Virus record (IMG/VR): IMGVR_UViG_3300043822_000021
Coordinates: 4,641 to 68,640 of that record
Strand: one strand, 5' to 3'
Length of the DNA stretch: 64,000 nucleotides
From: a virus
Lineage: Duplodnaviria > Caudoviricetes
In this document: in pieces, positions 1 through 64,000 of the stretch
Numbering within the stretch: the stretch's first letter is position 1
How the letters are laid out: the number at the start of each line of letters is the position of its first letter
The notes under the pieces: model-generated
The model's input: only the letters and a program-made list of their open reading frames with translations
Told to the model about the DNA's origin: nothing
Database searches by the model: none
Position numbers and translations under genes: made by a program

Positions 1-915
1 AGACGCCTGAGTTGCGGCTCCTGCCTCGCTGTCAGACGCACTGGATGCAGATGAAGCGGCGTTGGTTTCAGATAACTTTGCGGCATCAGCAGAGGCTTTA
101 GAATTACCTGCATATGTACCAGCCTGTGTTTCCGAAGCCTTGGCGTTCGTCTCACTAGTCTTAGCGGCTGTTGCCGATTTACTTGCGTTAGACGCCTGAG
201 TCGTAGCTGTGCTGGCTGAGGTAGCGGCACTGGTTTCCGATGCTTTAGCGTTCAGCTCAGAAGTATGTGCTTTGCTGGCACTATCCGCAGATGCAGTCTC
301 GCTAGCTTTTGCGTTGACTTCACTTGCTTTGGCGGCTGTCTCTGATGCTTTCGCTGTATCTAGTACCGTCTGGAAGTCTCTCTGGATGCTGACAGTTTTA
401 TTATAGTAATCTTCTGCGCTTTCAGCAGATTTGGCAGATTTCGCTTCACTTGCCAAAGCCCTTACGGCACTATCAGATGCCGATGTAGCACTAGCCGCCG
501 CTTCGTCCGCTTTAGTCGAGCTCACTTCTTCCGAAGATTTGGCGGCAGTCTCGCTATCCTTGGCATTTGTTTCGCTGAGTTTAGCCGCTACCTCAGACGC
601 TTTGGCATTTTCTGCAGAAGTTACCGCATTGGTCTCTGAAGTCTTCATATTCGTTTCAGATGTAAGAGCTTTATCGGCGGAACCTTTGGCGTTAGCCTCT
701 GAAATAGCCGCCTTCTTTGCAGATTCAGAAGCACTGGCAATAGAAGTAAGTTTACTTTTCTTCGTTTCCCCGTTTTCAAAGGTGGTCACGGCATTGCCAT
801 CATCATCCAGAGTAAAATCGGTAATAGATACGCCACGGTCTCCCTTTAGACCTTGGATAAAGTCAACTGCAGTAATGGCCTTGGGAATCTGTACTTCTAC
901 AATTTCTATATCCAT
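1..915 (-). CDS. Tail fibre protein with Ala/Ser-rich repeats (partial, runs off the left edge)
   Basis: Manual minus-strand translation from ATG at 915 (GGAGG RBS upstream) gives MDIEIVEVQIPKAITAVDFIQGLKGDRG followed by SETNAKASE-type repeats like lambda Stf. The frame is open to position 1. It is absent from the ORF track because there is no stop in the window. Confidence 0.8.
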   Translation of the reverse strand, partial: MDIEIVEVQIPKAITAVDFIQGLKGDRGVSITDFTLDDDGNAVTTFENGETKKSKLTSIASASESAKKAAISEANAKGSADKALTSETNMKTSETNAVTSAENAKASEVAAKLSETNAKDSETAAKSSEEVSSTKADEAAASATSASDSAVRALASEAKSAKSAESAEDYYNKTVSIQRDFQTVLDTAKASETAAKASEVNAKASETASADSASKAHTSELNAKASETSAATSASTATTQASNASKSATAAKTSETNAKASETQAGTYAGNSKASADAAKLSETNAASSASSASDSEAGAATQAS

Positions 916-924
916 TTAACCTCC

Positions 925-1305
925 TTAGTCGTAAGATACACCGGGAGATACATAACACTTACCGTTCAGGATACGGATAGTATCTCCGCCGGGGGCTGTG
1001 CCATATACGTCCCACACATATGATTCTGTGTCAGAATAGGTATCTCCGTCTGTAGGTATCTGTCCTGTTGCCGAGTCATCGAAGAATATCTCCATTAGGC
1101 CGTTGGGGGCATCAATAATATGGCAGTCTGCAACTGCTAACGCTTCGTCGCTATCCGCCGTCTCCCTGATTTTAGATTTAAAGGTATATCCAGTAATGTC
1201 CACTGGCGTAGTTTCGTCAGATCGTAATCGTAACTGTATCCTGAAGTCAGCCCCCTGATTAATCAGGATATCTTTAGTTACGGCTGTTTGCTTTATTTTT
1301 GCCAT
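925..1305 (-). CDS. BppU-like / tail-fibre attachment domain protein
   Basis: INQGADF...PVDITGYTFKSKIR...YVWDV pattern, typical of the Ig-like baseplate/fibre adaptor domain; directly upstream of the fibre gene. Confidence 0.6.
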   Translation of the reverse strand: MAKIKQTAVTKDILINQGADFRIQLRLRSDETTPVDITGYTFKSKIRETADSDEALAVADCHIIDAPNGLMEIFFDDSATGQIPTDGDTYSDTESYVWDVYGTAPGGDTIRILNGKCYVSPGVSYD

Positions 1306-1457
1306 TAGCCCTCCTTCAATATGTATAATTGTTCGAATATTTTTTTCGGCATTACCGTGATTTCCCCGGTATCTTTATCTTTGATAGAATAATCTCCATT
1401 ATCATTCACGGTAGCTTGAACTTCATACGGTTTCTGTACATAAGTTTTAAATTTCAT
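1305..1457 (-). CDS. Small hypothetical protein (50 aa, MKFKTYVQKPYEVQA...)
   Basis: Manual translation. AGGAGG RBS, fills the gap between two tail genes, and its stop overlaps the next start. Confidence 0.5.
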   Translation of the reverse strand: MKFKTYVQKPYEVQATVNDNGDYSIKDKDTGEITVMPKKIFEQLYILKEG

Positions 1458-1465
1458 ATGCCCTC

Positions 1466-3733
1466 CTAAGAAACAGTATAGTTAACGGTGTTAGGGTCTG
1501 TAGCAATAAATGCCACTTTACCCCGTTTCAATACGGTATCTTGGTCATTAGAGTATGATATTGATGTGATGGTAACGCCGGTACAAGCGTACTGTTGGCC
1601 ATTCCAATTGTCGCCCTGTTCGTCATCATAGGCTATTGTATAAAAATAGAATGTAAGACTTCCCCCTTGTGGAACTCTTAGCGATCCAGTCCAATCACAA
1701 GCGTCTTGCGTCGGGGCTGGGTACTCATTAACTGAAAAAATAGCCACTCGGCCAAAATCGGTTCTGGTGCCGTTGCTGTCAATGGTGTACATGTATGTTT
1801 GACCGTTAGTCAGCCCGGCTCTTTTATGTTTCTGTACGCCAGTATAGTCAAAATGTAAGGTCATCGTTAAATATGTAATAGTATCTATATATTTCCACGC
1901 CCCAGATTGGGCTTCTGTCTGCCAATTAGTATTGCTTTTAATATAATGACCATTACCCAATGCATTCCAACTTGTTAAAAACACGTTAGTTTTTACTGTT
2001 GAAGAACTGGAACCAGCACCAAGAACACTTTGACATCGCACATTAAATCCATTTGCTGATACATTGTAAGGGAAAACTTTTTGATAGATATTAACGTGTT
2101 CATAATTACTGTCACTTGTTTGTATTTCCATCGGTACAAGGATTACGCTAGGAGTAATATCCCATTTATTATTAAATTTTACATATTGACCATCACTGGC
2201 TGTGCCAGTACATAACCTACCAACAACCGAAAATGTATTTTTATTTGTGTCAACAAATGACATCCCATTACCATTAAATGTTACCTGCGACCCATTGGAA
2301 CAGTCGGTGGTTAACCCGTTTTCGTCCAGTGTAACGTTACCGCCTACGATTTTCAGGGCACCGGCCAGATTAATTGTATTAGCGGCTAGTTTATCAGCAG
2401 TTACAGCTCCTGATGTCAGTTTATCAGCAGTTACAGCACTAGCGCCTATAGAGTCAGCGGTCACGGCTCCGGTAGCAATCTTATCTGCTGTTACGGCATC
2501 GGCCTCGATTTTATCAGCAGTTACGGCATTGGTTGCTATCAATCCGGAGGTAATAGCATTGGCGGCAATATTCTCGGTAGTGATTGTACCTTCCTTAATT
2601 TTAGTGCCTACTACTTCATGGTCGCCGATATATTTGCCTACGATGACGCCATCATCAAATACAGTTTGGCTTGTTATATGTACAGCGTCCGGAGGAATTT
2701 CTTCCACTGTTCCTATTGTCTGCTCATTACTCCATACCCCTTCACCAAAGCAGTCATAGTAACAAGCTTTATAGGTGTATGACCCTGTAGAACAATAAAA
2801 ATTGAATGTATCGTCCTGACTATAATGTTTGTTGCCGTTGATAGAAATGCAGATGCCAATACAATCTTCTGGTATTTCAGAATAACTAAACTGCAACCCT
2901 TGATAGGTAGATATGGCGGTAATGCTTTGAGGAGCGGCTGGAACTGGTTTAGACCAATTCACCGTAACCGGTGTGGAGTATTTACTTCCGTATCCCTTGT
3001 TATACAGATAAGCCGTACCTTCACGCACAGGAGGCATTTTCGTAGATTTAGTATCCTGTGTTACTTCCAACAGGCCAACGGTACTCCCAACGTTCGTGTC
3101 TGTACGTAATTCGGAGTAAATATAGTCCAGATTCTTGCTCTGTCTCCACGTCCAGAGAACACCATCACGGTTGAAGTATACGGAGAAGTCCGTAGGTGGG
3201 TCTGGGACATTATTCAGGGCATTGACGGAATATATCAGTACCGGATTTCCAGAAGCTTCTGATACTGTACCAAGGTTATTTTTACCTTGGAATCTGATTT
3301 GATATGTATACCCGGCATTAATTCCATCAACGGTATATGTATTCGTCTTAGTTGTGCGGATTTCTCTTGATACCGCTATGTCATCCCAGTTAATGACCTC
3401 ATTGCCATCGCTTTTCTTTTCCTTGATATATATTTCACAGGATTCATAGTTCTTGATGTCGGAATAATCCCATGTAAGTATCAGGGAGATAGCCGTGCCC
3501 ACACGTACTTCCTGCACCTTGCAGTTCTTAATCTGTTCGTTTGTAGTGTCGGGGGTGTCTGTAACCGCATTTGCTATCTTGCTGATATACTCGAATTTTT
3601 CGTTCAGCTCGTCGGCGATGGTTCCCAGTGATTTCTTTAAGAGGAATATAAAGTTCTGGCCATTCCCATTCAGGGAGTTCGGCAATTTATTAAAAAGGTC
3701 TGATAATGCTTCTGATATCTTCTCGTTAGCCAT
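1466..3733 (-). CDS. Tail spike / host-specificity protein (fibronectin type III domains, AVTADKI repeats)
   Basis: 755 aa. FN3-like segments (LTWDY...YTVDGINAGYTYQIRF; PDPPTDF), about 8 copies of a 10-aa AVTADK(I/L) repeat, and a divergent C-terminus. Confidence 0.7.
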   Translation of the reverse strand: MANEKISEALSDLFNKLPNSLNGNGQNFIFLLKKSLGTIADELNEKFEYISKIANAVTDTPDTTNEQIKNCKVQEVRVGTAISLILTWDYSDIKNYESCEIYIKEKKSDGNEVINWDDIAVSREIRTTKTNTYTVDGINAGYTYQIRFQGKNNLGTVSEASGNPVLIYSVNALNNVPDPPTDFSVYFNRDGVLWTWRQSKNLDYIYSELRTDTNVGSTVGLLEVTQDTKSTKMPPVREGTAYLYNKGYGSKYSTPVTVNWSKPVPAAPQSITAISTYQGLQFSYSEIPEDCIGICISINGNKHYSQDDTFNFYCSTGSYTYKACYYDCFGEGVWSNEQTIGTVEEIPPDAVHITSQTVFDDGVIVGKYIGDHEVVGTKIKEGTITTENIAANAITSGLIATNAVTADKIEADAVTADKIATGAVTADSIGASAVTADKLTSGAVTADKLAANTINLAGALKIVGGNVTLDENGLTTDCSNGSQVTFNGNGMSFVDTNKNTFSVVGRLCTGTASDGQYVKFNNKWDITPSVILVPMEIQTSDSNYEHVNIYQKVFPYNVSANGFNVRCQSVLGAGSSSSTVKTNVFLTSWNALGNGHYIKSNTNWQTEAQSGAWKYIDTITYLTMTLHFDYTGVQKHKRAGLTNGQTYMYTIDSNGTRTDFGRVAIFSVNEYPAPTQDACDWTGSLRVPQGGSLTFYFYTIAYDDEQGDNWNGQQYACTGVTITSISYSNDQDTVLKRGKVAFIATDPNTVNYTVS

Positions 3734-3742
3734 TCAAACCTC

Positions 3743-4201
3743 CTAGATTAAATTAATAATAGCCTGTGCAAAGTCAGATTCCGTCTGCATATCAAACCCA
3801 TGGTTACTCATAGCCAGAATAATCATTATCTGTGTAGCCAAATCCAACAACCCCCAATTGGTAATTGGCAGTTCGCTATTCTCGTCTTTGATAAGAGGAA
3901 ATTTACGAAAATATCGGAGCGTCTTCGGCAATTTACCATAACATTCCAATTTACCATTACGGACTACAACGGGGGCCTGATTCGTAAACTGATAAAAGTC
4001 AGCAGGTACATCAGTCTGTTCGGCTGTTAGTGTGATATCCCCGATTACTTCGTGGTATTTCTGCTGAATCAGTACGTGCCAGATAAAATCCATGGCATCA
4101 TTCAGGTATGCTACAAGTTCAGCAGTATCATATCCAGTTTCTAGGCTGTCACTGAGCCGCTCCTTGACCGCCGCCTGACTGAGAAGTTCCTTCACTGTCA
4201 C
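3743..4201 (-). CDS. Head-tail adaptor-like protein (paralog 3)
   Basis: N-terminal helix, then ELVAYLNDAMDFI, then a DVPADF motif shared with the two neighbours; lies between capsid and tail genes. Confidence 0.55.
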   Translation of the reverse strand: MTVKELLSQAAVKERLSDSLETGYDTAELVAYLNDAMDFIWHVLIQQKYHEVIGDITLTAEQTDVPADFYQFTNQAPVVVRNGKLECYGKLPKTLRYFRKFPLIKDENSELPITNWGLLDLATQIMIILAMSNHGFDMQTESDFAQAIINLI

Positions 4202-4628
4202 TTGAACCGCCTCCTTTTATTTCTTTAATTGTCATCCGCATCAACCTGTTACAATGTGTGCCTGTACGAAAGGGGATTATATCCGTAAGACTGGTAACGT
4301 GTGGCTTATATGCGAAATATTTAAGAGTGGAGTTTTCGCCGTCCCATTCGCTATCAATAGGGGAAATTGTCGTTACGTTATTTTCATCCGTATTGTACAG
4401 AAGAGCAAATTGCCCCTGCCAAGCAATAAAGTCATCTGGTAGGGGAATACCGTTGGCAGTCAGCGCCACCGTCTTCAATAGCTCCGGATCGTAACTGTTG
4501 GCCATATCTATACAAATATCATCTATTGCATCGTTAAGACAGTGAATAAGTTCTTCATCGGAGAATGTTACTTTCTGCATATCCCCCAATCTCTGCCTAA
4601 CCAGAACCAGCATTTCATTTACTGTCAT
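4149..4628 (-). CDS. Head-tail adaptor-like protein (paralog 2)
   Basis: VRQRLGD...FSDEELIHCLNDAIDDI...PLPDDF motif of podovirus adaptor proteins. Confidence 0.6.
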   Translation of the reverse strand: MTVNEMLVLVRQRLGDMQKVTFSDEELIHCLNDAIDDICIDMANSYDPELLKTVALTANGIPLPDDFIAWQGQFALLYNTDENNVTTISPIDSEWDGENSTLKYFAYKPHVTSLTDIIPFRTGTHCNRLMRMTIKEIKGGGSSDSEGTSQSGGGQGAAQ

Positions 4629-4642
4629 CTATTCCACCACCT

Positions 4643-5182
4643 TTAGCACCAGAATTCCATGGGACGTTCGATAACAGGATAATTGGATGACTGGGCTATA
4701 TTTTCTATTTCTTCCGAAATAAGACTATCCAGCCCGCCTTTGCCGATAGAGCCATCGAGTAGGCCCGTAGCATACCGGATAAACAACTGCAAAAATATTG
4801 CCGGTAAATCAATCTCATCTTCCATGGAAGTAACGGAATCAATAATGAAGTAATAATCCATCTTACTGGCTGTATCATCTATATATAAGGTGTTTTTAAC
4901 AATTCGGAAATCACCTGTGTATTCTAAATTTTCCTGCCCATCTTTAGTGGCATACATGCGTTTCATTTTTATAAAGTCGTTTGGCAATGTCGCTTTGCCG
5001 TTTTTTACTTTTAGCGATGTCTCTTTTACTATCCAGTTCGATTCACGATTAATCAGAAGCATATTGACTACACGTAATACTGCATTAATCGCTTCTAATA
5101 ATTCCGGGTCTGAATGTTTTCTTGCGTACATCTCACCCAGATTGAACAGGACAGCAGTAGCTATTTCCTGTACTCTAATCAT
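4643..5182 (-). CDS. Head-tail adaptor-like protein (paralog 1)
   Basis: HSDPELLEAINAVLRVV...TLPNDFIKM motif; immediately downstream of the capsid cluster. Confidence 0.6.
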   Translation of the reverse strand: MIRVQEIATAVLFNLGEMYARKHSDPELLEAINAVLRVVNMLLINRESNWIVKETSLKVKNGKATLPNDFIKMKRMYATKDGQENLEYTGDFRIVKNTLYIDDTASKMDYYFIIDSVTSMEDEIDLPAIFLQLFIRYATGLLDGSIGKGGLDSLISEEIENIAQSSNYPVIERPMEFWC

Positions 5183-5517
5183 TCACTGACTCCTTTGCGT
5201 GCCCCCGGAGTATAACACCGGAATTCTGGATTCTTCCAGAGCCATTTATCCATCCATTTCTTAGCTTCTACGTCATCTTTCCCCCGGAGATTGGAATACA
5301 TCTTCAATTCGTAATCAGTAAGGAATCGTGCTCTGGGAATACGTGCCAGACGTTTGGCTTTCCCACCTTCTATATTTTCAGAGCCGGGATTCATACGATC
5401 CAGATAACATGCCTTCATTACCTGATATTCGTCCCATGTATGAGTTATTCTGAATTCTCCGGTTTTCTCGTCTATTTCTACATCGCTATGCATAATAGCC
5501 ATATATTCCACCCCCAA
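5179..5517 (-). CDS. Hypothetical virion-associated protein
   Basis: 112-aa ORF following the major capsid gene, ending in the W...NPEFR motif common after SU10-type capsid genes. Confidence 0.6.
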   Translation of the reverse strand: MGVEYMAIMHSDVEIDEKTGEFRITHTWDEYQVMKACYLDRMNPGSENIEGGKAKRLARIPRARFLTDYELKMYSNLRGKDDVEAKKWMDKWLWKNPEFRCYTPGARKGVSE

Positions 5518-5520
5518 GAT

Positions 5521-5552
5521 AAAAAAAATAAGGGGCTGTGCGAGACAGCCCC
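5521..5552 (-). terminator. Intrinsic terminator after the major capsid gene
   Basis: GGGGCTGT/ACAGCCCC stem followed on the minus strand by a T-run. Confidence 0.75.
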
Positions 5553-5559
5553 AAATAAG

Positions 5560-6732
5560 TTAGCCAGTGATTCCTTTGATACGGCCAGAAGCGATAGGTG
5601 CAGTACATTCCAGAGTAGCGGCACCGGTGATGACCTTCTGACGATAACTACCAGTACGGGGCGGATTTTCCGTATGGAACGGAATGAGATAACCTAATTT
5701 CCAATACTGATATTCAAAGAAGTCTACTACGTCATCAGTATACATACGATGAGCGTTAACATCGACACGACCGAAGTCCGTTTCCAGTACGTCAACAACT
5801 TCGACCAATTCTTTATCAGCCATCGGACGAGTCTTGGTAACACCCTGAGTCATGCCGGAAATAGCTCGTTTATTCTTGCCAGAGCAAACGATAGAATCAA
5901 CGGAACCGCCACGCTTCCAGACACACTGGAGCAGGTCGTTAATCTTATCGAATGTCAGCTTACCTGCATCAGCAGTATAGGCACCTGCATCAATAACGTT
6001 CTGGTTCGTAATGAACATAGTGCTTGCGCCGACGGAAGTGCTAGGCTTAATTACAGTCTTAGCACGAGCGGTGTCGTCCATCATAGTCTGCTGAGGAGTA
6101 GCATGAAGTTCGAAAGTATCTCCGGTCAGAACATGTGCATAATACGGTGTATTTGCTTTAAAGTTCTTGTCCAGTGTACCGGACAGGATTACCGGGTCGC
6201 CGTCGAACAGTTCGTGGTCAGTTACCGTGAATACACCGGCAGTAGTAACACTCGCTACAGGCTTAGTCTGGCTCAGGAAGTACGCTACGCCACCGAAACG
6301 GGCAGGAACACCAGAGGATTCCGGTTTTGCCTCTGCGTTGTTAACAATAGCGTATTCAAGGTCACGAGCAGTTTCCTTACCGCACTTAACAAACTGATAA
6401 GAAAGTTCGTCACGGACACCGTATTTCTTGATAGCCTGAGTGGTATCAGATACAGAGTAACCGTTTTCGAAGTTCTGTACATAGTTTGCAGAGCGAGTAC
6501 GAGGACGGGCCTTTTCAGCACCGAAGTCACGTACTTCGACCTGAGCATTGTCACGGGCAGGACGAAGGTTATCGTTCAGCCATTCATGCTTTGTATTAGT
6601 TACCGTAGTACGGCCAAATTTATTAGTTAAAAAAGTTTCATCGGGGTCAAGAGATGTAATGAAATCAGTGACATCCTGTACGCTACCTACAACCTCGCCA
6701 CTTCGGGTGGCGACGGATTTAAATTCTGCCAT
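5560..6732 (-). CDS. Major capsid protein, SU10/DUF5309 type, with an inserted domain
   Basis: DFITSLDPDETF...KHEWLNDNL, NYVQNF...VSDT, ELSYQ...KETARDLEYA, TDFG and E(A/C)TLE motifs of the HK97-fold SU10 family; follows the scaffold gene. Confidence 0.9.
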   Translation of the reverse strand: MAEFKSVATRSGEVVGSVQDVTDFITSLDPDETFLTNKFGRTTVTNTKHEWLNDNLRPARDNAQVEVRDFGAEKARPRTRSANYVQNFENGYSVSDTTQAIKKYGVRDELSYQFVKCGKETARDLEYAIVNNAEAKPESSGVPARFGGVAYFLSQTKPVASVTTAGVFTVTDHELFDGDPVILSGTLDKNFKANTPYYAHVLTGDTFELHATPQQTMMDDTARAKTVIKPSTSVGASTMFITNQNVIDAGAYTADAGKLTFDKINDLLQCVWKRGGSVDSIVCSGKNKRAISGMTQGVTKTRPMADKELVEVVDVLETDFGRVDVNAHRMYTDDVVDFFEYQYWKLGYLIPFHTENPPRTGSYRQKVITGAATLECTAPIASGRIKGITG

Positions 6733-6745
6733 TCGTTCAACTCCT

Positions 6746-7810
6746 TTATGCTAAATGGAACTTGGAGGCAATCTGTGCCTGCTGTTCCAAAGTCAACCTT
6801 CCTAATTTAGAATAATTCAGAGACGGTTTAACCTCTTTTTCTTCCCGCTTTACGCCAGTCGATTCCACATAAGGCGGTTTCGGTTTCTGGGTAACGGGAT
6901 TACTCTGCTGAGGAACTGCCTGTCTGGAGATTTCGTTTGCCGGGACGTAACCACGACTGCGGTAATACAAATCACGGCAATCTGCCATATAGGCATCAAT
7001 AGTCTTCGTATCATAATCTCGTAATGCCTGTTCAATTTTCAGGGCTTCACGATGCGGCAACTGCTGTAATCTCTGCGAAGCGAACTCGTCGATTTCCTTG
7101 ATGTTCTTGTCCTGTGCATACTTATCATATACGGCTTTAAAGTTGCGTTGAGCAACGTTACGTTCGTATACTGCCGCTTTGATAGTAGCAACTTCGTCGG
7201 CAAGGGCAACCTGATGCACTGGATTGTACTCATCGTATTCCGTGCCCAGACGTTTTTCGACGTTGCGTTTTGCATAGTCAGCTAACTGCTGATAATACGA
7301 AGCGGTGTTCTGCTGTTCCTGCTCTGGCGTAGGCTGTGCAGGTTGTCCCTGAGGGTAGGGGTTCTGCTGTGCCTGTGCATTATACTGCGGAGGCTGAGTC
7401 TGACTGAGCTGTCTGCGCTGGTCGGCTAATTCCTGTGTTTTTCTTGTGTAGTCCGCCTGCCGCATGTATCCCTTCTGTAATTCGTCCAGAGTTACCTGCT
7501 GTTGAACACCATCGACTGTGACTGTGTATGTCTGCGGCTGTGCCTGAGACTGAGACGTTTGTTCTTCCGGAGTTTCAGTCGGCTGTACGGGCTCGTCCTC
7601 TTCTTCGGGAGAGTACATCATCATGTCATCGAATGCGTGGTCATCAAAGATAACGTTGCCATCCGCATCAATTTTCATATCATAGTCGTCATTTGAACCA
7701 CTGGAGTCCTCTACGGGTTGTTCCGTGGGTTCTGTATTATTAGGCTCTGGCATATTGCCATCACCGAATAATTGAAAATCAAATTTAAACCCTTTCTTTT
7801 CTTCTTCCAT
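6746..7810 (-). CDS. Capsid scaffolding protein
   Basis: Acidic, Q/P-rich N-terminus with FDFQLFGD and the VTLDELQKGYMRQADYTRKTQELA scaffold signature; directly upstream of the MCP. Confidence 0.8.
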   Translation of the reverse strand: MEEEKKGFKFDFQLFGDGNMPEPNNTEPTEQPVEDSSGSNDDYDMKIDADGNVIFDDHAFDDMMMYSPEEEDEPVQPTETPEEQTSQSQAQPQTYTVTVDGVQQQVTLDELQKGYMRQADYTRKTQELADQRRQLSQTQPPQYNAQAQQNPYPQGQPAQPTPEQEQQNTASYYQQLADYAKRNVEKRLGTEYDEYNPVHQVALADEVATIKAAVYERNVAQRNFKAVYDKYAQDKNIKEIDEFASQRLQQLPHREALKIEQALRDYDTKTIDAYMADCRDLYYRSRGYVPANEISRQAVPQQSNPVTQKPKPPYVESTGVKREEKEVKPSLNYSKLGRLTLEQQAQIASKFHLA

Positions 7811-7872
7811 GTATTTCCTCCTTCACTCCCTGCAATCAGGGTTGGTGAATATTACCTAGCATATTTAATTTC

Positions 7873-8853
7873 TTATAGTGGGCCTCCACCCATATTGTAA
7901 TAATCAGGATAATCAACGGCGGGTGCTTCAGCGCCTACGCCGGGGACTCCATATTTATTTACTAGTGGCACCGGGTTTGGATACAAAGTATCTGCTGATA
8001 TATAAGGAGTATTAAATTCATATGTACCTTCATCAGAACCATCGCCGCCGTAATCACCGGTGTCACTAGAATCATCATATGAATCTGACTGGGAAGCGGC
8101 TAACTGCTGTGCAAGTGCCGCCTGTCTGGCCTGTTCTGCATGATATGCAGTCCAATCACGAGATGCCTGTGTCGGTTCCCACGCCCCGGTATTAGTAAGA
8201 GCCTGAGCCGCCTGCCAGTTAAAGTTCCTGCCCATGTAGTCTTTAATCATGGCTTCATCCCAGTCCGGGTGAATCTGTTTAAGTCTGGCGACGTTCCACT
8301 GCAGAGCTAACTCCGGGTTTGCATTAGGGTTCATCATAGAACTACCATCGCCCAAATCCGTGGTCTGTCTCTGAATAGCCGGATTAATATACGGGGTAAG
8401 CTGTGCTTCCGGGCGGTTATGGAGAATCTTATACACATTCTGGTACACATTCAGTCCAGAACCGCTTGTGGCATCCTTATTCTGTGCTTCAGACAAACCT
8501 TTATAGTAATTATCCAGATCACTCTGATTATATACTGTAGGATTGCTATACTGATACTTCGGTACAAATCCAGTATCCTGTGCCCCGAAACTAGGGTTCT
8601 GCGGCATATACCCCTGACGAGCCTTCTGGATGTACGGATTATTCAGCTCCTTACTCTGCTGTTCTGCATCAGAAATAACCTGCGGAGGGGCAGAATTTGC
8701 AGGGGCCTGAGCTTTAGCCTCATTCATTCCATCCTGATACTGTTGCCAGTAATTGCCATTAGTCTGGCTGAACGGGACATTCTGGCCATTATTCTGGGGC
8801 TGATTATCCCCGCTATACTTACTCTTGTAAGTAATATTTGTTTTCTTTGACAT
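7873..8853 (-). CDS. Q/N-rich hypothetical (possible internal virion protein)
   Basis: 326-aa low-complexity ORF between portal and scaffold; shares motifs with 8886-9698. Confidence 0.6.
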   Translation of the reverse strand: MSKKTNITYKSKYSGDNQPQNNGQNVPFSQTNGNYWQQYQDGMNEAKAQAPANSAPPQVISDAEQQSKELNNPYIQKARQGYMPQNPSFGAQDTGFVPKYQYSNPTVYNQSDLDNYYKGLSEAQNKDATSGSGLNVYQNVYKILHNRPEAQLTPYINPAIQRQTTDLGDGSSMMNPNANPELALQWNVARLKQIHPDWDEAMIKDYMGRNFNWQAAQALTNTGAWEPTQASRDWTAYHAEQARQAALAQQLAASQSDSYDDSSDTGDYGGDGSDEGTYEFNTPYISADTLYPNPVPLVNKYGVPGVGAEAPAVDYPDYYNMGGGPL

Positions 8854-8885
8854 TCATTACCTCCAATATTAATTGTTGCCTGTGG

Positions 8886-9698
8886 CTAAGACCGGCTCCC
8901 AATATATGCACCATTACGATCAAACCAATCAGGATGGTCTGCACGTGCCAAGTCGTACTCGTACTGAGCCAAGGCATTCGGGTCATTCTGATATTTGAGT
9001 CGCTGAACCTCACGTGGATGGAGCGCCGCATCAAAATTAAGTGCATCATCAAGGCTGTCGAACGTCGCCACGCCATTATCACCGACTTCGTAGTAACGTT
9101 TCTGTGCTTCATCACCAGAAAGTATCTGACCGTCAGGTGTAACGTTCATAATAACATGGTGGCCGTCACCATCAGAAAACACCTGTGAAACCATCGTACT
9201 TGTCGTGCCGTCGCCGTTATGAACGAATGGGCGATGATAGATATTACCAGAGCCCCAACGCCCATTTTTGATAGGGAGAGGATACAGAACATCACGTTCT
9301 TTCATTTGGTCAGGGGACATGGAGATAGCCCTCTTAATCATTTCATTCGGATTCTGTAACTGCTGGCCACCACTTAAATCCTGAGTCTGGCGTTGCATAG
9401 CAATGTTAGGCACGTATTGTTTAAGCTGAGTGTCTGGGCGTTCACCGTTCAAAATTTTATAAATACGTTCTTTGAAGCCGGGGTTAAGTGAACTATCGAA
9501 CTGATTGTTCAAAGCTTGCTTCACTACAGCCTGACCAACAGGGACAGCAGTTATAGAATCGTTCTGACTATTACTGGTCGTGGTCTTTTTCGCCGACGTT
9601 GCATTAGCAGGGTAAGTGGTCATGGTGTCTTGCGGGGAATACGTCGGGTTATATGCAATATGACCGTCAGTAAATTGAATTCGATTAGCTTTCGCCAT
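8886..9698 (-). CDS. Hypothetical (possible internal virion protein), paralog of 7873-8853
   Basis: 270 aa; shares YKIL..RP..QL..Y....QRQT.DL and HPDW motifs with its neighbour. Confidence 0.6.
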   Translation of the reverse strand: MAKANRIQFTDGHIAYNPTYSPQDTMTTYPANATSAKKTTTSNSQNDSITAVPVGQAVVKQALNNQFDSSLNPGFKERIYKILNGERPDTQLKQYVPNIAMQRQTQDLSGGQQLQNPNEMIKRAISMSPDQMKERDVLYPLPIKNGRWGSGNIYHRPFVHNGDGTTSTMVSQVFSDGDGHHVIMNVTPDGQILSGDEAQKRYYEVGDNGVATFDSLDDALNFDAALHPREVQRLKYQNDPNALAQYEYDLARADHPDWFDRNGAYIGSRS

Positions 9699-9709
9699 TC
9701 ATTACCCCC

Positions 9710-10021
9710 TTAGTAATTATCGAACCAGTTCTTATCTGGTTCTTTTGGCTTCAATAATTCCTTTAAATCCTTTTCGGCAATCTCGCCGTTATATATGAGC
9801 CTATCTAAGAACGTTTTAAAAGCCTCCGATGCCACCAGCTGATTCCGGAGGGCCATTACCACGCTCTCTGGGCACGTTTTGAGGGTTTCGATTATCGCCC
9901 CTTGATAATCCTCCAACCACTCCTGAGTTATTTGTTTGACCAATTCCGCCTGTTGGGCTTTGTCCATATCCTCTATCAGCCGGGACTGCTGTTCTAATTC
10001 CGCTTTGTCCATCAAATCCAC
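9710..10021 (-). CDS. Small helical protein downstream of the portal, overprinted on the portal 3' end
   Basis: GTG/ATG start with a GGAG(TAGG) RBS inside the portal ORF; natural helical composition. Confidence 0.65.
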   Translation of the reverse strand: MDLMDKAELEQQSRLIEDMDKAQQAELVKQITQEWLEDYQGAIIETLKTCPESVVMALRNQLVASEAFKTFLDRLIYNGEIAEKDLKELLKPKEPDKNWFDNY

Positions 10022-11972
10022 CTACTCCCATCTGACTTTGTGCGTTCATCGAGCCACCGAATAGTGCCTGTAATTCAGGAGGCAACTGCATCAATACTTC
10101 TGCCGGTAATGTGCCAGTCTGTAAATAATACTGCATGGCTTCCGGAGGAAGTGCCGCCAATACCTGCTGGCGCAGGGACATTTCCATAATCATTCTCTGC
10201 TGTATTACGTCTGGCTCTGTAATGTAGTCCGCATAATTCTTGAATCCTGCAGATTCTATCCACTTTTTGAACAAGTTATAGACGTTCTGGGGAGTAGCAA
10301 TCTGCATACCAGCACTAAGAGTCTGCATAATAGCTGTCAGTATGCTCTGTAACTGCATCTGTGTTGATTCTTTAGTGGCTATACTGATACCAGCATTAAC
10401 AACCAAATCGAAATTGCCTTGTAAGTCATCCGGGCTTATGTGTAATTCCTTATTTGTAAGGCGGATTACTGTTTCTTGGTCTATAAACTGCTGATTCAGA
10501 CCAATCATGAACCGGAACAGTTCGTACATGCCGGTTTCAGCAAACATGCGAGCAATCAATTCCAAACGCTGAGACGACTGTCCGAGGATAGCCGATATAC
10601 CAGTCGCCGTTTTGTTTAACGAGTTAGCGTCTAACCCTTGGTTATACCGGGTGATGCCAGTACGGTTTTCTTTCTGCCCTTCTATATATTCGAGAAACTG
10701 GTACGTATATGGATTCAGCTGATTGACCGGCATAGCCATAGCCACATCCTGCATTGGATGGTTGGCTTTCTTCCGGATGACCGCTCTACCCTGTACATAA
10801 TCGTCTATATTGATAGCATCTTCCGCCAGAATCATTTTAGGGTCATTGGTAAGAGCTATATTGTGTACGATCTGGCGGGTGAGAGCGACTTTCAAGTCCT
10901 GTAATTCACCAATCAATTCAGCGTAAGAACGTTTTACCCAGATACGATGAGGGTCTTTCGTAGGACTGATGGAGAAGAACGGATGTCTGCCCATATAGTT
11001 TGGTTCTACACGGAGAATGGTATCATCACATATAGTGATAATCATATCTTCCAGTACACCATCATTATTCCAGTCTAATTTGGTGTAACATTCATAAATT
11101 GTTACCACGTCACGGGCGTCATCTACGTTGTTATCGAATTTATTGTAATGGTCTCCGATAACATCTTCTACTTCGTCGTCATATTCTAAAGATTCGCTGT
11201 GTTTAGGATGAATCTGGTCTACATTGGCATAAACTCCCTGATTTTCCCGTTCACGCAGGTAACTCATAGTGACTTTTTTCTTGTGAGCAACGAAATTGGC
11301 CTCTTCCAGAGACTTTGCATCTGAGCTGTACAACAATTCAGACACTAAGATATTCTCGATTTTAGGAGAATTCTTCACATAATACGGGGAAATATAGGTA
11401 ACTTCCATGATTCCGTATTCATCCGGAGGTGTAACTTCCAAAATCTGGACATTCTGCTGTTGCAATTCCTGAAAAGCACGGATATTCATATGCTGTTTTA
11501 ATGTCTGTTCTGCTTCCTTTCTATCCCAATAGCATTTAATAATACCCATGCCAGTAATAAGAGCGTCTTTAAACCAGTTATAAAGGATAGGAAATATGCG
11601 GTTCTGACGCTGTAACTGGTACGTAAGCAATTCCTGCATTACTTCAGCATTTTTATCATCCTCTTCAGATACCCCCTGAACAGTGATAATTTCATCACCG
11701 CCAGTAAATACCTTGATGAGAGACGGAAGTGCCCATTCAATCGTATCTGTTACGTCCGTGCTGACAAGAGAACTGAATTTAGACAGCCGTGGGAACTTAT
11801 TCTTGTAATAATCCTTATCGGCATAGTAAATTTCGTACCGTTCTTTGACAGTTGGGAGTATGACAGACTGCTGATAGTCTTCTGCGTCGCTGATATCATG
11901 CTGAATAGCTGTGACAAGACTCTTGTCGATATCATCAATCGTCGGATCGGTCTTGTTATTAACGAAACTCAA
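9816..11972 (-). CDS. Portal protein (SU10/P22-like)
   Basis: 718 aa. DTIEWALPSLIKVFTGG, WFKDALITGMGIIKCYW, YMGRHPF and ENRTGITRYNQGLD motifs typical of podovirus portals. Confidence 0.92.
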   Translation of the reverse strand: MSFVNNKTDPTIDDIDKSLVTAIQHDISDAEDYQQSVILPTVKERYEIYYADKDYYKNKFPRLSKFSSLVSTDVTDTIEWALPSLIKVFTGGDEIITVQGVSEEDDKNAEVMQELLTYQLQRQNRIFPILYNWFKDALITGMGIIKCYWDRKEAEQTLKQHMNIRAFQELQQQNVQILEVTPPDEYGIMEVTYISPYYVKNSPKIENILVSELLYSSDAKSLEEANFVAHKKKVTMSYLRERENQGVYANVDQIHPKHSESLEYDDEVEDVIGDHYNKFDNNVDDARDVVTIYECYTKLDWNNDGVLEDMIITICDDTILRVEPNYMGRHPFFSISPTKDPHRIWVKRSYAELIGELQDLKVALTRQIVHNIALTNDPKMILAEDAINIDDYVQGRAVIRKKANHPMQDVAMAMPVNQLNPYTYQFLEYIEGQKENRTGITRYNQGLDANSLNKTATGISAILGQSSQRLELIARMFAETGMYELFRFMIGLNQQFIDQETVIRLTNKELHISPDDLQGNFDLVVNAGISIATKESTQMQLQSILTAIMQTLSAGMQIATPQNVYNLFKKWIESAGFKNYADYITEPDVIQQRMIMEMSLRQQVLAALPPEAMQYYLQTGTLPAEVLMQLPPELQALFGGSMNAQSQMGVGGFDGQSGIRTAVPADRGYGQSPTGGIGQTNNSGVVGGLSRGDNRNPQNVPRERGNGPPESAGGIGGF

Positions 11973-11983
11973 TGCATCACCTC

Positions 11984-12268
11984 CTACAACTGTCTATTTA
12001 CAATTGTTTCCGGGGAGAATGCCGAAGACATAATGACCCCAGTATCAAAAACAATAATCGAACGTTTCTTTCTACCCCTCGTAGCATCAAATAATTCTCC
12101 AGAATGGAGCTTGCTTGTGTATAATCTCTGCACAGAATTACCAGCATACGGGAGAATGGACGTTACCCGGTTCATATTTACAATGAAACCAAATCCGACA
12201 TTAAGAAACGGGCCGTTCTTATTGTTATCCGTCTTAACCAAATCACGGTTCAACATGTTTGTTTCCAT
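11984..12268 (-). CDS. remA: RemA / DUF370-family DNA-binding regulator
   Basis: FLNVGFGFIVNMNRV..I.P...DATRGRKKRSIIVFDTGVIMSSAFSPETIVNR aligns by eye with Firmicute RemA (LINIGFGNIV..NRI...DAT.GRRTR.VII.D...ILSA.QPET...R). The start was placed at the ATG after an AGGTGA RBS. Confidence 0.82.
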   Translation of the reverse strand: METNMLNRDLVKTDNNKNGPFLNVGFGFIVNMNRVTSILPYAGNSVQRLYTSKLHSGELFDATRGRKKRSIIVFDTGVIMSSAFSPETIVNRQL

Positions 12269-12277
12269 AGCTATCAC

Positions 12278-12463
12278 CTAACAGTAAAAAATTGGTGCTC
12301 CAATACGTGAAGGAGGAACCGGGGGGTTTCCGCCCTTATCGAGTTTGGAGTTCAGTGTTAAATTTGCTAATTCTTTCTCCAGCATGTCTACTCTTTTACT
12401 CAGATGCCAGATATCTTTGGACATTTCTTTAATCTTTTGTTCGTTTATAATAGCTTCCTTCAT
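12278..12463 (-). CDS. Small coiled-coil hypothetical protein
   Basis: MKEAIINEQ... with a GGGG RBS. The longer track start overlaps tRNA-Trp and is not used. Confidence 0.55.
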   Translation of the reverse strand: MKEAIINEQKIKEMSKDIWHLSKRVDMLEKELANLTLNSKLDKGGNPPVPPSRIGAPIFYC

Positions 12464-12488
12464 GTGTATTCCCCTTTCGTTATAAATA

Positions 12489-12562
12489 TGGCAAGCCCGT
12501 GAGGAATCGAACCTCAATCTACGGTTTTGGAGACCGTTATTCTACCGTTGAACTAAAGGCTT
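12489..12562 (-). tRNA. tRNA-Trp (CCA)
   Basis: Cloverleaf with ACGGT-CTCCAAA-ACCGT anticodon arm, GGTTCGATTCC T-arm and encoded 3' CCA; one acceptor-stem mismatch. Confidence 0.92.
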
Positions 12563-12565
12563 ATG

Positions 12566-12657
12566 TGGCGGAAAGGATGGGATTAGAACCCATGCGAGCC
12601 TCGTAAGCTCCTAACGCTTTAGCAAAGCGTCCTCTTAAACCACTTGAGTACCTTTCC
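12566..12657 (-). tRNA. tRNA-Ser (GCT)
   Basis: GGAAAGG/CCTTTCC acceptor stem, ACGCT-TTGCTAA-AGCGT anticodon arm, long variable arm and GCCA end. Confidence 0.92.
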
Positions 12658-13450
12658 GTGTTGCAGGGTTGTTTAACGCCGCCCTGCCCGCCGTATAGGA
12701 TAAAACGGTTAAACAATCCTATATCCTTCTCAGGAGAGGTTTTGACCTATGCTCCAAGTAGGCCCTTTACTGTACATCCTTGGGTACAGAACCAGTTATC
12801 TCCCTGTTTTCTTTTACATCTGACCATGGGAAACAGATGGTGGAGCTATTTTGCTAAATTAGTCGAAATCAAGCACACCAACGTGAAGGTTTTAGCATTG
12901 TGCTCTTGCGGGGGAAAGATTCGAACTTCCGTAACTGGGGAATGAGCCCAGTGTCCTCCCATTAGACGACCCCGCCATGCATCGGTTCTTTTCTCTCTTC
13001 GTGGAGCATCGCGCTTCAAGAACCGGAAAGCGGTTTCCCTCGCAAGGGATGTACATCAAGAACCAGCGTCGATATCTGGCCAGTATATCCACACCGTAGG
13101 ACGATGTACGTAGTCCTTCCTAGTACGGCCATGAATCCTTACACATGCCTTCGTATACCAGTCCCCGTAGAGATTCTGGTATAGGTGCAGGGGTGTCACA
13201 GTCGTACCGTCTTGGTTGTAAAAATAAGCGGCGTATAAATACGCCACATCCAAAACTCTCCAAGAAGTTTTCAAGTGCATTCGTTAAAGAAGCCCACTTA
13301 GGCTACTGACCAACACCCAAAGCGTGTTGCAGTCTTTTTACCTAGTCTTTCCAACATTCACAGGCTAACGCCCAGTGCCTATGTTCCGGAGTTTAACGTC
13401 CTCCTGAACGACGAGATATGGATGTTTAAGGGCCTCCCGGCCCTCACCCC
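12658..13450 (-). ncRNA. Large ornate structured ncRNA, GOLLD-like, with embedded tRNA
   Basis: About 795 nt with no credible ORF, packed with hairpins: GGGCC/GGCCC, CAACAC/GTGTTG, GGCGTA/TACGCC, TATACCA/TGGTATA, TCCCT/AGGGA, AACCG/CGGTT, CATCTG/CAGATG, CTGTAC/GTACAG, TAGGAT/ATCCTA, GCAGGG/CCCTGC. The layout is ~470 nt, then tRNA-Met, then ~250 nt. Boundaries are approximate. Confidence 0.6.
12906..12976 (-). tRNA. tRNA-Met (CAT), initiator-like, atypical
   Basis: GGCGGGG/CCCCGCA acceptor with a 1-72 mismatch, CTGGG-CTCATTC-CCCAG anticodon arm with three G-C pairs, GTTCGAATC T-loop; no encoded CCA. Confidence 0.8.
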
Positions 13451-13452
13451 CT

Positions 13453-13839
13453 TTACTGTCTCCGATCAAGAGCAACAAGGGTTCTGGCCAAGCGGTCAAC
13501 GGCCTGTTCCCATAAAGTATATTCCAACGACTCATGGTTTTCGGGTTGGAATGGAGCGAAGATAATATGTAACATTTCGTGCACAAGTACTTCTTCTTCG
13601 TCCATATCGTTTACACACCCCGTGTAATATACAGGGTTGAGTATGCGTATATAACAAGTTTCCGTGGGAAGTGTAATCATAGATTCGCCATCTCTATTCT
13701 GTTCACTCATTGCTTCAGGAGGAACCAGAAAAGCTTGGATTGTCCAAGATTCTTCATGCAGGATTTTCTGCCATTTTCCAACCAGTTTTTCAAGTTCCTT
13801 ATTACACTTGTCCACATCGGTGTAATCCTTATGGGCCAT
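13453..13839 (-). CDS. Small zincin-like (HExxH) protein
   Basis: EEVLVHEMLHI motif; start placed at the ATG with an upstream purine-rich RBS. Confidence 0.6.
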   Translation of the reverse strand: MAHKDYTDVDKCNKELEKLVGKWQKILHEESWTIQAFLVPPEAMSEQNRDGESMITLPTETCYIRILNPVYYTGCVNDMDEEEVLVHEMLHIIFAPFQPENHESLEYTLWEQAVDRLARTLVALDRRQ

Positions 13840-13908
13840 CGAACCACTCACTTTCTGTGTTTTTTTTACATGGCTCCGGTGACAAAGTTATTTGTCTCGG
13901 TGAGCCAT

Positions 13909-15363
13909 TTACATGGCTCCGGCATACGGTATCTCGTCGGTAGTGACTTTTTCATAAGCCGCAACTGGAGCAAAGCTTACTTGGTCTTGATAAGCCAATG
14001 CATCTATCAAATCGTCGTGTAATGATTTGGGAAATGCTAAAAACTCTCCTTCCAGTTCACCTAAGAATGAAGCCCCCATGGGGAACCAGACCGTACCAGC
14101 CTTGAACCTTGGCTGTATTGCCTGTATCCGCATCTCTTTCTTTTCTTTGGCTTCCAAATCCTTTACCGTGAACCAGATGTTGCGTATTGGCATTTCCTTT
14201 TCTACGAAATGACTTAGTGCCGCCTGATAGGCTACTTTTTCCATACCGACATATATCGGGTGATACCGTGTTACCGCTTCGAAGATGGTGTCAATCGTCT
14301 TACTCGGATTCCATCTCCCGTAAGCCACGTCTAAAACAAACCAGTGATTATCTGAATTGACTCCGACTGTACATACCACTGTGTAGTCGGCTGTTTCTTT
14401 TTCAGAGATAGCCAAATCTACGGTAGTGAATATGTTCATGTCTTTGGTATCCAGCTCCTCTGGTTTGTAATATTTGAAGTATTCTTTCCTGAATAACTGG
14501 GTTTCCGGGGAAATAGCTATACACATTTTTTCCCGTTCCCATACATCTAATTTGCCGATGCGTCTGAAGGCTTCCCGTTCTGCCTTTATCTCTTCCTTGC
14601 TCCATCTTTCAGGCCATACGCTGTTACCTTCTGCATCCAAGATGGGTATCCGCACACCAGCAAACTTTAAGTCTTTCTGATTTTCAATGACTCGTTCTAT
14701 CAGACATTTTTCTCCCAGATTATTCCCTATCATGAATATCCGTGTGTTTTTCCCCAAGAACAGTACATCAGACAGGAACCATTCCCAGTCACCTTCCTGA
14801 ACTGTATCTGACTTGGCATCTTCCAAGTCCTGCGGGTCATCTATCAGTACAATAGAAGGTCTGGTATCATGTGAGTTCAAACCACGGATGGCCGCCCCTT
14901 TACCATAGGCTTCAAACCGTACCCACATCTCCTGCCCGTTCTCGTCTTTGAGTATGACTTCAAATCCGTTCTGTGACTGTTCCACTATCCGGATCAGATT
15001 CATCGACAACAGTTCATTGTTCAGCCACTCTTCTTCAATTTCTTTCAGCCTCTTATTGGCCGCTCTCTGGGTGGCCATGATAAAAACAATGTACTGTCTG
15101 TCTTTACTTGGATATGTCAGGCAATGCATCGGGAATGCCCTTAAAACTACGCCCGATTTCCCACTTTCACGGAACCCTTCTACTGCGTAGTGATGCTTGC
15201 CATGTAGCAATATCTGCCCCCACTCTTCTTGGAATGACGGCGTTGCTACTTCCTTGTCTACCGGGAGGAAGATCCTTCGGAACTTCATCAGGTCATCTTT
15301 ACATTCACGGAACATCTGAGCCATTAATACCCTAGGGTCTATATCAGCCATATACCTATTCAC
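13909..15363 (-). CDS. terL: Terminase large subunit
   Basis: Walker A FRESGKS, Walker B VLIDDPQD, RNase H-like nuclease DLAISEKETAD and HDDLIDALAY. Confidence 0.95.
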   Translation of the reverse strand: MNRYMADIDPRVLMAQMFRECKDDLMKFRRIFLPVDKEVATPSFQEEWGQILLHGKHHYAVEGFRESGKSGVVLRAFPMHCLTYPSKDRQYIVFIMATQRAANKRLKEIEEEWLNNELLSMNLIRIVEQSQNGFEVILKDENGQEMWVRFEAYGKGAAIRGLNSHDTRPSIVLIDDPQDLEDAKSDTVQEGDWEWFLSDVLFLGKNTRIFMIGNNLGEKCLIERVIENQKDLKFAGVRIPILDAEGNSVWPERWSKEEIKAEREAFRRIGKLDVWEREKMCIAISPETQLFRKEYFKYYKPEELDTKDMNIFTTVDLAISEKETADYTVVCTVGVNSDNHWFVLDVAYGRWNPSKTIDTIFEAVTRYHPIYVGMEKVAYQAALSHFVEKEMPIRNIWFTVKDLEAKEKKEMRIQAIQPRFKAGTVWFPMGASFLGELEGEFLAFPKSLHDDLIDALAYQDQVSFAPVAAYEKVTTDEIPYAGAM

Positions 15364-15805
15364 CCCTATCTATACCCGTTCCTACTATATTCGTCTAAAT
15401 CTCACCCTTTGTTTCTACTATATGGACAAATTGTCGAAATACCCTACGGAAATTTCCAAAAATTTTTTGAATTACCCATTTTACGATATAGTACTACCCA
15501 TTATATTTAGTATTTTTATTCGTAATTTAGAGTATAATCCCGGTATTGTATGATACTTTTATACAAAAACATAGAATAAATCTATCAAATAGGTAGAAAA
15601 ATCGACATATAAGAGAGACATAACTTCCCTATTTCGCCCGCCGGGGTGGCAAGGAGTCCCAAATGCGAAGCCCCACCCCCATGGGCCGTTTTTTGTGAGC
15701 CGACTAATATCAATTTGTCGTTAGTATAAATGGTAAGTCAAATAAAGAGTTGACAATAGCCTATAAATGGCTTAACCATGCGGTTCAAGCACTTGTCTAT
15801 AGGTG

Positions 15806-15814
15806 TGTTATGAT
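15806..15814 (+). promoter_or_regulatory. Extended -10 promoter (TGnTATGAT) for the rightward early operon
   Basis: TG-T-TATGAT lies just before a GAGA-capped hairpin and a boxA-like ACCTTGACAAC; no good -35 at 17 bp. Confidence 0.45.
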
Positions 15815-15819
15815 GTAGC

Positions 15820-16075
15820 TGTCCTCGAGAGAGGGCAGGAACCTTGACAACAGAACAACGGCTATGGCGTGAGTGCCTAGGCTACGGCTAAAAGTACTCA
15901 TAAAGTGAAGTTGTTCTATACCGGCGACGGTATCATATCGGTTTCAAGTGCAGGCTTCACAACTTGCAAGCGACAGCTTCCTGCATAAATAGCAGGCCTG
16001 TAAAGTACCTTGTGTGAGCGGACAATAGTCTAGGCTACGGCTGAAGACGACAAAACAGGCTACGGCTTGTGATAG
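15820..16075 (+). ncRNA. Structured leader RNA of the early operon
   Basis: CTGTCCTC-GAGA-GAGGGCAG, AGAACAAC/GTTGTTCT, ATACCG-GCGA-CGGTAT, CCTGC/GCAGG, and three AGGCTACGGCT (cUACGg tetraloop) units; no ORF. Confidence 0.5.
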
Positions 16076-16278
16076 CGGTTCTCATTCCTTTTGATTACTA
16101 GCTACGTTCATCAAAACCCCTAACAAGGTAAACAAGGTATTTCCATAACTGTCTGAGAGTGGGCAGTAAAGGGACGCAAAAAGGAAAGTCCTGTTTGTCA
16201 CCTATGGTATAGGGATAGATATATTCATGGGTAGACATTAGACTTCCGACGAGTAAGTAATAGGATTTTCCCCGCAAC

Positions 16279-16322
16279 GCTGTTTTGGGCGCGGACAGAT
16301 TAAAAGTAGCGCGCCTACCATA
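16279..16322 (+). ncRNA. H-type pseudoknot motif, copy 1
   Basis: GCTGTT-T-TGGGCGCG-GACAGA-TTAAAAGTAG-CGCGCCTA-CCATA. Confidence 0.75.
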
Positions 16323-16355
16323 AGCAAGACAAAAAATACAAAAGGGGGTCATATT

Positions 16356-16874
16356 ATGACTATGACTTTAACAAAAACGGCCTTTAAGGCCGACATGAAA
16401 ACATGGGGTATTCAGCTTAATACCCTTAAAGACGCCCGTTTACAGGCGACTTCTGAAAAGGAACTTAAAGAAGCCCGTGAGCTTACAATTAAGCAGGCGG
16501 TTATCACGGAAACCGCAATATTTTTAGGTGCTTGCTTTGGCTACAATGCGCCGGACGTTCTGTCATATTTTGACCATGGTGTAATGCCGGTCAATGGTCA
16601 ATGGGACGACAAAAAATTTGCCAATAAGTTAAAAGATTTGTTGGCTAAGGCGTGTAAGAGCGCCTATTACAAAACTTCCCTTGATAAGCTTCAGAAGAAA
16701 CATTCTGCTTCTGAAGCGGAAAAAGTTTATGAAATTCAGATGCGTACACTACATCTGATTCATGATGTCATGGGTATTCCGTTCCCCGTACACGCTGTTA
16801 TGCAGGAAGTTGCCTGCAGGCGTGTTAAGGCCGTCCGTAATATTAAGCAGAATGGCCACTTATTCGTTAGATAG
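16356..16874 (+). CDS. Early hypothetical protein
   Basis: 172-aa ORF with an AGGGGG RBS; first gene of the rightward block. Confidence 0.75.
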   Translation: MTMTLTKTAFKADMKTWGIQLNTLKDARLQATSEKELKEARELTIKQAVITETAIFLGACFGYNAPDVLSYFDHGVMPVNGQWDDKKFANKLKDLLAKACKSAYYKTSLDKLQKKHSASEAEKVYEIQMRTLHLIHDVMGIPFPVHAVMQEVACRRVKAVRNIKQNGHLFVR

Positions 16875-16939
16875 GTCGAAACTAGGCATTTGCCTAGTCT
16901 ATAGGGATTGGCTTCCCCTATACTGATGAGACAGGCCAA
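16875..16939 (+). ncRNA. Type II hammerhead ribozyme
   Basis: GTC-GAAA-CTAGGC(ATTT)GCCTAG-TC-TATAGGG(loop)CCCTATA-CTGATGA-GAC. The full catalytic core and GUC site (cleavage after 16899) are present. The stem I loop TTGGCTT can pair with the 3' AGGCCAA as a pseudoknot. Confidence 0.9.
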
Positions 16940-16996
16940 ACTGGAACGTAGACAATTTTCCCCGTTTGCGTTCCTTTTTTGTTGGGAGGAATGTAC

Positions 16997-17149
16997 ATGA
17001 AAAACAATATTGTCGTGTTTGATACGGAGTCTGAAGCACGTAAAGCGTGTGAATGGCTCAATAGTTTTATGGACGAACAGGAAACGGGCGTCCATTTTCA
17101 GGTTGTCGAAAAAGACGGCAAATATATCATTGCCGTTAGTTGTTTCTAA
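16997..17149 (+). CDS. Small early protein (50 aa, MKNNIVVFDTESEAR...)
   Basis: Manual translation; GGGAGG RBS. Confidence 0.6.
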   Translation: MKNNIVVFDTESEARKACEWLNSFMDEQETGVHFQVVEKDGKYIIAVSCF

Positions 17150-17155
17150 GTGTAT

Positions 17156-17199
17156 TGTGCTTTAGTCATGGGCACGTTAAAAGTAGCATGACTGCCATA
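17156..17199 (+). ncRNA. H-type pseudoknot motif, copy 2
   Basis: TGTGCT-T-TAGTCATG-GGCACG-TTAAAAGTAG-CATGACTG-CCATA, followed by a GCTATAGC hairpin and T-run. Confidence 0.8.
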
Positions 17200-17253
17200 T
17201 TGCTATAGCTCACTTGCTATAGCTATTTTTATTATTTGGAAAGGCGGGATTTT

Positions 17254-17484
17254 ATGTATTATGTTACTATGACCGACTCTTTTATGAGCGGTTGGGGAAT
17301 GGCAAAAAACAGGATTAATAAGTTTGTCGTCGCTTGTGAGAACTATTCACAGGCTGAAGAAATTGTTAAAAAGGCACACAAAAGGAGCGAAATGAAATAT
17401 GTTCGCATTGCGAGAAAAATGCCGTATTATTCTCCAAATCGGTACATAACAAGTTGGAGAAAATACAGGGAAATTCACTGGTAA
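17254..17484 (+). CDS. Conserved small phage early protein
   Basis: TDSFMSGWGMAKNRINKFVVAC...RSEMKYV, a pattern recalled from other phage early genes. Confidence 0.7.
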   Translation: MYYVTMTDSFMSGWGMAKNRINKFVVACENYSQAEEIVKKAHKRSEMKYVRIARKMPYYSPNRYITSWRKYREIHW

Positions 17485-17503
17485 TAAGGTTGAGTTTCCC
17501 TTA

Positions 17504-17537
17504 TGTGCTACGGTGTCACACTAAACCACCGTCCATA
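17504..17537 (+). ncRNA. H-type pseudoknot motif, short variant (copy 4)
   Basis: TGTG-CT-ACGGTG-T-CACA-CTAAAC-CACCGT-CCATA, followed by a CCTATC/GATAGG hairpin and T-run. Confidence 0.55.
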
Positions 17538-17591
17538 CTGCCTATCTTATAACTGGATAGGTTATTTTTGTTTTTGAAAGGTGGAATTTAC

Positions 17592-17792
17592 ATGAAAAAA
17601 GAAGAAATGCTGAATGAACTCATCTATGGAGTTGCTTATTGGATGGCGAAAATGATAATCGCCAAATCAGAGGATGAAAAAAAGTTTTTCTCTAAAGTTA
17701 TGCATGAGGAAGAAAAAAATGTTGCCGATATTATTGGCGATATAGCCCTTGAAAGGGCTATGAAATATGTAGAGGACGGTGATGTGAAGTAG
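17592..17792 (+). CDS. Small early hypothetical protein
   Basis: MKKEEMLNELIYG... with an AAGGTGG RBS. Confidence 0.6.
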   Translation: MKKEEMLNELIYGVAYWMAKMIIAKSEDEKKFFSKVMHEEEKNVADIIGDIALERAMKYVEDGDVK

Positions 17793-17800
17793 TTTAAGTA

Positions 17801-17844
17801 TGTCGTTTGGTTGTGGCGACGTTAAAAGTAGCACAACCACCATA
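17801..17844 (+). ncRNA. H-type pseudoknot motif, copy 3
   Basis: TGTCGT-T-TGGTTGTG-GCGACG-TTAAAAGTAG-CACAACCA-CCATA, followed by an AGGCACT/AGTGCCT hairpin and T-run. Confidence 0.8.
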
Positions 17845-17897
17845 CTAGGCACTTTATGTGAGTGCCTGTTTTTAATTGTCTATAGGAGGAATATACC

Positions 17898-19187
17898 ATG
17901 ACATTTAAACCTGTTACAAACGAAGAATTGAAGGAAAATTTCAACTTTAACAAATTGAGCTGTATTTTAGCTGAATATAATTTCAGCGTTATCAAGGACG
18001 AAGAAGGCAAAATATACTTCAGTGAAGACGGAATTAATCCAGCCATTTGTCCTGAATGTGGCGAATATATTCAGGCAACAGACGATAAATGGGCCTTAGA
18101 AAAATTCGGTACAGACGTATATCACTATGAATGTGGCGATTTCTGTTCGGATTGCGATGAATGGTTTCCCAATAGTTATCTTACAGATGTAGGCAACAGC
18201 ACATTCATTTGTGATGATTGTTTCTCTGATAACTGGGAAATATGCCATTCATGCGATGAATATTTTCGCCGTGAAGATGGGTATGAGGGAGACGATGGTG
18301 AGTGGTATTGTGAATGTTGTGCACAGGATTACTATGTGTGCGACAATTGCGGCAGATTACTTGTGGAATGTGACTTAGTAGATGAAGACGGCGACCATTA
18401 TTGCCGCCAATGCCGTGATGACGGTTATGGCAATTGGGAAACAGAAGCTTTATCGGATTACCATTGCGGACGTAAAAACGTATTTATTTCCACTGGCAGT
18501 ACACATAATTCCCCGTATCAGGGAAATTCATATATTGGTATTGAGATGGAGTTCGAGTACTTAGAAACTGCACTTGCAGAGGCATTACCTGAACAATTTA
18601 AAGCTGAAGAGGACGGCTCAGTCCGTTGTGGATATGAGCTTATTTCTGATGCTATGACGTTTAACTATTGGAAACAGGCCATTGATTTAGATGAGCTGAT
18701 TGAAGCCGTAAACCTCTATGGTGGTTGTGCTGGTACAAGTGCTGGTATTCACCTAAACATCAGCACTCACAACATGAGTGTAGAACAGAGAGCGGAAATT
18801 ATCCGCTTTGTATATGAAAACTGGGATTCCTTGATTAAGTTCGGACGTCGGCCCCTTTTAGAAGGGAATTATTACAAATGTCCGCCGGAATGTGATGACA
18901 ATATTTCTTTATTACGTAAGTGTGCGTACCATTGTTGTGGTACAAACACTTCTCATCGGAACCGCATGGAATTGCGGTTTTTCAATTCAAGTATTGATGC
19001 AGACCATATTTGGGCCATTCTTGAATTTGGGCACTGCATTATGGAAATTGTCAAGGCATGTGAAGCCTTGACATGGGATTCTATTATCGAGTACGCCGAA
19101 AAGGACGGTGATTGTGAACATCTGATTAATGAATATAGAAACAACTTTGAGTCTGAAGAACGTAATGAAATTATTTCTAATTGCTAA
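17898..19187 (+). CDS. Putative amidoligase (COOH-NH2 ligase) with N-terminal CxxC repeats
   Basis: YIGIEMEF, EEDGSVRCGYELIS, AGIHLNIS and RMELRFFNSS motifs; about 7 CxxC zinc-knuckle units upstream. Confidence 0.8.
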   Translation: MTFKPVTNEELKENFNFNKLSCILAEYNFSVIKDEEGKIYFSEDGINPAICPECGEYIQATDDKWALEKFGTDVYHYECGDFCSDCDEWFPNSYLTDVGNSTFICDDCFSDNWEICHSCDEYFRREDGYEGDDGEWYCECCAQDYYVCDNCGRLLVECDLVDEDGDHYCRQCRDDGYGNWETEALSDYHCGRKNVFISTGSTHNSPYQGNSYIGIEMEFEYLETALAEALPEQFKAEEDGSVRCGYELISDAMTFNYWKQAIDLDELIEAVNLYGGCAGTSAGIHLNISTHNMSVEQRAEIIRFVYENWDSLIKFGRRPLLEGNYYKCPPECDDNISLLRKCAYHCCGTNTSHRNRMELRFFNSSIDADHIWAILEFGHCIMEIVKACEALTWDSIIEYAEKDGDCEHLINEYRNNFESEERNEIISNC

Positions 19188-19208
19188 TTGCTAAAAGGAG
19201 GAAATATC

Positions 19209-21011
19209 ATGAGTTGGAAATTTGGTTTAGGAAAACATGTAGTAGTAAATGATAGTTTGTGTGTTGTAATTTCCCGTGAATGTGGGGAATATGAACTAAA
19301 GATATGTGGCGTAGACCGTTACTATCATGGGGTTCGTGCTAAATGTATGGAAGAAGTAATAAAAATCGAGTTTATATATACTGGCAAAACAGATTTTGAC
19401 CTTGAATATGGAGAAAAGTACATAGGATATTTGTGTACTAATAATGGCCGTATCTATTTAGAAAATGGAGAAAATTTTAGATATGAATATACTATGTCTC
19501 CAAAACAATTTGAAACCTTGCAAAAGGTGGAATTTGTTTGTGTAAAAGAACCAGTAGAAACACGGCATATGAGAAGGCCAGTATTTATCGGCCGGAAATG
19601 CCATTTAATCCCTACTAAGAACTACGAACCATTTCTCTTACTAAGGGATGAGGAACCTCGTGTATCGGAATACTTGTCAAAACCGCTGGTTGAATTTGAT
19701 GAGTATTTTTATATTGATGAGCATGAAGGCCATTGCTATCAATTACACAATGGTCACCGTCTCGATAGAGATTGGTCGTTTTGGATTGGTGGGGATTGTC
19801 TAGAAAGAATTACAGGCCATCACATCTTATGCCCTACGTGCGGGGAATTTACACGTCCGGATGATTTAAAAATAGTTGGCAAGAGCCTTGTTTGCCCTGA
19901 GTGTGCCAATGACATAGTTACCAGCTGGATTAGCGGGGAACCAATTCCCCGTAGAGCGGCCAGAAAAATAAATACCCATGAGGGAACAAAGTATGTATAT
20001 TGGTCGGAATGGGCGGATGAAATCCTGTATCCTGATGATGACCCTGAATATGCATACAAAGAAGGGGTGATGTTTGTTGATGGTCACTTATTTACAGAAG
20101 CATATGTAAACGAAAAACTGGAAAGTGGCGAATATATCAAATGCTCACGTTGTGGCAATATATTCCCAGCCAGCAATGTTATAGAAACCGATGACGGTGA
20201 ATACATATGCAATAATTGCATGGATGACTACATTGGTGAATATCATTCTAGCCCTGTAACAACTTTTATTAGTTCAGACGAAAAAAGTATGAGACTGTTC
20301 GGTAATGAACCGTTCTTTGGTGTTGAACATGAACTAGGATATGTAGGCAGAGAGAACAATAAACTTGCCTACACATTGACGAATAAATTTAACCGTCATT
20401 GTGAGCATGACTCATCGGTGCCTAAAGGATTTGAAGTTATTTCACAGCCCATGACGTTTGACCGCTGGAAAAACGAAAACATGGCTGAATATATGGCCCT
20501 GTTAAAAGAAAATGGCTATGATGACAGTGATGAAACAGGTATCCACGTACATATAAGCACGCAAAACTTAAATAAGCACGGGATAGCTGAAATATGCCAG
20601 TTTGTCTATGAAAATTACAATGCCCTAATTAAGTTTGGTAGAAGAAACCCTGATGTAACTGGTTATTTCCAGTATATTAATCTTACAGACCCCTTCCTTA
20701 ATGACGAGTTCATAATAGATACCAACAACAGTAGCAGATATCATGCTGTAAACACACGTCATTTAGATGAAAAGAACATCGAATTACGCTTTTTCGCTTC
20801 CACCAATGATGAAAGTCACTTTTGGGCCATTTTGGAATTTTGTTACTGCCTCGAAAAATCAGCAGAGAAAGGAAGTGTAAATTGGGACACAATCACCCAA
20901 ATTGCTGAAGAAGATGGCAGATGCGAAAACTTTTTGAAGGAGGTGAACGATAAATTTGATAATGATTGGACAAGCAAATATTACTATTGTGTAGATGAAC
21001 ATTCTAATTAA
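19209..21011 (+). CDS. Second putative amidoligase with CxxC domains
   Basis: FFGVEHELG, HDSSVPKGFEVISQP, TGIHVHIS, SRYHAVN and IELRFFAST motifs. Confidence 0.82.
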   Translation: MSWKFGLGKHVVVNDSLCVVISRECGEYELKICGVDRYYHGVRAKCMEEVIKIEFIYTGKTDFDLEYGEKYIGYLCTNNGRIYLENGENFRYEYTMSPKQFETLQKVEFVCVKEPVETRHMRRPVFIGRKCHLIPTKNYEPFLLLRDEEPRVSEYLSKPLVEFDEYFYIDEHEGHCYQLHNGHRLDRDWSFWIGGDCLERITGHHILCPTCGEFTRPDDLKIVGKSLVCPECANDIVTSWISGEPIPRRAARKINTHEGTKYVYWSEWADEILYPDDDPEYAYKEGVMFVDGHLFTEAYVNEKLESGEYIKCSRCGNIFPASNVIETDDGEYICNNCMDDYIGEYHSSPVTTFISSDEKSMRLFGNEPFFGVEHELGYVGRENNKLAYTLTNKFNRHCEHDSSVPKGFEVISQPMTFDRWKNENMAEYMALLKENGYDDSDETGIHVHISTQNLNKHGIAEICQFVYENYNALIKFGRRNPDVTGYFQYINLTDPFLNDEFIIDTNNSSRYHAVNTRHLDEKNIELRFFASTNDESHFWAILEFCYCLEKSAEKGSVNWDTITQIAEEDGRCENFLKEVNDKFDNDWTSKYYYCVDEHSN

Positions 21012-21037
21012 TTGACAACGAAAAGGAGAAATGAAAT

Positions 21038-22003
21038 ATGTGCATTATAGCTGTATACAAAAAAGGTGTAAAACTCGACAAAAACGAACTGAAAACTTGC
21101 TTTACCAATAATCATGATGGGGCTGGCATGATGTGGCAGGAGATGGGAAAGGTTAATATTTTAAAAGGATATATGGACTTTGATTCGTTCTGGGAAGTCG
21201 CTAAAACCCTACCTACAAATGTGGACAGGGCTTTTCATTTCAGAATTGCGACATCCGGTAAAGTTAGCGCCGCTTGTTGTCACCCGTTTGAAGTGTGTGA
21301 CGATTATAAGAGAATGGCGTTGTCTGATAACGTGTGTGATGTAGCATTTATGCATAACGGTATATTGAGTGAATTTACTCCAAAAGGAGGCATGAAAGCG
21401 TCTCACTCCGATAGTATGGAATTTGGCAAGGTAATCTTGAATGGCGTAAAAGATGTCATAGACAATCAGACAGTACGTGATTTAATCGAGTTATACACAA
21501 CTTCCCGATTTGCAATTATGACCCCTAGTAAAGTGTATCTGCTAGGCTCATTTGAACAGAGTGTAAACTCAAAAGCTTTTTACTCAAACAGTACTTACAA
21601 AGAAAGCCGGTACACCAGCTGGCTCAAAGATTATCGTGGATACGACGATTATGGATACTATGGTTACGGTAGTAGTAAATATTATCCCGTTTGTAAGTTG
21701 TCTACTGCTGATGCAAATACAAAAAAATTATCTTCTGGATCTGATTATGAGTATGACAGATGGGAATATGACCAGTGTTTAAGAGTCCGCAACAATAAAT
21801 ACACAGATAAAGGAGTCGATGAAATTATAAGATGCGCTGAAAAGCAGTTACACATTGAGATTTACGATTACCAGACAGATGAAGATGAAATTCTATTCTT
21901 CTTTAATGGCACCTGCCCTGATTATGGTTGCTTGAAATTGGACAAGAAATACAAAATGAACCCCATTGAGTTTTCTGTAATCTACGTTGACGATACCTTT
22001 TAA
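21038..22003 (+). CDS. Class II (Ntn) glutamine amidotransferase
   Basis: N-terminal MCIIA (catalytic Cys2), NHDGAG, HFRIATSG, CHPF, HNG and SDS motifs. Confidence 0.88.
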   Translation: MCIIAVYKKGVKLDKNELKTCFTNNHDGAGMMWQEMGKVNILKGYMDFDSFWEVAKTLPTNVDRAFHFRIATSGKVSAACCHPFEVCDDYKRMALSDNVCDVAFMHNGILSEFTPKGGMKASHSDSMEFGKVILNGVKDVIDNQTVRDLIELYTTSRFAIMTPSKVYLLGSFEQSVNSKAFYSNSTYKESRYTSWLKDYRGYDDYGYYGYGSSKYYPVCKLSTADANTKKLSSGSDYEYDRWEYDQCLRVRNNKYTDKGVDEIIRCAEKQLHIEIYDYQTDEDEILFFFNGTCPDYGCLKLDKKYKMNPIEFSVIYVDDTF

Positions 22004-22016
22004 TAGGAGGTAAATT

Positions 22017-22145
22017 ATGAAAATAAATATATGGAACGACCTGTTCTGCCCCACGATAGAAATTATCGTTGGGGCAGTTTTAATATCTGGATATTTCTTA
22101 TTGGTTGAATTTCTGGCAGACTTTTTTGCCAATCTTGTGAAATGA
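22017..22145 (+). CDS. Small membrane protein (42 aa)
   Basis: Manual translation MKINIWNDLFCPTIEIIVGAVLISGYFLLVEF...; AGGAGG RBS and one hydrophobic span. Confidence 0.5.
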   Translation: MKINIWNDLFCPTIEIIVGAVLISGYFLLVEFLADFFANLVK

Positions 22146-22155
22146 GGTCGGTTAT

Positions 22156-22374
22156 ATGAATCCGGAAGATAAAAAATGGGAAGACACACTTAAAGCAACA
22201 AAAGACTTTTTGAAAGCACTGGAAAATACCACATCTGAAGAAGAGTTAGAAAAATTACGTGACAGGATGGATTTATTGCAAGCGCAATACAGTAATAACC
22301 CCGCTTATTATGCACTATTGCAAATGAAACTACTGGAAAAGAAAGCCTTATTACACGATAAGGAAAGGAGCTGA
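22156..22374 (+). CDS. Hypothetical protein
   Basis: 72-aa helical ORF with RBS, in operon order. Confidence 0.6.
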   Translation: MNPEDKKWEDTLKATKDFLKALENTTSEEELEKLRDRMDLLQAQYSNNPAYYALLQMKLLEKKALLHDKERS

Positions 22375-22380
22375 GGGATA

Positions 22381-22566
22381 ATGTACGAATTAGAAAATCC
22401 AATGGTTTCTGGTGCGGGGTTTGCACCTGAAAAGCCAGAACATGAATACACATTACTTATCAGTGGTTATGTCACCGTAAATGCTTCTAGTTTTGAAGAA
22501 GCTAAATATTTAGCCGACGTTATGGATATGGAAGTACAAGACATTGAATTAGTCGATTACGAATAG
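22381..22566 (+). CDS. Hypothetical protein
   Basis: 61-aa acidic ORF with RBS. Confidence 0.6.
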   Translation: MYELENPMVSGAGFAPEKPEHEYTLLISGYVTVNASSFEEAKYLADVMDMEVQDIELVDYE

Positions 22567-22576
22567 GAGGATTACT

Positions 22577-23014
22577 ATGAACATTACAAAAGAACAGGCA
22601 AAAATGGCATTATCCGTATTAACTGCGTATGTAGAAGGCACAAGCAGTGCGGATTTGGGCATCAGTACAAAATGTTTATTAAAACTACAAGATTCTAGTG
22701 ATTTTATAAAACTTTTTGTGGATATGACCCAAGACAGGAACTTGCCAATAACTTACTACTATATGGAGGAATTTGACGACATTTTCCGTGACGTTTTACC
22801 CTTTGATGTAGCCAGAGGTATAGTGTATGGCAAGTTTGATCCAACTGACGACTTCTTTTATCTTACATGTGACAATGAAATTAAAAGCGTATCGACATAT
22901 TATTTATTACCAGTGGCGTATGAACATTTTAATGAAGTACTGGAATATGTAATTGACACAAACAGAGTAAACGAATTAATAAAGAATTTGGAAAAATGTG
23001 ATAAAAAGGGGTGA
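22577..23014 (+). CDS. Hypothetical protein
   Basis: 145-aa ORF with an AGGAGG RBS. Confidence 0.65.
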   Translation: MNITKEQAKMALSVLTAYVEGTSSADLGISTKCLLKLQDSSDFIKLFVDMTQDRNLPITYYYMEEFDDIFRDVLPFDVARGIVYGKFDPTDDFFYLTCDNEIKSVSTYYLLPVAYEHFNEVLEYVIDTNRVNELIKNLEKCDKKG

Positions 23015-23048
23015 AAACACATAGAAAAATGTGATAGGAGGCGTTGCA

Positions 23049-23504
23049 ATGGCATATACATACAAACTAAAATTATACGTTGATGGGAGTTGGGCAAAAG
23101 AAGAGAACAATTACACATGGGCGTTTATTGCAGTCAAGGGAAGGAAGTGTATACACCAGTCCTCCGGTATGGGGACTAATGATAAGGCCCGTAGAATGAA
23201 ACATGTAGCGGGGGAACTCTCCGCCGCCATGAGAGCTGTCAAATGGGCCGTTGACAACGGTTATGAAAAGTTTGAGTTGTACTATGACTTTGAAGGCATT
23301 GAACTACTTACCCATGTACAAGGGAATCGCATTTTTACCCGTAAGTACCATCAATTTATTTCTAAATATCTTGATAGAATTACATTTGTTAAAGTAAAGT
23401 CTCATGTAGAGGATAAAGATGAGACTAAGTATAAATGGAACAATATGGTTGATAAACTAGCTAGTTCCGTTTGCAGTAATGACTCAGTAGAGATTCCATG
23501 GTAG
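23049..23504 (+). CDS. Ribonuclease HI-like protein
   Basis: YVDGS, VAGELSAAMRAVKWA, YYDFEG, VKVKSH and NNMVDKLA give the D-E-D-D RNase H catalytic set. Confidence 0.85.
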   Translation: MAYTYKLKLYVDGSWAKEENNYTWAFIAVKGRKCIHQSSGMGTNDKARRMKHVAGELSAAMRAVKWAVDNGYEKFELYYDFEGIELLTHVQGNRIFTRKYHQFISKYLDRITFVKVKSHVEDKDETKYKWNNMVDKLASSVCSNDSVEIPW

Positions 23505-23518
23505 GAGGTGTAATGGTA

Positions 23519-23740
23519 ATGTATACAGCAATATTAAAACTCGTAACAGGCGAAGAAGTATATTATGGGAATTTTGAAGAACGCATCCCGGCAGTGACGC
23601 TTCTTTTAGAAATTAAAGATAAGCCTATTATTCCCGTTAAAGAAAAAACAGGAAGAACATTATTTATTTATACAGACAAAGTTATCGGAACCACTAAATA
23701 CCAAAAGAAAATATTACCACAAGAGAAAATATTTCAATAA
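23519..23740 (+). CDS. Hypothetical protein
   Basis: Small ORF after a GGAGGT RBS. Confidence 0.55.
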   Translation: MYTAILKLVTGEEVYYGNFEERIPAVTLLLEIKDKPIIPVKEKTGRTLFIYTDKVIGTTKYQKKILPQEKIFQ

Positions 23741-23753
23741 GGAGGGTTAAACA

Positions 23754-24026
23754 ATGTACCAGAAATATAGTAAACCCAAATTAGACATGCGTTATATATA
23801 CAAATGCGAAAAAGAACGTAACGGTTTTCCTTATCGTTTCCCCATCAGAAAATGGAAAAAAGAGATAAATAAAAAATATTATGCGTGGGTAGACGTGTCC
23901 CTATCCGGCATTGATGAAGAGTTCGACATTGATAAAGAAGGTGGACTAGACTTTAATAACATATACGTTTGCGAATATTATTATTTTTTAAAAAAGAATG
24001 GTGAAGTCGGTTGCGAGTACAATTAA
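23754..24026 (+). CDS. Hypothetical protein
   Basis: 90-aa ORF with a GGAGG RBS. Confidence 0.55.
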   Translation: MYQKYSKPKLDMRYIYKCEKERNGFPYRFPIRKWKKEINKKYYAWVDVSLSGIDEEFDIDKEGGLDFNNIYVCEYYYFLKKNGEVGCEYN

Positions 24027-25192
24027 AAGAACATCAAAAAACTGCTGTCAAATGGATACAGGAACATGGATACCAGTGCATGTTGTGTGACGATATGGGG
24101 TTAGGCAAAACCGCCACCGCTTTATCCGGTATTGCTGGATGGTTGGATATGGGCAGATATTTAATTGTCTGCCCTGCCTCCCTTAAACTGAACTGGTGCC
24201 ATGAAATAAAAATGTGGTTAGATATTGACACTGTACCAGACAATATGACAGATTATCCTATTGCAGTGACAAATTATGAACGTTTGGGGGCGTATAAGGA
24301 TATTATAAAAGAACAGAACTTTATTGGTGCCATATTTGACGAGTCTCATTACCTTAAAAATCCGAACAGTACAAGGACAAAGCTTGCCATCGAATTGTGC
24401 CGATACATTGCATTTGTTATGCTTTTATCCGGTACTCCTATGGTTTCTGGCCCAGCTGATTTGGCACCGCAACTTGATGTGTTACGTTTATTGCCAGATT
24501 TTGGTGGTTATATGAAATTTTATCGTAGATACTGTAACCCAGTGCAAACGCCATATGGCTGGGACTTCACTGGGGCTTCACATATAGCAGAGTTGCACAA
24601 AAAGTTAAAAAAGTTTATGATAAGAAGAACAAAGGAAGAATGTGGTATTAATCTTCCACCGAAACAAATTATTGATATCCCTGTAACAAACTGTATACAG
24701 CCGTATGCACACACATTGCAGGATATGGAGTTACAACAGCAGATGGTTAATGACGTTAAATACCCTTATGCTGTTGATTTTATTAATAACCTGTTACTTT
24801 CTGGCAAACGACCAGTTGTGTTTGTTCATCATAAAAACTTAATGAAAGACCTGATGGACAAGTATGGGAATATAGCAGTCAATATCTATGGAGGGCAAAC
24901 AGCAGAAGAAAGAGAATGTGCGGTTAGGAGGTTCCAGAACGAGGAAGTAGCACTTATCTTCTGCTCTCTGCAAGCGTCTGCAACTGGTATTACATTAACT
25001 AGCAGTGATACAGCCGTGTTCCTAGAATATCTATGGTCGCCATCAATATCTAAACAGGCACAGGACAGGATACACCGCATATCACAAACGAGGCCAGTAA
25101 CCATTTATAACTTGTATTGCCCCGGATCAATAGAGTCACAAAAGGAAATTCGTTCGTATATCAAGGAATTAGATATGGAGGGAGTGCTATGA
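24011..25192 (+). CDS. SNF2-family helicase/ATPase
   Basis: DDMGLGKT, DESH, LSGTP, GITLT and QAQDRIHRI SF2 motifs. Confidence 0.9.
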   Translation: MRVQLKEHQKTAVKWIQEHGYQCMLCDDMGLGKTATALSGIAGWLDMGRYLIVCPASLKLNWCHEIKMWLDIDTVPDNMTDYPIAVTNYERLGAYKDIIKEQNFIGAIFDESHYLKNPNSTRTKLAIELCRYIAFVMLLSGTPMVSGPADLAPQLDVLRLLPDFGGYMKFYRRYCNPVQTPYGWDFTGASHIAELHKKLKKFMIRRTKEECGINLPPKQIIDIPVTNCIQPYAHTLQDMELQQQMVNDVKYPYAVDFINNLLLSGKRPVVFVHHKNLMKDLMDKYGNIAVNIYGGQTAEERECAVRRFQNEEVALIFCSLQASATGITLTSSDTAVFLEYLWSPSISKQAQDRIHRISQTRPVTIYNLYCPGSIESQKEIRSYIKELDMEGVL

Positions 25193-25461
25193 AAAAATTT
25201 TTCCTAATGATTGCGTTATTGTTAATGCCAGTAACCGCCCCAATAATTGTTAGTCCAGTGCAGGTACAAGCATATGGGGGCACGTATGAACAAGGATATG
25301 AAATGGGATACAAAACTGGACTGAGAACAGGCAATCTAGAATTAAATTACGACAGATACTTTTATCGTAGGTCAGCAGATTACATAGCCGGGTTTAGTAA
25401 CGGTTTATGCGACGGGGTAGAAGAATATGAAGCGGTACACGGCCATATTAATCACATTTAA
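25189..25461 (+). CDS. Secreted/exported hypothetical protein
   Basis: MKKFFLMIALLLMPV...VQA signal-like N-terminus; GYE.GY repeats. Confidence 0.6.
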   Translation: MKKFFLMIALLLMPVTAPIIVSPVQVQAYGGTYEQGYEMGYKTGLRTGNLELNYDRYFYRRSADYIAGFSNGLCDGVEEYEAVHGHINHI

Positions 25462-25463
25462 AT

Positions 25464-25500
25464 AAAAAAAATAGCCGGGGATATTATTCCCCGGCTTCTT
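25464..25500. terminator. Bidirectional terminator between convergent blocks
   Basis: AGCCGGGGA/TCCCCGGCT stem flanked by an A-run and TTCTT. Confidence 0.7.
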
Positions 25501-25939
25501 CATTTTCTAACTCTTTTGTGAATCTGGACAAGGTATCTCTTGATACCCTCGATTCAATCGACACGTATTTAGCGCTTTCAGTCTGATTTTTGGATACTGG
25601 ATTAAGTCCTGCTCTATCCAATATATCCTTTGTTGCCTGAAATTTAACGGCATCTGATGTACTGTTTCTCGCTAAGTCTAACATATTCTGTCTCATTTCT
25701 TCAGCATCATCCATAAACTTTATTTCCATCTGTTTCCGCCTATCAGCCAATGCTTCCTGAACGGCCTGATAATCTTCTGGTCTGGATGATTTAGGATACC
25801 CCGCCGCTTTCAGTGCCAACTGTCTATTATTCGTTGTTACCAGTGTATCTACGAATGTCTGTTGCCGTAAGTTAGGTTTTCTCTTTTTCTTCCTCCCCGG
25901 CTTTTTCAAGACATCCAGTTGCGGATTCTTATTAATCAA
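25484..25939 (-). CDS. Terminase small subunit-like protein
   Basis: N(L)RQQTFVD...ALKAAGY HTH and VKFQATKDILDRAG motif typical of TerS. Confidence 0.7.
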   Translation of the reverse strand: MINKNPQLDVLKKPGRKKKRKPNLRQQTFVDTLVTTNNRQLALKAAGYPKSSRPEDYQAVQEALADRRKQMEIKFMDDAEEMRQNMLDLARNSTSDAVKFQATKDILDRAGLNPVSKNQTESAKYVSIESRVSRDTLSRFTKELENEEAGE

Positions 25940-26060
25940 ATCACCCCCATAATGTACGTTTTTTTAAAAGTTATTTTTGTCTAGGTGTAATTACCCTAGG
26001 AAGATAGTAGAGACGAAAGTTTACCGTGTATGTCGGTAAGGATTGACAATTTTGGGCATT

Positions 26061-26252
26061 TTATGAATTGACTTTCCTTGTATTTTTACGTTGTTTCCAT
26101 TTATCAAGTGGCATCCCGAATCTGTATTCGTATAAAGGGCATGATTTCACTGGACAGCGTTCTACTTCCTTGAATGTTCCGTCGCCACAATCTATACACT
26201 TATTGCGGATGACTTTCCACATGGTTTTCTTCGTCCACTTATCGTCAATCAC
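26061..26252 (-). CDS. Small Cys-rich phage protein
   Basis: IRNKCIDC...CPVKSCPLYEYRFG zinc-binding pattern. Confidence 0.7.
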   Translation of the reverse strand: MIDDKWTKKTMWKVIRNKCIDCGDGTFKEVERCPVKSCPLYEYRFGMPLDKWKQRKNTRKVNS

Positions 26253-26485
26253 TGGAACTCACCATACTTCCGCATCACTTCTTCCTTACTAGCAATAGCG
26301 TCTTCTGGTTCCTCGAACGCATTACCCATATATACTAACCCCAGATTTTCAGCGTTTTTCTCGAAACGCTTCATGACAATAATGCCATCTGGTGCTACGA
26401 AATAAAATGCGTTGCCTTCCTTCGGCATGAAATGGGCCGTAGTTTCCGTGTCTTCCTGAACCGGTTTAGTTTTAGCAGTTACCAT
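26249..26485 (-). CDS. Hypothetical protein
   Basis: 78-aa ORF with an AGGAGG RBS. Confidence 0.6.
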   Translation of the reverse strand: MVTAKTKPVQEDTETTAHFMPKEGNAFYFVAPDGIIVMKRFEKNAENLGLVYMGNAFEEPEDAIASKEEVMRKYGEFQ

Positions 26486-26496
26486 AATATAACCTC

Positions 26497-26943
26497 CTAA
26501 TGTCGTAAATATTCTTGAATATCGCCGAACTGCTCCGTGTAGCTCGGTATGAGACGATTAATCTTTTTACGGATTTGAGACATCCTCTTTCTCGTGGCAT
26601 TTTCTGATTTGCCAACTATCCTGCCTAACTGGCGATGAGTGATATTTTCCAATGTATAGGACTTGAACATAAACCAGTCTTCTTCTGATAATATGGATTT
26701 GATCCAGTTTATAAAATGTAATATCATCTCATCTTCTTCCCAGCCAATAATGATATCCTCCGGACTCTTCCCGTATTTCAGATACGCATACTTATTGGTC
26801 AGGGCTGTCTTTTTTCTATTCTCGTTTACGTCGTTTATGTATTCTTCTTTATTGGTTATTCTGGTTATATTATCGCAAATTGCTTCATCGTCGATTTCTC
26901 CCGCTTTGTATTTATCAATCAGTTCGTCAAGGTATCTTGCCAT
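26497..26943 (-). CDS. Sigma-factor region 4-like HTH transcription regulator
   Basis: C-terminal LSEEDW...ENITHRQLGRIVGKSENATRKRMSQIRKKI. Confidence 0.65.
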   Translation of the reverse strand: MARYLDELIDKYKAGEIDDEAICDNITRITNKEEYINDVNENRKKTALTNKYAYLKYGKSPEDIIIGWEEDEMILHFINWIKSILSEEDWFMFKSYTLENITHRQLGRIVGKSENATRKRMSQIRKKINRLIPSYTEQFGDIQEYLRH

Positions 26944-27122
26944 TTGGTATACCTCCTATCACAAGGCAAGCCCTTCGGGAGAACACGCCCATAAAATTTG
27001 TATTGGAGTAATATTCCGCATGGGAGTTCTTTGTGTGCCGGTTCTTTAATCTCCTTTTTCAGCTCTCCACCGAACGCCACTTCACGGGAAATGCTTTCAA
27101 GGTAATGGAGAATATCTTCCAT
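26919..27122 (-). CDS. Hypothetical protein
   Basis: 67-aa ORF with a GGGGGAG RBS. Confidence 0.5.
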   Translation of the reverse strand: MEDILHYLESISREVAFGGELKKEIKEPAHKELPCGILLQYKFYGRVLPKGLPCDRRYTKWQDTLTN

Positions 27123-27294
27123 CTCCCCCTCTATTACAGCAGAGTAGTATTCCCCGGTGTTCCCATGGTCTATGTAGAATGTGTACGTGCTAATTTAGAC
27201 CACCTCTTGTTTCTAAGTTCACCTGCATAATCCCAAAGTTTATTTAAACATTTCTTTAATGCTTCCAATATCTTTAACATTGTCATTACCTCCA

Positions 27295-28092
27295 TCAAAA
27301 TTGGTATCCATTTTTTATCAATTCTTCAAAATCACCGCTAAGGTGCGGCATCAATTTGCGGTTATGGACATCGTTTGTCATCTCACATATCCAGAACCCT
27401 GTCGGCGAGGGTCTTAGTCCCATGGACTTTGCGTAGTCTGGGTATTCCTGAAAGGATGGCTGGTATAAGTCCCAACACCGTTTTGCTACCGGCACTTTAG
27501 CGTATTTATTATGTTCTACAATGATTTTTGGCCTTGCCATTGGTTTATGCCTATGTTCGAACCAGTTTACATCTGCACTGAAATAATCGTATGCCCCTTC
27601 TGTCTGCTTTGCTTTGTGCATGATGTGATGTACGTAAAAGTTTTTTCCGCAATTAAAATAAACAATGCCTATACTGCCTTTGTATAATTGTCTATCTCCG
27701 AGGATGCTTGCTACCATGGCCTCGACGGTTATAAATGTTTCGTCGTACACTCTTTTTGGATGATTACCACTTATAATCCCGATTAACTGGCCGCTTTCAT
27801 ACAATGGCCTTATGTCATCTACCAAGGAAAAAATCTGATCCGAACCACTGGCCCATTCTTCTATTACCGAGCCTTTACTGTTTCTGGTTATCGTGTTCGT
27901 TGCATCTCCTCCGATTACCACTTTACAGCGAGGGCCAAGCTCCAAGAGGAACTGAACGGAACGTTGAAGCTCTTCCCTGTTGTTCAGCCCCTCGTGGATA
28001 TCAGAAAGGACAGCCAAGGCTCCTTTACCATCGTCCACTCTCACTTTCATGATATGTGGAACGTATGCCTTGCTTAACCCATCTAAACTCAA
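27295..28092 (-). CDS. Calcineurin-like metallophosphoesterase
   Basis: SDIHEG, GGDATN, SGNH and late H/HRH motifs. Confidence 0.8.
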   Translation of the reverse strand: MSLDGLSKAYVPHIMKVRVDDGKGALAVLSDIHEGLNNREELQRSVQFLLELGPRCKVVIGGDATNTITRNSKGSVIEEWASGSDQIFSLVDDIRPLYESGQLIGIISGNHPKRVYDETFITVEAMVASILGDRQLYKGSIGIVYFNCGKNFYVHHIMHKAKQTEGAYDYFSADVNWFEHRHKPMARPKIIVEHNKYAKVPVAKRCWDLYQPSFQEYPDYAKSMGLRPSPTGFWICEMTNDVHNRKLMPHLSGDFEELIKNGYQF

Positions 28093-28110
28093 CCTATCAG
28101 GTCACCCCCA

Positions 28111-31100
28111 TTATTTTGTCTTTGACTTGTTGTAGTACCTCAGACCAGCTTCTTTCTGTCGTGCGAGGGAGAAGTTTGTGATACGTTTCAGATACCCTAT
28201 GACCCTCGTGGCATAATCGACATCATCACTGCCACATTTAGGGCATTTGGGCAATGTGTTAACATCAATATGCCCACATTCATTACAGCATGTCATTAAG
28301 ACGTTGAATGTCCAGTAATTTGTACCAAGTTTCCCGGCCACTAGAATCAAGTTATAGAACTGGTCGGCAGTCAATAACTGTTCCAGATTCAAGTGGCACG
28401 CTGAGCCACCATCAAGATATTTAGTAGCCTGTTCTCCGTGTAACTGCATCTTATCAATTACGTTGTAAGAGTCATCTTCTACGGGGAACAGATACGAATT
28501 ATAACAGTCACGACCGGCTAATATACCATCTTTTTTATCCCAGTTGGCGTTCTTTACACCGAGATTTTCCGCCATTCTGTTACTTTTATGACCAATACTG
28601 ACTTTTAGCAAGCTCCTTAGCAAGCATTGCATCTTCATAAGTGTTGAATGTGCCAAGGTAAATTGTTTTGTAGTCTTTAGTTATCGTAGCTTGGAACTTC
28701 CCAGATGGAACTTTCCTTACACCGGTTCTGCACCCATGGATGTTTCTAGAATTAACACAATGAGGGACTATTCTTAAATTACTTTTTTTATTATTCAGAC
28801 CGTTGCCATCTATATGGTCAACGTCCATATCACCATTATAATCCATTATGTATCTATGAAGGTGTAATATTTTACCCCCGCTTAATGTGCATCTAGCGTA
28901 TTTTGTGTTCGCCCCAACGTACATGTGCCATTTATGTTGCTTGCATTTTTCTATGTCTTCTATATCTATGATTGCTTTACCGACAACCATTTGCTCTTTA
29001 TTTCTTAAAACAATTTCGGCATAGTCTTCGTATACTATGTACTCATTTGGGGAATAAATAGTTGATTCTAGGAACTTACCATAACGATAATATTGAGTTA
29101 CATGTTTAGGGCATAACTTCATGCCTTTAATTGTGCGAATTCTGCATTCCTTATCTGTTCTTTCACATACATCACAAATTTCCATGTAACCCTCCTACTA
29201 GTATTGGCGGAAGTGGTGCTTCCCAAAGGGTCTTTACCCTTGACCACTTCTCTACGGCTTCTTTTGTTATACCGTAGTTCAGACTATTGCATCTCCATCG
29301 GGATGGAGTTTCCTTATTTAGTCGTTCACGCTGTATTTAAACTTGCGCCTCGTTATCCACTTCTGGAACTTCGAGTCAATTAAAGGAAATTTACTATTAA
29401 TGGGTTATGTATTATCCCACTAAATCCCCACTCATTTTAGGGATCAACTCACAATTAAACTTAACGTTATATTTCTTTGCGTCTTTTACATTCTGCTCGT
29501 GTACAAGCTTCAGGAATTCCGTATAGAAGTCAATGTTTGCACCACCTGTTTCGTGTTCCGATGCTTCCAGTAATCCGTTTACTCCTACTGTACGATACTG
29601 TTTACTAATATCTATCAGTCCGGCATCATAAGGAGTTAAAAGACCGGCATCAATGAAATCATGGATAAGGGTGTCATGAGCATATAGGTACTTATGCATA
29701 CGTTCAATTACCGGCTGTAAATGTTCCTGCCATTTGTCACGGGGATACTGATGTACAAATCGGTTTGCGTTCAATGTTGTTACATGAATGGAACCTGTAC
29801 TAATCCCACCGGCCCCCAATGTGTAGCTGAACGTATTTTCCGTTACCTGATTTCTGAGTCGGCAACAACTTGACAACGAGTCTACTGTTTTCGACTCGTA
29901 TACGAAGAACGACAACCCCTTTTCTGCGTGTTTAGAGATACTACGGGCAAATTCTTCATCGGCAGGAGTGCCATCTTCATTCAGATGAACGCTACAGGTT
30001 AATACAGGATACGTGAGAAGTTCTTTTTCTCTTTCCCGCCGAAACCAGTCCATAAAGAACATCTGAAATTCTTTGAACGTGCCGTCATATTCTGGTTTTG
30101 TGCCGTCCGGGAATCTAAACCCTCCATATAGCCAATCGAAGTAGTCTCTATCTAACATGCTAGTGTTCCAAAACACACTCTGATTCGAGTCCCCTACGCT
30201 TTCACGTAGGCTCTGACTATCTCTTACTAGGATAACCTAGCACACCATTTCGAGGAACGTATCAATAGTCCCCCTACTCCCCCACAACAGGGGATAGTCG
30301 ATACACCTTCTAAACTGCAATGCCTGCGTAGCTTATACCAGCCTTAATATTGTAAATTGTATGGTATGTAACTCCGTAGAGTTTTGCTACTTCACTTACT
30401 GAGTAATTTTTTAGGAGAGTTTTTATTTCACGAACTTCTTTAAGAGAAAACCTTGCGTTACCTTTAACCATTTCTAGATTTTCTTGACCTTTCAAGTGTC
30501 GCCAGTTCTTTCCAGACCATATTTGTTGAAATCCAGACACGGTTAATTTATCTTTGTAGTCTTTATATACATCCCTACTTCTTTCACCAGATATTCTTCT
30601 ATTGACTATATCCTGTGCCTCTTCTTCCGTAAGGATGTTTGTATTAACATCTGTGCCACGAACACGGTAGTAGTTATCTCCCGGGGAAACATTATATCCA
30701 TTTTCCCCTACAAGACTATGCAGGTCTTTAATCATTTTAGTTTCTAGTTTATTTGATTCGTCGTCATCAAGACCTGATGCAATAATGTCAAATTTAAAAT
30801 TTTCAACTCCGTATTTTCTCATGGCCACATATAATGGCTTATTGTATTCTTTTTGAGCGACATATCTAGTTTTATGGTACTTTACACGTTCCGCATAATC
30901 TTTAGTCCTGCCAACGTATACCTTACCATTAACCATGTTGGTAACTTTATATACATACATAATTTCTCTCCCGTACAGTTTAGCTTGGCTCGGGATTAGC
31001 ATACCTTAATGGCTTCAGCTTTCCCCGATGGCCGTCTAATAATAAACGACCTCGCTGATAAACGATTAGATGTGTAGTGGCAATATTACTTACCACGTGC

Positions 31101-31691
31101 CGCCGCTGGCTGGTTCATCGGGTAAATTGTACCCTGCAATTCCTGCTCGATATCTTTTTTGTGAGTTTTAAGGTAGTCCGGGCCGTAGGTTTTCTTTGCA
31201 AAGTAGTCAAAGTATAACGGCCATTCTACCGTCGCAATAGCTCCACTAAAGAATGAAGCCACCTGATACACGAAATTTACAAACGAACCGGTAAAGCTAC
31301 GAAGGTTCTTTGGTGCAAGGGACGTACCTCCCAGAATCTTTGTACCATGTAAAAGGAATGGGAACATGGTTACACTGGCACAGTATGGTTTGAATGATGT
31401 TTCATCGTTTTCGTATATAAGATGGCTTTCGAGGTCTTCTATATATTGATCTGGAAGGTTTGGTTCTTCAGGGAACAGTTCTTTCAATTTTTCCCGGATG
31501 AGATACCGATTAATCTGAATATTGTCCATCTTGTGCATTTCTGTTTCCATAATAGCGATGTTTTTATTTGTCACATTACTGTTAGCGTCAACCAAACTAC
31601 CCTCTGCTGAATTTTCTGCGCCTGCATATCGTTTCATGAAGTTTACTTTGTCTTTAATCTGTTCTTCACTAAGACGTTCAAAAAGTGCCAT
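28111..31691 (-). CDS. nrdD: Anaerobic (class III) ribonucleotide reductase, spliced: join(31691..31092, 30185..29439, 28572..28111), 602 aa
   Basis: The exon joins restore QPAAARG|NQSVFWN and CELIP|AENLG. SSCCRL, CNECGH/CPKC and the glycyl-radical TRVIGYL motifs are present. Confidence 0.93.
28573..29438 (-). mobile_element. Group I intron 2 in nrdD
   Basis: P1 ATCCCT/GGGGAT with U.G at the splice site; P3 TTTCCTT/AAGGAAA; R-like GAACGACTA; S-like GCAATAGTC; terminal G before GCG GAA AAT. Confidence 0.88.
28586..29185 (-). CDS. Intron-encoded HNH-AP2 homing endonuclease
   Basis: LHRYIM...DVDHIDGNGLNNKKSNLR (HNH) plus GVRKV..GKFQATI...YLGTFNTYEDA (AP2); lies 3' of the intron core. Confidence 0.88.
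   Translation of the reverse strand: MEICDVCERTDKECRIRTIKGMKLCPKHVTQYYRYGKFLESTIYSPNEYIVYEDYAEIVLRNKEQMVVGKAIIDIEDIEKCKQHKWHMYVGANTKYARCTLSGGKILHLHRYIMDYNGDMDVDHIDGNGLNNKKSNLRIVPHCVNSRNIHGCRTGVRKVPSGKFQATITKDYKTIYLGTFNTYEDAMLAKELAKSQYWS
30186..31091 (-). mobile_element. Group I intron 1 in nrdD
   Basis: P1 GTGGT/GCCAC; ATCGGGGAA and GCTAATCCCGAGCCAAGC core; GACTATC/GATAGTC P7; CCTACG/CGTAGG P9; terminal G before AAT CAG AGT. Confidence 0.9.
30310..30960 (-). CDS. Intron-encoded GIY-YIG homing endonuclease
   Basis: YVYKVTNMVNGKVYVG..R...H, E, GYN motifs with C-terminal HTH units; start after a GGGAGAG RBS. Confidence 0.9.
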   Translation of the reverse strand: MYVYKVTNMVNGKVYVGRTKDYAERVKYHKTRYVAQKEYNKPLYVAMRKYGVENFKFDIIASGLDDDESNKLETKMIKDLHSLVGENGYNVSPGDNYYRVRGTDVNTNILTEEEAQDIVNRRISGERSRDVYKDYKDKLTVSGFQQIWSGKNWRHLKGQENLEMVKGNARFSLKEVREIKTLLKNYSVSEVAKLYGVTYHTIYNIKAGISYAGIAV

Positions 31692-31987
31692 TAATTATCC
31701 TCCTTAGACTTATCAACCCATTTTTTGACGAATTCCTCAATATCTTTCTTGTACGTAGTACCGGAAATATTGTCAATACATTCCCCTTCTATCGTACATA
31801 CTGATAAAATCGGGAACATGGTTTTGGGCATTTCTTTTAAGACCTTTTTAACCTGTTCGTCGGATATTGTCACCATAGAGAACCCAATATCCGGATATTT
31901 CTTTGATAACGTTAAGTTAAAGTACTTGCCTGCCTCATCACAATAATTACAGTGTTGTATAGCAGTCAATACAAATTGTACTTTCAT
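31691..31987 (-). CDS. Glutaredoxin/thioredoxin-like protein
   Basis: CNYC active site and MFP cis-Pro region; adjacent to nrdD. Confidence 0.75.
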   Translation of the reverse strand: MKVQFVLTAIQHCNYCDEAGKYFNLTLSKKYPDIGFSMVTISDEQVKKVLKEMPKTMFPILSVCTIEGECIDNISGTTYKKDIEEFVKKWVDKSKEDN

Positions 31988-31997
31988 CGAATCACTC

Positions 31998-32462
31998 CTA
32001 TCTGAATTTGTAGTTCTGTACTTCACAGAACACCTGATTTGTAAGTTCACTATCAAGCCCACCCAGAGCTTGATTATATTTGCCTACTTTAATCCATCTG
32101 CAATACTTAGCGGCCATAGTAAAATCATTGGCATTGAAGTCTCCAAGGTAGATACCAACGGGTAAATCATAATATATTGGCTTAACAACTTCTTCCAGAA
32201 ATTGGTGGAAATTAATACCATTCCTGTTGCCGCCCATGAACAGAACCGCCGTAATGAAATCTTTATGTGCATCGTAAATATCAAGAATCTCTTTAACAGT
32301 CGCATTTTTGCTTGCACCACTACCTTTCCACAACTCTGGACTATGACACCCCGGACATTCACATGTACAGTTACCTAACTCATAGAATAGAGTTGTTTCA
32401 TTCGGAATTTCAGTAAATGTTATTCCCATGTAAACCAAGGGGATAAGTAATTCATTAGTCAT
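31998..32462 (-). CDS. nrdG: Anaerobic RNR activase (radical SAM)
   Basis: EIPNE..., CTCECPGCHSPELW (CxxxCxxC), LFMGG and KVGKY...GGLDS..TNQ motifs. Confidence 0.9.
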   Translation of the reverse strand: MTNELLIPLVYMGITFTEIPNETTLFYELGNCTCECPGCHSPELWKGSGASKNATVKEILDIYDAHKDFITAVLFMGGNRNGINFHQFLEEVVKPIYYDLPVGIYLGDFNANDFTMAAKYCRWIKVGKYNQALGGLDSELTNQVFCEVQNYKFR

Positions 32463-32478
32463 TGTTACTCACACCTTT

Positions 32479-32676
32479 TCACGGCATCATGTAATACGAT
32501 TGTAAATATCTACCTATATATCTTGATAGGGAATAGTTTGACATCTTATAAGCACTGAATAAAGTAACATAACGTCCTTTGTGTGGTTTATCTAATCCGA
32601 ACATCCTCCACCATATTTCTCTACCAATGCTTTTACTTGCAAATACTTTTCTTTTATGAATCATCACTACTCGCAC
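32479..32676 (-). CDS. Hypothetical protein
   Basis: 65-aa ORF in operon order. Confidence 0.4.
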   Translation of the reverse strand: MRVVMIHKRKVFASKSIGREIWWRMFGLDKPHKGRYVTLFSAYKMSNYSLSRYIGRYLQSYYMMP

Positions 32677-33064
32677 CTTTACTTATTCTAATGGAGGCAT
32701 CAGCCACTTTATCAATAATTTTCCCTATTTGGTCTTGCGTAAAATCAGTGGCACCTTGAATATTTTGTCTGGTCAAAGTGTTGGCTATCAACATAGCGTA
32801 CATCGTTTGCTGGGTAGGTATAAATACTACGGCTACTATAGAAACAATAAAAGTTACAATGGAAATTTTTATACATTTTGGAGCTATTTTTAAAGCTTTA
32901 TTTTCGAGCCTATCTCTATAATGGATATCATAATTCATAACGTAAGTCACTGCTGACACAAGAATCACACACACAGACACAGCGGCTATTTTGGCGAATA
33001 AAACACCTAATGAACTGATAACCGATATCCAATAAATAAGCATCGGGTCTATAATGTAATCCAT
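32654..33064 (-). CDS. Membrane protein
   Basis: IIDPMLIYWI start, two or three hydrophobic spans and a FIPTQQTMYAM motif. Confidence 0.7.
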   Translation of the reverse strand: MDYIIDPMLIYWISVISSLGVLFAKIAAVSVCVILVSAVTYVMNYDIHYRDRLENKALKIAPKCIKISIVTFIVSIVAVVFIPTQQTMYAMLIANTLTRQNIQGATDFTQDQIGKIIDKVADASIRISKGASSDDS

Positions 33065-33081
33065 TATACTATTTTGCCTCC

Positions 33082-33327
33082 TTATAATGTTTTCGCATAC
33101 GCTATAAGTTCTTTGAACCGTTTTCTGATTTCGTCACGATGCTTCAATGCTTCATCGTCCGTTCGGAAACAATTACCAATAGCCATGTTTATGATATGGT
33201 CATAAAATGTACTATTGTAAGTCATGTAAAGTGGTTTACCGTTCGTTAACCATATTCCCCAATATTCTTGGCCTTCCTTTGGTTCAAATATAAGTTTATT
33301 ATTTTCTTCGCTTGTCATTGTTACCAC
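33082..33327 (-). CDS. Hypothetical protein
   Basis: PKEGQEYW...GNCFRTDDEA motif, related in pattern to 26249-26485. Confidence 0.6.
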   Translation of the reverse strand: MVTMTSEENNKLIFEPKEGQEYWGIWLTNGKPLYMTYNSTFYDHIINMAIGNCFRTDDEALKHRDEIRKRFKELIAYAKTL

Positions 33328-33342
33328 TCCAATCGCAATAGT

Positions 33343-33723
33343 TTATTCGTCGTATTCTTTCGTAATAGCATGAGCGATACGAGCATCAAGTACCCGAATA
33401 TATTCACTCATTAAGTTATATTGTTTATCCATTAAATACGCTTCTGTTTCATCAATGTTTTTACAATTTCTGAATCTATAAGAAGTAAGCTTATCCAATT
33501 TTTCAAACAGTTCACTGCGTTCGTCTCTCATTCGTTCAATATAATTTTTCCCGTGTGTTTTATCCTTAGTTGGCATATGTGGTTCTAAATGGAGTAGATA
33601 AGATTTATCTTTCATCTTCATACATGTTTCACGGATTGCACATTCCGTTTTGCAATCATGTTCTGTACAGTACCTAATTAATTTGTCAACGGATTCTTTG
33701 GCTTCAAAATTAGTAACCATCAT
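33343..33723 (-). CDS. Hypothetical protein (Cys-rich N-terminus, coiled-coil C-terminus)
   Basis: 126-aa ORF with an AGGAGG RBS. Confidence 0.65.
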   Translation of the reverse strand: MMVTNFEAKESVDKLIRYCTEHDCKTECAIRETCMKMKDKSYLLHLEPHMPTKDKTHGKNYIERMRDERSELFEKLDKLTSYRFRNCKNIDETEAYLMDKQYNLMSEYIRVLDARIAHAITKEYDE

Positions 33724-33805
33724 ATTGCCTCCTATTTAACAAAACCATTCTTTTATTAACTCCCATAAACTCCTATGCGCTTCCCAACTGATTTGTAATA
33801 CGTTT

Positions 33806-34057
33806 CTACTCATACTCCCGTTTCACGGCTTCGAAATCATTATCTTTGTATTCCACAAATTTATATTCCGCCGCCATTTCAAAACCGTTTTTGTTGCGGA
33901 ATTTTACGTAAACTGCACTGGGGCGTATCCCTTCGTATACCATTCCGGGCATAACATGCGCTTCGATTATTTCACCATGCACGGCTTCGCATTTATTGGC
34001 CGATTCGGCTGTATCGTACTCCGATCCGCATTTTTCACAAATGTATTTAGTCTTCAT
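33806..34057 (-). CDS. Small zinc-finger protein
   Basis: YICEKCGSEYDTAESANKCEAVH. Confidence 0.65.
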   Translation of the reverse strand: MKTKYICEKCGSEYDTAESANKCEAVHGEIIEAHVMPGMVYEGIRPSAVYVKFRNKNGFEMAAEYKFVEYKDNDFEAVKREYE

Positions 34058-34113
34058 TGTCTACCTCCCCCTTGCTTCTTCAGCTGTCGTTATCATTTGT
34101 TTTCTCCTTTATA

Positions 34114-34398
34114 CTACCATCTGATTTCATAACATAAACCTTGAATGTCTGTCCCACTAATATCATCACGGATTACACTAATCTCATATCCAATCTCAAG
34201 AAGTCTATCGACTAAATAATTTTCCATGCAACAACACGGGACTATAATATATTTCCTTCCGTATAGGAAATTTACCTCATTTATCTGCCCCAATATGCCG
34301 TTCAAGCCGATCATCCTGTTCCATTTATCAGTCTCTTCAGGATTAAATCTTTGTAACACGGTTTTTGGTATGTCTAGTGATAACATTGGGCTACGCAC
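34114..34398 (-). CDS. Hypothetical protein
   Basis: 94-aa ORF in operon order. Confidence 0.55.
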   Translation of the reverse strand: MRSPMLSLDIPKTVLQRFNPEETDKWNRMIGLNGILGQINEVNFLYGRKYIIVPCCCMENYLVDRLLEIGYEISVIRDDISGTDIQGLCYEIRW

Positions 34399-34639
34399 TC
34401 CTCGTCAAAACCTCTCTCAAATCTTGGTTTGTTAAACAACACCGGTGGTTAACGAATCCGGTTTCGTTGTCACACGAATATCTGGTTACTAATACTTCTG
34501 CATCGTCAGGAGCACTAGCCATGAAATTATCGGCAAGCTTAGCCGCTCTTTTTAGTTTGCTTGTAATTCCCATAATTAAAGGTGAACTTTTATAATAGAT
34601 AATTTCTACCACATAGTACGTTTTGGTCATCTGGTTCAC
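34391..34639 (-). CDS. Hypothetical protein
   Basis: 82-aa ORF coupled to its neighbours. Confidence 0.55.
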   Translation of the reverse strand: MNQMTKTYYVVEIIYYKSSPLIMGITSKLKRAAKLADNFMASAPDDAEVLVTRYSCDNETGFVNHRCCLTNQDLREVLTRSA

Positions 34640-34914
34640 TCCCTCGGATTTATCGTTTCACCTTGTAAAGCTTTTACCAACCACTGAGAATATCTAAGTA
34701 CTTTCTCTGCCTCCTTGATCGGTTCATCCTTCTTGCCGATACGGGAAATGTACTTGATAATGTTTCCCCGTAGGAAGCCGATAAATTCATCTTTACTCAT
34801 CGTCATCTGCATATATTCAATAGGCTGTACGTCCTGTGCAGAATAATGAGAATCAAACCATTCATTTTCTTTAGATTCCATTGGCTTTATCACCCACTTT
34901 AACCATTCACACAT
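34636..34914 (-). CDS. DUF3310 / SaV-like protein
   Basis: HY...QPIEY...GFLRGNIIKYISRIGKKD...E.EK...Y motif. Confidence 0.8.
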   Translation of the reverse strand: MCEWLKWVIKPMESKENEWFDSHYSAQDVQPIEYMQMTMSKDEFIGFLRGNIIKYISRIGKKDEPIKEAEKVLRYSQWLVKALQGETINPRE

Positions 34915-35529
34915 TTAGTCATCCCCGTCCTTTAAGCAAAGGTCTTTGAAAAGAGGAAAGTCTGTTACTAAACAGCTACAAAATTCACGCCATTCTGGAA
35001 GACGGTGGTCTTTACGCTGATAGTAGATTGTCTTCAACTGCCGGTAGTTCGTTGTTATAGCGGCAGTCAGCTTCATACCAGTAGGATTGGAATACACCAT
35101 TTTCAAGAAGTTTTCTTGGGATGGGTTGTTATTATACTCCTGAATCAGTTCATCCATGATATATACCATGCGCTTATCCACATATTTAATATACGCATCA
35201 TCAACGTTTACTTTCTGTAAAGCATGCATAGTAGAACAGGAACTAATAATGTCGAAGAAGTGATACCGTTCCGCCTCCGTCCAAGCTTTGATTGTAAAGT
35301 CAACCGTGAACTGAGCAATAATTCCCATTAAGTAGTTATCATGACCGCTTCCTATTGGGGTCGTACCCAGTCTTTTCATTCTACCCAAAGCCTTGTCAGA
35401 TTGTTCGTTTAATACACCTCGCTCCATATTGCTAAGCATATTGTCTACGCCAGTAGGATTCATCATAGGAAGCTTGGCATAGCTCATAGCTTCCTCAATG
35501 CCATATACCTTAATGTTACTTATCTTCAT
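34915..35529 (-). CDS. ThyX-like (flavin-dependent thymidylate synthase-related) protein
   Basis: GSGHDNYL, ERYH...SSCSTMH and TNYRQLKTIYYQRKDHRLPEWREFC resemble the ThyX architecture; next to dUTPase. Confidence 0.6.
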   Translation of the reverse strand: MKISNIKVYGIEEAMSYAKLPMMNPTGVDNMLSNMERGVLNEQSDKALGRMKRLGTTPIGSGHDNYLMGIIAQFTVDFTIKAWTEAERYHFFDIISSCSTMHALQKVNVDDAYIKYVDKRMVYIMDELIQEYNNNPSQENFLKMVYSNPTGMKLTAAITTNYRQLKTIYYQRKDHRLPEWREFCSCLVTDFPLFKDLCLKDGDD

Positions 35530-35707
35530 CTTCGTTCACCTCATACTTATCGCATTCACGATCTGGAACAACACAGAAGAAGGTTAAATCCATATTGAAT
35601 CCACGGCTCTCCGCTTCTTCTCGTGCAAACTTATATGTGTTTTTACATGTGTCATACTTTTTGCATTTTTCATTTCCGCACCACGAGCGGTCTTTATATT
35701 CAAACAT
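35516..35707 (-). CDS. Small Cys-rich hypothetical protein
   Basis: YKDRSWC...C.KYDTC pattern. Confidence 0.55.
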   Translation of the reverse strand: MFEYKDRSWCGNEKCKKYDTCKNTYKFAREEAESRGFNMDLTFFCVVPDRECDKYEVNEDEDK

Positions 35708-35715
35708 TTTATCCT

Positions 35716-36168
35716 CTACTTTCCGGTGCTACCAATACCCCCAACACGCTGGCCCTGAGCACAATCATTGTCACAAGTTAAATACTTCATAAAAATCCCT
35801 TGAGCGACACGGTCTCCTTTCTTAATAGCAACAGGTTCATCACCAGTGTTGTAGAGGCCAACCATAATATGGCCTTCGTTATCAGGGTTGTTGTAGTAAT
35901 CGCTGTCAATAATCCCTGTATTGTTGGCCAGCATGAGACCCTTTTTGAAAGCCAAACTTGAACGAATGAAAATAGACAGATATTCGTCATCATTCATGTA
36001 AGCTTTGAGACCTGTAGAGATAACTGTAATTACATGGGGGTAGAGAACATAATAATCAGCGGCTTCCAAATCATATCCGGAACTACCGGATGTCTTACGT
36101 TCTGGAATGTGAATCCCCCTATCGACATAAGACGAAACAACTTCAAATCCTCTTGTTTTTGTAATCAA
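35716..36168 (-). CDS. dut: Trimeric dUTPase
   Basis: SGYDL, RSSL, GIIDSDYYN, RVAQGIF and RVGGIGSTG (motifs I-V). Confidence 0.95.
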   Translation of the reverse strand: MITKTRGFEVVSSYVDRGIHIPERKTSGSSGYDLEAADYYVLYPHVITVISTGLKAYMNDDEYLSIFIRSSLAFKKGLMLANNTGIIDSDYYNNPDNEGHIMVGLYNTGDEPVAIKKGDRVAQGIFMKYLTCDNDCAQGQRVGGIGSTGK

Positions 36169-36563
36169 AGCGCATCTGCCACCTTTTCTTTTACAGTTTT
36201 TTCAAACTCTTTTAAATCATTGCCGATAAACACTGTATCCGTGCATGGGTAAAACACGGTGAATAATATACCGCTGGAATTGATAACACATTGCGTCGAA
36301 CCAATCGGCGTTTTTTCTTTCGCAATATATACTACCGGGCCATAAATTCCTAACGATTTGGAAGCGAGGATATCTCCAATACGAACTTCATCTGCCCTTT
36401 CACGAAGTCTTGAAATGGCGATTTTTGCCCCAGTGATTTCATCGAACTTGTCTACGGGATTACATTTCGCAACCCCCTTTTTACCGGTTTTAGGGTCAAT
36501 AGCAATTGTGTATTTGTCGTTATAGATAATCTTAATTTCCTTGCCAGTGAACTTTTTCTTCAT
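36165..36563 (-). CDS. Hypothetical protein
   Basis: GVAKCNPVDKFD...GAKIAI.R motif common in Firmicute phages. Confidence 0.65.
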   Translation of the reverse strand: MKKKFTGKEIKIIYNDKYTIAIDPKTGKKGVAKCNPVDKFDEITGAKIAISRLRERADEVRIGDILASKSLGIYGPVVYIAKEKTPIGSTQCVINSSGILFTVFYPCTDTVFIGNDLKEFEKTVKEKVADAL

Positions 36564-36574
36564 ATTTGTTCCTC

Positions 36575-37003
36575 CTAAACTCGACCTACTATTTTATCTT
36601 GTGGCTTGCTCATTCTTCGTACACAAGCCTCATATATCATCTTACAGTCAAAGTATATTCTGCTTAGTAGTTTGGCATTGGCCTCAACGTATTTGGTCTG
36701 CTTAATCGACTCAGAGTATTCTTTCCATGCCCTGATTACTTCTGGATCAAATGCGGCCATGCGGTTACCGTTTGTAGGCTTATCGGAAAGTTCGCAACTT
36801 CTCCTCGCCTCGGTGGCTTTTGCCATTCTTTCTTTATCGGCGGCCAGCTTATAACAATCCGCCAACATTTCTTCAAAATTCGATTGGAGAATGGAGGAAT
36901 CTCTCATAATAGAGAAAGCCTCCAATTCATCCGTATCGGTAAGGACTGAATACCTACAAGATATCTCGTTTATCATTTCCAGCAGTTCTTCGTAGTTATC
37001 CAT
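36575..37003 (-). CDS. Helical hypothetical protein (possible recombination mediator)
   Basis: 142-aa all-helical ORF in the recombination cluster; function is a guess. Confidence 0.55.
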   Translation of the reverse strand: MDNYEELLEMINEISCRYSVLTDTDELEAFSIMRDSSILQSNFEEMLADCYKLAADKERMAKATEARRSCELSDKPTNGNRMAAFDPEVIRAWKEYSESIKQTKYVEANAKLLSRIYFDCKMIYEACVRRMSKPQDKIVGRV

Positions 37004-37013
37004 GCCTATTCAC

Positions 37014-37265
37014 TCACCCCTGATGGTTCACTCCTCCAAAGAATACCGGTTCGTGAGTACTGATGTTTCTTGCCGCTGTCAGAATATAATCCCTTGCGGA
37101 ATCTTCATCATCACACTCTGCCAGTGTTTCATTACGACCGGTAAGTGTGCAACCCACGACTTTATAACCCTTAACTTTGTTCAGGTCTTCTGTATCCTTT
37201 ACAGGGCGGATAAATACAGAAGCGCAATCAATCAGTTTCTTGCCATTGTCACTAAGAATAATCAT
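37014..37265 (-). CDS. Hypothetical protein
   Basis: 83-aa ORF. Confidence 0.55.
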   Translation of the reverse strand: MIILSDNGKKLIDCASVFIRPVKDTEDLNKVKGYKVVGCTLTGRNETLAECDDEDSARDYILTAARNISTHEPVFFGGVNHQG

Positions 37266-37969
37266 TTACAATACTCCTCCTTAAAGAAATCATACGTTTC
37301 TTCTCTTAAAAAGATTAGCGGCTGTGAATACGGTTTAGTAACAACCACCATATCAGAATCATCTTGGTCGAAATAAGAATGAAGTTTTTTGAACCTCTTA
37401 TCTTCTACATCAACCGGTTGTTCATCGGGTAATACTCCATGGACGAGATATTCAAACAGTTGCCACCTCAATCCATAGCAAAACCCATCTATATGAATTA
37501 CGCCCTTGTCCAGTAGGCGATACCACGCATCTGAACGGATATTCCGCTTGCACTCGACTCTCAGCGTCTTGTTGTCATTTATAGTAATGCGGATATCCCC
37601 TGCAACCTTATCTTTCATATTACCGATAAGATTGTTGGCCTTTAAGGCCCCGGATAAAGGTGTTCTTTCTGCTTTCAGGCCGATATCATTGAGAAGCTTC
37701 TCGACCTGTCTTTCAGCGGCCCTGCCATTTCTACGGTTGGCCTTCCCCCTTTTGGAAGCGTCTGCCAGTCTCTTTATCTTACGCTCCGCAACTTTTTTCT
37801 CTTTCTTGGCCAGTTGCCTAGGGGATTTGATGTGTATGTCATACGGCTGGTAGTCGGAATAATCTTCACACCAACCGCAATCATACCTATGAGCACAGTT
37901 CTGCTTAACGGAACATTTTTCTGATGAGTTCGTCAAGTTCATCCTCGCATTCACTGGCAGGTCTATCAT
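37262..37969 (-). CDS. Holliday junction resolvase-like PD-(D/E)xK nuclease
   Basis: GRAAERQV...RTPLSGA...GDI...VECKR, Hjc-type. Confidence 0.75.
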   Translation of the reverse strand: MIDLPVNARMNLTNSSEKCSVKQNCAHRYDCGWCEDYSDYQPYDIHIKSPRQLAKKEKKVAERKIKRLADASKRGKANRRNGRAAERQVEKLLNDIGLKAERTPLSGALKANNLIGNMKDKVAGDIRITINDNKTLRVECKRNIRSDAWYRLLDKGVIHIDGFCYGLRWQLFEYLVHGVLPDEQPVDVEDKRFKKLHSYFDQDDSDMVVVTKPYSQPLIFLREETYDFFKEEYCK

Positions 37970-38276
37970 CCATCATGATTTCCTTCAGGCGAGCTTTGTC
38001 TGCATCTCCTCCCGGCATAATACCAATCAGATCATTGACAAAATCATTAATATCGCCTATCGCTTTCTTGTGACATTCTTCCATGGCATCAAGTAATTCT
38101 TCCGGGCTGATGCCAACTAGGTCACTAAGAATCAACAACATAATGCCGCTAAATTCTTCTTCTGTTATGCCACCGCCATCTACGGTGATTTTACCTTTGT
38201 TAATATCGAAATCAATTACGATTCTACCCTTCGGTAAACTTGACGAATCTTTTACTTTCATTCCTTTGATATCCAT
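37905..38276 (-). CDS. Hypothetical acidic protein
   Basis: Start placed at MDIKGMK, just after the exonuclease stop. Confidence 0.55.
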   Translation of the reverse strand: MDIKGMKVKDSSSLPKGRIVIDFDINKGKITVDGGGITEEEFSGIMLLILSDLVGISPEELLDAMEECHKKAIGDINDFVNDLIGIMPGGDADKARLKEIMMDDRPASECEDELDELIRKMFR

Positions 38277-38277
38277 G

Positions 38278-39153
38278 CTACATTTCTCCTTTGCAATACT
38301 GCGCCACAGCGCAAAACTTAGAACATTTATTCCCATGCCAGCATTCATGCGGTTTGCATGGTGGAGGCATAACACCTGTTTCCAAGGCCTTCAGTAAATC
38401 ACTGGCCTTCTTCTTCATATATTTACGCATCCAGTTATCAGAAATCTTTCCGACTTCTACTAGATATGCGTTATCGTAAATACCCCTGCTATTGGCCATA
38501 TATGTATTGCCATCACGCACAATCATTTCACAAACCATTTTGTCCACTGGCAACTTCAAGATTTTTTCAATTTTCATGCGGTAATCATTCATCTGGACTG
38601 CCAAGTCAAAATCATGCTTAACATTCCCGGATGTGTATACCGTTTTATATCTTGGCTTGCCGTTTTTGTAGTGCCCCACCAACACTTTCTTACTCTGTAT
38701 ACCAAGGTATTTGGCTACGACGAACGATGAGTATGTCTTATAATCGTATAGTGTTTTTGTCACTGGATCGTAGTAGTCGAACGCCCCAGTCGATATACCG
38801 TCGTCCAGTCTTTGTTCCCCCAATTCGTCTGGTGACATGCCATTTTCCAAGTTAGCATGTACGTGAGTACCATGTAGGGCGAACATCATGGATTTTGGGT
38901 CTATGGCGTAATCCTTTGTAAGCATCAGATACGCCTCTCTGGTGCCCCTGAGTAACTGTGTTGTAGACGGCTTTCCCGTCCACTCTCTTTGATTCGACAC
39001 CTCCCTCAGTGTTGGAAGAGAAAGACATCTGCCACATGGAACATACGGCATCCCGTTCACAGGGTTTATTTTGCCGACCAACCGGCACTCTTTAAAGCAA
39101 TCTTCAATTTTTATTTTGCCTGCGTCTGGGCACAAAAACGATGTATATGGCAT
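38278..39153 (-). CDS. Cas4-like PD-(D/E)xK exonuclease
   Basis: G..FD...YDYKT, QMNDY, and Cys clusters at both ends (CGRC; C..C...C..FC...YC). Confidence 0.78.
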   Translation of the reverse strand: MPYTSFLCPDAGKIKIEDCFKECRLVGKINPVNGMPYVPCGRCLSLPTLREVSNQREWTGKPSTTQLLRGTREAYLMLTKDYAIDPKSMMFALHGTHVHANLENGMSPDELGEQRLDDGISTGAFDYYDPVTKTLYDYKTYSSFVVAKYLGIQSKKVLVGHYKNGKPRYKTVYTSGNVKHDFDLAVQMNDYRMKIEKILKLPVDKMVCEMIVRDGNTYMANSRGIYDNAYLVEVGKISDNWMRKYMKKKASDLLKALETGVMPPPCKPHECWHGNKCSKFCAVAQYCKGEM

Positions 39154-39257
39154 TTCGTCCTCCTTTTTATTTTACTTCAAGTTGTGAGTATTAGAAGCTA
39201 CAGAGGTGATGTGATTTCTTGATTGATTTATTTTGTACTTCCTCAACTCACAACTAG

Positions 39258-39286
39258 ATTATATCATGTTTACTTCATGTTGTCAA
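39258..39286 (-). promoter_or_regulatory. Consensus sigma70/sigmaA promoter
   Basis: TTGACA-17 nt-TATAAT on the minus strand, upstream of the exonuclease operon. Confidence 0.85.
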
Positions 39287-39302
39287 GTTTATTTACTTCA
39301 TG

Positions 39303-41525
39303 TTATGCGTAATTTTCTTCAAGGCGAGATGTTTCTTTATCGTATCTGAACTCAGCTAAGTTAGGCCCATACATACCATCACGTGCCTTATCTATTTTAA
39401 GACGGGTAATATTCTCCAATTCTTCCTTTTCCCCGATATCGAGGTTCGGGTCTCTTGCAGGCCTCCAGAGCAGGAACACATAGTCAGCAGATGCTTCTAA
39501 GTCACCCGTGCTCTTTAACTGGCTCATAGTCGGTTCGTCATATGTAGATGCTCCACGGTTCAGCTGAGACAGCATAACGAAGATGATATTGTTATCTTTC
39601 GCCATACCCTTCATTTTCTTTGCCGCCGTTGACGCATCTTCAAAGGTAGATGTCCCCTGCATATATCCGAAGTAGTCAACAAACACAATGTCCACTGGCC
39701 CACCTAACACGTTTTTACTATTCACCAGTTTGATACGTTCATTTATATCGTCGATGCTAAGATGGTTGCCATCAAATACAAGCATACGTTCCTGCAATTT
39801 AGCGATGGCCTTATTTACCATCATATCATCACTAGCAACGTAGCCTTCAACTTCCCCAATCGAGCAACCTATCAGCTTAGCCACGACACGTTCAATGAGC
39901 TTGCCTTTAGGCATTTCTAGGCTAAAGAAGATGGCTCTCATATTATTCTGGCAGATAGCACGGAGCATGAACTCAATGGCAAAATCCGTGTTGTGTGTAA
40001 CAATATAATCACCACACAGGTATGTGTGTTCAGGACTATCTACTGTTATGCACTGCATTTCCTCCTCTCTCCCCAAATCAATTATGTCAGAAATCAGAAG
40101 GACATCAGAATTCCTTTCTGCAACTACTTCATCCTTTTCATTCCACTGTTTATTTCTAAGTTCGCTACTAAACCATTTTGATGATTTGCGCTGGATAGAT
40201 ACTGTGTACTCAAACGTTCCATCGTCATTCATAAGAGATCTGATATAACATCTGCTCCCCAAGCTACGCACAAGTTCTGCAACGTCATTAGCTAATCTAG
40301 GGCTAGAAGTGAAGAATAATGTCTGCCCTCTTTTTCTAACTGTCCCATCTGTGTCTATTAACCCTTTTAATAATTCCATCCTATTTTTTATAGAGTCATT
40401 CATATATTCAAATGGGATAAACTTATCTTTAGATGACGCACCATTAAAAGTCTTCCTAATATAGTTAACTAATTTATTGTTCCTGCCACCACGGAAACAT
40501 AATTGGTTAGGCTGGCCTTTGTGCTCATGCCAAGTGCCATATGCCGACGTTTCCGTTATAACATGAGAGCGTATATCTTTTTCAGGGTTAGTGAATGTTA
40601 TCTGTTTACAGGTAAACCCGCCATCGCCAAGTAAAGCCCCCATGGTATATGGTGGAATAACATGTTCCCTGTTATCAAACTCAACTGCTTTAGCCACAGG
40701 GATACACAAATTTTTTGTTCCATCCGTTCTATGTATTTTATAATTTACAACCATATCTTTTAGCGACATAACCTTCCATTTCCTGCCTTTAACCAAATCA
40801 TCTTTTGTTTTAAATTTCCATAAATGCTCCGAACAACAGTTGACGTAAGTTCCATCTTCAAACACCACCCTATACACATGCTTTTTCCCTTGAGGGAATA
40901 TTGCCCTTACATGGCATACATCCCCATTTTCATCTATTACTTCATCTCCAATGTTTATATTTTTCATTTCTTTGTAGCCAGTAGGGGTAATTATTCTGGT
41001 ATCTAACGTTAACGCCTTGCCTGTACCAGCGGTTGCCCCAACAACTATAACCTGTTTCTTCTCCACTCTCCTGATACAGTTATCAATCTGCTGGAAGTGT
41101 GTCGGAAATCCACCTGTCCTGTATATGGACTTTAAGTCATTGATGCATCCCGTAACATCAGACGCCTCAGCAAGAATATCGTCACTATCTTTCCCCACCG
41201 TATCGAAGTATTCTTTCAGTGTTTCATAGTCTTTATCCCATTTTTTAGCCATTTCCTTGATTATATCAAGGCGGATGAGACCAGACCTGACAGTAGGAAG
41301 ATATTCCTCAACGACATGGTATTTTTCTTCTTCCGTGGAACATTTGCCAACCAGATAGTCAACTACATACCGGTCGATGTGTAACGTTTCCAACTTTGAT
41401 GGGTCGATACCCTCAAGGAGCATATCATTCATGTCCTTGCATGAGTCAGGAACTAAAGCCACACGAACCTGTCTATCAGGGCAGATGGCATTGAAGTAAT
41501 CACGGACTCTGGGAACTCTTTTCAT
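39303..41525 (-). CDS. DnaB-family replicative helicase with intein; its N-terminus is the tail of a TOPRIM domain
   Basis: GATAGTGK|T Walker A split by an intein; FSLEM, VFVDYFG, LSQLNR and LKSTGDLEASAD motifs; N-terminal VRVALVP..CKDMND. Confidence 0.9.
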   Translation of the reverse strand: MKRVPRVRDYFNAICPDRQVRVALVPDSCKDMNDMLLEGIDPSKLETLHIDRYVVDYLVGKCSTEEEKYHVVEEYLPTVRSGLIRLDIIKEMAKKWDKDYETLKEYFDTVGKDSDDILAEASDVTGCINDLKSIYRTGGFPTHFQQIDNCIRRVEKKQVIVVGATAGTGKALTLDTRIITPTGYKEMKNINIGDEVIDENGDVCHVRAIFPQGKKHVYRVVFEDGTYVNCCSEHLWKFKTKDDLVKGRKWKVMSLKDMVVNYKIHRTDGTKNLCIPVAKAVEFDNREHVIPPYTMGALLGDGGFTCKQITFTNPEKDIRSHVITETSAYGTWHEHKGQPNQLCFRGGRNNKLVNYIRKTFNGASSKDKFIPFEYMNDSIKNRMELLKGLIDTDGTVRKRGQTLFFTSSPRLANDVAELVRSLGSRCYIRSLMNDDGTFEYTVSIQRKSSKWFSSELRNKQWNEKDEVVAERNSDVLLISDIIDLGREEEMQCITVDSPEHTYLCGDYIVTHNTDFAIEFMLRAICQNNMRAIFFSLEMPKGKLIERVVAKLIGCSIGEVEGYVASDDMMVNKAIAKLQERMLVFDGNHLSIDDINERIKLVNSKNVLGGPVDIVFVDYFGYMQGTSTFEDASTAAKKMKGMAKDNNIIFVMLSQLNRGASTYDEPTMSQLKSTGDLEASADYVFLLWRPARDPNLDIGEKEELENITRLKIDKARDGMYGPNLAEFRYDKETSRLEENYA
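39990..41015 (-). mobile_element. Class 3 intein (342 aa) with LAGLIDADG homing endonuclease
   Basis: Starts ALTLDT (Ala1); block B EHLW, block F MQCITV, ends IVTHN|T. LAGLIDADG motifs GALLGDGG and KGLIDTDG. Confidence 0.9.
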
Positions 41526-42301
41526 CCCTCTTCATCATTGTCAGGGACGAGGATAATAGTAACATCTTTCTTCAGATATCTGGTAAGGGTCTTTATCTGG
41601 TCACGATGAAGTTCGTTACCACAATATGCCACAACTGGAAGCCCCATCTGATAACCGCTGATGGCATCCATATACCCTTCAACGACATAAATACGATCAT
41701 TGATGAGTTTGAACGCCTTATCCAGATTGAATAAGAACGCCGACTTATCGTACAGTTCATTGTTGTATGAATTGATGTACTTCGGTTTCTTGTCAAACTG
41801 GCGCTTAGCTATGGCCACGCATCTGCCATTGGCATCATGGAGGGGGATGCAGACTCCCCCATCCACTCCACCCAGACCGAACGCATTAATCGTTTCGTCT
41901 GTAAAGCCTCGTTTTTGTTTCAGGTATTCTTCTACTTTATACAGGTTTTTAATCCCATATTCCTTTTTACTCGTCATAGTCTGTTCGACGGATTTGCACT
42001 TTTGGTACGATTCATCGTCTTTCAGGTTGATGTTAAGGTATGCCGCCAGTCGTTCCAAGGCGGCTGTGTAGGATATATGTTCAAAATCAGACAAGAAGTT
42101 AATCACATTCCCTGCGCTATTGCAGGAGTAACAGCAGTACAGTCCAGTGTCACTGATGTACATAGAGCTTTGATTGTCACTGCCGTGTATCGGGCATTTG
42201 CACCTCCAGCCATTAGATACTCTTATTAAATCAGCCTTTGCGTATGTGCGTATAAACTCTGCTAAATCTATCTTTTGCATGATGATACTAGCGATATCCA
42301 T
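41522..42301 (-). CDS. DnaG-type primase (CHC2 zinc finger + TOPRIM), broken at DNDEEG
   Basis: CPIH...CYSC, KYINS, VEGYMDAI and VPDND motifs; the ORF stops immediately after the DxD motif. Confidence 0.88.
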   Translation of the reverse strand: MDIASIIMQKIDLAEFIRTYAKADLIRVSNGWRCKCPIHGSDNQSSMYISDTGLYCCYSCNSAGNVINFLSDFEHISYTAALERLAAYLNINLKDDESYQKCKSVEQTMTSKKEYGIKNLYKVEEYLKQKRGFTDETINAFGLGGVDGGVCIPLHDANGRCVAIAKRQFDKKPKYINSYNNELYDKSAFLFNLDKAFKLINDRIYVVEGYMDAISGYQMGLPVVAYCGNELHRDQIKTLTRYLKKDVTIILVPDNDEEG

Positions 42302-42320
42302 TAAGAGGTGCCTCCTTCAC

Positions 42321-42554
42321 TTAAAGCTTAGGGAACTGAATAATCTTGCCTTCGGTGTTTGCCGCATTCATTATCTTAGCCTGTTTTACTACATCTTCGT
42401 AGACGCCCTTCATGGCTAAGTAATGGACTTCTACGGCAGATTCATCGAATTTGTTTTCTTTAGCGTTGATATAATCACCAACAGACATGACCAAACCATT
42501 GATAAGTCGATTCATCTTTTCAGCGTTCTTTTCGTTTTCGTACATACAAGTCAC
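42321..42554 (-). CDS. Hypothetical protein
   Basis: 77-aa ORF ending GKIIQFPKL. Confidence 0.6.
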   Translation of the reverse strand: MTCMYENEKNAEKMNRLINGLVMSVGDYINAKENKFDESAVEVHYLAMKGVYEDVVKQAKIMNAANTEGKIIQFPKL

Positions 42555-42865
42555 TCCTTTAAGTTCAACACCATCTCTATTGAGTATGGCACATTATCTG
42601 CGAACCTTGGCATCATGGACTTTTCATGTTGTACATGTTCCTCTTGCCGATGGTACGCTTCACAATTATACAAGTCTGTAAGAGAGGCACCTCTTTGCAT
42701 TGGATACTTCTTAATATATCGAAGTAAGTTACGAACCGTCAAGTCATCCTTGCTATCGAAGTGATTCATTACTCGCTTGTAGTTCGGGCTGTCTCTGCCC
42801 TTCAATCCCATTGTCTGATACAGGTATTCCCGTACCAGTAAGTCTTGATTCTCGAACCGTGTCAT
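42551..42865 (-). CDS. Hypothetical protein
   Basis: 104-aa ORF with an AGGAAG RBS upstream of the primase. Confidence 0.6.
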   Translation of the reverse strand: MTRFENQDLLVREYLYQTMGLKGRDSPNYKRVMNHFDSKDDLTVRNLLRYIKKYPMQRGASLTDLYNCEAYHRQEEHVQHEKSMMPRFADNVPYSIEMVLNLKE

Positions 42866-42929
42866 AGTATCTTCCTTTCTGCACTATATTCGTACTACAA
42901 GGTATTTTGTCCATAGATTAGTGATACAT

Positions 42930-43345
42930 TGTCCATCTCTCCTTTCTCGTGGGGGAAGGGGGGCGGCGGAACTGGGGGTTAGGGGCAAGTCTTTTCAAGA
43001 CTTTAACGGAGCTCCAATGCTTTCCGCTCCTAAAACATTGAAAAACATATTCCAAGGAAAAATCAAACCACGAATCACTTCGTGATTCTTTTAATCCTCG
43101 TCTTCGACTCGGATTATCAATCCGGTAATCAATTAATCAATTCATTCTTAACATTTTTACTATCCTCTCTAAAACATGATAGAAAGAGATGGGATAGATT
43201 GAAATAACAGGATTAAATAAGTTACCAATTTTTGATATGCCATACTTCACATTTTGTTACTGGTGGCATATCAACCATTGGCATGTCACATTTTTTGCAA
43301 CCTCTAGGAATCAATATTAAATAAGTTACCAATTTTTGTTGATGG
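42930..43345. other. Putative replication origin
   Basis: Non-coding. 22-bp direct repeat TTAAATAAGTTACCAATTTTTG (43213, 43317), GGCAT/CACATTTT repeats, an AT-rich tract and a G-rich tract; lies downstream of the initiator-like gene. Confidence 0.5.
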
Positions 43346-43351
43346 ACATCA

Positions 43352-43924
43352 CTAGAGCATAAGTTCCTCTGGTGAGACGTAATCTGGCCCGTAGTTTTCG
43401 TAGTGACTACTGCAAATGTCATCACAATAAACTTCTTCAACTTGCATGTCACTTTCACAAATCTCTTCACCATCATGGACATCATCATCTTCTCTGCCTA
43501 ATGGGATTCTCCATTTATCATAGTTATTTATTCTATATTGTTTTACTATGTTGCCGTTGTATATATACTTGCCTTCTTCAACTATCCCAAAATTCATCAG
43601 CTCTTTCATGCCACTTCTTACCGTGTTGTATGATATGTGCAACATATGCGCTATGGAATAAGCTGGCTTTATGCATATTGGAGAATTACCCAATCTTATA
43701 GTTGGTAAGAACATAGCAATTAGTTTTGTTGATGTCTTCAAATTGGATGTCATTAGTTTTTTAAAATACTCATGGTCATATTTAAATATCTCACTTGGAT
43801 CAAATTGATTCGATATCCTACAAGAGAAGGTTGAGCCATTTTCATATACATATGTGCAATTTGATGTTAATTTATCAATTTTCTTTGTTTTTATGTCACA
43901 TTTCATTTTAAAATCCTCCTCCAC
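43352..43924 (-). CDS. Replication initiator-like HTH protein
   Basis: SIAHMLHISYNTVRSGMKELMNFGIV winged-HTH pattern. Confidence 0.55.
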   Translation of the reverse strand: MEEDFKMKCDIKTKKIDKLTSNCTYVYENGSTFSCRISNQFDPSEIFKYDHEYFKKLMTSNLKTSTKLIAMFLPTIRLGNSPICIKPAYSIAHMLHISYNTVRSGMKELMNFGIVEEGKYIYNGNIVKQYRINNYDKWRIPLGREDDDVHDGEEICESDMQVEEVYCDDICSSHYENYGPDYVSPEELML

Positions 43925-44166
43925 TTCGCCGTACCAAAAAACGTTATGGACTCTATATACCCTTTGTCCTCTAAACTAGTCAACACACGAGTTATCGTTC
44001 TCGTAGTTATAAGCGGACAAGCCCTGTGTATTTCCGAAACAGGAAGGCATGTGTAGGAGTGCCCCTTAATCGGGACACTCTTTTCTGCACATTTAGCCTT
44101 TATCACGGAATACACGGCGGCGGCACTCATTCCGCAATCTCTCCATACATCCGTGCTGATTTCCAT
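43903..44166 (-). CDS. Winged-HTH protein
   Basis: AAAVYSVI...TITRVLTSLEDKGYI. Confidence 0.65.
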   Translation of the reverse strand: MEISTDVWRDCGMSAAAVYSVIKAKCAEKSVPIKGHSYTCLPVSEIHRACPLITTRTITRVLTSLEDKGYIESITFFGTAKWRRILK

Positions 44167-44175
44167 GCTTCCTCC

Positions 44176-44952
44176 TTATGCACTAACTGTATCCAATACT
44201 CCCTGAGCGGCGTTCTTGATGTCCTGACGGAACTGAGAGCTGGACACGACCCACCGGAGATAACCGAAGTCATGTACCTTGGATACAGGCTGGCCTTTAT
44301 ACTTGCCACTAGGGAACGTAATCTCAGCACTGCCTACCGGTTCAGACATCGTACTTTCCATTGGTTCCGGATATTCACCAGCAAACGGGTCATCATATTC
44401 ACTTGGATATTCACTGGGAGCGCTTACTGCTTCCTGTACAGGGGGTTCCGCCTGATTACTCCCTTTGGGCATCGCCCAAGACGGAAGTTTTGGAACCTGT
44501 GTAATATTACCCCACTGGTCAATAGGAACCCAAGTCTGCGGAAGGTCGTACAGATATCTACCGATGCCACATGCCGCCGCTACCCGCTTAAATGAATCAC
44601 TAATACCACCCTTTACGGATTCAAAATCCGTTATGTTAGCTCCATCCTGCTTGGTAATACATCCTCCTTCCGGTAGCTCAATTTTGATAGTAGCAAAGAA
44701 ACCTTTAAGTGTTTTCTGTACTTCTCCGTTATATGTACTTACTGTAATTGTCCCCATGTCGATTGGAGTATATGAGACACTCCATTTATCTGGCCCAGCT
44801 ACTGCATCCAGCCTTTTCTGGACTGCTCTACCATCTATGTATGCAAATGCTAAGCCTTTTGTCTTGTCTTTGCTTTTCTTTCCTACTCGCCATAGGATTT
44901 CTTCCGGTTTAAACGGGGCCGTCAATTTTTCGATGAATTCTTTGTTAGTCAT
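44176..44952 (-). CDS. Rad52/Sak-family single-strand annealing protein
   Basis: LTAPF.PEEI.WR, YIDGRAVQKRLD, KGGISDSFKR.A..CGIGRYLY; C-terminal FPSGKYKG small domain. Confidence 0.9.
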   Translation of the reverse strand: MTNKEFIEKLTAPFKPEEILWRVGKKSKDKTKGLAFAYIDGRAVQKRLDAVAGPDKWSVSYTPIDMGTITVSTYNGEVQKTLKGFFATIKIELPEGGCITKQDGANITDFESVKGGISDSFKRVAAACGIGRYLYDLPQTWVPIDQWGNITQVPKLPSWAMPKGSNQAEPPVQEAVSAPSEYPSEYDDPFAGEYPEPMESTMSEPVGSAEITFPSGKYKGQPVSKVHDFGYLRWVVSSSQFRQDIKNAAQGVLDTVSA

Positions 44953-45023
44953 AATATCCTCCTATTATTAAAAATACTTCAAGTTTAGAGTAATTTAGGG
45001 CATAAATAACCTTGCAACCAAGG

Positions 45024-45194
45024 TTATTGACAATAAAGCGGTGATATTTTCATTTCCCATGTCGTACCCTCATACTCCATAGACTCACTAAAACTTTTGA
45101 TAAGTGCAAATGCGTCTTTCATATCAGACGCTTCATAGCACTCCGGGACAGTAGACCCGGCCTCCGTTACCTGCACCAAAATCTTTTTATTCAT
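45024..45194 (-). CDS. Small hypothetical protein (56 aa)
   Basis: Manual translation MNKKILVQVTEAG...; start overlaps the xis stop. Confidence 0.55.
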   Translation of the reverse strand: MNKKILVQVTEAGSTVPECYEASDMKDAFALIKSFSESMEYEGTTWEMKISPLYCQ

Positions 45195-45349
45195 ATTTCC
45201 CTCGCCTCCAGAAACTTCTCCACATCCTGTGGCCTAAATCGGATTACCCTGTCAGATACCCTGATACATGGGAGCAAGTGCTGTGACACCAATCGTCGCA
45301 CCTGCTGAGTGGAAATCTTTAGGTACACGGCAACGTCCTTGGTTGTCAT
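45191..45349 (-). CDS. Excisionase-like HTH protein
   Basis: Manual translation MTTKDVAVYLKISTQQVRRLVSQHLLPCIRVSDRVIRFRPQDVEKFL matches the Xis/HTH_17 pattern; divergent from the integrase. Confidence 0.85.
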   Translation of the reverse strand: MTTKDVAVYLKISTQQVRRLVSQHLLPCIRVSDRVIRFRPQDVEKFLEAREI

Positions 45350-45395
45350 CAGTATGATGTTTTCCTCCTTTCTTTTTAACTCATCTTACGATGTA

Positions 45396-45424
45396 AGTAT
45401 ACATCAACTATGAAATTTTGTCAA
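45396..45424 (-). promoter_or_regulatory. sigmaA promoter for the xis/replication operon
   Basis: TTGACA-17 nt-TATACT. Confidence 0.8.
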
Positions 45425-45548
45425 TACCCAAAGAATTTCCTTTCATATATCCCTATTTTAGCAGAACAAATGTTCGCAATCAAGACATTTCTTCATATTT
45501 TCATATAACTTCATATATGGTATAATATTACTATGAGAGGTGATTTGA

Positions 45549-46628
45549 ATGAGCAGAAAAAAGGGCAATGGCATGGGGACTGTGTACCGTAGGAAAGACG
45601 GGACATACTGCGTACAACGTACCATTGGTGGGCATCGTGTGACTGCATATGGCAGGAATAAAACAGAAGCCCTTGCCAAAATGAATAAGAAGTTGATATC
45701 CTATCAGTACACAGATAAAGATAAATCATTAGTTACAATGAGTGAATATATTGAGGTGTATAAGAAAACTATACCGGAAGCAAAAAGAACAACTGAAGAT
45801 GTAAGGGCTTTTATATTTGGCCATATAGACAGATTGCTAGGGGATACACTAATAGAGAAAATTAGTGATGATACTATCATACACGTTGTCTCCGATTTGG
45901 CAAAAACTCTTTCAAGCTCTACAACAATATTAATTATCTCCAGAACACTGGGAATATTGGAACATGCCAGACGGCATGGTTACAATATAAAAACAACATG
46001 TACTACTCACGACGTATTCCATCAAAGGAAAAAATTAAAAGAACTGCCATCCATCGAAGATGCTTTGACAGTAATTAATGATGTACATAATTTTATATTC
46101 CAGTGTTGTGGGTACATATCCTTATACTCTGGATTAAGGAGGGGAGAAATATGCGGGCTTCAATGGTCTGATATTAATATGGAAACCGGTGTCATTCATA
46201 TCAACAAGCAAATAGTGGTCACTAGGGATGGATCAAATTACATTACAAGCCCCAAGAATGGTATTGTAGGACAAACAGCGCAACTTATGGATTGTGGGAT
46301 AAATAAATTACGTGAATTGTCGGAGTATTACAAAGAGCATAATATCAAATCAGACTTTGTTTTTGTGTTCCACGATAAACCAGTAAACCCCAGTAGTCTG
46401 GGATGTACATTCAGGAGGGCATTTTTAGCACACGGGATTCACGGGTTCTCCTTTCATGTGTTCAGACATTTACATGCCAGTTTGCTGGCTAGTAATAATA
46501 TCCCATTAATCGCCATAACAAAGCAATTACGGCATTCAAACCCAAGTACCACAGATAGATACCTACACTCTATCACAGACGCCTCTGCGGACGATATTAG
46601 GCGCATAAAAATAAGCCCGTTGCAGTAG
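45549..46628 (+). CDS. int: Tyrosine integrase
   Basis: GLRRGEICGL, HVFRHLHAS, LRHS and TTDRY give the R-H-R-H-Y catalytic set; N-terminal arm-binding domain G.GTVYRRKDG. Confidence 0.95.
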   Translation: MSRKKGNGMGTVYRRKDGTYCVQRTIGGHRVTAYGRNKTEALAKMNKKLISYQYTDKDKSLVTMSEYIEVYKKTIPEAKRTTEDVRAFIFGHIDRLLGDTLIEKISDDTIIHVVSDLAKTLSSSTTILIISRTLGILEHARRHGYNIKTTCTTHDVFHQRKKLKELPSIEDALTVINDVHNFIFQCCGYISLYSGLRRGEICGLQWSDINMETGVIHINKQIVVTRDGSNYITSPKNGIVGQTAQLMDCGINKLRELSEYYKEHNIKSDFVFVFHDKPVNPSSLGCTFRRAFLAHGIHGFSFHVFRHLHASLLASNNIPLIAITKQLRHSNPSTTDRYLHSITDASADDIRRIKISPLQ

Positions 46629-46835
46629 TGTTGCAGTAGTTACTTTAACAAATGTGACAACCAAGCCAATGACAAGGCTTTATTCGGTTTTATAGCAAAA
46701 AAGCAAATGTTTATCACACAACCCCATAACTATCGCATTTACTGGATATATTAATATTTTACCACAATTTTTTGTACGATATTATGCAACATAAACAACA
46801 TAAACGATACTGCGGTTGCAGTAAATATTGCAGTA
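46620..46835. other. attP-like region with four arm-type repeats
   Basis: TTGCAGTA at 46620, 46631, 46816 and 46828, as two pairs flanking an AT-rich core just 3' of int. Confidence 0.65.
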
Positions 46836-46868
46836 AATTTATCATGTCCAGACTCCTATGATAATGTG

Positions 46869-46897
46869 TTGACTATATCATGAAACGATTATAAAAT
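46869..46897 (+). promoter_or_regulatory. sigmaA promoter for the repressor
   Basis: TTGACT-17 nt-TAAAAT. Confidence 0.7.
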
Positions 46898-46920
46898 AGT
46901 TCATATAAGGAGTGATAGCC

Positions 46921-47244
46921 ATGAATATGAAGGAAGTGGGGGAACGAATAAAATACCTTCGCCAAAAGCACCAGATGTCTCAGGCAGATTTAGCTAAAAG
47001 AATTGGTACATCTCAGGCAGTTATATGGAGATGGGAATCTGGTATAGGTAAATATATATCAGACAAGAATTTAGATAGACTATGTTCTATATTTGAATGT
47101 TCTCGTGAATATCTTCTGATAGGTAAAGATACTCCATTTGATTACCCGGACAGAATACGGGAATTTTTACAAAACCCAGATAATAGAAATGATGTCATAG
47201 ATGCGGTAATGGGTATCATGGAGAAAAGGACAAGGAACGATTGA
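46921..47244 (+). CDS. XRE-family HTH repressor
   Basis: RIKYLRQKHQMSQADLAKRIGTSQAVIWRWESG; no peptidase domain. Confidence 0.9.
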   Translation: MNMKEVGERIKYLRQKHQMSQADLAKRIGTSQAVIWRWESGIGKYISDKNLDRLCSIFECSREYLLIGKDTPFDYPDRIREFLQNPDNRNDVIDAVMGIMEKRTRND

Positions 47245-47280
47245 TGTTTAAGTGGTCTGCTTTTTGGCGACCCATTTGTA

Positions 47281-47314
47281 AAAAAAAATAAAGCCCCTTT
47301 CGGGGCTTTTATTT
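47281..47314. terminator. Bidirectional terminator between the repressor and polymerase genes
   Basis: AAAGCCCC-TTTC-GGGGCTTT with A- and T-runs on either side. Confidence 0.85.
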
Positions 47315-50170
47315 ATGTTGGCATTCATGGAAGTCCATGATGCGTGATGCTCTTAATTTCATTTCATACACCTTATGTGCCTTCAACTCCTTATATCTCT
47401 GGTTGAATATCACCAAATCCCTGACTTCTCTGTTGTCTCTGACTTTTACGAACGCCATCGGTTTACCATTGCGTGTCTTGCGCCCCTTCACCTCTAATAC
47501 TTCATACCCGAATACGGTTACATTATTGACCGCCTTCATCTCGAAGTCTTCAAAGATATCACAGAACGACATACCGATTACTTTGGCTTCCTCTTCGGCC
47601 TTGTTATACATAGTTTCTGTATATTTAAACGGCGGCCTTGATTTTCTTTTGTCCTTGAACCAAGTCACATATTGTATCATTTCATCACGGTTCCCATCGA
47701 ACGCTCCGGCTTTGATAAGATTCTCAATTACACGTTTGTTTAAAGAACCGTAGGAATCCATGAATAACTTAAAATCTTTAGGTGCATCCTTGGGTATTTC
47801 TACATTCCCTACACCACTTATGCAATTCAGCCCCAGTATGATGTACCCTCCATTTTCGTCATAGTCTGCGTAGCAGTTTCTATGTTCCAGTGTTGGTGGG
47901 AATATCCTGATGCCGGACTTTTTGCAATCCATTATATAATCCACTAGTTTTGGCTTATCCTTACAGTTGCTATCCAAAAGGCTTGCCATAAAATACGGGC
48001 GATAATGGCACTTGAACCATGCCGTTGCCCAAGCAGTCATACCATAAGCGGCAGAATGGCCCCTATTAAATCCATAAGAGGCGAACGTTACGATGTTATC
48101 CGTTATTTTCTTCATCACTTCCCGTGGATGGCCGTTCTGTACACCTTTTTCTATCATATCATCTATTACTGGTTGCATTTCATCAACCTTTTTCCTGCCT
48201 ACGATTCTCCGCAGGTTATCCGCCTGACCTAATGTATATCCACAAAGGGCCTGTGCAATCTGCATAATCTGTTCCTGATACACAATAATCCCTTCTGTAT
48301 CTTTTAGTATAGGTTCCAGTTTCGGATCGTCATACACAACCTTTTCCTGATGGTTTCTACGTTTAAGGAAGTGTTCAACCATCCCGGAATCCAACGGCCC
48401 CGGACGACCCAAGGCAACGACGGCCACCATATCTTCTACGGTCTTTACGTTCATCCGTCTGATGATATTCGTCATTACCTGAGATTCTATCTGGAAACAT
48501 CCTTTTGTATCGCATCGTCTCAGCATTTCTGCAGTGGCTTTATCATCGGTGGGAATCCGGGATATATCTATGTTCTTCCCAATACGATGCTTTGTCTGCT
48601 CCAGTACATCCAAAGTTTCCAGACCAAGGATATCAAGTTTTAACAACCCCTGAGCTTCAAGCTGGTGGAAGTCATGACATACCACCATATCATCGCCCTG
48701 CTTTTCTACAGCTGTCCAGTTGCATACATCCTCTGGAGCTACCAGTACGGCAGAAGCATGTTTACCATAGGAAATGATATGGCCACGGAATTTCATGGCC
48801 AATGCCTTCCATTCTTTTTCCTTGTGGGTCGTGGAGGGCATATCTTCGACGTTGACTAAGTTCTTCGATACCTTATTAATAACCGCCGGTTCAACTCCTA
48901 ATGCCTGACCAGCTCTTTGTACAGCTGATTTTTCCTTTATATACGATGTTGTTCTAATCTGGTATACTTCGCCGTACCGTTGCTGAATGTAATTGATTAC
49001 CTCGTTTCTTCTGGGAGTAGACACATCTGTGTCCACGTCCGCTGGGGTTACACGTTCTGGGTTGGCGAACCGTTCAAATACGAGGTTATACTTAATCGGG
49101 TCTATCTGTGTGATACCCATCAACCAAGCTACGGTACTTCCGACAACACTACCACGGCCAAGGCCGGTTGGGATATTGTTTTCTCTACACCACCGCAACA
49201 TATCATCAATGATGCAGAAATAATTCATATAACCGAGCTGATTCAGTACATCCAGCTCGTGCTTAACCTGCTTTATATACACAGCTTTATTTGGATAACT
49301 GGCAATACCCATGTTCTTGTACCCTTCGTTGCACTTATCTCTGACATACGTTTCTGGGTCATCACAAAACACTGGGTAATGTTCTCCACCAAATTCTATT
49401 TCAACGTTACATTTATCTACGATTTCCTGTACATTCTCGATGTAGGGTCTAGTATCAATACCATACTGATTGAACCAGTCGATAATTTCCCCTTCGCTAC
49501 GCAGATAATAGTCGTCAGAGGCATAATACTGGGAATCATCACCAAGGCCTAGCCACAATTTATGTGCCTGAATATCTTCTTTATTGATATAGTGGCTGTC
49601 CAAGGTGATAATAGTCTTTACTTCCGAGAAATAATCGGCCCATTTCTGGTTGTATTCAATCTGTTCGGGGAAGTCATGAGGTTGAATTTCCACATACAAA
49701 TCTTCACTACCGAATACTTCTAATAAGTCATTATATACTGTCAACGGGTCTCCTGCACTCAATGGCCCAGCGACACAGGCCGTGGTGCAGATAAGCCCTT
49801 CATGGTATTCACGGAGTGCTTCTATGCCGATACGTGGCTTGCGATAAAAATGCTTGTGGGCATACGTATCCAATTTCATCAGATTCTTGTATCCTGTATT
49901 GTTTTTAGCAAGAATTAACAGGTGATAGGTGGGAGTATCATTAATCGTAATCTCGTTTGTATAATAGAACTCACAACCAAGGATAGGCTTGATTCCCTGT
50001 TTCTTACATTCTTCGTAGAAATCAATCAGCCCGGTAACTGTTCCATGGTCTGTAATAGCCAGAGCCGGATAGCCAAGTTCTTTGGCTTTGCTTACTAATT
50101 CTGGTATTTTGGCAAATCCGTCGTGCAGACTTGCGTCGGTGTGTTGGTGTAGATTAGAAAACATATACAT
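47309..50170 (-). CDS. dnaE: DNA polymerase III alpha subunit (family C)
   Basis: PHP domain LHQHTDASLHDG...AITDH; GRGSVVGS, ADVDTD, KLDILGL, YQEQIMQ and YGFNRGHS motifs. Confidence 0.95.
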   Translation of the reverse strand: MYMFSNLHQHTDASLHDGFAKIPELVSKAKELGYPALAITDHGTVTGLIDFYEECKKQGIKPILGCEFYYTNEITINDTPTYHLLILAKNNTGYKNLMKLDTYAHKHFYRKPRIGIEALREYHEGLICTTACVAGPLSAGDPLTVYNDLLEVFGSEDLYVEIQPHDFPEQIEYNQKWADYFSEVKTIITLDSHYINKEDIQAHKLWLGLGDDSQYYASDDYYLRSEGEIIDWFNQYGIDTRPYIENVQEIVDKCNVEIEFGGEHYPVFCDDPETYVRDKCNEGYKNMGIASYPNKAVYIKQVKHELDVLNQLGYMNYFCIIDDMLRWCRENNIPTGLGRGSVVGSTVAWLMGITQIDPIKYNLVFERFANPERVTPADVDTDVSTPRRNEVINYIQQRYGEVYQIRTTSYIKEKSAVQRAGQALGVEPAVINKVSKNLVNVEDMPSTTHKEKEWKALAMKFRGHIISYGKHASAVLVAPEDVCNWTAVEKQGDDMVVCHDFHQLEAQGLLKLDILGLETLDVLEQTKHRIGKNIDISRIPTDDKATAEMLRRCDTKGCFQIESQVMTNIIRRMNVKTVEDMVAVVALGRPGPLDSGMVEHFLKRRNHQEKVVYDDPKLEPILKDTEGIIVYQEQIMQIAQALCGYTLGQADNLRRIVGRKKVDEMQPVIDDMIEKGVQNGHPREVMKKITDNIVTFASYGFNRGHSAAYGMTAWATAWFKCHYRPYFMASLLDSNCKDKPKLVDYIMDCKKSGIRIFPPTLEHRNCYADYDENGGYIILGLNCISGVGNVEIPKDAPKDFKLFMDSYGSLNKRVIENLIKAGAFDGNRDEMIQYVTWFKDKRKSRPPFKYTETMYNKAEEEAKVIGMSFCDIFEDFEMKAVNNVTVFGYEVLEVKGRKTRNGKPMAFVKVRDNREVRDLVIFNQRYKELKAHKVYEMKLRASRIMDFHECQHK

Positions 50171-50196
50171 TCCTCCTTTTACTCATTATATGATAT

Positions 50197-50225
50197 ATTT
50201 TAACATCATTTTATGAAGTTTGCAA
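50197..50225 (-). promoter_or_regulatory. sigmaA promoter for dnaE
   Basis: TTGCAA-17 nt-TAAAAT. Confidence 0.65.
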
Positions 50226-50229
50226 GGAA

Positions 50230-50264
50230 CAAAAAAAAAATAGCCACCGAATTAACGGTGGCTA
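50230..50264 (-). terminator. Terminator ending the lysis cassette
   Basis: TAGCCACCG/CGGTGGCTA stem followed by a T-run on the minus strand. Confidence 0.8.
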
Positions 50265-50390
50265 AATTCACAGAATGCTCAAAATTGTTAATCTTTACCG
50301 TGTATGTCGGTAAAAATTTGTCTCCAGATGTTCTCAGGTATAATTTGTCGTGGAGGAAATTAATATTGAAAAAAACGTGTCCTATGACAG

Positions 50391-50834
50391 TTATTTTGCA
50401 ATGAAAGCTCCAAGCAGGATACCGGCTACAGTCCAGCCTGTCTTATTCTGCCTGTTCTTGACCTGAAGCTTGTGTTTCAGAGAGTCCATTTGCTTCGTCA
50501 ATGTCTCTAAATTCTTCTCCAATTTCTCCGATGATTCGTTGGCTGTCGCTAATGACTGCTGAGCTTTGTTCATTGCGTCCTCGCAGTCCATCAGTTGTTT
50601 CTTCAGCCTGTCTAATTCCTGCTTGTCCACGTTCGAGTTCTGCTCTAGTACGTTCAAGTTCAGTTCTAATTGTGCGATTTTCATCTTTAAGTTGTTGTAT
50701 CGTGTTATAGGCATTTTCACTGTCTGCTCTGGCTGACTGGATACTATCGTAGACGGTGATTCCGCCAATGACACAGACAGCGGCAAGAGCAACAATAATA
50801 AGCCAACGAATAATACTTTTATTTTGTTCCACAT
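50391..50834 (-). CDS. Spanin-like component: signal peptide, coiled coil and C-terminal hydrophobic anchor
   Basis: ATG at 50834 after GGAGG; MWNKIKVLFVGLLLLLLPLSVSLA|E, heptad coil, WTVAGILLGAFIAK; no lipobox Cys. Confidence 0.7.
   Translation of the reverse strand: MWNKIKVLFVGLLLLLLPLSVSLAESPSTIVSSQPEQTVKMPITRYNNLKMKIAQLELNLNVLEQNSNVDKQELDRLKKQLMDCEDAMNKAQQSLATANESSEKLEKNLETLTKQMDSLKHKLQVKNRQNKTGWTVAGILLGAFIAK
50443..50832 (-). CDS. i-spanin-like component, fully embedded in another frame
   Basis: GTG at 50832; N-terminal TM (WLIIVALAAVCVIGGITVY) followed by a long coiled coil. Confidence 0.65.
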   Translation of the reverse strand: MEQNKSIIRWLIIVALAAVCVIGGITVYDSIQSARADSENAYNTIQQLKDENRTIRTELERTRAELERGQAGIRQAEETTDGLRGRNEQSSAVISDSQRIIGEIGEEFRDIDEANGLSETQASGQEQAE

Positions 50835-50835
50835 C

Positions 50836-51405
50836 TTACCCCTCCATATACGAAATATCAGCATCTAATTTTTGGTCTCCGAACCATTCTTTGTCTGAGT
50901 ACTGCCAAATATCGCACTGTAAATCCGGCTGGTAGTTATACTGTGCCAGCCAAATGACATAACGGTCTTTAAGGTGGCCAAAATCAAGACGATTGGTAAA
51001 CCAATCGTAATTAGCGTACACACCAGCACGCAGACCATGACCATCAGCAAATGCATCACACATATCAGTGCACTGGCTATAATCAATCCCATTCCTATCC
51101 CTCCAACCGTCAGCATCTTCTTGGTCGTAGAACACAGGAAGTTCAAGCAGTCCTCCCCAAGCGTCAATAATTTCACGGCAGTATTCTCCTTCTCTTCGGG
51201 CCGCATCAGCATCCAGCGCATATGAATACCAATAAGCCCCGACTTTGAACCCCCGGTTCAATGCTTCGTTGGCATATTCTTCAAACTTTTCATCTTTGTG
51301 TCCCTGACCCCAACCGGCACGGACAATAACAAATTCGACGCCTGCTTCCTGCAGTGCACCCCAATCTACATAACTCTGGTTTTCAGAAATATCTACACCT
51401 TTAAT
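50836..51405 (-). CDS. GH25 muramidase endolysin, catalytic domain only; apparent ATT start
   Basis: The frame is open upstream of the track ORF: IKGVDISENQ...FVIVRAGWG...GAYWYSYA...FYDQED...WQYS. The first in-frame codon after the stop and RBS is CGA-ATT. Confidence 0.88.
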   Translation of the reverse strand: MKGVDISENQSYVDWGALQEAGVEFVIVRAGWGQGHKDEKFEEYANEALNRGFKVGAYWYSYALDADAARREGEYCREIIDAWGGLLELPVFYDQEDADGWRDRNGIDYSQCTDMCDAFADGHGLRAGVYANYDWFTNRLDFGHLKDRYVIWLAQYNYQPDLQCDIWQYSDKEWFGDQKLDADISYMEG

Positions 51406-51707
51406 TCGTCATCACTCCTATCTTTCTTTGGCTCAATCCTCGTAGCAGGAGGGCATGGGAATTGACCATTTGGACTATTCTTAGCTGAATCTACCAGCCA
51501 CTTAAACAGCCCTACAAGACCTACACCACATGCACTGATACCCTGCCAGCAGGAATTGATTTCAAAACGAGTACCCCATAAACCATTAGACCAATACCCA
51601 TATACCCATGACACGAGCACTATGGAGGCGGCGAACAGACCAAAACCCATGCAGATAATGGCCATATTCCGCTTCACGGCAGACATGAAATTTTTTATGT
51701 GTCTCAT
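51393..51707 (-). CDS. Holin-like membrane protein
   Basis: Two hydrophobic spans and a charged C-terminus; directly upstream of the endolysin. Confidence 0.7.
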   Translation of the reverse strand: MRHIKNFMSAVKRNMAIICMGFGLFAASIVLVSWVYGYWSNGLWGTRFEINSCWQGISACGVGLVGLFKWLVDSAKNSPNGQFPCPPATRIEPKKDRSDDELKV

Positions 51708-52048
51708 AAGCGTTCCAGCTTGTTCTGTATCAATTCAATCCTTGTCTCCATGGACTGAAATCTCTCTTTGAAGTGTGCCTCATCTACAAGCATCTGCCTC
51801 TGCTCTGTGCCCAGTTTATCAACCAAGTTGCTCAGACTGGATATACTATGGGATAGTTGGTCGTATTTATTACTTAATGCTTTGGCTCGTTCCTGTTCTC
51901 TTTCTTCCTTCATTCTGTCATACTTTTCTTTCCATTTGCGTTCTTCTTCACGGTGGTCGAAATATGGCTTGAGAATCCCCTGTCTGAATCCTGCAAGAGC
52001 CGTAAACACAACCCCTAACGCTTCTAATACGATAATGATGCTCTCCAT
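51704..52048 (-). CDS. Membrane-anchored coiled-coil lysis-cassette protein
   Basis: N-terminal TM followed by a coiled coil. Confidence 0.6.
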   Translation of the reverse strand: MESIIIVLEALGVVFTALAGFRQGILKPYFDHREEERKWKEKYDRMKEEREQERAKALSNKYDQLSHSISSLSNLVDKLGTEQRQMLVDEAHFKERFQSMETRIELIQNKLERL

Positions 52049-52066
52049 CCATCTCCTCCTTAAATT

Positions 52067-52089
52067 AAAAGGGGCGGATTACCGCCCCT
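52067..52089 (-). terminator. Terminator after the giant virion gene
   Basis: GGGGCGG/CCGCCCC stem with a T-run on the minus strand. Confidence 0.75.
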
Positions 52090-55000
52090 GCTTAAACGAC
52101 TCTAATTTTCTTATATCATTTGCTTCTTTGGAATGATTCGTTTTGTTCACACTCGATTTATCATTCTTCTTTGGCTTTTCATCTTGGAGAGTAGCTATTC
52201 TCTTATCACTCAGTCCGTATATACGCAATGCCTGATAGTTGGCCATCGTCGGATGCTTTTTATATTCTTCTATCGCCTTATCTGTGTGTTCCTGCATAAT
52301 CTTCTTGCTCTGGCTAATAACTCTGTTTAAATCAGCTCCGTGTGATTCTTCTACTGGCCTGAAACCTAATATCTTGAGCATCTTATCGTAATTATCATAT
52401 TGTGTAATCAGATTGCCATGGCTGTCGGCATAACCACCTTTGGCAAGACTCTTTGCCACTGTGGCACGGGAAGTAAGGGCTTCTGCCATACCCATGTAAT
52501 CTCCCTTTTTAGCGCTGGACAATAATCTCTGGGCGGTTGTGTACGTAGGCCCGGCATCGAATGAAGCGGCGTCATTCAGCCCTATACGTCCAGAAATATC
52601 AATCCCGGCTAATGACGGGGCACCGTACATAGCTACATTGGCAAACGCTTTCCTCTGAGGACTGTTGCCAGCCCATTCCATGATAGCTTTCTTAGCGGCT
52701 AGTTTCGGGTCTACGCCCGTTACTGTTGCCACTGTATCATCGAACAGATCAAGACATGGTAATCCAAAAATACCTCCCATTAACATGAGAGGAACGAGGA
52801 ACCGGATATTTTCTTCTTTCGTATTGCCACGTAGGAAGTTCAATGTAAAGAAAGGATACTTCTTAAACTGCATTATCAGCTTGCCTGTTACACCAAGACC
52901 TGATAGCCCAAGTGGTGTATTGACAACACTGTAATCAAAGTTTGTTTCCCTTACTACACGGTCTACGTACTTTAGCATATCATTGTGCGTCAGTTTTTCG
53001 GCTTCTTCAAATGTCTTACCTTTCTTCAGATATTCCTTCATCTTATCTTTCTTTATTTCGTGTTCAAATTTATACATAGCACCAATAGCCGTTGCCTGAC
53101 GGGCCTTGATGTCGCCACGGTTGAAGAAGTACATGGAAGCTTCGGCAATATCACCAAACGATTTGCCTCTCAAAAATTTTCTATTTTTATCCATGAACCA
53201 AGACGGCTTACCTGTCATTTCTCTATCCAAGCTGGGGATAGAATCGTACAGCCCGATATAATCAAATATTTCTCCGTATTTCTTATTCAGTTCTTTGTCA
53301 TTGTATAAACCTTTATTTTTGAAGGCTTCTCTAAGGCCAAACCGAAATGCCTTGCTCATGCCGATAAACTTATTACCACCAAGTTTTGCATTGGCATTGA
53401 GTAACTGCGACAACTGGACAGCACCAGATGACACATTGAACATACCAAGTTTCAGTACATTCTGTGCTCCCAATATCTTGCCGGCTACATCTGTATACGG
53501 ATTAGGAGACCACTTGCGAATCCAAGCACCGAATCCCGGAATGGATTTAAGGACACTGTTCAGCATATTATCCAGCCATGTGATATTTCGTTTACTTAAT
53601 ACAGCATTAATATATTCCTGACAGTACGCCTGCTCCTTATTCATAGCTGGTAAGGTAAAGTCACGTTTGAATCTCTGGGCATATGCCTTTTTGGCTTCCT
53701 GACTGAACATTTCATTACCAGCGTAGGCGGCCGCATCCGTCAGATACCGGTATACAGAATTCTGTACATTGAAGCTGTACCCGTCTGCATCCGTGCGGTG
53801 CATCAAATGGGCATTGAATACGCCGTGGCGGTTACACTTATCAAGGATTTTGGCTACATCTTCTTTAGTAAGCTGTGAACCTTTGTATTTTTCCATCTCC
53901 TTGATGATGCCAGTAGCACGAATCTGCTTCTTTGTCCTTCCGTTGTCCTGCACCTTCTTGGACAGGTCTTTCAGAATGACTTTTGCAGGCACGGTAGTTG
54001 CCCCGGCCTTGAATCTCTTATTGAGGAGGTTCGTAAGAAGCTTCATACCTTCGCCGTGTTCTTCCAAGGACTCGTTCATATCAGCAAATGACATTGTTTT
54101 GCCTTCTTCTATTTCTTTGATTTCATCATCCGTTAAATATTCTCTGTCATGCTGATTGATACCGACACGAATCTGGTCGATCGGGCTAAGTTCGATAACG
54201 TAAGATTTTACTCCTTCCGCTGACAGCTTCTTGGCCATCTTCTGCGCTTCGCTCTGGTTATAGAACGATGTGACTCGCTTAGTTCCCATCTTGTCTTTTA
54301 CCATGACAACAAAAGGCAGATGATAACGGGGGAAGAACCCCTGTTTCTTTGGAGGAATCTTGACATCATACTGACTGGCTACGCTTACCATGTCAGCATA
54401 TGCTTCATCCATGAGTTTACGGTATTCGGTGAATTTATCAGCAAGTTTCGCTTTCTGTTCGTTGGAAAGTTCTTCGGTGGTAACGTCGTCAAACATATCA
54501 GCTACGGCCTGTTTATAGTTTTTCTTTGCATATGCGTCGGCGGCATTCTTCTTGCTAAATACACGATTTTTGTCTTTTACTGCATATACCAACGCCTTGA
54601 GTCCGTCTTCACCTGCTACCATGGACATTTTTACTTCACCGTTTTTGTATTCACCCGTGCGTTTAAGCTCTACTAATTTGCTCTTTGCATCATTGATGTT
54701 ATTGTATGCTTCGATGAAGTCGCCATCACGGTATACGATATATGTATCCTTACCTGCTGACATTACCTGAACGGGGTCTCTCCCGTTCTTATCGCAATAC
54801 AGGATAGCACGGTTCAGGACTCTGCGCTCGTTGTCTTTAAGCCCACGATATATATGGGAATATTTTCCCATATATCTCTGTAGCGTTCTATTCTTTATTT
54901 TCTGTGCCTTAACTGCGTAGTCAAAAATTTTAGAAGCCGCTCCGCCAATCATATCTTTCAGGATAGCTTCTGGCGTTCTCCAGAACCGGTCTGCATAGCT

Positions 55001-58000
55001 GTACTTGCCCTTGCCGGCTTTTACGTCATCAATGAATTCTCTGCCATATGTTTTTAGGCTGTCCCTTGCATGTTGTATCGGTGATTTATACCCTGCTTTT
55101 TCGAGCCTCTGTTCGGGAGTTACGGTATCACTTTCGGTAGACTTATCGTAGAATGAGTTTTCTACCGAAGATTCTTTATCTTTTGCGGCCTTGCTTCTCT
55201 TCTCAAGAATTGAATTTTTGTATTTTTCTATGTGTTCTTTGGTTATGCTCTGCATGGCAGTATCAGTAACCCAATCCCCATCTTCCATAATCTTTTCCAG
55301 TTCTGCTTTATATTTGGCATATTCATTGCCTAGACTTTTCTTTGCGTGTTCAAGTATTTCATTGGAGGATAATTTATTTAAATCTTTTATTGTTGTTTTG
55401 GAGCCTTTCCCTTCATATTTATTAATCAAGGTTAAGCATCTTGCCCGCAAGGAATTTCTAGCACGATTACGTTCATACGTATTTTTGGATACCATCAATT
55501 CTTGGAAGTAATTAGGGTCTCGAACAAATTTTAGTATATGTTTATCATCTAATGCTATTCTATGTAATACGGCATTGATTATACGTCCATTACCCGTATC
55601 ATCTGTACGATAATACCGGTATTGAAGCTTTTCGGATGGTGGTTTACCACTCAATATTTCTGAGACAAAACCTTCTATTTCTTTTATTCCTTCGTCAGTA
55701 AAGACTTTACTTTCCTTGGCTACTAATTCATTTATATTTTTTACGCCAGCTGACTTTATGTCATTTTTAATTATATCATTAAATAACTTTCTCCACGCTT
55801 CATCACGTTCTGGGCCTTTGTGTAAAACACTAAAAATAAAGTGTGCATTTTCATGAGCGCTAGTAGGTCTTGTTTTTATTGAATTTGATTTTATCTGGTC
55901 GTTAATTTTGTCCCGACTGATAATAATTTCTCCAGTATTCTCTTTGTATAAGCCACCAGCATTCTTTTTCCCGCCTCTGGTGTCAACGATAATTGGTTTA
56001 GATGTAATGTGTATCCGAATACCCATAGAATTAAGTAAGTCTATCGCAGTCTTTTTAAATGATTCCGGGTATCCATAGAACATGGATTCTATAGCGTTAC
56101 CAACTTCTTCTGGCTTTACATCCTTATCCCATTTCAAATTGCCATTATCATACAGCTGTTTTACTTCTGGGTTTGTTTCCCGGTATTTTTGTACCGATTG
56201 TGCATTTCCCACAGGTAATCCTGAACTTCTTTTGGTTGACCTGCCGCCATTATTTCTACTTCCGCTTCGTCCGACATCATTTCCCTCCGGAACTGCTCGT
56301 TGAACAGGCTCATTTCCCTTTTCATGTCCTTCAGAGTTGACTGCACCTTTAACGGTTCCATTTTCACTACCTCCTTCGATGCCTTTAGCCTTAATACCAT
56401 TTTCTTCTAGTTTACGTTTATCTTCTTCACTTAGTATATCATAAATCTGTTTATCAATAAAGTGGGTACTATCGGTTATCTCTTTCCGATATGATACTGT
56501 TGCTAATATCTTATTTCCATCTGCTTTAAAAGTCTGTACTTCGTATCCATCTGGCAAGTATTTATTAACAAAATCATCTTTGTCAAATTCATTTGTCTTT
56601 TTAAATTCTGCCATATCCTCATCTTTTAACTCAATAACTGCTTTCATTTTCGCAATATCTATTAAGATTGGTTTGCCTTTATCATTATATTCCACTGAAT
56701 ATTTCGTTTTACCACTATCTATAGTAGGCATTACTTTTTCTTCTTTTGCTACTTTATTGCCATTTACTGCTTTTTCGCTTTGTCTGGTGGCTTGTTCTAT
56801 TGATTTCATATCTTCCAGTTTGGAAAGTATATCTTTTGGTATTAATTTTTTCTGTTCATCGGTCAGGTCAAACGCCGCTTGTTTATCTGCATCACGATTC
56901 ATTGCATCGAACACAGCATCGGGAATTTTAATATTTCGGTCAATGGGTTTACCGTCTTTAGTGAAGGCTTTGTTGAAATAATATAGGCGTGCCATTACAT
57001 TCTTAAATTCTTTTGGTTTTACAACTTTATATACGTTAACATTGCCGTATTTATTGAACTCTTTGGCAAACTCTTCAAATATATTATTTATCAATTCATA
57101 TCTGTGGGGCATAACCTTATCTATATCATCTTTATGTATTTTCATCCCCGATTTGTACAATTGTTTAACAGAATTTAGATAATCTATACTCTTATTGTCG
57201 TTGGACAATCCCTTATTTTTAACTATTGTGTTAAATATTTCCTTTTCTCTCTTTATCTTATCGGTGTTTTCTTTGTTTAGTTCTGCTTTTACTGCTTTTG
57301 CTCTCTTTTCTTCGTTATTCGCTTTGCGAGATGCCGCCTGATTTCTGCTAGCCTTCCTTGCTGTTCCTTCGTCTTCCGGATGTTCTTTAAAGTGGGCTTT
57401 TCTTAATTCGTTGTATACTGTCTTTATTTTAGCTCCATCTGTTTCGTTATAATAAAAGTGATTCCCCTTGTTATCTACAACGTGGTATCTGCCGTTACGT
57501 TTCTGTAGTTGTTTGTTGAACTCTTTTCTTGAAAGATGATAATTCCATAATTTCTGTGCGACATCTCTTATTTCTTCGTCAGATACATTATCTCTGATTT
57601 CTCTCTTTGACTCCTGTTTCTTTACAACTTTTGCTTTTGTCTCTTTGGTTTGTTCCGCCGTTTCTTGTTTGGCAACAGGATTTTTATTTGCAGATTTTTC
57701 AGTTTCTTCCGCACTCTTATTTTCATCTTCCAATTGCTGTTTAAACTTCGCAATTTTATCGGCATTTTGCTTTCTTGTCTGCTGTCTATTTGTTTTACTT
57801 TTACTTCCGGTAGACCGTGTTTTCTCCCCATCCTTGCCTTCCAGTTTTGCGGCTTGCTTGGCTCTGAGGTCTTGTTCTTTAGCAACTGCTTTTTTACCGG
57901 CATAAAATACATTCTGTAATTTTTTCAGGTATGTAATTTCAGCCTTGTTTGTCGAATTGTCCACTCTTTTTTGTATCTGGTCAATACGAGCTTTTATTCC

Positions 58001-60343
58001 TTCTCCGGTTTTACTTAGTTCGTCATCGCCCATTTCTTTTACCTTATTTCGGATATTGGAAATATCGACCTTTGTATCTCTTATAGCTTGATTTCTCTTT
58101 TGTACAAGAGTCAGTTTTTTTACAGGCCCGGCTTCCGCTTTCTGTTTAGCTGAGACAATATTCCCTACTGATTTGAGATGTTTGTTTATATCAAACTGGA
58201 AATCTTTACGGCCATTAACCCTGTCATTGTAGTAGTTAACGAATGCTTTACGAACAGCATCCTTCTGTGCTTTCGTGTGGAAGTAATCAGTGATTCTATT
58301 CAACGACTTGGCCGGAGAAGTTGTATAAGATGAAAGCTCATTTATGGACTGGTTAACATCTTTTACGAACTGCTCTCTGTCATTGGTATCCACTGCCTGA
58401 GACAAAGATTCGGCAAATTTTGTTTCATCAGGTACGTGATCTTGCCGTTCTTTTGCTAATTTGAAATGATTATGTTCTCTGTCGATTCTATTTTTGGTAT
58501 CAGCTAATTTCTTTTTATATCCGCTGATAGATTTACCGGTATATTCACCTTTGTCATTCTGCGGTACAGGTTCCAAGCCAAACATACTGCCTTCTTTGGT
58601 AAGCTGTTCAGCTTCGGCCTGATTGGCGGCTCTTCTACGTTCCGGTTCTGCCTTTTTATTACGATAATATAGAACGTCAGCTACTTGATTTAATGTGTCC
58701 CGAGCTACTTTCTTATCTCCACTTGCCAATGTATTGGCTACATCATTAGTAAAGTTATTCTTTATGTATGAACTAATATCAGGTTTCTTTACACCAATCT
58801 GTTTAAGGGGGCTGTTTTCATTAGTATCCAACGCCTCGATGGTATCCGCCATATCCTGAATAGCACGAAGCTGGCCCTTTTTGTCTTCCGTGTTGTATCC
58901 CATAGCTTCTGCTTCGTTGCTTCTATCAGTGGCAAGCTGTTCAGCGGTTCTGTTATTAATTGGGTCACGATCATTAATATAGCTATCGTATATAGTGGCG
59001 AAAGAGGGAGGTTCCGTTCCATTTTCTTCTGTGATAGGTGCCACCTGTTCGTTCGTGGTAGTAGGCGTATTTCCTTCTATTGTTCCATTTTCAGGGCTAG
59101 TAATATTTTCGACTGGATTAACAATAACTTCGGGGGCTACGTTATTGATGTTACCATCATCCACGTTTTCTTCTGGTGTAGCGATAACTCCCGGTTCTGC
59201 ATTTTCATTCTGTATAGTGTTGTCTGTCGGCTGTGCAATAGTATCTTCGTCGATGTTATTATCAGCCATGTTTTCTTCTGCCCGTACTCTGCGACGACGA
59301 GTAGCACCAAGCAAGCCTTGAGGAACCATACCAACAGCGGCCATGAACATCTGGTTCTTGGATTCATCAGACATGTTGAACGGATTATAATTGACATCAT
59401 ATCCATGTACTGCATTATCCTGAAATTCATTCTGTAAACCTTCAGTATATGCTTCTACGGCAGTCCCCGGTACTGCACGGGTCATCAGTCTGGTAGCGAA
59501 ATGATTATCGGCAAAGTCGGCTACTTTACCACCAGCTTCACTCATTGCTCCAAGTAATCCACTACCGGCCTTTTCGGTGGCATCGCCCACTTCTTTTCTT
59601 CCAATGCCAAGAGGAGTCTTGACCGCACCCTTTAACATATTCATGCTGATTGCGTTCTGGATAGTGGACATGCCAATATTGTCAATGAAGTCTGTCTGCA
59701 TTGCATTACGGGCTTCATCTTGCGTGGCGCCATTTTCCAGTGCCATTGTATACGTACTACCAGCTTCGGTAGCGGCGTCAAATGCACCACCGGCGATATC
59801 CCCAGCAACACTGGGGGCGTATTCCCTGATTAACTGTGCCCCACGCATACCAATCCCTTCAGCTTTGGAACCTACTTCCATGGCCTTTTCAAGACTGGAA
59901 GCCGCTTTAGCAAGATTTGCGGCTCTAGCCGCTTTTAACCCTGCTCCTACGGCCAGACCGCCAATACCGCCAGTAGCGGCAGAAGCGGCGGCAGTAACGG
60001 CGAGGTCAGGGGCGGAAGACCCGATTAAGTTAAACGTATTGTATACAAGGCCGCTGGGGTCGGTGATAAAACCAAGTGGGTCATCCATGGCCTTCTGCAT
60101 ATCCCAGTCAGTTCTAGCCTGACGGCCTATCTGCATATCATGGCCCAACTTTGCTAAACTACTGCCGAACCCGAACTCTTGGTCAAGGTATGTACCGGCA
60201 CCTTCTAAAGAACCACCAAGACCGGTTGCCAATGCGTTTATGCTCGAATCAAGAAATCCGCCATCGCCGTATTGCGGCTGTATATCATAATAGTCGGGTT
60301 TATCGTCGAAGAATCTATTGAATATTGAACCGTAATTCGGCAT
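52079..60343 (-). CDS. Giant internal virion / ejection (polyvalent) protein, 2754 aa
   Basis: G/A-rich membrane-like N-terminal segment (GE..TEGLQ type), K/E-rich coils, a central SAHENAH zincin motif and a large helical C-terminal region. Confidence 0.8.
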   Translation of the reverse strand: MPNYGSIFNRFFDDKPDYYDIQPQYGDGGFLDSSINALATGLGGSLEGAGTYLDQEFGFGSSLAKLGHDMQIGRQARTDWDMQKAMDDPLGFITDPSGLVYNTFNLIGSSAPDLAVTAAASAATGGIGGLAVGAGLKAARAANLAKAASSLEKAMEVGSKAEGIGMRGAQLIREYAPSVAGDIAGGAFDAATEAGSTYTMALENGATQDEARNAMQTDFIDNIGMSTIQNAISMNMLKGAVKTPLGIGRKEVGDATEKAGSGLLGAMSEAGGKVADFADNHFATRLMTRAVPGTAVEAYTEGLQNEFQDNAVHGYDVNYNPFNMSDESKNQMFMAAVGMVPQGLLGATRRRRVRAEENMADNNIDEDTIAQPTDNTIQNENAEPGVIATPEENVDDGNINNVAPEVIVNPVENITSPENGTIEGNTPTTTNEQVAPITEENGTEPPSFATIYDSYINDRDPINNRTAEQLATDRSNEAEAMGYNTEDKKGQLRAIQDMADTIEALDTNENSPLKQIGVKKPDISSYIKNNFTNDVANTLASGDKKVARDTLNQVADVLYYRNKKAEPERRRAANQAEAEQLTKEGSMFGLEPVPQNDKGEYTGKSISGYKKKLADTKNRIDREHNHFKLAKERQDHVPDETKFAESLSQAVDTNDREQFVKDVNQSINELSSYTTSPAKSLNRITDYFHTKAQKDAVRKAFVNYYNDRVNGRKDFQFDINKHLKSVGNIVSAKQKAEAGPVKKLTLVQKRNQAIRDTKVDISNIRNKVKEMGDDELSKTGEGIKARIDQIQKRVDNSTNKAEITYLKKLQNVFYAGKKAVAKEQDLRAKQAAKLEGKDGEKTRSTGSKSKTNRQQTRKQNADKIAKFKQQLEDENKSAEETEKSANKNPVAKQETAEQTKETKAKVVKKQESKREIRDNVSDEEIRDVAQKLWNYHLSRKEFNKQLQKRNGRYHVVDNKGNHFYYNETDGAKIKTVYNELRKAHFKEHPEDEGTARKASRNQAASRKANNEEKRAKAVKAELNKENTDKIKREKEIFNTIVKNKGLSNDNKSIDYLNSVKQLYKSGMKIHKDDIDKVMPHRYELINNIFEEFAKEFNKYGNVNVYKVVKPKEFKNVMARLYYFNKAFTKDGKPIDRNIKIPDAVFDAMNRDADKQAAFDLTDEQKKLIPKDILSKLEDMKSIEQATRQSEKAVNGNKVAKEEKVMPTIDSGKTKYSVEYNDKGKPILIDIAKMKAVIELKDEDMAEFKKTNEFDKDDFVNKYLPDGYEVQTFKADGNKILATVSYRKEITDSTHFIDKQIYDILSEEDKRKLEENGIKAKGIEGGSENGTVKGAVNSEGHEKGNEPVQRAVPEGNDVGRSGSRNNGGRSTKRSSGLPVGNAQSVQKYRETNPEVKQLYDNGNLKWDKDVKPEEVGNAIESMFYGYPESFKKTAIDLLNSMGIRIHITSKPIIVDTRGGKKNAGGLYKENTGEIIISRDKINDQIKSNSIKTRPTSAHENAHFIFSVLHKGPERDEAWRKLFNDIIKNDIKSAGVKNINELVAKESKVFTDEGIKEIEGFVSEILSGKPPSEKLQYRYYRTDDTGNGRIINAVLHRIALDDKHILKFVRDPNYFQELMVSKNTYERNRARNSLRARCLTLINKYEGKGSKTTIKDLNKLSSNEILEHAKKSLGNEYAKYKAELEKIMEDGDWVTDTAMQSITKEHIEKYKNSILEKRSKAAKDKESSVENSFYDKSTESDTVTPEQRLEKAGYKSPIQHARDSLKTYGREFIDDVKAGKGKYSYADRFWRTPEAILKDMIGGAASKIFDYAVKAQKIKNRTLQRYMGKYSHIYRGLKDNERRVLNRAILYCDKNGRDPVQVMSAGKDTYIVYRDGDFIEAYNNINDAKSKLVELKRTGEYKNGEVKMSMVAGEDGLKALVYAVKDKNRVFSKKNAADAYAKKNYKQAVADMFDDVTTEELSNEQKAKLADKFTEYRKLMDEAYADMVSVASQYDVKIPPKKQGFFPRYHLPFVVMVKDKMGTKRVTSFYNQSEAQKMAKKLSAEGVKSYVIELSPIDQIRVGINQHDREYLTDDEIKEIEEGKTMSFADMNESLEEHGEGMKLLTNLLNKRFKAGATTVPAKVILKDLSKKVQDNGRTKKQIRATGIIKEMEKYKGSQLTKEDVAKILDKCNRHGVFNAHLMHRTDADGYSFNVQNSVYRYLTDAAAYAGNEMFSQEAKKAYAQRFKRDFTLPAMNKEQAYCQEYINAVLSKRNITWLDNMLNSVLKSIPGFGAWIRKWSPNPYTDVAGKILGAQNVLKLGMFNVSSGAVQLSQLLNANAKLGGNKFIGMSKAFRFGLREAFKNKGLYNDKELNKKYGEIFDYIGLYDSIPSLDREMTGKPSWFMDKNRKFLRGKSFGDIAEASMYFFNRGDIKARQATAIGAMYKFEHEIKKDKMKEYLKKGKTFEEAEKLTHNDMLKYVDRVVRETNFDYSVVNTPLGLSGLGVTGKLIMQFKKYPFFTLNFLRGNTKEENIRFLVPLMLMGGIFGLPCLDLFDDTVATVTGVDPKLAAKKAIMEWAGNSPQRKAFANVAMYGAPSLAGIDISGRIGLNDAASFDAGPTYTTAQRLLSSAKKGDYMGMAEALTSRATVAKSLAKGGYADSHGNLITQYDNYDKMLKILGFRPVEESHGADLNRVISQSKKIMQEHTDKAIEEYKKHPTMANYQALRIYGLSDKRIATLQDEKPKKNDKSSVNKTNHSKEANDIRKLESFKQGR

Positions 60344-60357
60344 TTAACCCCTCCTCG

Positions 60358-61713
60358 TTAATTAAAGTAAAAAGCGTCCTTATTCGTACCGTTAATAATA
60401 TCGTCTGCCATATCACCATATCTAGCTCTGGCAAGCAATTTCAATCCTTCCCAATTCTTTGCTCTGTAATCTCCCTGTCTAATCCAGTCTTCGTTCTGTT
60501 CCAAGAGATTTGTCCAGTCGTTATTTGCGGAATCATAATCATCGGCATCAAATGCGACTCCAAGCATAGATTCCATCGCATTTCTGCCAGCATTAGCCAT
60601 GTCGGTATACGGGTTATATTTGGCGTCCGGATGATCGTTGGCATATTTTGCTTCCTGTTCGATGGCCCACTTATAATCTGCTGAGGATGGCCCTTTGCCA
60701 CTGCCACCACGGCCTCCACCGCCGCCTCTGGCCGCTTTCGCCTGCATAGCGGCAATCTGTGCGTCAATCTGTTTTTCCCTTAACGCCAATTCTTGTTCTT
60801 TCAAAGCTTTCTGCTGGTCAAGTTCCTGTTGTTTAAGATTGTAATTCCGTTCGTTATTAATCTGTGTCTGCATATTTTCCAACAGCTTGGGCCCGCTTAC
60901 GAACTGGTCTGCTCCGTCCGGCAGATTGATACCAGCAAGTGCGGCCAATGATGCATATCCACGGCGGTTATCTATGCTGTTGCTACCGTTAATCATCTGA
61001 GCTATCTGTACAGCTCTGTTTATCTTGTCGTTCTGGTCTTCTATACTCTGCTGTTCCTTGAGAGACTGGTCTCGTTTATTCATCAGCTGTGTGGCGAATC
61101 CAGACAGTAACCCTCTCTTTTTACTACCAAGACCTAACAGCTGAAGACTATAATCGGGAGCTTGCAGATAATCGTGATAATTCTGCCTTGCCCTCTGAAT
61201 ACCCCTGTTATTTGTCAGGAGACGGGTAATCCTCTGTGCATCGAACGGTTCGTTAGGGTTGCTCGTGCGGATATTGGCCTGCATCTGGAGGAAAGGATTT
61301 CCCTGTGCATCTTTTGCCGAATATGTAAATCCGCCATCATTACCCGTCTGAATAATCTTGGTAGGTGCTAAACCTCCCATTTCATTGGCGTCTGTGCCGT
61401 GTATCAGTTGGTTCTGCGAAGAACTATTACCATAATAACCACCGGTGCCATCAGACAGTACAACATGGTCATTATCTCCATAAACAATCGTATCACCGCT
61501 CCTCACCCGTGACGGGTCATAATCTATAATGCCAACACCTTTATTTGCCGCATCATTCATCAAGCTGTCTACATTTACGATACCGTTGTTATATTCATCT
61601 CTTAAAAAGGAAGAGGTGCCAGCCCCCATAAGGCCGACACCTTCTACGCATCCCTGTGTTCCATTTTTCATGGTCTGTCCCAAAAAACCATCATAATAGT
61701 TACTCATTGCCAC
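60358..61713 (-). CDS. Ejection protein with an N-terminal NlpC/P60-CHAP-like peptidase domain
   Basis: QGCVEGV...GDTIVYGDNDHVV...GNSSS Cys-His pattern; coiled-coil C-terminus. Confidence 0.75.
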   Translation of the reverse strand: MAMSNYYDGFLGQTMKNGTQGCVEGVGLMGAGTSSFLRDEYNNGIVNVDSLMNDAANKGVGIIDYDPSRVRSGDTIVYGDNDHVVLSDGTGGYYGNSSSQNQLIHGTDANEMGGLAPTKIIQTGNDGGFTYSAKDAQGNPFLQMQANIRTSNPNEPFDAQRITRLLTNNRGIQRARQNYHDYLQAPDYSLQLLGLGSKKRGLLSGFATQLMNKRDQSLKEQQSIEDQNDKINRAVQIAQMINGSNSIDNRRGYASLAALAGINLPDGADQFVSGPKLLENMQTQINNERNYNLKQQELDQQKALKEQELALREKQIDAQIAAMQAKAARGGGGGRGGSGKGPSSADYKWAIEQEAKYANDHPDAKYNPYTDMANAGRNAMESMLGVAFDADDYDSANNDWTNLLEQNEDWIRQGDYRAKNWEGLKLLARARYGDMADDIINGTNKDAFYFN

Positions 61714-62656
61714 CTCCGTAAAGCATGTTTATCCTATACTGCTCCAAGGCGTTTGCTCTATCTGCTACTTCTTTCTGCCACTGCATTTTCTGGATAGCGT
61801 CAGCATAATCCCTATCAGCCTGCTCCTGTTTAATCCGGGAATTAAGAAGCCCTGCTCCTGATACAAACTGGTCAACACCGGGATTCACGTTTACTCCCAG
61901 CTGTTTAGCGAAGCTTGCATACGTATTCCGGTTGTCTATATTATTACTGTGATTAATCATATTTATGGCTCTCGTGCCAACCCCAACCTTATTGATAAGC
62001 CCATTGTGGTCAGATTCCGCTTTATCCAAGGCGGCACGGCGTTCCTGTAATTGCTGGGCAAATGGCTTCAATAAGTCACGGGTAGTCCGGGGAAGATAGT
62101 CCAATTCCCTCTGGTAATCCGGTGACTGGAGGATATCGTGTACACTCTTGGTAGTAGGTTGTTGTGAAGCCATATCTAATAATCCAGCTACATTTAGTCG
62201 TTCATTAGGATTATTGTTCCGGATATATGCCTGCACATTCATGAACGGCTTGCCCTGAGCGTCATCACTATGATATACGAACGGGGTGGAACCTCCCAGA
62301 TTATTATAATTGGCCTGTACCTGCTGTACGTACTGTTGTGCCGCATCACCTACTCCGTTGTAGGCCCTGACACCAGACCATAGGTCTCCGCCCTGTTCCT
62401 TTATCTTCTGACTCAGGATATACATGCCTGCCAAGGCATTCTGCTGTGGATCCGTCTGCCAGTCAGGATACAGATTATTTACTCCGTAGTCATTGGCAGA
62501 ATAGTCCGTAATTTGCATAAGCCCGCCGTTTGGAGCCATGTTAATAGCATTTACATCGTCTCCACCAGTTTCTCTTGCGGCTATGGCCAATGCTACATTT
62601 GGGTCTATGCCATACTGATTAGCGGCATTGATAATGTATTGTGCATAAGACATCAC
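61700..62656 (-). CDS. Ejection protein with an N-terminal lytic transglycosylase (SLT) domain
   Basis: YGIDP..ALAIAARETGG, GGLMQI, QNALAG and AYNG motifs. Confidence 0.85.
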   Translation of the reverse strand: MMSYAQYIINAANQYGIDPNVALAIAARETGGDDVNAINMAPNGGLMQITDYSANDYGVNNLYPDWQTDPQQNALAGMYILSQKIKEQGGDLWSGVRAYNGVGDAAQQYVQQVQANYNNLGGSTPFVYHSDDAQGKPFMNVQAYIRNNNPNERLNVAGLLDMASQQPTTKSVHDILQSPDYQRELDYLPRTTRDLLKPFAQQLQERRAALDKAESDHNGLINKVGVGTRAINMINHSNNIDNRNTYASFAKQLGVNVNPGVDQFVSGAGLLNSRIKQEQADRDYADAIQKMQWQKEVADRANALEQYRINMLYGGGNE

Positions 62657-63312
62657 TGGCCTCCATCATACGGATAGTACGGCATCAGTCCACCGTAGTT
62701 AAAACGACTTCTGTAGAAGTTGTATAAATCGGGCTGAGTAGCTGTGCCCTGAGAAGGTACGTATTCCGGGATAGGGTTATTACCCATTTCAGACATATAC
62801 TGGTCATAATCCTTGAACGTGCCATCGGATACTCGTTTACCCTGCATGGCGTTCTTGTAGTTCTGTGCATATGCCAATTTATTCTTCAGCTCATTCACGT
62901 TATTGAGCTGTGTCTGGAAGTTGTCTGCCTGACCATTCTTCAGCATTGTCTGAGCGGTAGTCCAGCCATTAGCATCAGATTCGTTAAAATTAGGGTCGAT
63001 TTCTTTGGCCATTTTATTCAGCTTGTTAGCGTATGCCAGACGTTCTTCGTCAGTCTGTGCATTGTTGTACCCAGTAGCATTTTTCTGATACTCCTTGGTA
63101 TACTGCGTAAGAGCATTATTGTAATTGCTATTTGCTTCGTCGTAATCCTTTTTATATGCCCTAGCATCTTCATTGGCTAGCATCTGGTTGCCTATTTTTC
63201 TGGCGCCACGTTCTTCTCGTTTTTCATAGGCGTTGCCCAGATAAAGCCCAGCCAACGTCCCCAATGCCGACATCAATGTGTTGGGGCGATACTTATCTAT
63301 AATTACCTGCAT
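62653..63312 (-). CDS. Probable internal virion protein
   Basis: N-terminal GTLAGLYLG segment and N/Q/Y-rich coil; within the ejection gene cluster. Confidence 0.65.
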   Translation of the reverse strand: MQVIIDKYRPNTLMSALGTLAGLYLGNAYEKREERGARKIGNQMLANEDARAYKKDYDEANSNYNNALTQYTKEYQKNATGYNNAQTDEERLAYANKLNKMAKEIDPNFNESDANGWTTAQTMLKNGQADNFQTQLNNVNELKNKLAYAQNYKNAMQGKRVSDGTFKDYDQYMSEMGNNPIPEYVPSQGTATQPDLYNFYRSRFNYGGLMPYYPYDGGQ

Positions 63313-63326
63313 AGTCTACCTCCCTC

Positions 63327-63998
63327 CTATTTTATGAATTTACTACCAACAGACAGAGCCGCACCAAAGAAGTCTCCCCACGGGTTACTGTTCTGCTGTT
63401 GCATATATGCAGTGCTCTGGTTTTCGTTATTACTGATTGTCTGTAATGCATTCGTGTTACCACCCTGTAAGCTGGCGGCAGTACCAAGAAGGCCAGTAGC
63501 CTCTCCATATGTACTATTATGTGCAGTAAGAGCGTTATTCATCGGATTCTTCAGCCAGCTCATACGGGTATTCAACATATTATTCAGAGAAGAAATGTCA
63601 TCCGTGTAATCCTTGCTCATCTGTGCTGACAGGTTCTTCTGCATATCGTTTGTAGCCGTATTCATACGGGAACTACTAAGGACGCCTTTGGATGCCAAGT
63701 TCTGCAACTGTGAACCCAATGTATTTTCATATGTGCGGTTATAGTACATGTTTTTGGCGTTCTGCCATGCAGTAGGCAGTTTGCCTTGTAACAGATCACT
63801 CTGCTGGCCCAGTATGTTATTGTATTCTTCGTTATAATTGCTGATTAGTGTCTTCCAATCAGGTTCATATATATTGCCCAGAGACGCATTACCTTTGGCG
63901 AGCAGATTGGAAATAACAGGAGATACTTTATTTAAATAATCTATTTGCTGAGCGTATAGTGCTTTTTCTTCAGGAGTAAGTTCTCGTTTTATTTTAAC
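63327..63998 (-). CDS. Probable DNA-ejection protein (5' end beyond the window)
   Basis: The frame stays open to the right edge (VKIKRELTPEEK...); N/Q-rich, with a C-terminal WGDFFGAALSVGSKF. Confidence 0.7.
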   Translation of the reverse strand, partial: VKIKRELTPEEKALYAQQIDYLNKVSPVISNLLAKGNASLGNIYEPDWKTLISNYNEEYNNILGQQSDLLQGKLPTAWQNAKNMYYNRTYENTLGSQLQNLASKGVLSSSRMNTATNDMQKNLSAQMSKDYTDDISSLNNMLNTRMSWLKNPMNNALTAHNSTYGEATGLLGTAASLQGGNTNALQTISNNENQSTAYMQQQNSNPWGDFFGAALSVGSKFIK

Positions 63999-64000
63999 GG

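Follow-up and report, generated by a model that had tools for sequence, protein, structure and literature searches.

A gene on the minus strand of the 64-kb stretch of phage DNA analysed here (hereafter, the window), at positions 11984-12268, encodes a distinct phage-specific variant of the RemA family (PF04025/DUF370), which is real and well conserved. The 94-aa product is predicted, from sequence comparison and structural modelling, to be a true RemA-fold protein that represents an old, phage-specific branch of the family. Where it occurs in related phages, the gene always lies tight against a packaging gene, encoding either the portal protein or the small terminase subunit (TerS), which makes the phage's own DNA the likelier target: the protein more likely serves phage DNA than host biofilm genes. 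A role in DNA packaging is put forward as a tentative proposal, plausible rather than probable.

The phage and its host

The window was taken from a 68,640-bp IMG/VR virus record, classed as complete by CheckV. A tyrosine integrase gene is present (45549-46628, plus strand; PF00589, E 3e-21; phrog_1, E 2e-46), which indicates that the phage is temperate. The phage also encodes Cro/CI-type HTH proteins, a PolIII-alpha polymerase, DnaB with an intein, a primase and an Erf/Rad52-like protein, and its portal, capsid and adaptor module is of the SU10/LUZ24 type. Annotated proteins at least 90% identical to the Rad52-like and GH25 proteins of the phage were found in Megasphaera hexanoica genomes, and a related prophage was located in M. 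hexanoica GCA_012843505.1 (L035), with its integrase gene adjoining the host truA and a VTT-domain gene. An identical RemA-like protein was found on a 343,822-bp metagenomic contig. On these matches, the phage is predicted to be a temperate phage of Megasphaera, belonging to a family of ~65-kb podovirus-like phages.

Interrupted genes were seen in this phage and in its relatives, as follows: in this phage, DnaB is interrupted by an intein/homing endonuclease (LAGLIDADG/Hom_end; window positions 39303-41525, minus strand); in relatives, intein/homing endonuclease insertions were found in the portal protein (1042-1059 aa; L022, L031, L032 and L046) and in the large terminase subunit TerL (812-818 aa; L011, L016 and L018), and TerL was split by a 230-aa HTH ORF in three genomes (L005, L031 and L034).

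The RemA-like gene and its family membership

The open reading frame extends from an ATG at 12268 to a TAG at 11986-11984 (minus strand). It is preceded by the Shine-Dalgarno sequence AGGTGA, located 5 nt before the ATG and overlapping the stop codon of the upstream ORF p61; an alternative GTG start at 12277 falls within this Shine-Dalgarno sequence. The gene was characterized by Pfam and Foldseek searches and by dN/dS analysis.

The sequence-only reading had assigned the product to the RemA/DUF370 family, with a basic loop, and had named an HMM search against DUF370 as a check. The assignment was borne out by that search, in which PF04025 gave a significant match (E 2.1e-18, 66.6 bits; gathering cut-off, 26 bits) covering profile positions 1-72 of 73, by a phmmer match to the RemA of Geobacillus thermodenitrificans (PDB 7BM2, E 1e-10) and by the RemA fold of the structural model described below. 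When the phage's own genome was searched in six frames with PF04025, a single match was obtained (66.4 bits), corresponding to the RemA-like gene. The scores obtained with the RemA equivalog models of NCBIfam lie below their cut-offs (NF046064, 60.8 bits versus 140; NF003315, 65.7 bits versus 87). The protein had no match in PHROGs, which hold no model for this family.

Values of dN/dS were 0.02-0.04 against close relatives (dS 0.1-1.2) and 0.18-0.29 against distant relatives, pointing to strong purifying selection on the gene.

Genomic context in the window

The gene order in the window is as follows, all on the minus strand: TerL (13909-15363; phrog_38, E 4e-77; PF17289), a cluster of tRNA-Trp, tRNA-Ser and tRNA-Met genes (12489-12977), p61 (12278-12463), the RemA-like gene and the SU10-type portal gene (9816-11972; PF23899, E 1e-156). 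Structured RNA is also present in the tRNA cluster. The RemA-like gene had been described as lying between an RNA cluster and the portal gene, at the head of the morphogenesis block. The first part of this description holds; the second does not, since TerL is the first gene of the operon.

The portal gene has a TTG start 11 nt past the stop codon of the RemA-like gene, and its Shine-Dalgarno sequence GGAGGTGA begins at that stop. No sign of a promoter or terminator belonging to the RemA-like gene was found when its surroundings were scanned, and direct and inverted repeats around it did not exceed chance. The gene is operonic and translationally coupled and is kept in single copy across the phage family, and so is no moron-like insert.

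The ORF p61, directly upstream of the RemA-like gene, encodes a 61-aa coiled-coil product without a family match in Pfam or PHROGs; its start was set at 12463, because a longer ORF would run into tRNA-Trp. It is translationally coupled to the RemA-like gene. Most of the close relatives (clade A, below) have a short coiled-coil ORF (46-63 aa) at this position, and in one of these (L045) the ORF overlaps the RemA-like gene by 16 nt. The p61 product may be a partner of the RemA-like protein.

Two further features were noted around TerL. Directly after it lies a gene (13453-13851, minus strand) for a 132-aa protein that contains an HEMLH motif and weakly resembles SprT (E 0.014); the more distant clade members searched gave no homologue. 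On the other side, at a distance of about 260-320 nt upstream (window positions ~15620-15685, minus strand), a G-rich hairpin, GGGGTGG...CCACCCC, is followed by GAAATAGGGAAGTTAT; the hairpin is kept across the clade (also in L003-L022), with varying flanks. The region upstream of TerL has no obvious -35 element.

Related phages: two positions and one absence

Relatives were grouped by their packaging proteins. Clade A comprises this phage and relatives with portal proteins 73-99% and TerL proteins 73-98% identical to its own. The order TerL, variable stretch, RemA-like gene, portal was seen in every member examined, and the gap between the RemA-like and portal genes is 11-14 nt in ten relatives. 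This arrangement persists at RemA-like identities of 44-60%, and even of 38% (P0235/L045) and 33% (P0015); the RemA-like protein thus diverges faster than the portal protein (44-60% versus 73-99% identity). The variable stretch between TerL and the RemA-like gene contains differing sets of tRNAs, the structured RNA, an HExxH protein and a short coiled-coil ORF.

The sister clade, clade B, consists of five IMG/VR genomes of 63-66 kb (CheckV completeness 95-100%; four with terminal repeats and one provirus), in which the portal protein is 66-72% and TerL 62% identical to those of this phage. Each of the five genomes carries exactly one PF04025 gene, found at another site, ~10-14 kb from the portal gene, in the order p148, exonuclease-like p265, RemA-like gene, TerS. 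Here the last 11-14 nt of the RemA-like gene are shared with the beginning of TerS. An overlap of this kind was also found in two other genomes (L043 and L041); in L041 it is 8 nt long, and the downstream gene matches Pfam Terminase_2. The TerL-portal junction of clade B holds a gene for a GroES/Cpn10 co-chaperonin (PF00166, E 4e-18; L058:1231-1497 and L060:1213-1482), of which no homologue was found in the genome of the present phage.

In a more distant relative (L026/G001; portal 59% identical), TerL abuts the portal gene and a TerS homologue is present; a search of the whole genome found no PF04025 gene. In the cultured phages LUZ24 and PhCF1.2, TerL likewise abuts the portal gene, with TerS upstream and nothing in the TerL-portal junction. 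Both the TerL-portal junction and the TerS-side position are thus variable accessory slots.

A protein encoded in a variable slot could be cargo with some other role: a ring binding the neighbouring tRNAs and structured RNA, a DNA-end or anti-defence factor, or a general nucleoid-like protein without a part in packaging. The TerL-portal junction is a hotspot that, across relatives, also receives tRNAs, an ~800-nt structured RNA, the HExxH protein and GroES, and one relative lacks the RemA-like gene altogether. Against this, the gene has long been retained in both clades, in one copy and under strong purifying selection, the sister-clade copies are not adjacent to RNA genes, and the residues kept are those that contact DNA phosphates in RemA. 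We consider a cargo role of this kind improbable.

Predicted fold and key residues

An AlphaFold2 model, built with 71 sequences, had a pLDDT of 87 overall and above 94 for residues 21-92. It contains six strands and two helices (strands at residues 21-25, 28-31 and 35-40, a helix at 44-56, strands at 59-62, 70-74 and 79-82, and a helix at 86-93), and the predicted fold of residues 21-92 is the wedge-shaped beta-beta-alpha type of RemA (7BM2). Residues 1-20 form a disordered, variable N-terminal extension modelled at low confidence. When the model was searched with Foldseek, the best ten matches were RemA chains (10/10), with an rmsd of 0.8-1.3 Å over 72-75 residues and a TM-score, normalized to the target, of 0.86-0.94.

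The functional residues of RemA used for mapping (the ring pair, the DNA-contacting loop and helix alpha1) were taken from a structure-function study (PMC8481266). In the RemA of G. thermodenitrificans (Gt), R50, R51 and R53 contact DNA, through its phosphates; R18 and D59 form the inter-subunit salt bridge of the ring; and P29, R32, D36 and D/E39 of alpha1 are involved in the formation of back-to-back 16-mers and in RemA activity (PMC8481266). By alignment, the three DNA-contacting residues correspond to R66, K67 and R69 of the phage protein and are kept, within the basic loop FDATRGRKKRS (residues 60-70), where R64 and K68 are additional basic residues. The pair G65-R66 is invariant, being present in 13/13 aligned phage sequences from both clades and in 10/10 bacterial sequences. 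The ring pair R18/D59 is also kept, as R34/D75. The alpha1 residues P29, R32, D36 and D/E39 correspond to S45, R48, S52 and H55, and only R32 is mostly retained across the clade.

In the sister clade, the equivalents of R18-D59 are E-K (P0052), D-K (P0076) and E-N (L054 and L056). The charge swap (E-K or D-K) is a compensatory change at the subunit interface and so supports retention of the ring; a swapped interface also argues against mixed rings with any host RemA of the R-D type.

Origin and distribution of the phage copies

An exhaustive phmmer search of 1.84 billion representatives returned 441 matches to the RemA-like protein. Beyond the phage clade, the closest single-domain matches were 35-46% identical; they carried no name, a generic RemA/DUF370 name or a Chloroflexota/Dehalococcoidia label, and none was named Megasphaera. 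The sequence-only reading had suggested a phylogeny of phage versus host copies. A quick tree built with IQ-TREE split 58 bacterial-type representatives from all portal- and TerS-adjacent phage copies with an SH-aLRT support of 94, a value obtained from a short alignment (96 columns) with long branches. The tree fits one ancient capture followed by relocation between two packaging-gene neighbourhoods, as an indication and not as proof.

The gene had also been described as not a standard phage gene, in agreement with the lack of a PHROG family and with the searches of deposited phages. A megablast search of the region against deposited phages gave no match. A tblastn search of 50,697 INPHARED records gave only five matches, all of them bacterial remA loci, and thus no bona fide deposited phage: the records (MT835528.1, MT835604.1, MT835883.1, MT836046.1 and MT838072.1; L047-L051), labelled "UNVERIFIED Bacteriophage sp." and originating from human faeces, are misfiled bacterial chromosomal fragments. 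In four of them (L047-L050), yicC-remA-gmk-rpoZ precedes priA or coaBC, and the fifth, a short fragment of high GC content, encodes a RemA of bacterial type. The literature yielded no paper that connects DUF370 or RemA with phages; one candidate, PMC8138268, was discarded, the match being to DUF3701.

Bacterial genomes and larger protein sets were searched as well. A search of 185,579 species genomes for the RemA pattern found no prophage copy, and the portal profile, run on the same genomes, picked out a single contig (70 kb, assigned to a Lachnospiraceae MAG), which carries no RemA-like gene. A profile search of a 5.8-billion-protein set gave at least 8000 RemA-family matches, and the name Megasphaera occurred in none of the 120 listed; neither the Atlas nor the literature yielded a RemA of Megasphaera. 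An IMG/VR copy (L024, 38% identical) lies on a contig without matches to the TerL, TerS, portal or capsid proteins of the phage; on ORF layout alone, this copy may belong to a bacterial remA locus embedded in viral sequence. Ten longer representatives, each with one RemA domain plus partial PseudoU_synth_2, Mntp, PRC/RimM, formyl transferase or YicC domains, look like chimeric gene calls, and no TerS-RemA fusion was found among them.

Tandem RemA domains in one polypeptide were encountered in metagenomic proteins: seven repeats in 531 aa (P0003, whose gene is located on a 2.9-kb contig), about ten matched stretches in the 991-aa P0012, and 2-3 repeats in each of four further proteins (P0013, P0010, P0011 and P0014). 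Such proteins may be single-chain rings.

The sequence-only reading had suggested that the phage copy reprograms host biofilm or matrix genes or poisons host RemA rings. A host-directed mimic of this kind, which presupposes a RemA in Megasphaera itself, would bind the RemA regulon of the host, or enter its rings, and so affect matrix, biofilm or stress genes. Clade A does keep the bacterial R-D interface pair and the basic loop, and lysogenic conversion is conceivable for a temperate phage. However, an identity of at most 46% to the bacterial-type representatives, together with the separate branch, argues against a recent capture from the host; the gene shows no sign of its own promoter or terminator and is coupled to portal or TerS; it evolves faster than the portal gene, which would not be expected of a mimic that has to follow a conserved protein of the host; and proteins with the altered interfaces of the sister clade should not mix with R-D rings. 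Given an old phage branch, an operonic, coupled, single-copy gene and the charge swap of the sister clade, action on the host is not favoured, and we regard it as very unlikely.

The small terminase and the sigma-like protein p148

A TerS candidate of 151 aa is encoded ~10 kb from TerL (25484-25939, minus strand; phrog_2538, E 3e-14; phrog_51, E 8e-5); its match to PF03592 (E 2e-4) is below the cut-off. A homologue was present in 5/5 relatives searched, including one without the RemA-like gene. The TerS gene stands at the 3' end of a replication and nucleotide-metabolism block, convergent with a plus-strand block, and this split-terminase layout is kept in relatives. The RemA-like protein had no match to TerS families in Pfam or PHROGs. 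A replacement of TerS by the RemA-like protein was considered and ruled out, a separate TerS being kept with and without the RemA-like gene.

Upstream of TerS lies a gene for a sigma-factor-like protein, p148 (26497-26943, minus strand), with weak similarity to Sigma70_r4 (E 0.05) and to the sigma-factor family phrog_1740 (E 0.003). Its AlphaFold2 model had a pLDDT of 81, and the PDB matches were almost all sigma factors, with region 4 superposing at an rmsd of 1.2-1.5 Å (Foldseek probability ~1, E 0.03-0.3). In every group, and even in the relative without the RemA-like gene, p148 is kept a short way upstream of TerS. From the modelled fold and the conserved position, p148 is likely to be a RinA/ArpU-style late regulator of the phage, and because of this conserved sigma-like protein, the RemA-like protein is probably not the main late activator.

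In Firmicutes temperate phages, late activators (RinA/ArpU-type genes) sit just before TerS. The RemA-like protein could nevertheless be a phage transcription factor, the ring wrapping DNA at phage promoters and activating or boosting late transcription, or repressing early transcription. In the sister clade the gene ends the replication block before TerS, a classical late-activator position, and the TerL upstream region, with no obvious -35 element, could need an activator. Transcriptional control, at the eps and tapA promoters, is moreover the only established function of the RemA family (PMC8481266), and the DNA-binding loop is kept.

Several observations stand against a regulatory role. 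In clade A the gene follows TerL within the late operon and is coupled to the portal gene, which implies high late expression rather than low expression early on; in the sister clade the overlap with TerS leaves no space for an intervening promoter; and p148 stands beside TerS in all groups, even where the RemA-like gene is absent. No repeated or periodic operator-like array was found in genome scans: when the whole genome was scanned for repeats with the 10/11-bp period that marks RemA sites, no outlier emerged (maximum z, 3.6-4.6), and a conserved motif upstream of TerL had 5 matches genome-wide versus 6.6 expected. The alpha1 residues needed for RemA activity (P29 and D36/D39) are also not kept. 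The earlier suggestion of a co-opted late-gene activator therefore survives as possible, but is weakened by the location inside the late operon, downstream of TerL, and by p148 in the classical activator position; overall, we judge a transcription factor role unlikely.

A proposed role in DNA packaging

The preferred reading, a suggestion that may well be correct but that we would not call probable, is that the RemA-like protein is a ring-forming, DNA-wrapping accessory factor that acts on phage DNA at packaging. The proposed mechanism is as follows: the protein would assemble into a ring, approximately an octamer, as RemA does, and DNA would bind around the outside of the ring via the invariant T-R/K-G-R-K loop. 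It would be produced along with the packaging proteins, through co-translation with the portal protein in clade A or with TerS in the sister clade. The ring would then bend or wrap phage DNA and so allow assembly of the terminase or handling of the concatemer. The protein would thus be an accessory: it would not stand in for TerS, nor would control of host matrix genes be its main task.

Three considerations led to this reading: the gene stayed beside a packaging gene while diverging to ~35% identity; a factor that switches the late operon on would hardly be expected to have moved into it; and a separate sigma-like regulator exists. On the other side, with variable slots at both positions, adjacency to packaging genes could reflect permissive insertion sites and not function, and the relative L026/G001, with TerS but no RemA-like gene, indicates that packaging in this type of phage does not need the gene. 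The alpha1 residues of the 16-mer (P29, D36 and D/E39) are not kept, no TerS-RemA fusion was found, and the lack of an outlier in the 10/11-bp periodicity scan counts against this reading too.

A more specific form of the packaging reading is that the RemA ring is a third dedicated component of the packaging initiation complex, IHF-like, acting with TerS, TerL and the portal, possibly via p61. Such a component would explain the attachment of the gene to TerS or portal despite divergence to ~35% identity; this form is possible, yet doubtful.

Comparison with known systems

RemA is otherwise known only as a chromosomal biofilm and stress regulator in Bacillus, and a DNA-wrapping ring is an unusual binding mode. 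An ancient phage-only branch abutting a packaging gene would give the RemA fold a second biological role and would supply a new candidate accessory factor of terminase or portal in the little-studied phages of gut and rumen diderm Firmicutes, while the compensatory charge swap offers a simple handle on ring formation. For annotation, virome genes of this kind should not be labelled as biofilm regulators or as auxiliary host-manipulation genes, and five INPHARED "phage" records with a RemA gene are shown here to be bacterial fragments.

With RinA/ArpU-type late activators, the RemA-like gene of the sister clade shares the position immediately upstream of terS, but there is no homology; the RemA-like ORF overlaps TerS or sits inside the late operon, and p148 is the better candidate for such an activator.

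TerS subunits also assemble into rings, with DNA proposed to bind on the outer surface. Both TerS (Terminase_2, PF03592; phrog_2538) and the RemA-like protein are small and encoded with packaging genes, but they have no sequence or fold relation, and, as the phage has its own TerS, the RemA-like protein would be at most a partner of TerS and not a substitute.

IHF helps the lambda terminase, and the DNA-wrapping protein p6 serves phi29 DNA. The likeness proposed to IHF at lambda cosB and to phi29 p6 is one of function, by analogy: a sequence-tolerant bending or wrapping of DNA that would aid another machine. Neither shares the RemA fold; IHF is a product of the host, and the roles of p6 lie in replication and transcription.

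The closest known system is RemA itself (YlzA) of B. subtilis and G. thermodenitrificans (PDB 7BM2, 7BME and 7P1W; PMC8481266), which has the same fold (~1 Å over 75 residues), a core of similar size, the R18-D59 pair and the G-R-[RK]-x-R loop in common with the model of the phage protein. Identity is however just ~32-40%, the phage protein carries 20 additional, disordered residues at its N terminus and lacks a C-terminal tail, and it does not keep P29, D36 and D/E39 of alpha1, the residues of 16-mer formation and activity. Finally, its gene is set in a phage packaging module, and not in the bacterial context yicC-remA-gmk-rpoZ.

Follow-up and report, generated by a model that had tools for sequence, protein, structure and literature searches.

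The described systems closest to the locus studied here are GOLLD and ROOL, very large folded RNAs which phages have repeatedly put into tRNA islands and for both of which an action in trans is suspected. GOLLD is reported to form an RNA-only 14-mer cage; its 3' region is universally conserved while the 5' region is less conserved and variable. It occurs in phages or prophages close to tRNAs, in some cases with a tRNA in its linker, and one studied GOLLD sits downstream of a tRNA-Met. ROOL likewise occurs close to tRNA islands in phages and prophages, measures several hundred nucleotides and folds into multistem junctions with intertwined 5' and 3' regions. The tRNA cluster of phage T4 encodes the stable RNAs species 1 and 2 (rnaC/rnaD), dispensable non-tRNA molecules of ~120-140 nt which are co-transcribed with the phage tRNAs and freed by tRNA-processing enzymes. 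Spacers of bacterial tRNA operons can also serve as regulatory RNAs, for instance the 3'ETS of glyW-cysT-leuZ, an sRNA sponge, and the release of MALAT1/mascRNA is directed by a tRNA-like structure. In both of the latter examples, cleavage by RNase P or RNase Z at a tRNA or tRNA-like structure sets the ends of the neighbouring functional RNA.

The stretch of DNA analysed here, referred to as the window, comprises 64,000 nt of the IMG/VR record IMGVR_UViG_3300043822_000021, a 68,640-bp virus genome which is rated complete and carries a terminase and an SU10-type portal. A preliminary description of the window had proposed a GOLLD-like RNA of ~800 nt with a nested tRNA-Met, laid out as ~470 nt, tRNA-Met and ~250 nt. 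The coordinates and the layout were correct, but the region has to be read on the minus strand like the flanking genes and tRNAs. The minus strand carries every gene between window positions 1 and 15363, and the order along it is terL, the HExxH gene, 475 nt, tRNA-Met(CAU), 247 nt, tRNA-Ser, tRNA-Trp and the portal module:

15363-13909, minus strand: terL, the large terminase gene (PHROG 38, Terminase_6C)
13453-13839, minus strand: gene of a small HExxH protein of 128 aa, with the motif HEMLH in its translation
12978-13452, minus strand: 5' domain of the element, 475 nt, without gene calls in any of 13 homologous contigs
12905-12977, minus strand: tRNA-Met(CAU), called by ARAGORN and by the Rfam tRNA model (RF00005; 49.6 bits against a cut-off of 29 bits)
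12658-12904, minus strand: 3' part of the element, 247 nt, gene-free (no called genes in the same 13 contigs)
12566-12657, minus strand: tRNA-Ser(GCU), called by ARAGORN and Rfam, with its CCA encoded
12489-12562, minus strand: tRNA-Trp(CCA), called by ARAGORN and Rfam, with its CCA encoded
12278-12463, minus strand: ORF of 61 aa, the first gene past the tRNAs, with a good ribosome-binding site and called in all homologous contigs

The tRNA-Ser and tRNA-Trp genes are spaced by 3 nt, and a RemA-like gene followed by the SU10-type portal gene is found downstream of the 61-aa ORF. The stop codon of the HExxH gene directly adjoins base 1 of the conserved RNA. This gene is called as 128 aa in 10 homologous contigs and is missing from the most distant relative, L004, in which the RNA core is still present. 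The 128-aa protein has zero Pfam, PHROG or PDB matches; it is possibly a SprT-like phage protein, for which viral 'SprT-like' clusters of a protein atlas are a lead only. Some variants of the locus carry an additional 230-aa HTH gene after terL and a portal of 1059 aa, and terL of the L004 type contains a LAGLIDADG/Hom_end insert.

In its setting the locus resembles GOLLD as proposed, being a large, hairpin-rich non-coding phage region of ~800 nt with many helices, a tRNA inside and more tRNA genes adjoining, and it resembles ROOL in its phage origin, its tRNA-cluster surroundings, its length of several hundred nucleotides and its multistem junctions. The assignment to the GOLLD family itself did not survive comparison with the covariance models. 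The GOLLD model (RF02032; 416 positions, gathering score 150 bits) matched nowhere in the 68,640-bp genome at E<=10, and the sole match to the ROOL model (RF03087; 574 positions, gathering score 99.1 bits) is noise of 7.4 bits (E = 2.75) elsewhere in the genome. A scan of the whole window with Rfam 15 at gathering score returned the three tRNAs only, an all-family cmscan at E<=10 over positions 12300-13700 returned the three tRNAs and noise, and a permissive Rfam scan of the longest variant, L039, gave tRNAs and noise with neither GOLLD nor ROOL among the matches. The pattern of conservation is likewise the reverse of that in GOLLD, since the shared core of the element is located 5' and the 3' part is dispensable: it is absent in L004, 178 nt long in L043 and partly replaced in L045, and varies from 178 to 387 nt where present, so that the conserved 3' domain of GOLLD has no counterpart here. 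The element is moreover limited to one narrow phage lineage. A highly divergent GOLLD or ROOL beyond the reach of the narrow Rfam models would fit the shared niche (a phage, nearby tRNAs and a tRNA inside), the similar size of about 800 nt and the position of one studied GOLLD downstream of tRNA-Met, but this reading is largely refuted by the above searches and is the least probable of those considered here. The element shares the niche of GOLLD and ROOL and is a member of neither; what remains of the preliminary assignment is its caveat that this could be a new class.

The 475-nt and 247-nt stretches around tRNA-Met are non-coding. As had been noticed from the sequence, the interval has no credible ORF: gene callers left the space from the HExxH gene to the 61-aa ORF empty in the 13 homologous contigs, which come from different samples, and the two longest ORFs of the gap (72-74 aa in sense and 95 aa in antisense) have zero Pfam or PHROG matches and are degraded in relatives. 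The antisense ORF is disrupted in relatives by an 8-nt indel. The sense ORF has the following position:

13059-13280, minus strand: longest sense ORF, 72-74 aa, spanning the terminator-like hairpin at 13218-13247

It is open in the window, in L001 and in L024, and another called gene, of 47 aa, occupies the equivalent place in L004, which may be taken to indicate that a small protein is made from it and that the RNA structure is incidental. This is very improbable, since the ATG is lost in relatives (an ATA there leaves only a later TTG), the ORF is without a Shine-Dalgarno sequence, its substitutions are near neutral and mostly non-synonymous (roughly 9 against 4 synonymous), and it includes the terminator-like hairpin and covers under half of the 5' domain.

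The first searches for homologs gave three relatives, L001, L004 and the fragment L024, and an exact look-up of the RemA-like and 61-aa proteins added another 13 loci. The distinct full-length variants number 10, with lengths of 736-1083 nt, plus the more distant L004, and the family is made up of one phage lineage, about 88-98% identical, and this one distant relative. The element is a mosaic: phages that are otherwise nearly identical differ in having, lacking or exchanging whole modules of ~50-140 nt. The tRNA-Met is kept in all variants. Sister phages (terminases 78-86% identical) have one tRNA and a short gap of about 100-200 nt without such structures, and two complete sister-phage genomes gave no match to R1, a covariance model of the 148-nt core block at 12978-13125; with complete sister phages lacking it, the element is dispensable and thus accessory. 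Across all loci examined R1 matched family members only. It had no match in four genomes or MAGs whose terminases are related, nor in 121 genomes from the family of the Veillonella relative, the latter being a weak search without positive control. A blastn search of the element against 50,697 GenBank phage records gave no match, pattern scans of IMG/VR returned just the two contigs already found, and a metagenome scan returned one true relative (L024) together with five chance 20-mer matches with unrelated flanks. The species-genome search gave only distant terminase relatives, all without the RNA. The terminase relatives belong to Veillonella, Lachnospiraceae, Clostridia and a rumen Synergistaceae MAG, which hints at an anaerobe of the gut or mouth as host; the sample labels of the contigs agree with this. 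We regard the element as a candidate for a new RNA family in a niche already described, though it is rare and low in diversity.

The 5' domain is a multi-helix structure composed of conserved core blocks and exchangeable hairpin modules, which in the direction of the tRNAs are as follows:

13393-13452, minus strand: 5' terminal block, a GGGA-capped hairpin (GGGCC/GGCCC) within a longer stem, then a CGUC/GACG hairpin
13342-13392, minus strand: swap module, a 51-nt hairpin cassette with two unrelated alleles
13311-13329, minus strand: best-supported hairpin (helix 7), with both partners changed at three pairs and 100% of cells paired
13218-13247, minus strand: intrinsic-terminator-like hairpin in the middle of the domain, 8 bp of which 5 are G-C, 4-nt loop, followed by a UUAUUUUU tail
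12978-13125, minus strand: 148-nt core block adjoining the 5' end of tRNA-Met, a three-way junction and a GGUUCUU/AAGAACC hairpin

The sequence UUAAACAUCCAUAUCUCGUC of the 5' terminal block is identical in 11/11 variants, and the first hairpin of the block differs in L004 by two compensatory pair changes (G-C to U-A and G-C to U-G). Both alleles of the swap module are present in L004, in tandem. The hairpin at 13311-13329 occurs with three stem sequences, CAACAC/GUGUUG, CAGUGC/GCACUG and CAGUAC/GUACUG, all of which pair. The mean column identity of the 148-nt core block is 94% (alignment A6), and a long-range helix in it, GUACAUCG/UGAUGUAC, is compensatory at two pairs; exactly one hairpin tip of this block is deleted in L004, and a 140-nt self-pairing hairpin module is inserted at a junction in L039. 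The deletions of hairpin tips and the insertions of hairpins are in general located at loops and junctions of the fold.

The element contains well over ten hairpins, in agreement with the at least ten that had been noticed initially. On the tRNA strand the 475-nt 5' part has a minimum free energy of -162.5 kcal/mol (z = -3.0 against dinucleotide shuffles), which is 24 kcal/mol more stable than the -138.8 kcal/mol of the opposite strand, and the domain has many G-U pairs that are possible on the minus strand only. The covariation alignment of the 5' part holds 11 distinct variants (10 of the main lineage and L004), and its consensus fold has 129 pairs with 96.2% of cells paired. In this fold both partners have changed at 23 pairs, compared with 3-8 such pairs in controls with the partners shifted by one to three columns; the count of 23 is to be read with the consensus structure having been inferred from the same alignment and the sequences being close relatives. 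The observed covariation values are reached in 0/500 column shuffles. One predicted pair (columns 468:494) is broken, being C.A, in two variants. Much of the 5' 'covariation' reflects few haplotype-level events, and the independent events are few, because the family is tiny and several of the changes travel together. The 247-nt 3' part behaves differently, being unremarkable against shuffles on the tRNA strand (z = -1.46) and having just one pair changed on both sides. The proposal of a structured RNA of ~800 nt, for which covariation among homologs had been named as a check, is hence borne out for the 5' part and not for the 3' part.

The 3' part consists of two segments, which differ in their relation to the flanking tRNAs:

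12842-12904, minus strand: segment A, a hairpin module of ~64 nt inserted between the discriminator base of tRNA-Met and its original CCA
12658-12838, minus strand: segment B, leader of tRNA-Ser(GCU), 181 nt long and containing about five hairpins

In the genome of the window no CCA is encoded directly past the discriminator base of tRNA-Met(CAU), and in the variants without segment A (L043, L045 and L004) this tRNA ends in ...GCAA-CCA. Segment A is closed by GAGC/GCUC; it is deleted in L043 and replaced in L045 by an unrelated module of ~135 nt, and L039 has both. Segment B contains a long hairpin built on UUGUUUAAC/GUUAAACAA (inverted repeat I3); its central 70 nt occur as two haplotypes and its last ~65 nt are invariant. 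It is found only with tRNA-Ser(GCU) and is missing in L004, where tRNA-Ser(UGA) begins 4 nt past tRNA-Met, and the spacer between the Met and Ser tRNAs is accordingly 4 nt in L004, 178 nt in L043 and 387 nt in L039. A long-range GCTCCA/TGGAGC pairing had been suggested to close a multiway junction in this part. The pairing is not conserved: TGGAGC is located in an 8-nt loop insertion that is lacking in 5/10 variants, and GCTCCA is the 3' edge of the insertion of segment A, its RNA form GCUCCA being missing from L043. One RNA of ~800 nt with a 3' multiway junction closed in this way is thus unsupported, and the element is not a single rigid fold of 800 nt. Two other long-range contacts were considered. 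A loop-loop pairing of CUUUGG in the covarying 5' hairpin with CCAAGG in a 3' hairpin exists in the window and is not retained in other alleles, for which reason it was treated as chance, and the pairing of a repeated GUUAAAC with GUUUAAC or UUUAAC is, where comparable, lost in L004 without compensation.

The nucleotide diversity in the main lineage is 0.03-0.07 for the RNA core and 0.34 for the swap module at 13342-13392, compared with 0.06-0.11 at third codon positions and 0.002-0.02 at positions 1-2 of the flanking genes and 0-0.017 for the tRNAs. The core is thus less diverse than the third codon positions of the flanking genes and more diverse than codon positions 1-2 and the tRNAs. Between L004 and the window the identity is 83-86% for the core blocks, with about 93% for the 148-nt block outside the deleted tip (counted over aligned columns), against 77% for terL DNA and 71% for portal DNA. 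The diversity values and the L004 identities fit moderate selection, mostly on pairing, and a recent exchange of a cassette of tRNA plus leader could give the same conservation picture.

The frequent gain and loss of modules could also indicate weak constraint, and in the extreme case the spacers would be a collection of recombination scars, decayed tRNAs or mobile hairpin insertions in a hot spot of mobile DNA, and no RNA function would be under selection; the hairpins would then stem from the inserted elements themselves. The presence, absence and swapping of ~50-140-nt modules among nearly identical phages, the insertion of segment A exactly between tRNA-Met and its CCA, and the other mobile insertions nearby (LAGLIDADG/Hom_end in L004-type terL, the 230-aa HTH gene and the 1059-aa portal) are all in line with such an origin. 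We nevertheless consider it improbable, since conservation is higher in the core blocks than in the coding DNA on either side and compensatory substitutions are found inside otherwise conserved helices, which points to selection on pairing after insertion. Nor are there consistent pseudo-tRNAs. ARAGORN at 85% stringency gave no extra candidate in the window, and in the relatives two extra calls on the opposite strand which overlap real tRNAs; the weak candidates at 70% stringency are inconsistent between alleles, and the Rfam tRNA model at E<=10 matches the real tRNAs only.

Taken at the level of the whole locus, the arrangement is best described as a Met-Ser-Trp tRNA cluster that would have been inserted between terL/HExxH and the portal module, with the RNA lying in its transcribed spacers. 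The core is the ~475 nt upstream of tRNA-Met. It has a conserved scaffold, made up of the hairpin block at its 5' end, a pair of hairpins at about 13290-13340 and the 148-nt junction block, upon which whole hairpin modules are gained, lost or swapped, and the 247-nt Met-Ser spacer is a second, looser set of modules. The anatomy, the strand, the lack of coding, the covariation in several helices, the modular variation and the missing match to GOLLD and ROOL are observed; transcription, the processing sites, the stability and any function of the element are what we infer. A search of the gap for sigma-70-type promoters gave none on the minus strand and the sequence just upstream of the RNA has nothing conserved between both lineages, so that co-transcription with the late operon is the simplest assumption. 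On the basis of established tRNA processing, a cut by RNase P at position +1 of tRNA-Met would generate the 3' end of the 5' domain RNA. A cut by RNase Z after the discriminator base is proposed because no CCA follows this base here, and together with RNase P at tRNA-Ser it would set the 247-nt piece free. Once excised, the heavily paired 5' RNA may persist as a stable, non-essential species that fills the niche of GOLLD and ROOL. Our leading interpretation, held tentatively and at a little short of an even chance, is therefore that of a lineage-restricted, unclassified structured RNA which is co-transcribed with the tRNAs, excised by tRNA-processing enzymes and serves as an accessory phage RNA.

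The hairpin at 13218-13247 matches, as a pattern only, a Rho-independent terminator (G+C-rich hairpin and U-tract), 1.6 +/- 1.4 such sites being expected by chance in the region. It is kept with wobble-compatible changes in 10/10 main-lineage variants and is missing in L004. Were it functional, the 5' domain would comprise two transcripts, and one may then regard the whole element as purely cis-acting transcript architecture, in which the first ~235 nt are the 3' UTR and terminator of terL-HExxH and the rest are tRNA leaders; the 3' UTR would guard against 3' exonucleases and set the read-through into the structural genes, and the leaders would tune RNase P/Z. This alternative is possible, though less probable than an accessory RNA. 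It is in agreement with the conservation of the canonical terminator-like hairpin and U-tract (13247-13218) throughout the main lineage, with the 148-nt block staying joined to tRNA-Met in L004 and segment B being found only with tRNA-Ser(GCU), with the missing promoter-like site in the gap on the minus strand, and with the moderate constraint indicated by the diversity. On the other hand the terminator is not conserved in L004, and in the sister phages terL, the tRNAs and the portal are expressed across gaps of ~100-200 nt that lack such structures. Long spacers are evidently not needed for tRNA expression, as the neighbouring tRNA spacers outside the element are only 3-4 nt, and stabiliser hairpins would need no core identity of 83-86% to L004 when the flanking genes have 71-77%. 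For these reasons, i.e. the lack of the element in sister phages, the sufficiency of 3-4-nt spacers and a core that is better kept than the adjoining coding DNA, we give a modest preference to a selected accessory RNA over operon punctuation.

An accessory RNA of this kind can be compared to the products of other tRNA operons. The sequence is unrelated to that of T4 species 1 and 2, and the element, which is modular, exceeds them three- to sixfold in size. Spacers of the 3'ETS type are short and base-pair with known partners, whereas no target complementarity of the element was found within the window, its short complementarity to the rest of the window being at chance level only. It is tempting to speculate further, by analogy with GOLLD and ROOL, that the ~480-nt RNA upstream of tRNA-Met founds a third class, independent of the other two, of large 'ornate' tRNA-island phage RNAs, released by enzymes and acting in trans, e.g. 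by self-assembly or by binding host factors or defence components, with the modules as specificity or expansion segments, though we judge this rather unlikely. A third unrelated RNA in this position would, if true, lend weight to the idea that the niche itself matters, through co-transcription with tRNAs and the definition of ends by RNase P/Z; should the region prove to be no more than structured 3' UTR and leaders, it would be a commonplace part of a phage operon. The natural variants differing by whole modules and the sister phages without the element make up a ready comparison set for studies of function.

A role at the DNA level, for example as a packaging site, is unlikely, since the pairing is strand-asymmetric both in its G-U pairs and in the above-mentioned difference of 24 kcal/mol between the strands. 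In a relative with direct terminal repeats the genome ends are at least 12 kb from terL, as reckoned from the locus coordinates.

The phage tRNA-Met and two features near it lie on the minus strand as follows.

12905-12977, minus strand: phage tRNA-Met, from Rfam alignment
12658-12725 (within), minus strand: I3, a nearly perfect inverted repeat of 13 nt, AGGAUUGUUUAAC / GUUAAACAACCCU, a short way upstream of tRNA-Ser
13453-13839, minus strand: gene for a small HExxH protein, after terL, from its sequence motif

In the Rfam alignment the phage tRNA-Met has a run of three G-C pairs beside its anticodon loop, and its 1:72 pair is not of the Watson-Crick type; both are traits of initiator-like tRNAs. 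The D-stem pair is of the U11:A24 type and not the A11:U24 pair of initiator tRNA. The molecule may be an initiator, an elongator or tRNA-Ile2.

The arms of I3 allow two forms, either a single long hairpin or two hairpins joined by loop-loop pairing. The stretch that holds the repeat (12658-12725) is identical across all variants, and neither form is therefore open to a covariation test.

The HExxH gene was found in every variant with the full element and is absent from L004. Its product had no match in Pfam, PHROG or PDB, and language-model feature clustering groups it with small viral proteins, some of which are labelled SprT-like.

Mobile elements have a hot spot of insertion in the region of terL and the portal gene. 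The terL of the L004 type, found in L004 and the related locus L047, encodes 812-818 aa with LAGLIDADG/Hom_end domains and looks intein-like. An extra 230-aa HTH-like gene lies between terL and the HExxH gene in the related loci L042 and L044, and the portal protein measures 1059 aa in L042 and L043 versus 718 aa elsewhere.

Elsewhere in the window, neither the type II hammerhead candidate at 16875-16939 nor the two candidate group I introns in nrdD (28111-31691) matched the respective Rfam models, at gathering score over the whole window or at E≤1 over 15700-17950 and 28000-31800, respectively. The sole match in the two E≤1 scans was a weak one to Gut-1 (17717-17795; 24 bits, E = 0.09).

Near-identical copies of the phage region are held by two contigs, L041 (ERZ773248 NODE_43, 159 kb) and L044 (ERZ27266704 k141_148822, 344 kb), which far exceed the 68.6-kb phage genome; this suggests that the phage may be integrated or otherwise host-linked there, or that the contigs are misassembled. 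The flanks of the phage region in both could name the host.

What the first reader, a model, noticed from the sequence alone, without database searches (positions are those of the whole stretch)
16279..17844. Repeated H-type pseudoknot RNA with invariant UUAAAAGUAG linker and CCAUA tail in the early intergenic spacers
Three copies (16279, 17156, 17801) have an identical architecture: P1 (6 bp, one mismatch in copy 1), U, P2 (8 bp), P1', TTAAAAGTAG, P2', CCATA. The stem sequences are almost entirely different yet still pair (P2: TGGGCGCG/CGCGCCTA, TAGTCATG/CATGACTG, TGGTTGTG/CACAACCA), which is covariation within one genome. A shorter fourth copy (17504) keeps the topology and CCATA. Each sits just ahead of a small early gene, and three are followed directly by a hairpin plus U-run. 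The conserved unpaired nucleotides imply a tertiary fold or a ligand/protein site. Hypotheses (inference): an antitermination or attenuation switch; a processing or nuclease-blocking element working with the neighbouring hammerhead; or a mimic of type III toxin-antitoxin antitoxin pseudoknots (as with phage pseudo-ToxI). I cannot match it to a riboswitch or ribozyme class I know.
Basis: partly seen in the sequence, partly recalled or inferred. Interest (0 to 1): 0.9.

Follow-up and report, generated by a model that had tools for sequence, protein, structure and literature searches.

The report
Pseudoknot RNA module between phage genes
A small knotted RNA fold, absent from RNA catalogues, sits in the gaps between the first genes of an uncultured phage, in the slot where relatives carry a self-cutting hammerhead RNA, so it probably marks where the long early message is cut or bounded, but this is untested.

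Summary
Three long copies (16279, 17156, 17801) share exactly TTAAAAGTAG-N8-CCATA. Both stems of the proposed H-type pseudoknot covary: 95% of cells are paired and 7 of 14 pairs change on both sides. The shorter copy at 17504 belongs to a real short subclass (4 sequences, 100% paired, 6 of 10 pairs with double changes). Many G·U pairs place the fold on the sense RNA strand.

No Rfam family matches, including Pistol and Hammerhead_II. The motif occurs only in this 68.6-kb phage and a few close relatives.

Three points are new. The element is half of a modular cassette (pseudoknot, CCAUAYU, intrinsic terminator) that is gained, lost and recombined as a unit. It fills the same slot as a type II hammerhead, and in an orthologous spacer of a relative the short form replaces the hammerhead. 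No small early protein co-occurs with it.

My best reading (about 0.35) is an intercistronic processing or boundary signal. It may be a tRNA-acceptor mimic (invariant loop-1 U, R-CCA after stem 2) cut by host RNase P, for which an in-vitro precedent exists. Rivals are a passive boundary or nuclease barrier, a termination tuner, and a new self-cleaving ribozyme. The antitoxin-mimic and riboswitch readings are poorly supported. No RNA data could be obtained.

This scan has noted other, different pseudoknot modules at phage gene boundaries.

The parts
16279..16322 (+). Long-form pseudoknot, copy 1: P1 16279-16284/16294-16299 (first pair G·A), L1 U16285, P2 16286-16293/16310-16317, linker 16300-16309, tail CCAUA 16318-16322. 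It lies at the end of the roughly 540-nt leader, 33 nt before the ATG of the 172-aa gene, with no terminator after it.
   Evidence: The orthologue in L122 carries a compensatory G-C to A-U change in P2.
17156..17199 (+). Long-form pseudoknot, copy 2: P1 17156-17161/17171-17176, L1 U17162, P2 17163-17170/17187-17194, linker 17177-17186, tail 17195-17199. It starts 6 nt after the TAA of gene 16991-17149.
17202..17233 (+). Intrinsic terminator of cassette 2 (hairpin 17202-17223 plus U-run). Together with copy 2 it forms an 83-nt unit (17151-17233) that is absent as a block in relative L151.
17504..17537 (+). Short-form pseudoknot (copy 4): P1 17504-17507/17517-17520, L1 CU, P2 17510-17515/17527-17532, L2 U17516, linker CUAAAC 17521-17526, tail CCAUA 17533-17537.
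17540..17575 (+). Intrinsic terminator of cassette 4 (hairpin 17540-17562 plus U-run). In L122, CCCATACT plus this terminator is kept although the pseudoknot is gone.
17801..17844 (+). Long-form pseudoknot, copy 3: P1 17801-17806/17816-17821, L1 U17807, P2 17808-17815/17832-17839, linker 17822-17831, tail 17840-17844. It starts 8 nt after the TAG of gene 17592-17792.
17846..17878 (+). Intrinsic terminator of cassette 3 (hairpin 17846-17868 plus U-run). In L148 it is joined at CCATA to the short pseudoknot.
16875..16939 (+). Type II hammerhead-like element in the equivalent slot after gene 1: GAAA 16878-16881, stem III hairpin, GUC with cleavage expected after C16899, stem I 16900-16906/16916-16922, CUGAUGA 16923-16929, loop I/3'-tail pseudoknot to 16933-16939. 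It has the same H-type topology and the same 10-nt linker length as the long pseudoknot.
   Evidence: stem III covaries in L151 and L148. Perreault 2011 describes this type. Not recognised by the Rfam models.
16943..16980 (+). Conserved terminator hairpin with loop AAUUUUCCCC (complementary to the G-rich Shine-Dalgarno sequences) plus U-run. It follows the hammerhead here and the short pseudoknot in G002.

Best explanation
The element is a cis-acting, sense-strand RNA that folds into a compact H-type pseudoknot. Stem 1 has 5-6 bp, loop 1 is a single U, stem 2 has 6-8 bp, and an A-rich 10-nt loop 3 is followed by an unpaired R-CCA-UA tail.

It is the upstream half of a modular intercistronic cassette in the phage's early operon: stop codon, pseudoknot, CCAUAYU, intrinsic terminator, Shine-Dalgarno sequence, next gene.

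I read it as an mRNA processing or boundary signal that does the same job as the type II hammerhead in the neighbouring spacer. That job is to define where the polycistronic early RNA is cut and which structured end each cistron keeps.

The specific mechanism I favour is inferred, not shown. The stacked stems plus the R-CCA tail would mimic a tRNA acceptor arm. Host RNase P would then cut in loop 1, between U14 and U15 of the motif (for example 17162|17163).

Shown: the fold, the strand, the cassette structure, the slot equivalence with the hammerhead, and the lack of a phage-specific protein partner.

Inferred: that any cut occurs, and which agent makes it.
For: Fold and strand:
- Covariation supports both stems in the long form (95.2% paired, 7/14 pairs with double changes) and in the short form (100% paired, 6/10).
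- 23 of 126 cells are G·U, including the invariant U13·G23. These would be A·C mismatches on the other strand.

Slot equivalence with the hammerhead:
- In the window and in L148, a type II hammerhead precedes the conserved terminator with the AUUUUCCCC loop.
- In G002 the short pseudoknot precedes that same terminator, and the downstream genes are homologous (35% identity, E 2e-9).
- More distant relatives carry type II hammerheads in their early spacers.
- Perreault 2011 reports hammerheads flanking single genes in prophages and infers transcript processing.

No phage partner:
- The small early genes g1-g4 of the window have no homologue in pseudoknot-bearing G002. This points to a host factor or an RNA-only mechanism.

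RNase P idea:
- CCA is invariant in all 15 sequences.
- In the long form CCA follows a purine directly after stem 2.
- The single loop-1 nucleotide is always U.
- A small H-type pseudoknot given a 3' RCCA trailer is cut in loop 1 by bacterial RNase P RNA of types A and B, and the cut depends on RCCA (PMC12710915).
- The phage's own tRNA-Trp ends G-CCA-UAUU.

Copy 1 sits at the 3' end of a roughly 540-nt leader, just ahead of gene 1. A leader-removing cut would make sense there.
Against:
- RNase P cleavage of pseudoknots in vitro is inefficient, and whether it happens in vivo is stated to be an open question.
- The short form has U, not a purine, before CCA, and only about 10 stacked pairs.
- The CCA is internal, followed by a terminator hairpin, not at a free 3' end.
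- The RNase P idea does not explain the strict conservation of UUAAAAGUAG or of UA after CCA.
- CCAUACU stays with the terminator in L122 after the pseudoknot is lost. The tail may therefore belong to the terminator module.
- Slot sharing with a hammerhead could reflect cassette mobility rather than equal function.
- Rfam models do not recognise the hammerhead itself, although its core is complete by inspection.
Confidence: 0.35

Rival explanations
1. Passive boundary element. The pseudoknot would be a stable fold that is not cut. It would shield the neighbouring message from exonucleases (3'-5' exonucleases behind the terminator, or a 5'-3' enzyme such as RNase J after an upstream cut). It could also insulate terminator folding from the ribosome stopping 5-8 nt upstream. 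Its conserved sequence would serve as the crossover point for shuffling of small early genes, as PeSL cassettes do in T4-type phages.
For: Cassette boundaries coincide with mosaic junctions:
- L151 lacks 17151-17233.
- L148 joins the short pseudoknot to the copy-3 terminator at CCATA.
- L122 replaces the short pseudoknot and its gene but keeps CCCATACT plus the terminator.
- In L146 only the 46-nt motif is alignable, in an otherwise unrelated context.

PeSLs are terminator-containing cassettes that mediate modular shuffling (PMC2839356). A hammerhead's 3' product begins with exactly this kind of H-type fold.
Against: A passive barrier or crossover site does not need about 20 invariant unpaired or junction nucleotides while the stems vary freely. 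Five to ten bases of homology is very short for recombination. Terminator hairpins already protect 3' ends.
Confidence: 0.2
2. Termination tuner. As it leaves RNA polymerase just before the terminator hairpin, the nascent pseudoknot would act on the elongation complex, either directly like HK022 put RNA or through a host factor like lambda nut sites. This would raise or lower read-through of the serial early terminators.
For: In most terminator-bearing cassettes the pseudoknot ends 6-8 nt before an intrinsic terminator. Downstream genes have no room for their own promoters, so they need read-through. One copy sits in the leader and others sit just after stop codons, as with nutL and nutR (established knowledge, from memory). 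Several copies per genome with covarying stems and fixed loops resemble putL/putR (from memory).
Against: Copy 1 and the G002 long copy have no adjacent terminator. In L122 the cassette-4 terminator persists with no pseudoknot. A self-cleaving hammerhead fills the same slot, which this model does not explain. No conserved alternative pairing with the terminators was found. The fold does not resemble the two-hairpin put architecture.
Confidence: 0.15
3. A new class, or a far-diverged pistol-like variant, of self-cleaving ribozyme that cuts the early transcript without any protein.
For: It occupies the hammerhead's slot and replaces it in an orthologous spacer. This is the kind of context in which pistol, hatchet and twister-sister were discovered. 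About 20 invariant nucleotides cluster in loops and at the helix junction. The P1 plus loop pseudoknot plus A-rich strand, and the purine-G before the 3' pseudoknot strand, recall the pistol scaffold (architecture; sequence resemblance from memory only). No phage protein partner co-occurs.
Against: The Pistol and all other Rfam ribozyme models give no hit, even at E 10 on 121 nt. There is no P2/P3 with a 2-nt junction that is conserved in all copies. The nucleotides after the 3' pseudoknot strand are CCA, not the catalytic G-C-G of pistol. The short form has only a 6-nt linker. Most conserved motifs found next to ribozymes do not cleave.
Confidence: 0.1
4. Ligand-sensing riboswitch (preQ1-I-like small pseudoknot aptamer) controlling the terminator that follows.
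For: Small H-type pseudoknot with an A-rich loop 3, placed just upstream of terminators.
Against: No Rfam riboswitch hit. The terminator does not overlap the aptamer, and no conserved antiterminator pairing exists. Stem 2 is a stable 6-8-bp helix that should form without a ligand. Two copies lack an adjacent terminator. The downstream genes are unrelated to one another.
Confidence: 0.04
5. Decoy of a host type III antitoxin RNA (pseudo-ToxI/CptI) that neutralises an abortive-infection toxin.
For: The unit length (about 45 nt), the pseudoknot fold, the A-rich stretch and the following terminator recall type III loci (from memory).
Against: The copies are single and dispersed with different stem sequences, whereas antitoxin arrays are tandem and near-identical. 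No Rfam ToxI hit was found. No ToxN/AbiQ-like protein lies next to them. No matching host locus was found in 185,579 species genomes.
Confidence: 0.03
6. A DNA-level signal, such as a hairpin promoter for a virion RNA polymerase, an operator or a recombination site, rather than an RNA.
For: The phage has a 2754-aa protein of unknown function (52079-60343, minus strand) that could in principle be a virion polymerase. N4-type polymerases use DNA hairpin promoters (from memory).
Against: 18% of paired cells are G·U, which are mismatches on the complementary strand and weak in DNA. Two interlocked helices both covary. The element lies upstream of a terminator, so transcripts started there would stop at once. 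The giant protein has no Pfam or PHROG polymerase match.
Confidence: 0.03

Closest known systems
Type II hammerhead ribozymes with a loop I/3'-tail pseudoknot, flanking single genes in phages and prophages (Perreault et al. 2011, PMC3088659)
   Same: Same genomic slot, directly after a stop codon and before the terminator and Shine-Dalgarno sequence of the next early gene. The two are interchangeable in an orthologous spacer. Same H-type topology: stem I corresponds to P1, the loop I/tail pairing to P2, with a 1-nt loop 1 and a 10-nt linker.
   Different: No CUGANGA or GAAA core, and no stems II or III. The linker is UUAAAAGUAG and the tail is CCAUA. Self-cleavage is unknown.
Pistol self-cleaving ribozyme (Rfam RF02679; Harris et al. 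2015, PMC4604425)
   Same: A short P1 hairpin whose loop forms a 6-8-bp pseudoknot with a downstream strand. An A-rich strand leaves P1, and a purine-G precedes the 3' pseudoknot strand. It is phage-associated and found near hammerheads.
   Different: No P2 or P3 with a 2-nt cleavage junction common to all copies. CCA stands where pistol has its catalytic G40-C41-G42. The linker is 6-10 nt rather than about 17 nt. The covariance model gives no hit.
Pseudoknotted tRNA-acceptor mimics cut by RNase P (TYMV tRNA-like structure; biotin-aptamer pseudoknot with an RCCA trailer, Kosek et al. 2025, PMC12710915)
   Same: An H-type pseudoknot whose 3' strand of stem 2 is followed by purine-CCA, with a single-stranded loop 1 where RNase P cuts. 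Here loop 1 is an invariant U, the residue commonly found at -1 of bacterial pre-tRNAs (from memory).
   Different: The element is internal to an mRNA rather than at a 3' end. It has no T-loop or anticodon-arm equivalents. The short form has U before CCA. No cleavage has been tested.
PeSL cassettes (promoter-early stem-loops) of T4-type phages (Arbiol et al. 2010, PMC2839356)
   Same: Short repeated regulatory cassettes containing a terminator, placed between small non-essential early genes, that coincide with insertion, deletion and replacement junctions between related phages.
   Different: PeSLs pair a sigma-70 promoter with a stem-loop. Here there is no promoter, and the conserved part is a covarying RNA pseudoknot.
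Intercistronic RNase III sites of T7 early mRNA and HK022 put / lambda nut sites (from memory)
   Same: Structured RNA elements repeated between early cistrons, or ahead of terminators, that act in cis on the early transcript.
   Different: Different folds (long irregular hairpins; two stem-loops; boxB hairpin) and no sequence similarity. None is a pseudoknot with a CCA tail.

Membership tests
Pistol ribozyme (RF02679) | Match to the family covariance model | tested here: not met
   No match at E<=10 in the whole genome or in a 121-nt search of all Rfam.
Pistol ribozyme (RF02679) | P1 hairpin whose loop forms a pseudoknot with a downstream junction strand | tested here: met
   P1 and P2 covary.
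Pistol ribozyme (RF02679) | P2 and P3 with a strictly 2-nt junction holding the cleavage site | tested here: not met
   The linker of 10 nt (long) or 6 nt (short) has no room for a P2 strand. Copy 1 has no downstream hairpin, and the hairpins after the G002 long copy are not followed by a U-run that could form P2.
Pistol ribozyme (RF02679) | Catalytic G40 (with C41 and G42) directly after the 3' pseudoknot strand | tested here: not met
   All copies have C-C-A at these positions.
Hammerhead ribozyme, type II (RF02276) | Core CUGANGA ... GAAA ... UH with three stems | tested here: not met
   None of the four pseudoknot copies has these motifs, and no model hit was found. The neighbouring element 16875-16939 does have them by inspection.
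Type III toxin-antitoxin antitoxin RNA (ToxI/CptI-like) | Tandem near-identical repeats upstream of a terminator and a ToxN/AbiQ/CptN-family toxin gene | tested here: not met
   The copies are single and 350-880 nt apart with different stems. The downstream proteins have no toxin family match. No Rfam hit.
preQ1-I and other small pseudoknot riboswitches | Match to a family model, and an expression platform that overlaps the aptamer | tested here: not met
   No Rfam hit. The terminators are separate from the pseudoknot, and no conserved alternative pairing was found.
RNase P pseudoknot substrate / tRNA-acceptor mimic | Helix end followed by a single-stranded purine-CCA | tested here: met
   R-CCA directly follows P2' in all 11 long copies. 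The short form has U-CCA.
RNase P pseudoknot substrate / tRNA-acceptor mimic | Coaxial stack comparable to the 12-bp acceptor/T arm | tested here: inconclusive
   6-8 bp plus 5-6 bp gives 11-14 bp in the long form and 10 bp in the short form. The terminal pairs 8-28 and 16-45 are weak.
RNase P pseudoknot substrate / tRNA-acceptor mimic | Cleavage in loop 1 that depends on RCCA | not testable with these tools
   Needs an enzyme assay or RNA-end mapping.
PeSL-type mobile regulatory cassette | Repeated cassette with a terminator at insertion, deletion and replacement junctions of small early genes | tested here: met
   Block loss in L151, junctions at CCATA in L148 and L122, and the motif alone conserved in L146.
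PeSL-type mobile regulatory cassette | Strong sigma-70 early promoter inside the cassette | tested here: not met
   Only 10-25 nt lie between the U-run and the Shine-Dalgarno sequence. No promoter-like site falls in the cassettes.

The most novel reading that the evidence does not exclude
[quoted passage not shown] It would have taken over hammerhead slots in this phage lineage and would cut the early transcript without any protein.
Probability: 0.1. Interest if true: 0.9.

Novelty: new variant of a known kind. Interest (0 to 1): 0.6.

Why it matters
Self-cleaving ribozymes between phage genes have been known since 2011, but their purpose is unresolved. Here a non-hammerhead fold of about 45 nt replaces a hammerhead in the same spacer of related phages. 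That gives a natural swap experiment: whatever the pseudoknot does should show what the hammerhead is for in these operons.

If host RNase P cuts it, this would be the first natural in-vivo pseudoknot substrate of RNase P in an mRNA. A 2025 paper still calls that an open question. It would also show that phages can use a host enzyme in place of a ribozyme.

If it cuts itself, it is a new ribozyme class.

If it is passive, it is a compact terminator-linked insulator that could be useful in synthetic operons.

The family is small (one phage lineage), so its general importance is limited unless analogous modules elsewhere prove related.

Tried and rejected
**Searches for relatives**
- The loose pattern TTAAAAGTAG-N8-CCATA in viral contigs gave more than 118 single matches, with only the close relative's contig (L065) among the rows shown.
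- A 16-base relaxed pattern gave 43 loci. None had the fold apart from the relatives already known; the best other model scores (about 31 bits) lie in coding sequence.
- The 20-base pattern in 185,579 species genomes gave one chance hit, in Variovorax, so no prophage or host was identified.
- blastn of 15300-18300 against GenBank phages found no match.
- The covariance model R1 found nothing in G003, G004, G005 or in the relatives with 54-57% identical TerL. A script scan for 'pseudoknot + CCA' agreed and gave a background of about one weak hit per 55 kb.

**Known RNA families**
- All of Rfam at gathering and E-value thresholds gave only three tRNAs plus weak chance hits: Gut-1 at E 0.12 and mir-44 at E 2.9.
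- The Pistol and Hammerhead_II models gave no hit.

**Readings considered and dropped**
- Stop-codon read-through or frameshift stimulator. The pseudoknots begin 5-8 nt after stops, but the extension frames differ between copies and stop within 10-13 codons, and no slippery site is present.
- A closing helix between the 5' flank and the CCAUA tail. It is not conserved.
- Pairing of P1 or P2' with the next gene's start region, seen in the MFE folds of copies 2 and 3. It is not kept in L122, where the downstream gene differs.
- A pistol-like P2 between the linker A-run and the terminator U-run. It is possible only where a terminator is adjacent, and it fails for copy 1 and the G002 long copy.
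- A phage protein partner among the small early genes. None is shared with G002.

**Unavailable**
Full report
**Setting**

The window is bases 4641-68640 of a 68,640-base virus record that CheckV rates as complete.
- It encodes an SU10-type portal (9819-11972, minus strand) and a large terminase (13909-15351, minus strand).
- It also encodes DNA polymerase III alpha, a DnaB helicase with an intein, an integrase and three tRNAs.
- A 1-kb non-coding stretch (15352-16355) separates the terminase from a plus-strand block, 16356-25461.
- That block opens with four small genes (172, 52, 76 and 66 aa). Two amidoligases, an N-terminal-Cys amidotransferase-like gene and an SNF2 helicase follow.
- Calling this block 'early' is an inference from position and gene content.

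- TTAAAAGTAG-N8-CCATA occurs three times with no mismatch (16300, 17177, 17822, plus strand). It occurs nowhere else in the genome, even allowing 2-3 mismatches.
- Each copy reads P1(6), U, P2(8), P1', 10-nt linker, P2', CCAUA.
- I collected homologous copies from relatives found through the terminase and through a 20-base pattern built from the invariant positions.
- The ungapped alignment of 11 copies (9 distinct) gives 95.2% standard pairs. Seven of 14 pairs change on both sides, spread over both helices. Registers slid by 1-3 columns give 19-57% pairing.
- Some changes are orthologous. Copy 1 in L122 turns a G-C pair of P2 into A-U. Copy 3 in L122 turns U·G into U-A and G-C into G·U.
- Eighteen percent of paired cells are G·U, including the invariant U13·G23 at the helix junction. 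The fold therefore belongs to the plus strand, which is the sense RNA.

**The short copy belongs to a subclass**

- The copy at 17504-17537 has P1 of 4 bp, CU, P2 of 6 bp, one pyrimidine, P1', YUAAAC, P2' and CCAUA.
- Three more versions exist: L148, L151 and G002 (= L125's record).
- All 40 cells pair, and 6 of 10 pairs change on both sides.
- Both forms share a P1 that begins YGUS and pairs with SACR, a UAAA in loop 3, and the CCAUA tail.

**It is not a catalogued RNA, and the family is small**

- Rfam 15 gives only the three tRNAs at gathering score. The region gives only chance-level hits at E up to 10.
- The Pistol and Hammerhead_II models find nothing in the genome.
- A covariance model of the long form (R1) and direct pattern scans find the motif in six places only: this phage; a 99%-TerL relative (G001/L122, three copies); a 90%-TerL relative (G002/L125, one long and one short copy); and metagenome fragments L146/L147, L148 and L151.
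- It is absent from complete relatives G003 and G004 (TerL 86% and 78% identical) and from the 54-57% group.
- It is absent from GenBank phages by blastn. Apart from one chance match, it is absent from 185,579 species genomes.
- A generic script scan for 'perfect pseudoknot followed by CCA' gives about one weak hit per 55 kb of related phage DNA. In this window it gives four strong hits within 1.6 kb.

**Context: a modular cassette**

- Copies 2, 4 and 3 are each followed after 6-7 nt (CCAUAYU) by a terminator-like hairpin and U-run. The Shine-Dalgarno sequence of the next gene follows 10-25 nt later, which leaves no room for a promoter.
- The long copies begin 5-8 nt after the upstream stop codon in four independent contexts.
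- Copy 1 differs. It ends the roughly 540-nt leader, 33 nt before the first ATG, and has no terminator.
- The G002 long copy is separated from its terminator by about 48 nt.

The cassettes behave as units in comparisons between relatives.
- L151 lacks exactly 17151-17233, which is pseudoknot 2 plus its terminator.
- L148 joins the short pseudoknot to the terminator of cassette 3 at CCATA.
- L122 has a different gene in place of the short pseudoknot but keeps CCCATACT plus the terminator.
- In L146 only the 46-nt motif aligns, within an otherwise unrelated context.

This is the pattern described for PeSL cassettes of T4-type phages, except that there is no promoter here.

**Same slot as a hammerhead**

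- The spacer after gene 1 holds what reads as a complete type II hammerhead (16875-16939). It has GAAA, stem III, GUC, stem I, CUGAUGA, a 3-bp stem II, and a loop I/3'-tail pseudoknot.
- This is the variant described by Perreault et al., who note that stem II can be as short as 2 bp.
- Rfam's models do not score it. However, its stem III covaries in L151 and L148, and more distant relatives (L131, L138) carry other type II hammerheads in their early spacers.
- The hammerhead has the same H-type topology as the new motif and the same 10-nt linker length.
- A conserved terminator follows it, with the loop AAUUUUCCCC.
- In G002 the same terminator, ahead of a homologous gene (35% identity, E 2e-9), is preceded by the short pseudoknot instead of the hammerhead.
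- After that gene, three relatives carry three different long-form versions at the same position.

**What it most likely does**

No small early protein is shared between the window and G002. A phage-specific protein partner among these genes is therefore unlikely, and the element should act alone or through a host factor.

Interchange with a self-cleaving ribozyme argues for a role in cutting or bounding the polycistronic RNA. Perreault et al. drew the same inference for clustered hammerheads.

Only one reading I found explains the invariant CCA (preceded by a purine in the long form) right after stem 2, together with the invariant loop-1 U. That reading is a tRNA-acceptor mimic for RNase P.
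- Kosek et al. 2025 show that a small H-type pseudoknot becomes a substrate of bacterial RNase P RNA (types A and B) once it carries a 3' RCCA trailer.
- The cut falls in loop 1, and the authors state that in-vivo targeting of pseudoknots is an open question.
- The phage's tRNA-Trp ends G-CCA-UAUU, like cassette 2. This is a weak coincidence.

I put about 0.35 on 'processing signal equivalent to the hammerhead, probably through RNase P'. This reading has several weaknesses.
- There are no RNA data.
- In-vitro cleavage of pseudoknots is inefficient.
- The short form has U-CCA.
- The CCA is internal.
- The strict conservation of UUAAAAGUAG is unexplained.
- CCAUACU can stay with the terminator when the pseudoknot is lost.

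**Rivals**

- **Passive boundary, nuclease barrier or crossover element (0.2).** It fits the mosaicism but not the roughly 20 invariant non-helical nucleotides.
- **Termination or antitermination tuner (0.15).** It fits the position ahead of terminators. It does not fit copy 1, the G002 copy, the terminator that survives without a pseudoknot, or the hammerhead swap.
- **New self-cleaving ribozyme (0.1).** It fits the context in which pistol and others were found and a partial likeness to the pistol scaffold. The pistol-defining P2/P3 junction and the catalytic G after the pseudoknot strand are missing.
- **Riboswitch (0.04), type III antitoxin decoy (0.03), DNA-level signal (0.03).** Each fails at least one tested feature.

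**Novelty and score**

The motif is a new RNA family. Its kind, a structured RNA module at phage early-gene boundaries sharing slots with ribozymes, is known. Earlier notes of this scan record other, different pseudoknot modules of that kind in other genomes. I did not check those notes, and none shares sequence with this one.

I rate it a new variant of a known kind, with interest 0.6. The support for the structure is strong, the natural hammerhead-for-pseudoknot swap is unusual, and the tests are cheap. Against that, the distribution is narrow and the function is unproven.

Noticed in passing
window 16875-16939: A type II hammerhead with a complete core by inspection, starting at the stop codon of gene 1. 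The Rfam hammerhead models give no hit even at E 10. Stem III covaries in L151 (GCA/UGC to GUG/CAC) and its loop varies in L148. Other type II hammerheads sit in the early spacers of distant relatives (L131:188-322 minus strand, L138:1057-1176 minus strand).
   Followed up: partly
window 16943-16980; also 16264-16273 and 17491-17499: A conserved terminator hairpin whose loop AAUUUUCCCC is complementary to the G-rich Shine-Dalgarno sequences. The same AUUUUCCCCG lies just 5' of pseudoknot copy 1 and of the short copy in L148. MFE folds pair it with the next gene's Shine-Dalgarno sequence. This may be a translational masking element.
   Followed up: partly
window 15793-15803, 16895-16905, 17876-17886: TTGTCTATAGG (TAGTCTATAGG at the hammerhead cleavage site) occurs three times in the early region. 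The two extra copies lie near the start of the leader and just before the Shine-Dalgarno sequence of the 429-aa gene. Pairing with the hammerhead's stem III arm looked too weak for trans cleavage.
   Followed up: partly
window 16190-16278: The stretch before copy 1 shares blocks with the hammerhead cassette (TATAGGGAT, GTAGACA, ATTTTCCCCG). It has CCGACGAG where L151 has CUGACGAG. This may be a decayed hammerhead cassette, and it also forms a 5+8-bp pseudoknot-like pairing (16194-16232).
   Followed up: no
window 15879-15889, 16032-16042, 16057-16067: AGGCTACGGCT is repeated three times in the roughly 540-nt leader. The leader is well conserved in L122 and L151, with at least one covarying hairpin (16142-16159).
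   Followed up: no
window 15759-15789: About 30 nt are 93% identical in the distant relatives L125 and L146, while the surrounding DNA is not alignable. This is probably the early promoter or operator region.
   Followed up: no
window 52079-60343 (minus strand): A 2754-aa ORF with no Pfam or PHROG match at E 0.01, in a 68.6-kb podophage-like genome. Its role is unknown; it may be a virion-internal protein or a polymerase.
   Followed up: no
window 12485-12562 (minus strand): The phage tRNA-Trp has an encoded CCA followed by UAUU, the same trailer as the pseudoknot cassette 2 tail (G-CCA-UAUU). tRNA-Ser also encodes CCA; tRNA-Met does not.
   Followed up: partly
window 17717-17795: A weak sub-threshold match to Rfam Gut-1 RNA (24 bits, E 0.12, gathering score 50) inside the 66-aa gene just upstream of copy 3. 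It is probably chance.
   Followed up: no
L151 (ERZ773248 NODE-43): A close relative of this phage lies on a 159-kb metagenome contig, more than twice the phage's size. This could be a prophage in a host contig, a concatemer or a chimeric assembly. If it is a prophage, the contig could reveal the host.
   Followed up: no

Follow-up and report, generated by a model that had tools for sequence, protein, structure and literature searches.

Two fully overlapping reading frames at the end of a Megasphaera phage lysis cassette encode a candidate spanin-like pair without a lipoprotein

The window analysed here, a stretch of 64 kb out of a single-contig phage genome of 68,640 bp, contains the lysis cassette of a Megasphaera phage. 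The last element of this cassette is a stretch of 444 bases in which two reading frames encode two membrane-anchored helical proteins. Frame A (50391-50834, minus strand, as are all the features given below) starts with an ATG at 50834 and encodes 147 amino acids (aa), while frame B (50443-50832) starts with a GTG at 50832, encodes 129 aa and lies in the +2 (-1) frame relative to A. A common Shine-Dalgarno sequence, GGAGG (50841-50845), is located 6 nt ahead of the ATG of A and 8 nt ahead of the GTG of B, and a single nucleotide separates the ATG from the TAA stop codon of the endolysin gene (50836-50838). An earlier note on this DNA had described two starts 2 nt apart behind one GGAGG and two ORFs running together for 130 codons. 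The coordinates and the arrangement of the starts proved correct, and we measured the overlap as 129 codons plus the stop codon. The DNA encoding the transmembrane (TM) helix of B (50749-50805) is the same that encodes, in the other frame, the hydrophobic core and the cleavage region of the signal peptide of A. The C-terminal apolar tail of A (W-T-V-A-G...K; 50394-50435) is encoded past the stop codon of B and belongs to A only. The layout of the starts, a GGAGG-like site followed by ATGTGG, was found in eight of the ten listed lineages; deviant starts were seen in locus L101, which has two ATGs 4 nt apart, and in L014, where a TTG precedes the ATG by 4 nt.

The cassette lies downstream of a gene encoding a protein of 2754 aa, and an intrinsic terminator (52070-52089) separates the two. 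The first gene of the cassette (51704-52048) encodes 114 aa, with an apolar segment at the N-terminus ahead of a coiled coil, and its synteny is conserved. The product of the second (51393-51707), 104 aa long, contains two apolar segments, ends in a charged tail and is holin-like by position and topology. It matched phrog_28789 (unknown function; E 5e-10), and its synteny is likewise kept in relatives. The third gene (50836-51405) encodes the endolysin, a GH25 muramidase of 189 aa that was matched by PF01183 (E 2e-26) and by endolysin PHROGs. This is a single-domain enzyme without a wall-binding domain, so the earlier description of a pair directly behind a binding-domain-free lysin is accurate. 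A strong intrinsic terminator (50241-50264) with a 9-bp stem and a T10 run lies about 125 nt past the stop codon of A and ends the lysis transcription unit; it is followed by the gene of the DNA polymerase polIII-alpha (47309-50170; 953 aa). In short, two overlapping genes close the lysis cassette of this phage, whose host is diderm.

The start of the endolysin gene is unusual, as its frame contains no in-frame ATG, GTG or TTG after the upstream stops. The apparent start is an ATT at 51405, located 9 nt after an AGGAG and overlapping the end of the gene for the 104-aa holin-like protein. In the record of the Megasphaera hexanoica copy (L096), the 189-aa lysin is called from the same ATT, and other gene callers shorten the lysin to 75-141 aa (L097-L100). 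Such a weak start codon may throttle lysin synthesis. A programmed frameshift by which ribosomes would pass from the 104-aa ORF to the lysin frame was also considered and rejected, since we found no slippery site and the ATT start behind AGGAG accounts for the lysin frame.

Protein B is composed of a few basic residues, an apolar TM stretch at approximately residues 10-28, a long helix reaching residue 114, the conserved C-terminal motif EF.DID.ANG..ETQ and an acidic tail. AlphaFold2, run with the family alignment, predicted a helix over residues 2-114 (mean pLDDT 81.5) followed by a disordered acidic end. The N-terminal apolar run, of 19 residues in the B protein of the window, has a family-wide median of 21 residues and a mean Kyte-Doolittle hydropathy of 2.45. 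I-spanins are type II proteins of the inner membrane that carry a TM domain at the N-terminus and a helical or coiled-coil periplasmic domain, and B fits this description by its predicted topology. This agrees with the i-spanin-like N-terminal anchor that the earlier note had assigned to one of the two ORFs, placed here at residues 10-28 after basic residues.

Sequence similarity between B and known spanins is marginal. A profile search with B recovered 56 clusters. The three commonest Rz-like spanin PHROGs were each matched by 10-12 of 28 B members, weakly (E 1e-2 to 3e-5), and the B protein of the window had four weak matches to Rz-like PHROGs (E 8e-4 to 9e-3). No Rz family was over the threshold in a Pfam search of B. 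Protein Atlas rows that pair B with Rz-type families (PF03245, DUF2570) have scores of only 0.81-0.84 and serve as leads only, the nearest clusters being unnamed. The weak matches to Rz-like families could come from the common composition of a TM segment plus a coiled coil alone.

Protein A is organised differently. A Sec-type signal peptide (residues 1-24) is followed by a flexible Ser/Thr/Pro-rich stretch, a helix (43-133), an apolar tail (134-146) and a terminal Lys. Its N-terminus is basic and continues with a 13-residue hydrophobic core and a signal-peptidase I site, S-L-A/E, after residue 24, and there is no Cys before residue 84. AlphaFold2, with an alignment of 29 sequences, predicted residues 43-146 as one continuous helix (mean pLDDT 89, and >94 along the helix). 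Each product is therefore predicted to form one long helix, in line with the coiled coils that had been proposed for both. According to the predicted structures, A and B are mirror-image chains, each with a periplasmic helix of about 13 nm, the anchor being N-terminal in B and C-terminal in A.

The profile search with A recovered 193 cluster representatives at E<=1e-3, nearly all of them 140-175 aa long and matching from end to end. These proteins have in common the signal-peptidase site, the motif QTV.MS..QYN.LK and a K/R-RQRD-x-W-A..AG tail, in which the apolar part comes after a conserved K/R-rich RQRD/NRQNK motif. Across the family, the apolar run of the tail has a median of 15 residues and a mean hydropathy of 1.77, and is both shorter and weaker than the TM helix of B. 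A canonical lipobox was present in three of 125 A family members, and no ORF with a lipobox turned up when the entire 68.6-kb phage genome was searched in six frames. These data bear out two further statements of the earlier note, namely that the larger ORF combines a cleavable-type signal peptide and a C-terminal apolar tail with the lack of a lipobox Cys, and that the pair has no lipoprotein partner. Compared with PHROGs, A matched only generic coiled-coil families and, weakly, phrog_937 ('hemolysin', XhlA-like; E 2e-5 for the A protein of the window), a family matched by 11 of 29 A members. Pfam XhlA (PF10779) was not among the Pfam matches of A at E<0.1.

Members of the family were found in M. 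hexanoica (WP_170087600.1, AXB82008.1, AXB81797.1), Megasphaera elsdenii (CCC74139.1, WP_157868809.1, WP_027895487.1) and Veillonella atypica (SUP07115.1). The first of these proteins, encoded on a 107-kb contig, is about 95% identical to frame B, and the Veillonella cluster comprises 973 members. The named hosts, which come from only five records and three species, all belong to the Veillonellaceae, class Negativicutes. With near-identical copies and family members in these three species, the host is a diderm Firmicute, as had been supposed, and not a monoderm. Host contigs range from 0.1 to 2.9 Mb, and since they reach 2.9 Mb we regard those copies as prophages. The metagenomes that contain the stretch derive from bioreactor sludge, sheep gut, landfill and wastewater; no RNA data set was listed beside these DNA sources. 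With blastn, the cassette had no counterpart among GenBank phages, and a search of genome contigs with B alone found no related locus.

Two unrelated phage types carry the pair behind the endolysin. One is the group of approximately 66-68 kb that encodes polIII and includes the window; the other consists of T7-like podophages, with the gene order tail fibre, holin_4_1, GH25, pair and gp18/gp19 terminase genes. Five loci (L001, L008, L012, L102 and L103) have a 209-aa VgrG3-like_C (PF21277) lysozyme in the position where the window, L004 and L096 have GH25, both lysin types being devoid of a wall-binding domain. The holin-like gene and the dual-frame pair stay in place through this lysin swap and through insertions of extra genes, which indicates that the module travels with lysis cassettes.

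Several of these loci have additional features, among them mobile insertions around the module. L004 has two such insertions, a D12-class methyltransferase that separates the lysin from the pair and an HNH endonuclease ahead of polIII (3269-3979, 4676-5419). The T7-like L101 has, between GH25 and the pair, a 76-aa ORF (4762-4992) whose product combines a coiled coil with an apolar C-terminal segment, a layout like that of XhlA. The polIII-alpha genes of L102 (5657-9304) and L012 (6618-10265) contain an HNH-domain intein and encode 1215 aa, versus 953 aa for the gene of the window. Among cellular proteins (L016-L095), polIII-alpha is closest to the DnaE proteins of Gastranaerophilales, Paenibacillus and Omnitrophota, with 32-38% identity, and not to those of Negativicutes; the phage polymerase was therefore not recently acquired from the host. 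Searched against genome contigs, the L010 polIII found only cellular DnaE at 32-38% identity, a result that does not point to any host.

To assess coding in both frames, we compared the DNA of relatives with 29-57% protein identity (L001, L004, L005, L008, L010, L012, L014 and L101-L104) and collected 79 loci from IMG/VR by a pattern search built on part of the A family. Every one of the 89 related loci had both frames open, even where A is only about 30% identical. All 79 IMG/VR loci had an open run of 125-162 codons across A in the +2 frame, and 7-23 stops in the +1 sense frame. For 72 of these 79, automatic calling gave a +2 ORF whose N-terminal part is an apolar helix (hydropathy 2.1-3.2); for the remaining seven the scripted start call was too far downstream. 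We then used a shuffle test, in which one protein and its codon usage were fixed and synonymous codons were permuted. With A fixed, B was open in 0.04-9% of the shuffles per lineage (P 0.0004-0.09), and with B fixed, A was open in 4-63% (P 0.04-0.63). Multiplied over six diverged lineages, these probabilities amount to about 1e-13 for B and 1e-6 for A. An overlap of this kind goes far past what chance would produce.

Selection could also be seen at the level of codons. At identical residues of diverged pairs, codon identity was 0.52-0.69 in A and 0.60-0.81 in B, compared with 0.38-0.48 for polIII, the adjacent gene, in the same pairs of phages, although polIII is the more conserved protein. 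All 12 comparisons placed both the identity and the BLOSUM score of B above an A-only null (P_score <= 0.001), for example with 0.47 observed identity versus 0.27 under the null. Among 32 Veillonella-type variants, nucleotide diversity (pi) in the overlap was 0.058, 0.065 and 0.103 at positions 1, 2 and 3 of the A codons, a flattened bias, whereas the tail of A past the stop codon of B had the ordinary pattern of a translated gene (0.039, 0.033 and 0.140). In the Veillonella subgroup, the variable sites of this tail numbered 10/28, 9/28 and 25/29 at codon positions 1, 2 and 3. The choice of Leu codons (TTR versus CTN), considered as a possible signature of B, was modestly enriched in the signal-peptide region of A (0.70) over its coiled-coil part (0.64; Fisher P 0.008), a result to which we give little weight, and was 0.45 in other genes of the phage. 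Both ORFs are, in sum, kept in divergent relatives, with synonymous constraint in each frame, and on this comparative evidence we consider with high confidence that both frames are functional genes. The possibility that only one frame is conserved, which would have undermined the earlier note, does not hold: both frames are open in every related locus and under selection.

The sense strand of the overlap is poor in T (19-25%), and this composition has consequences for other frames. In most lineages, no more than one stop occurs in the antisense frame whose codons are in register with those of B, and ORFs reach up to 157 aa (L001). We rejected these antisense ORFs as genes and regard them as a side effect of the shortage of T in the sense strand; in L012, eight stops interrupt the frame. 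As regards the public data, gene callers pick one frame per locus, sometimes A and sometimes B, and one of the two proteins is consequently missing, in a systematic manner, from the annotation of Negativicutes phages and prophages. The protein of P0005, an ENA contig of 731 bp, is a chimera of frame A residues 1-66 followed by frame B, which points to a frameshift, due either to a sequencing error or to a real indel in the metagenome contig.

The Negativicutes have an outer membrane with LPS that is tethered by OmpM instead of Lpp and is built without Lol. Negativicutes have neither LolA nor LolB (PMC5007114), and in Veillonella parvula no acylated outer-membrane lipoproteins were detected (PMC5491611). 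The classical o-spanin or u-spanin relies on the sorting of a lipoprotein to the outer membrane (PMC6139136), and in hosts without LolA and LolB a classical o-spanin lipoprotein could therefore not be sorted there. Since the named hosts are all diderm and lack the pathway on which classical spanins depend, these phages must encode some means of dealing with the outer membrane, and the pair is the best candidate for it. In the literature, we found no paper joining spanins with Negativicutes or Veillonella phages, and none on the dual-frame arrangement.

Our preferred reading, which we hold with moderate confidence, is that the pair is a lipoprotein-free, two-component spanin analogue, with B as the inner-membrane subunit and A in the place of the o-spanin. 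In the mechanism that we propose, one ribosome-binding site would serve two start codons 2 nt apart. B would be inserted as a type II inner-membrane protein, with an N-terminal TM helix and a periplasmic helix of about 13 nm, similar to an i-spanin. A would be exported by Sec and cleaved by signal peptidase I to give a helix of about 13.5 nm whose N-terminus is flexible and Ser/Thr-rich and whose C-terminus is a short apolar anchor. Once holin and GH25 lysin had acted, the A/B pair would remove the outer-membrane barrier, the two proteins acting jointly as the spanin equivalent of phages of Negativicutes such as Megasphaera and Veillonella. The earlier interpretation of the locus as a distinct spanin-like system of diderm Firmicutes gains support from the dual-frame selection, the predicted topologies and the diderm hosts; outer-membrane disruption itself, like the translation of both frames, the binding of A to B and the membrane in which the tail of A resides, is what we infer from these data.

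Two topologies are possible for a spanin-like pair. In the first, the proteins would form a bridge, the conserved C-terminal tip of B meeting the conserved N-terminal tip of mature A while the tail of A sits in the outer membrane. The C-terminal anchoring of the larger protein there, as supposed earlier, is thus one of two alternatives. In its detailed form, the helix with 15 apolar residues (W..AG) of A would lie in the outer membrane, EF.DID.AN of B would meet QTV.MS..QYN.LK of A so that the two helices of about 13 nm are joined end to end across the periplasm, and the pair would rupture or fuse the membranes, as a new class of spanins free of a lipid anchor; we put this forward tentatively, as doubtful in its entirety. 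In the second topology, the tail of A would be a stop-transfer anchor, and the two proteins would stand side by side in the inner membrane, paired in antiparallel orientation. As both would then reside in the inner membrane, their distal tips would have to bind a component of the outer membrane. An element with this capacity is not obvious in A or B, neither of which has a lipid anchor, a beta-barrel or a hydrophobic distal tip, and a stop-transfer role of the tail would leave the link to the outer membrane unexplained.

The same stop-transfer tail, by placing both proteins in the inner membrane, would be compatible with a different role, in which A and B are both real and act as accessory or regulatory factors of the holin-endolysin step, through timing, an antiholin activity or XhlA-like help. 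We consider this unlikely. The weak matches of A to phrog_937, a family with a coiled coil and a C-terminal TM segment, argue for it, as does the occurrence of other small coiled-coil membrane proteins in these cassettes (the 114-aa ORF, and the 76-aa ORF in L101). However, a holin-like gene and another gene of the TM-coiled-coil type are already present upstream in the cassette, the terminal, post-lysin position of the pair is typical of spanins, Pfam XhlA does not match, and no other outer-membrane candidate was found in the genome.

Less probable still is a membrane function outside lysis, such as superinfection exclusion, envelope remodelling or a role in lysogeny. Many copies reside in integrated prophages, as a lysogenic role would have it; against this, the linkage to the endolysin is tight and repeated in two unrelated phage architectures, the pair lies inside a terminator-bounded late unit, and its start, 1 nt past the stop codon of the lysin, has the layout typical of translational coupling. 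Finally, the notion that only one frame is a gene, and that the other is kept open by a composition in which stops are rare in several frames, draws on the T-poor sense strand, on the nearly open antisense frame aligned with B in several lineages and on the lineage in which A had a probability of up to 0.63 of being open with B fixed, yet it is very improbable given the stops of the +1 sense frame everywhere, the eight in the antisense frame of L012, the product over six lineages for B, the conservation of B residues above the A-only null, the ordinary purifying selection on the non-overlapped tail in frame A and the signal-peptidase site kept by the 193-member A family.

We know of no described route by which phages of diderm Firmicutes pass the outer membrane, and a lipoprotein-free spanin analogue encoded by this pair would be a concrete candidate that can be tested genetically in tractable hosts (Veillonella). 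The locus also shows dual coding over the full length of a gene with unusual clarity and depth: about 130 codons are used in two frames, and both products are predicted to be long, structured, membrane-anchored helices. This dual coding persists in unrelated phage types and in relatives with as little as about 30% identity, and runs against the usual picture of overprinted proteins as short and disordered. If the bridge topology were true, the pair would represent a spanin class suited to diderm Firmicutes without Lol, made of two structured helical proteins that are encoded full-length by the same DNA.

With regard to known families and systems, phrog_18860 (PHROGs v4) was matched by 17 of 28 B proteins (best E 7e-57). 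Frame B is thus already a catalogued phage protein family, although this entry carries no known function and does not record the second frame. XhlA of PBSX and phrog_937 resemble A as small coiled-coil proteins with a C-terminal membrane segment that are encoded in lysis cassettes, in keeping with the weak matches of A. In contrast to A, proteins of the XhlA type have no signal peptide, are encoded upstream of the holin in phages of monoderm hosts and are not dual-coded, and the Pfam family does not recognise A. T1 gp11, a unimolecular spanin, shares with A an N-terminal export signal, a C-terminal membrane segment and the last position in the lysis cassette. It differs in being a lipoprotein that is anchored in the outer membrane by its lipobox Cys and acts alone, whereas A has a C-terminal apolar tail and no lipobox, is always co-encoded with B and ends in a membrane segment that is short (median of 15 apolar residues). 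A is for these reasons not a unimolecular spanin of the T1 gp11 type.

The comparison with two-component spanins of the Rz/Rz1 type is closer. The genes of lambda Rz/Rz1 and T7 18.5/18.7 are likewise the last of their lysis cassettes, with one gene wholly inside the other in a different frame, and embedded spanin genes are known in both the +1 and the -1 register (PMC6139136). These systems also include a type II inner-membrane partner whose periplasmic domain is a helical coiled coil, and the conserved termini of the two proteins could meet tip to tip. The differences lie in the second partner, in the extent of the overlap and in the hosts. The partner in Rz/Rz1-type pairs is a small, Pro-rich outer-membrane lipoprotein, whereas A is the larger protein of its pair, is fully helical, has a signal of the SPase I type and ends in an apolar tail. 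The start of an embedded o-spanin typically lies at 0.4-0.5 of the length of the i-spanin, whereas here the overlap begins with the first codon of B and covers nearly the whole gene. The hosts of the present phages are without Lol, and the similarity to Rz families is marginal. As an o-spanin is defined as an outer-membrane lipoprotein with a lipobox Cys, and A has no Cys in its signal region and a cleavage site of the S-x-A type, we do not file the pair as a member of Rz/Rz1; it probably works, nonetheless, like Rz/Rz1.
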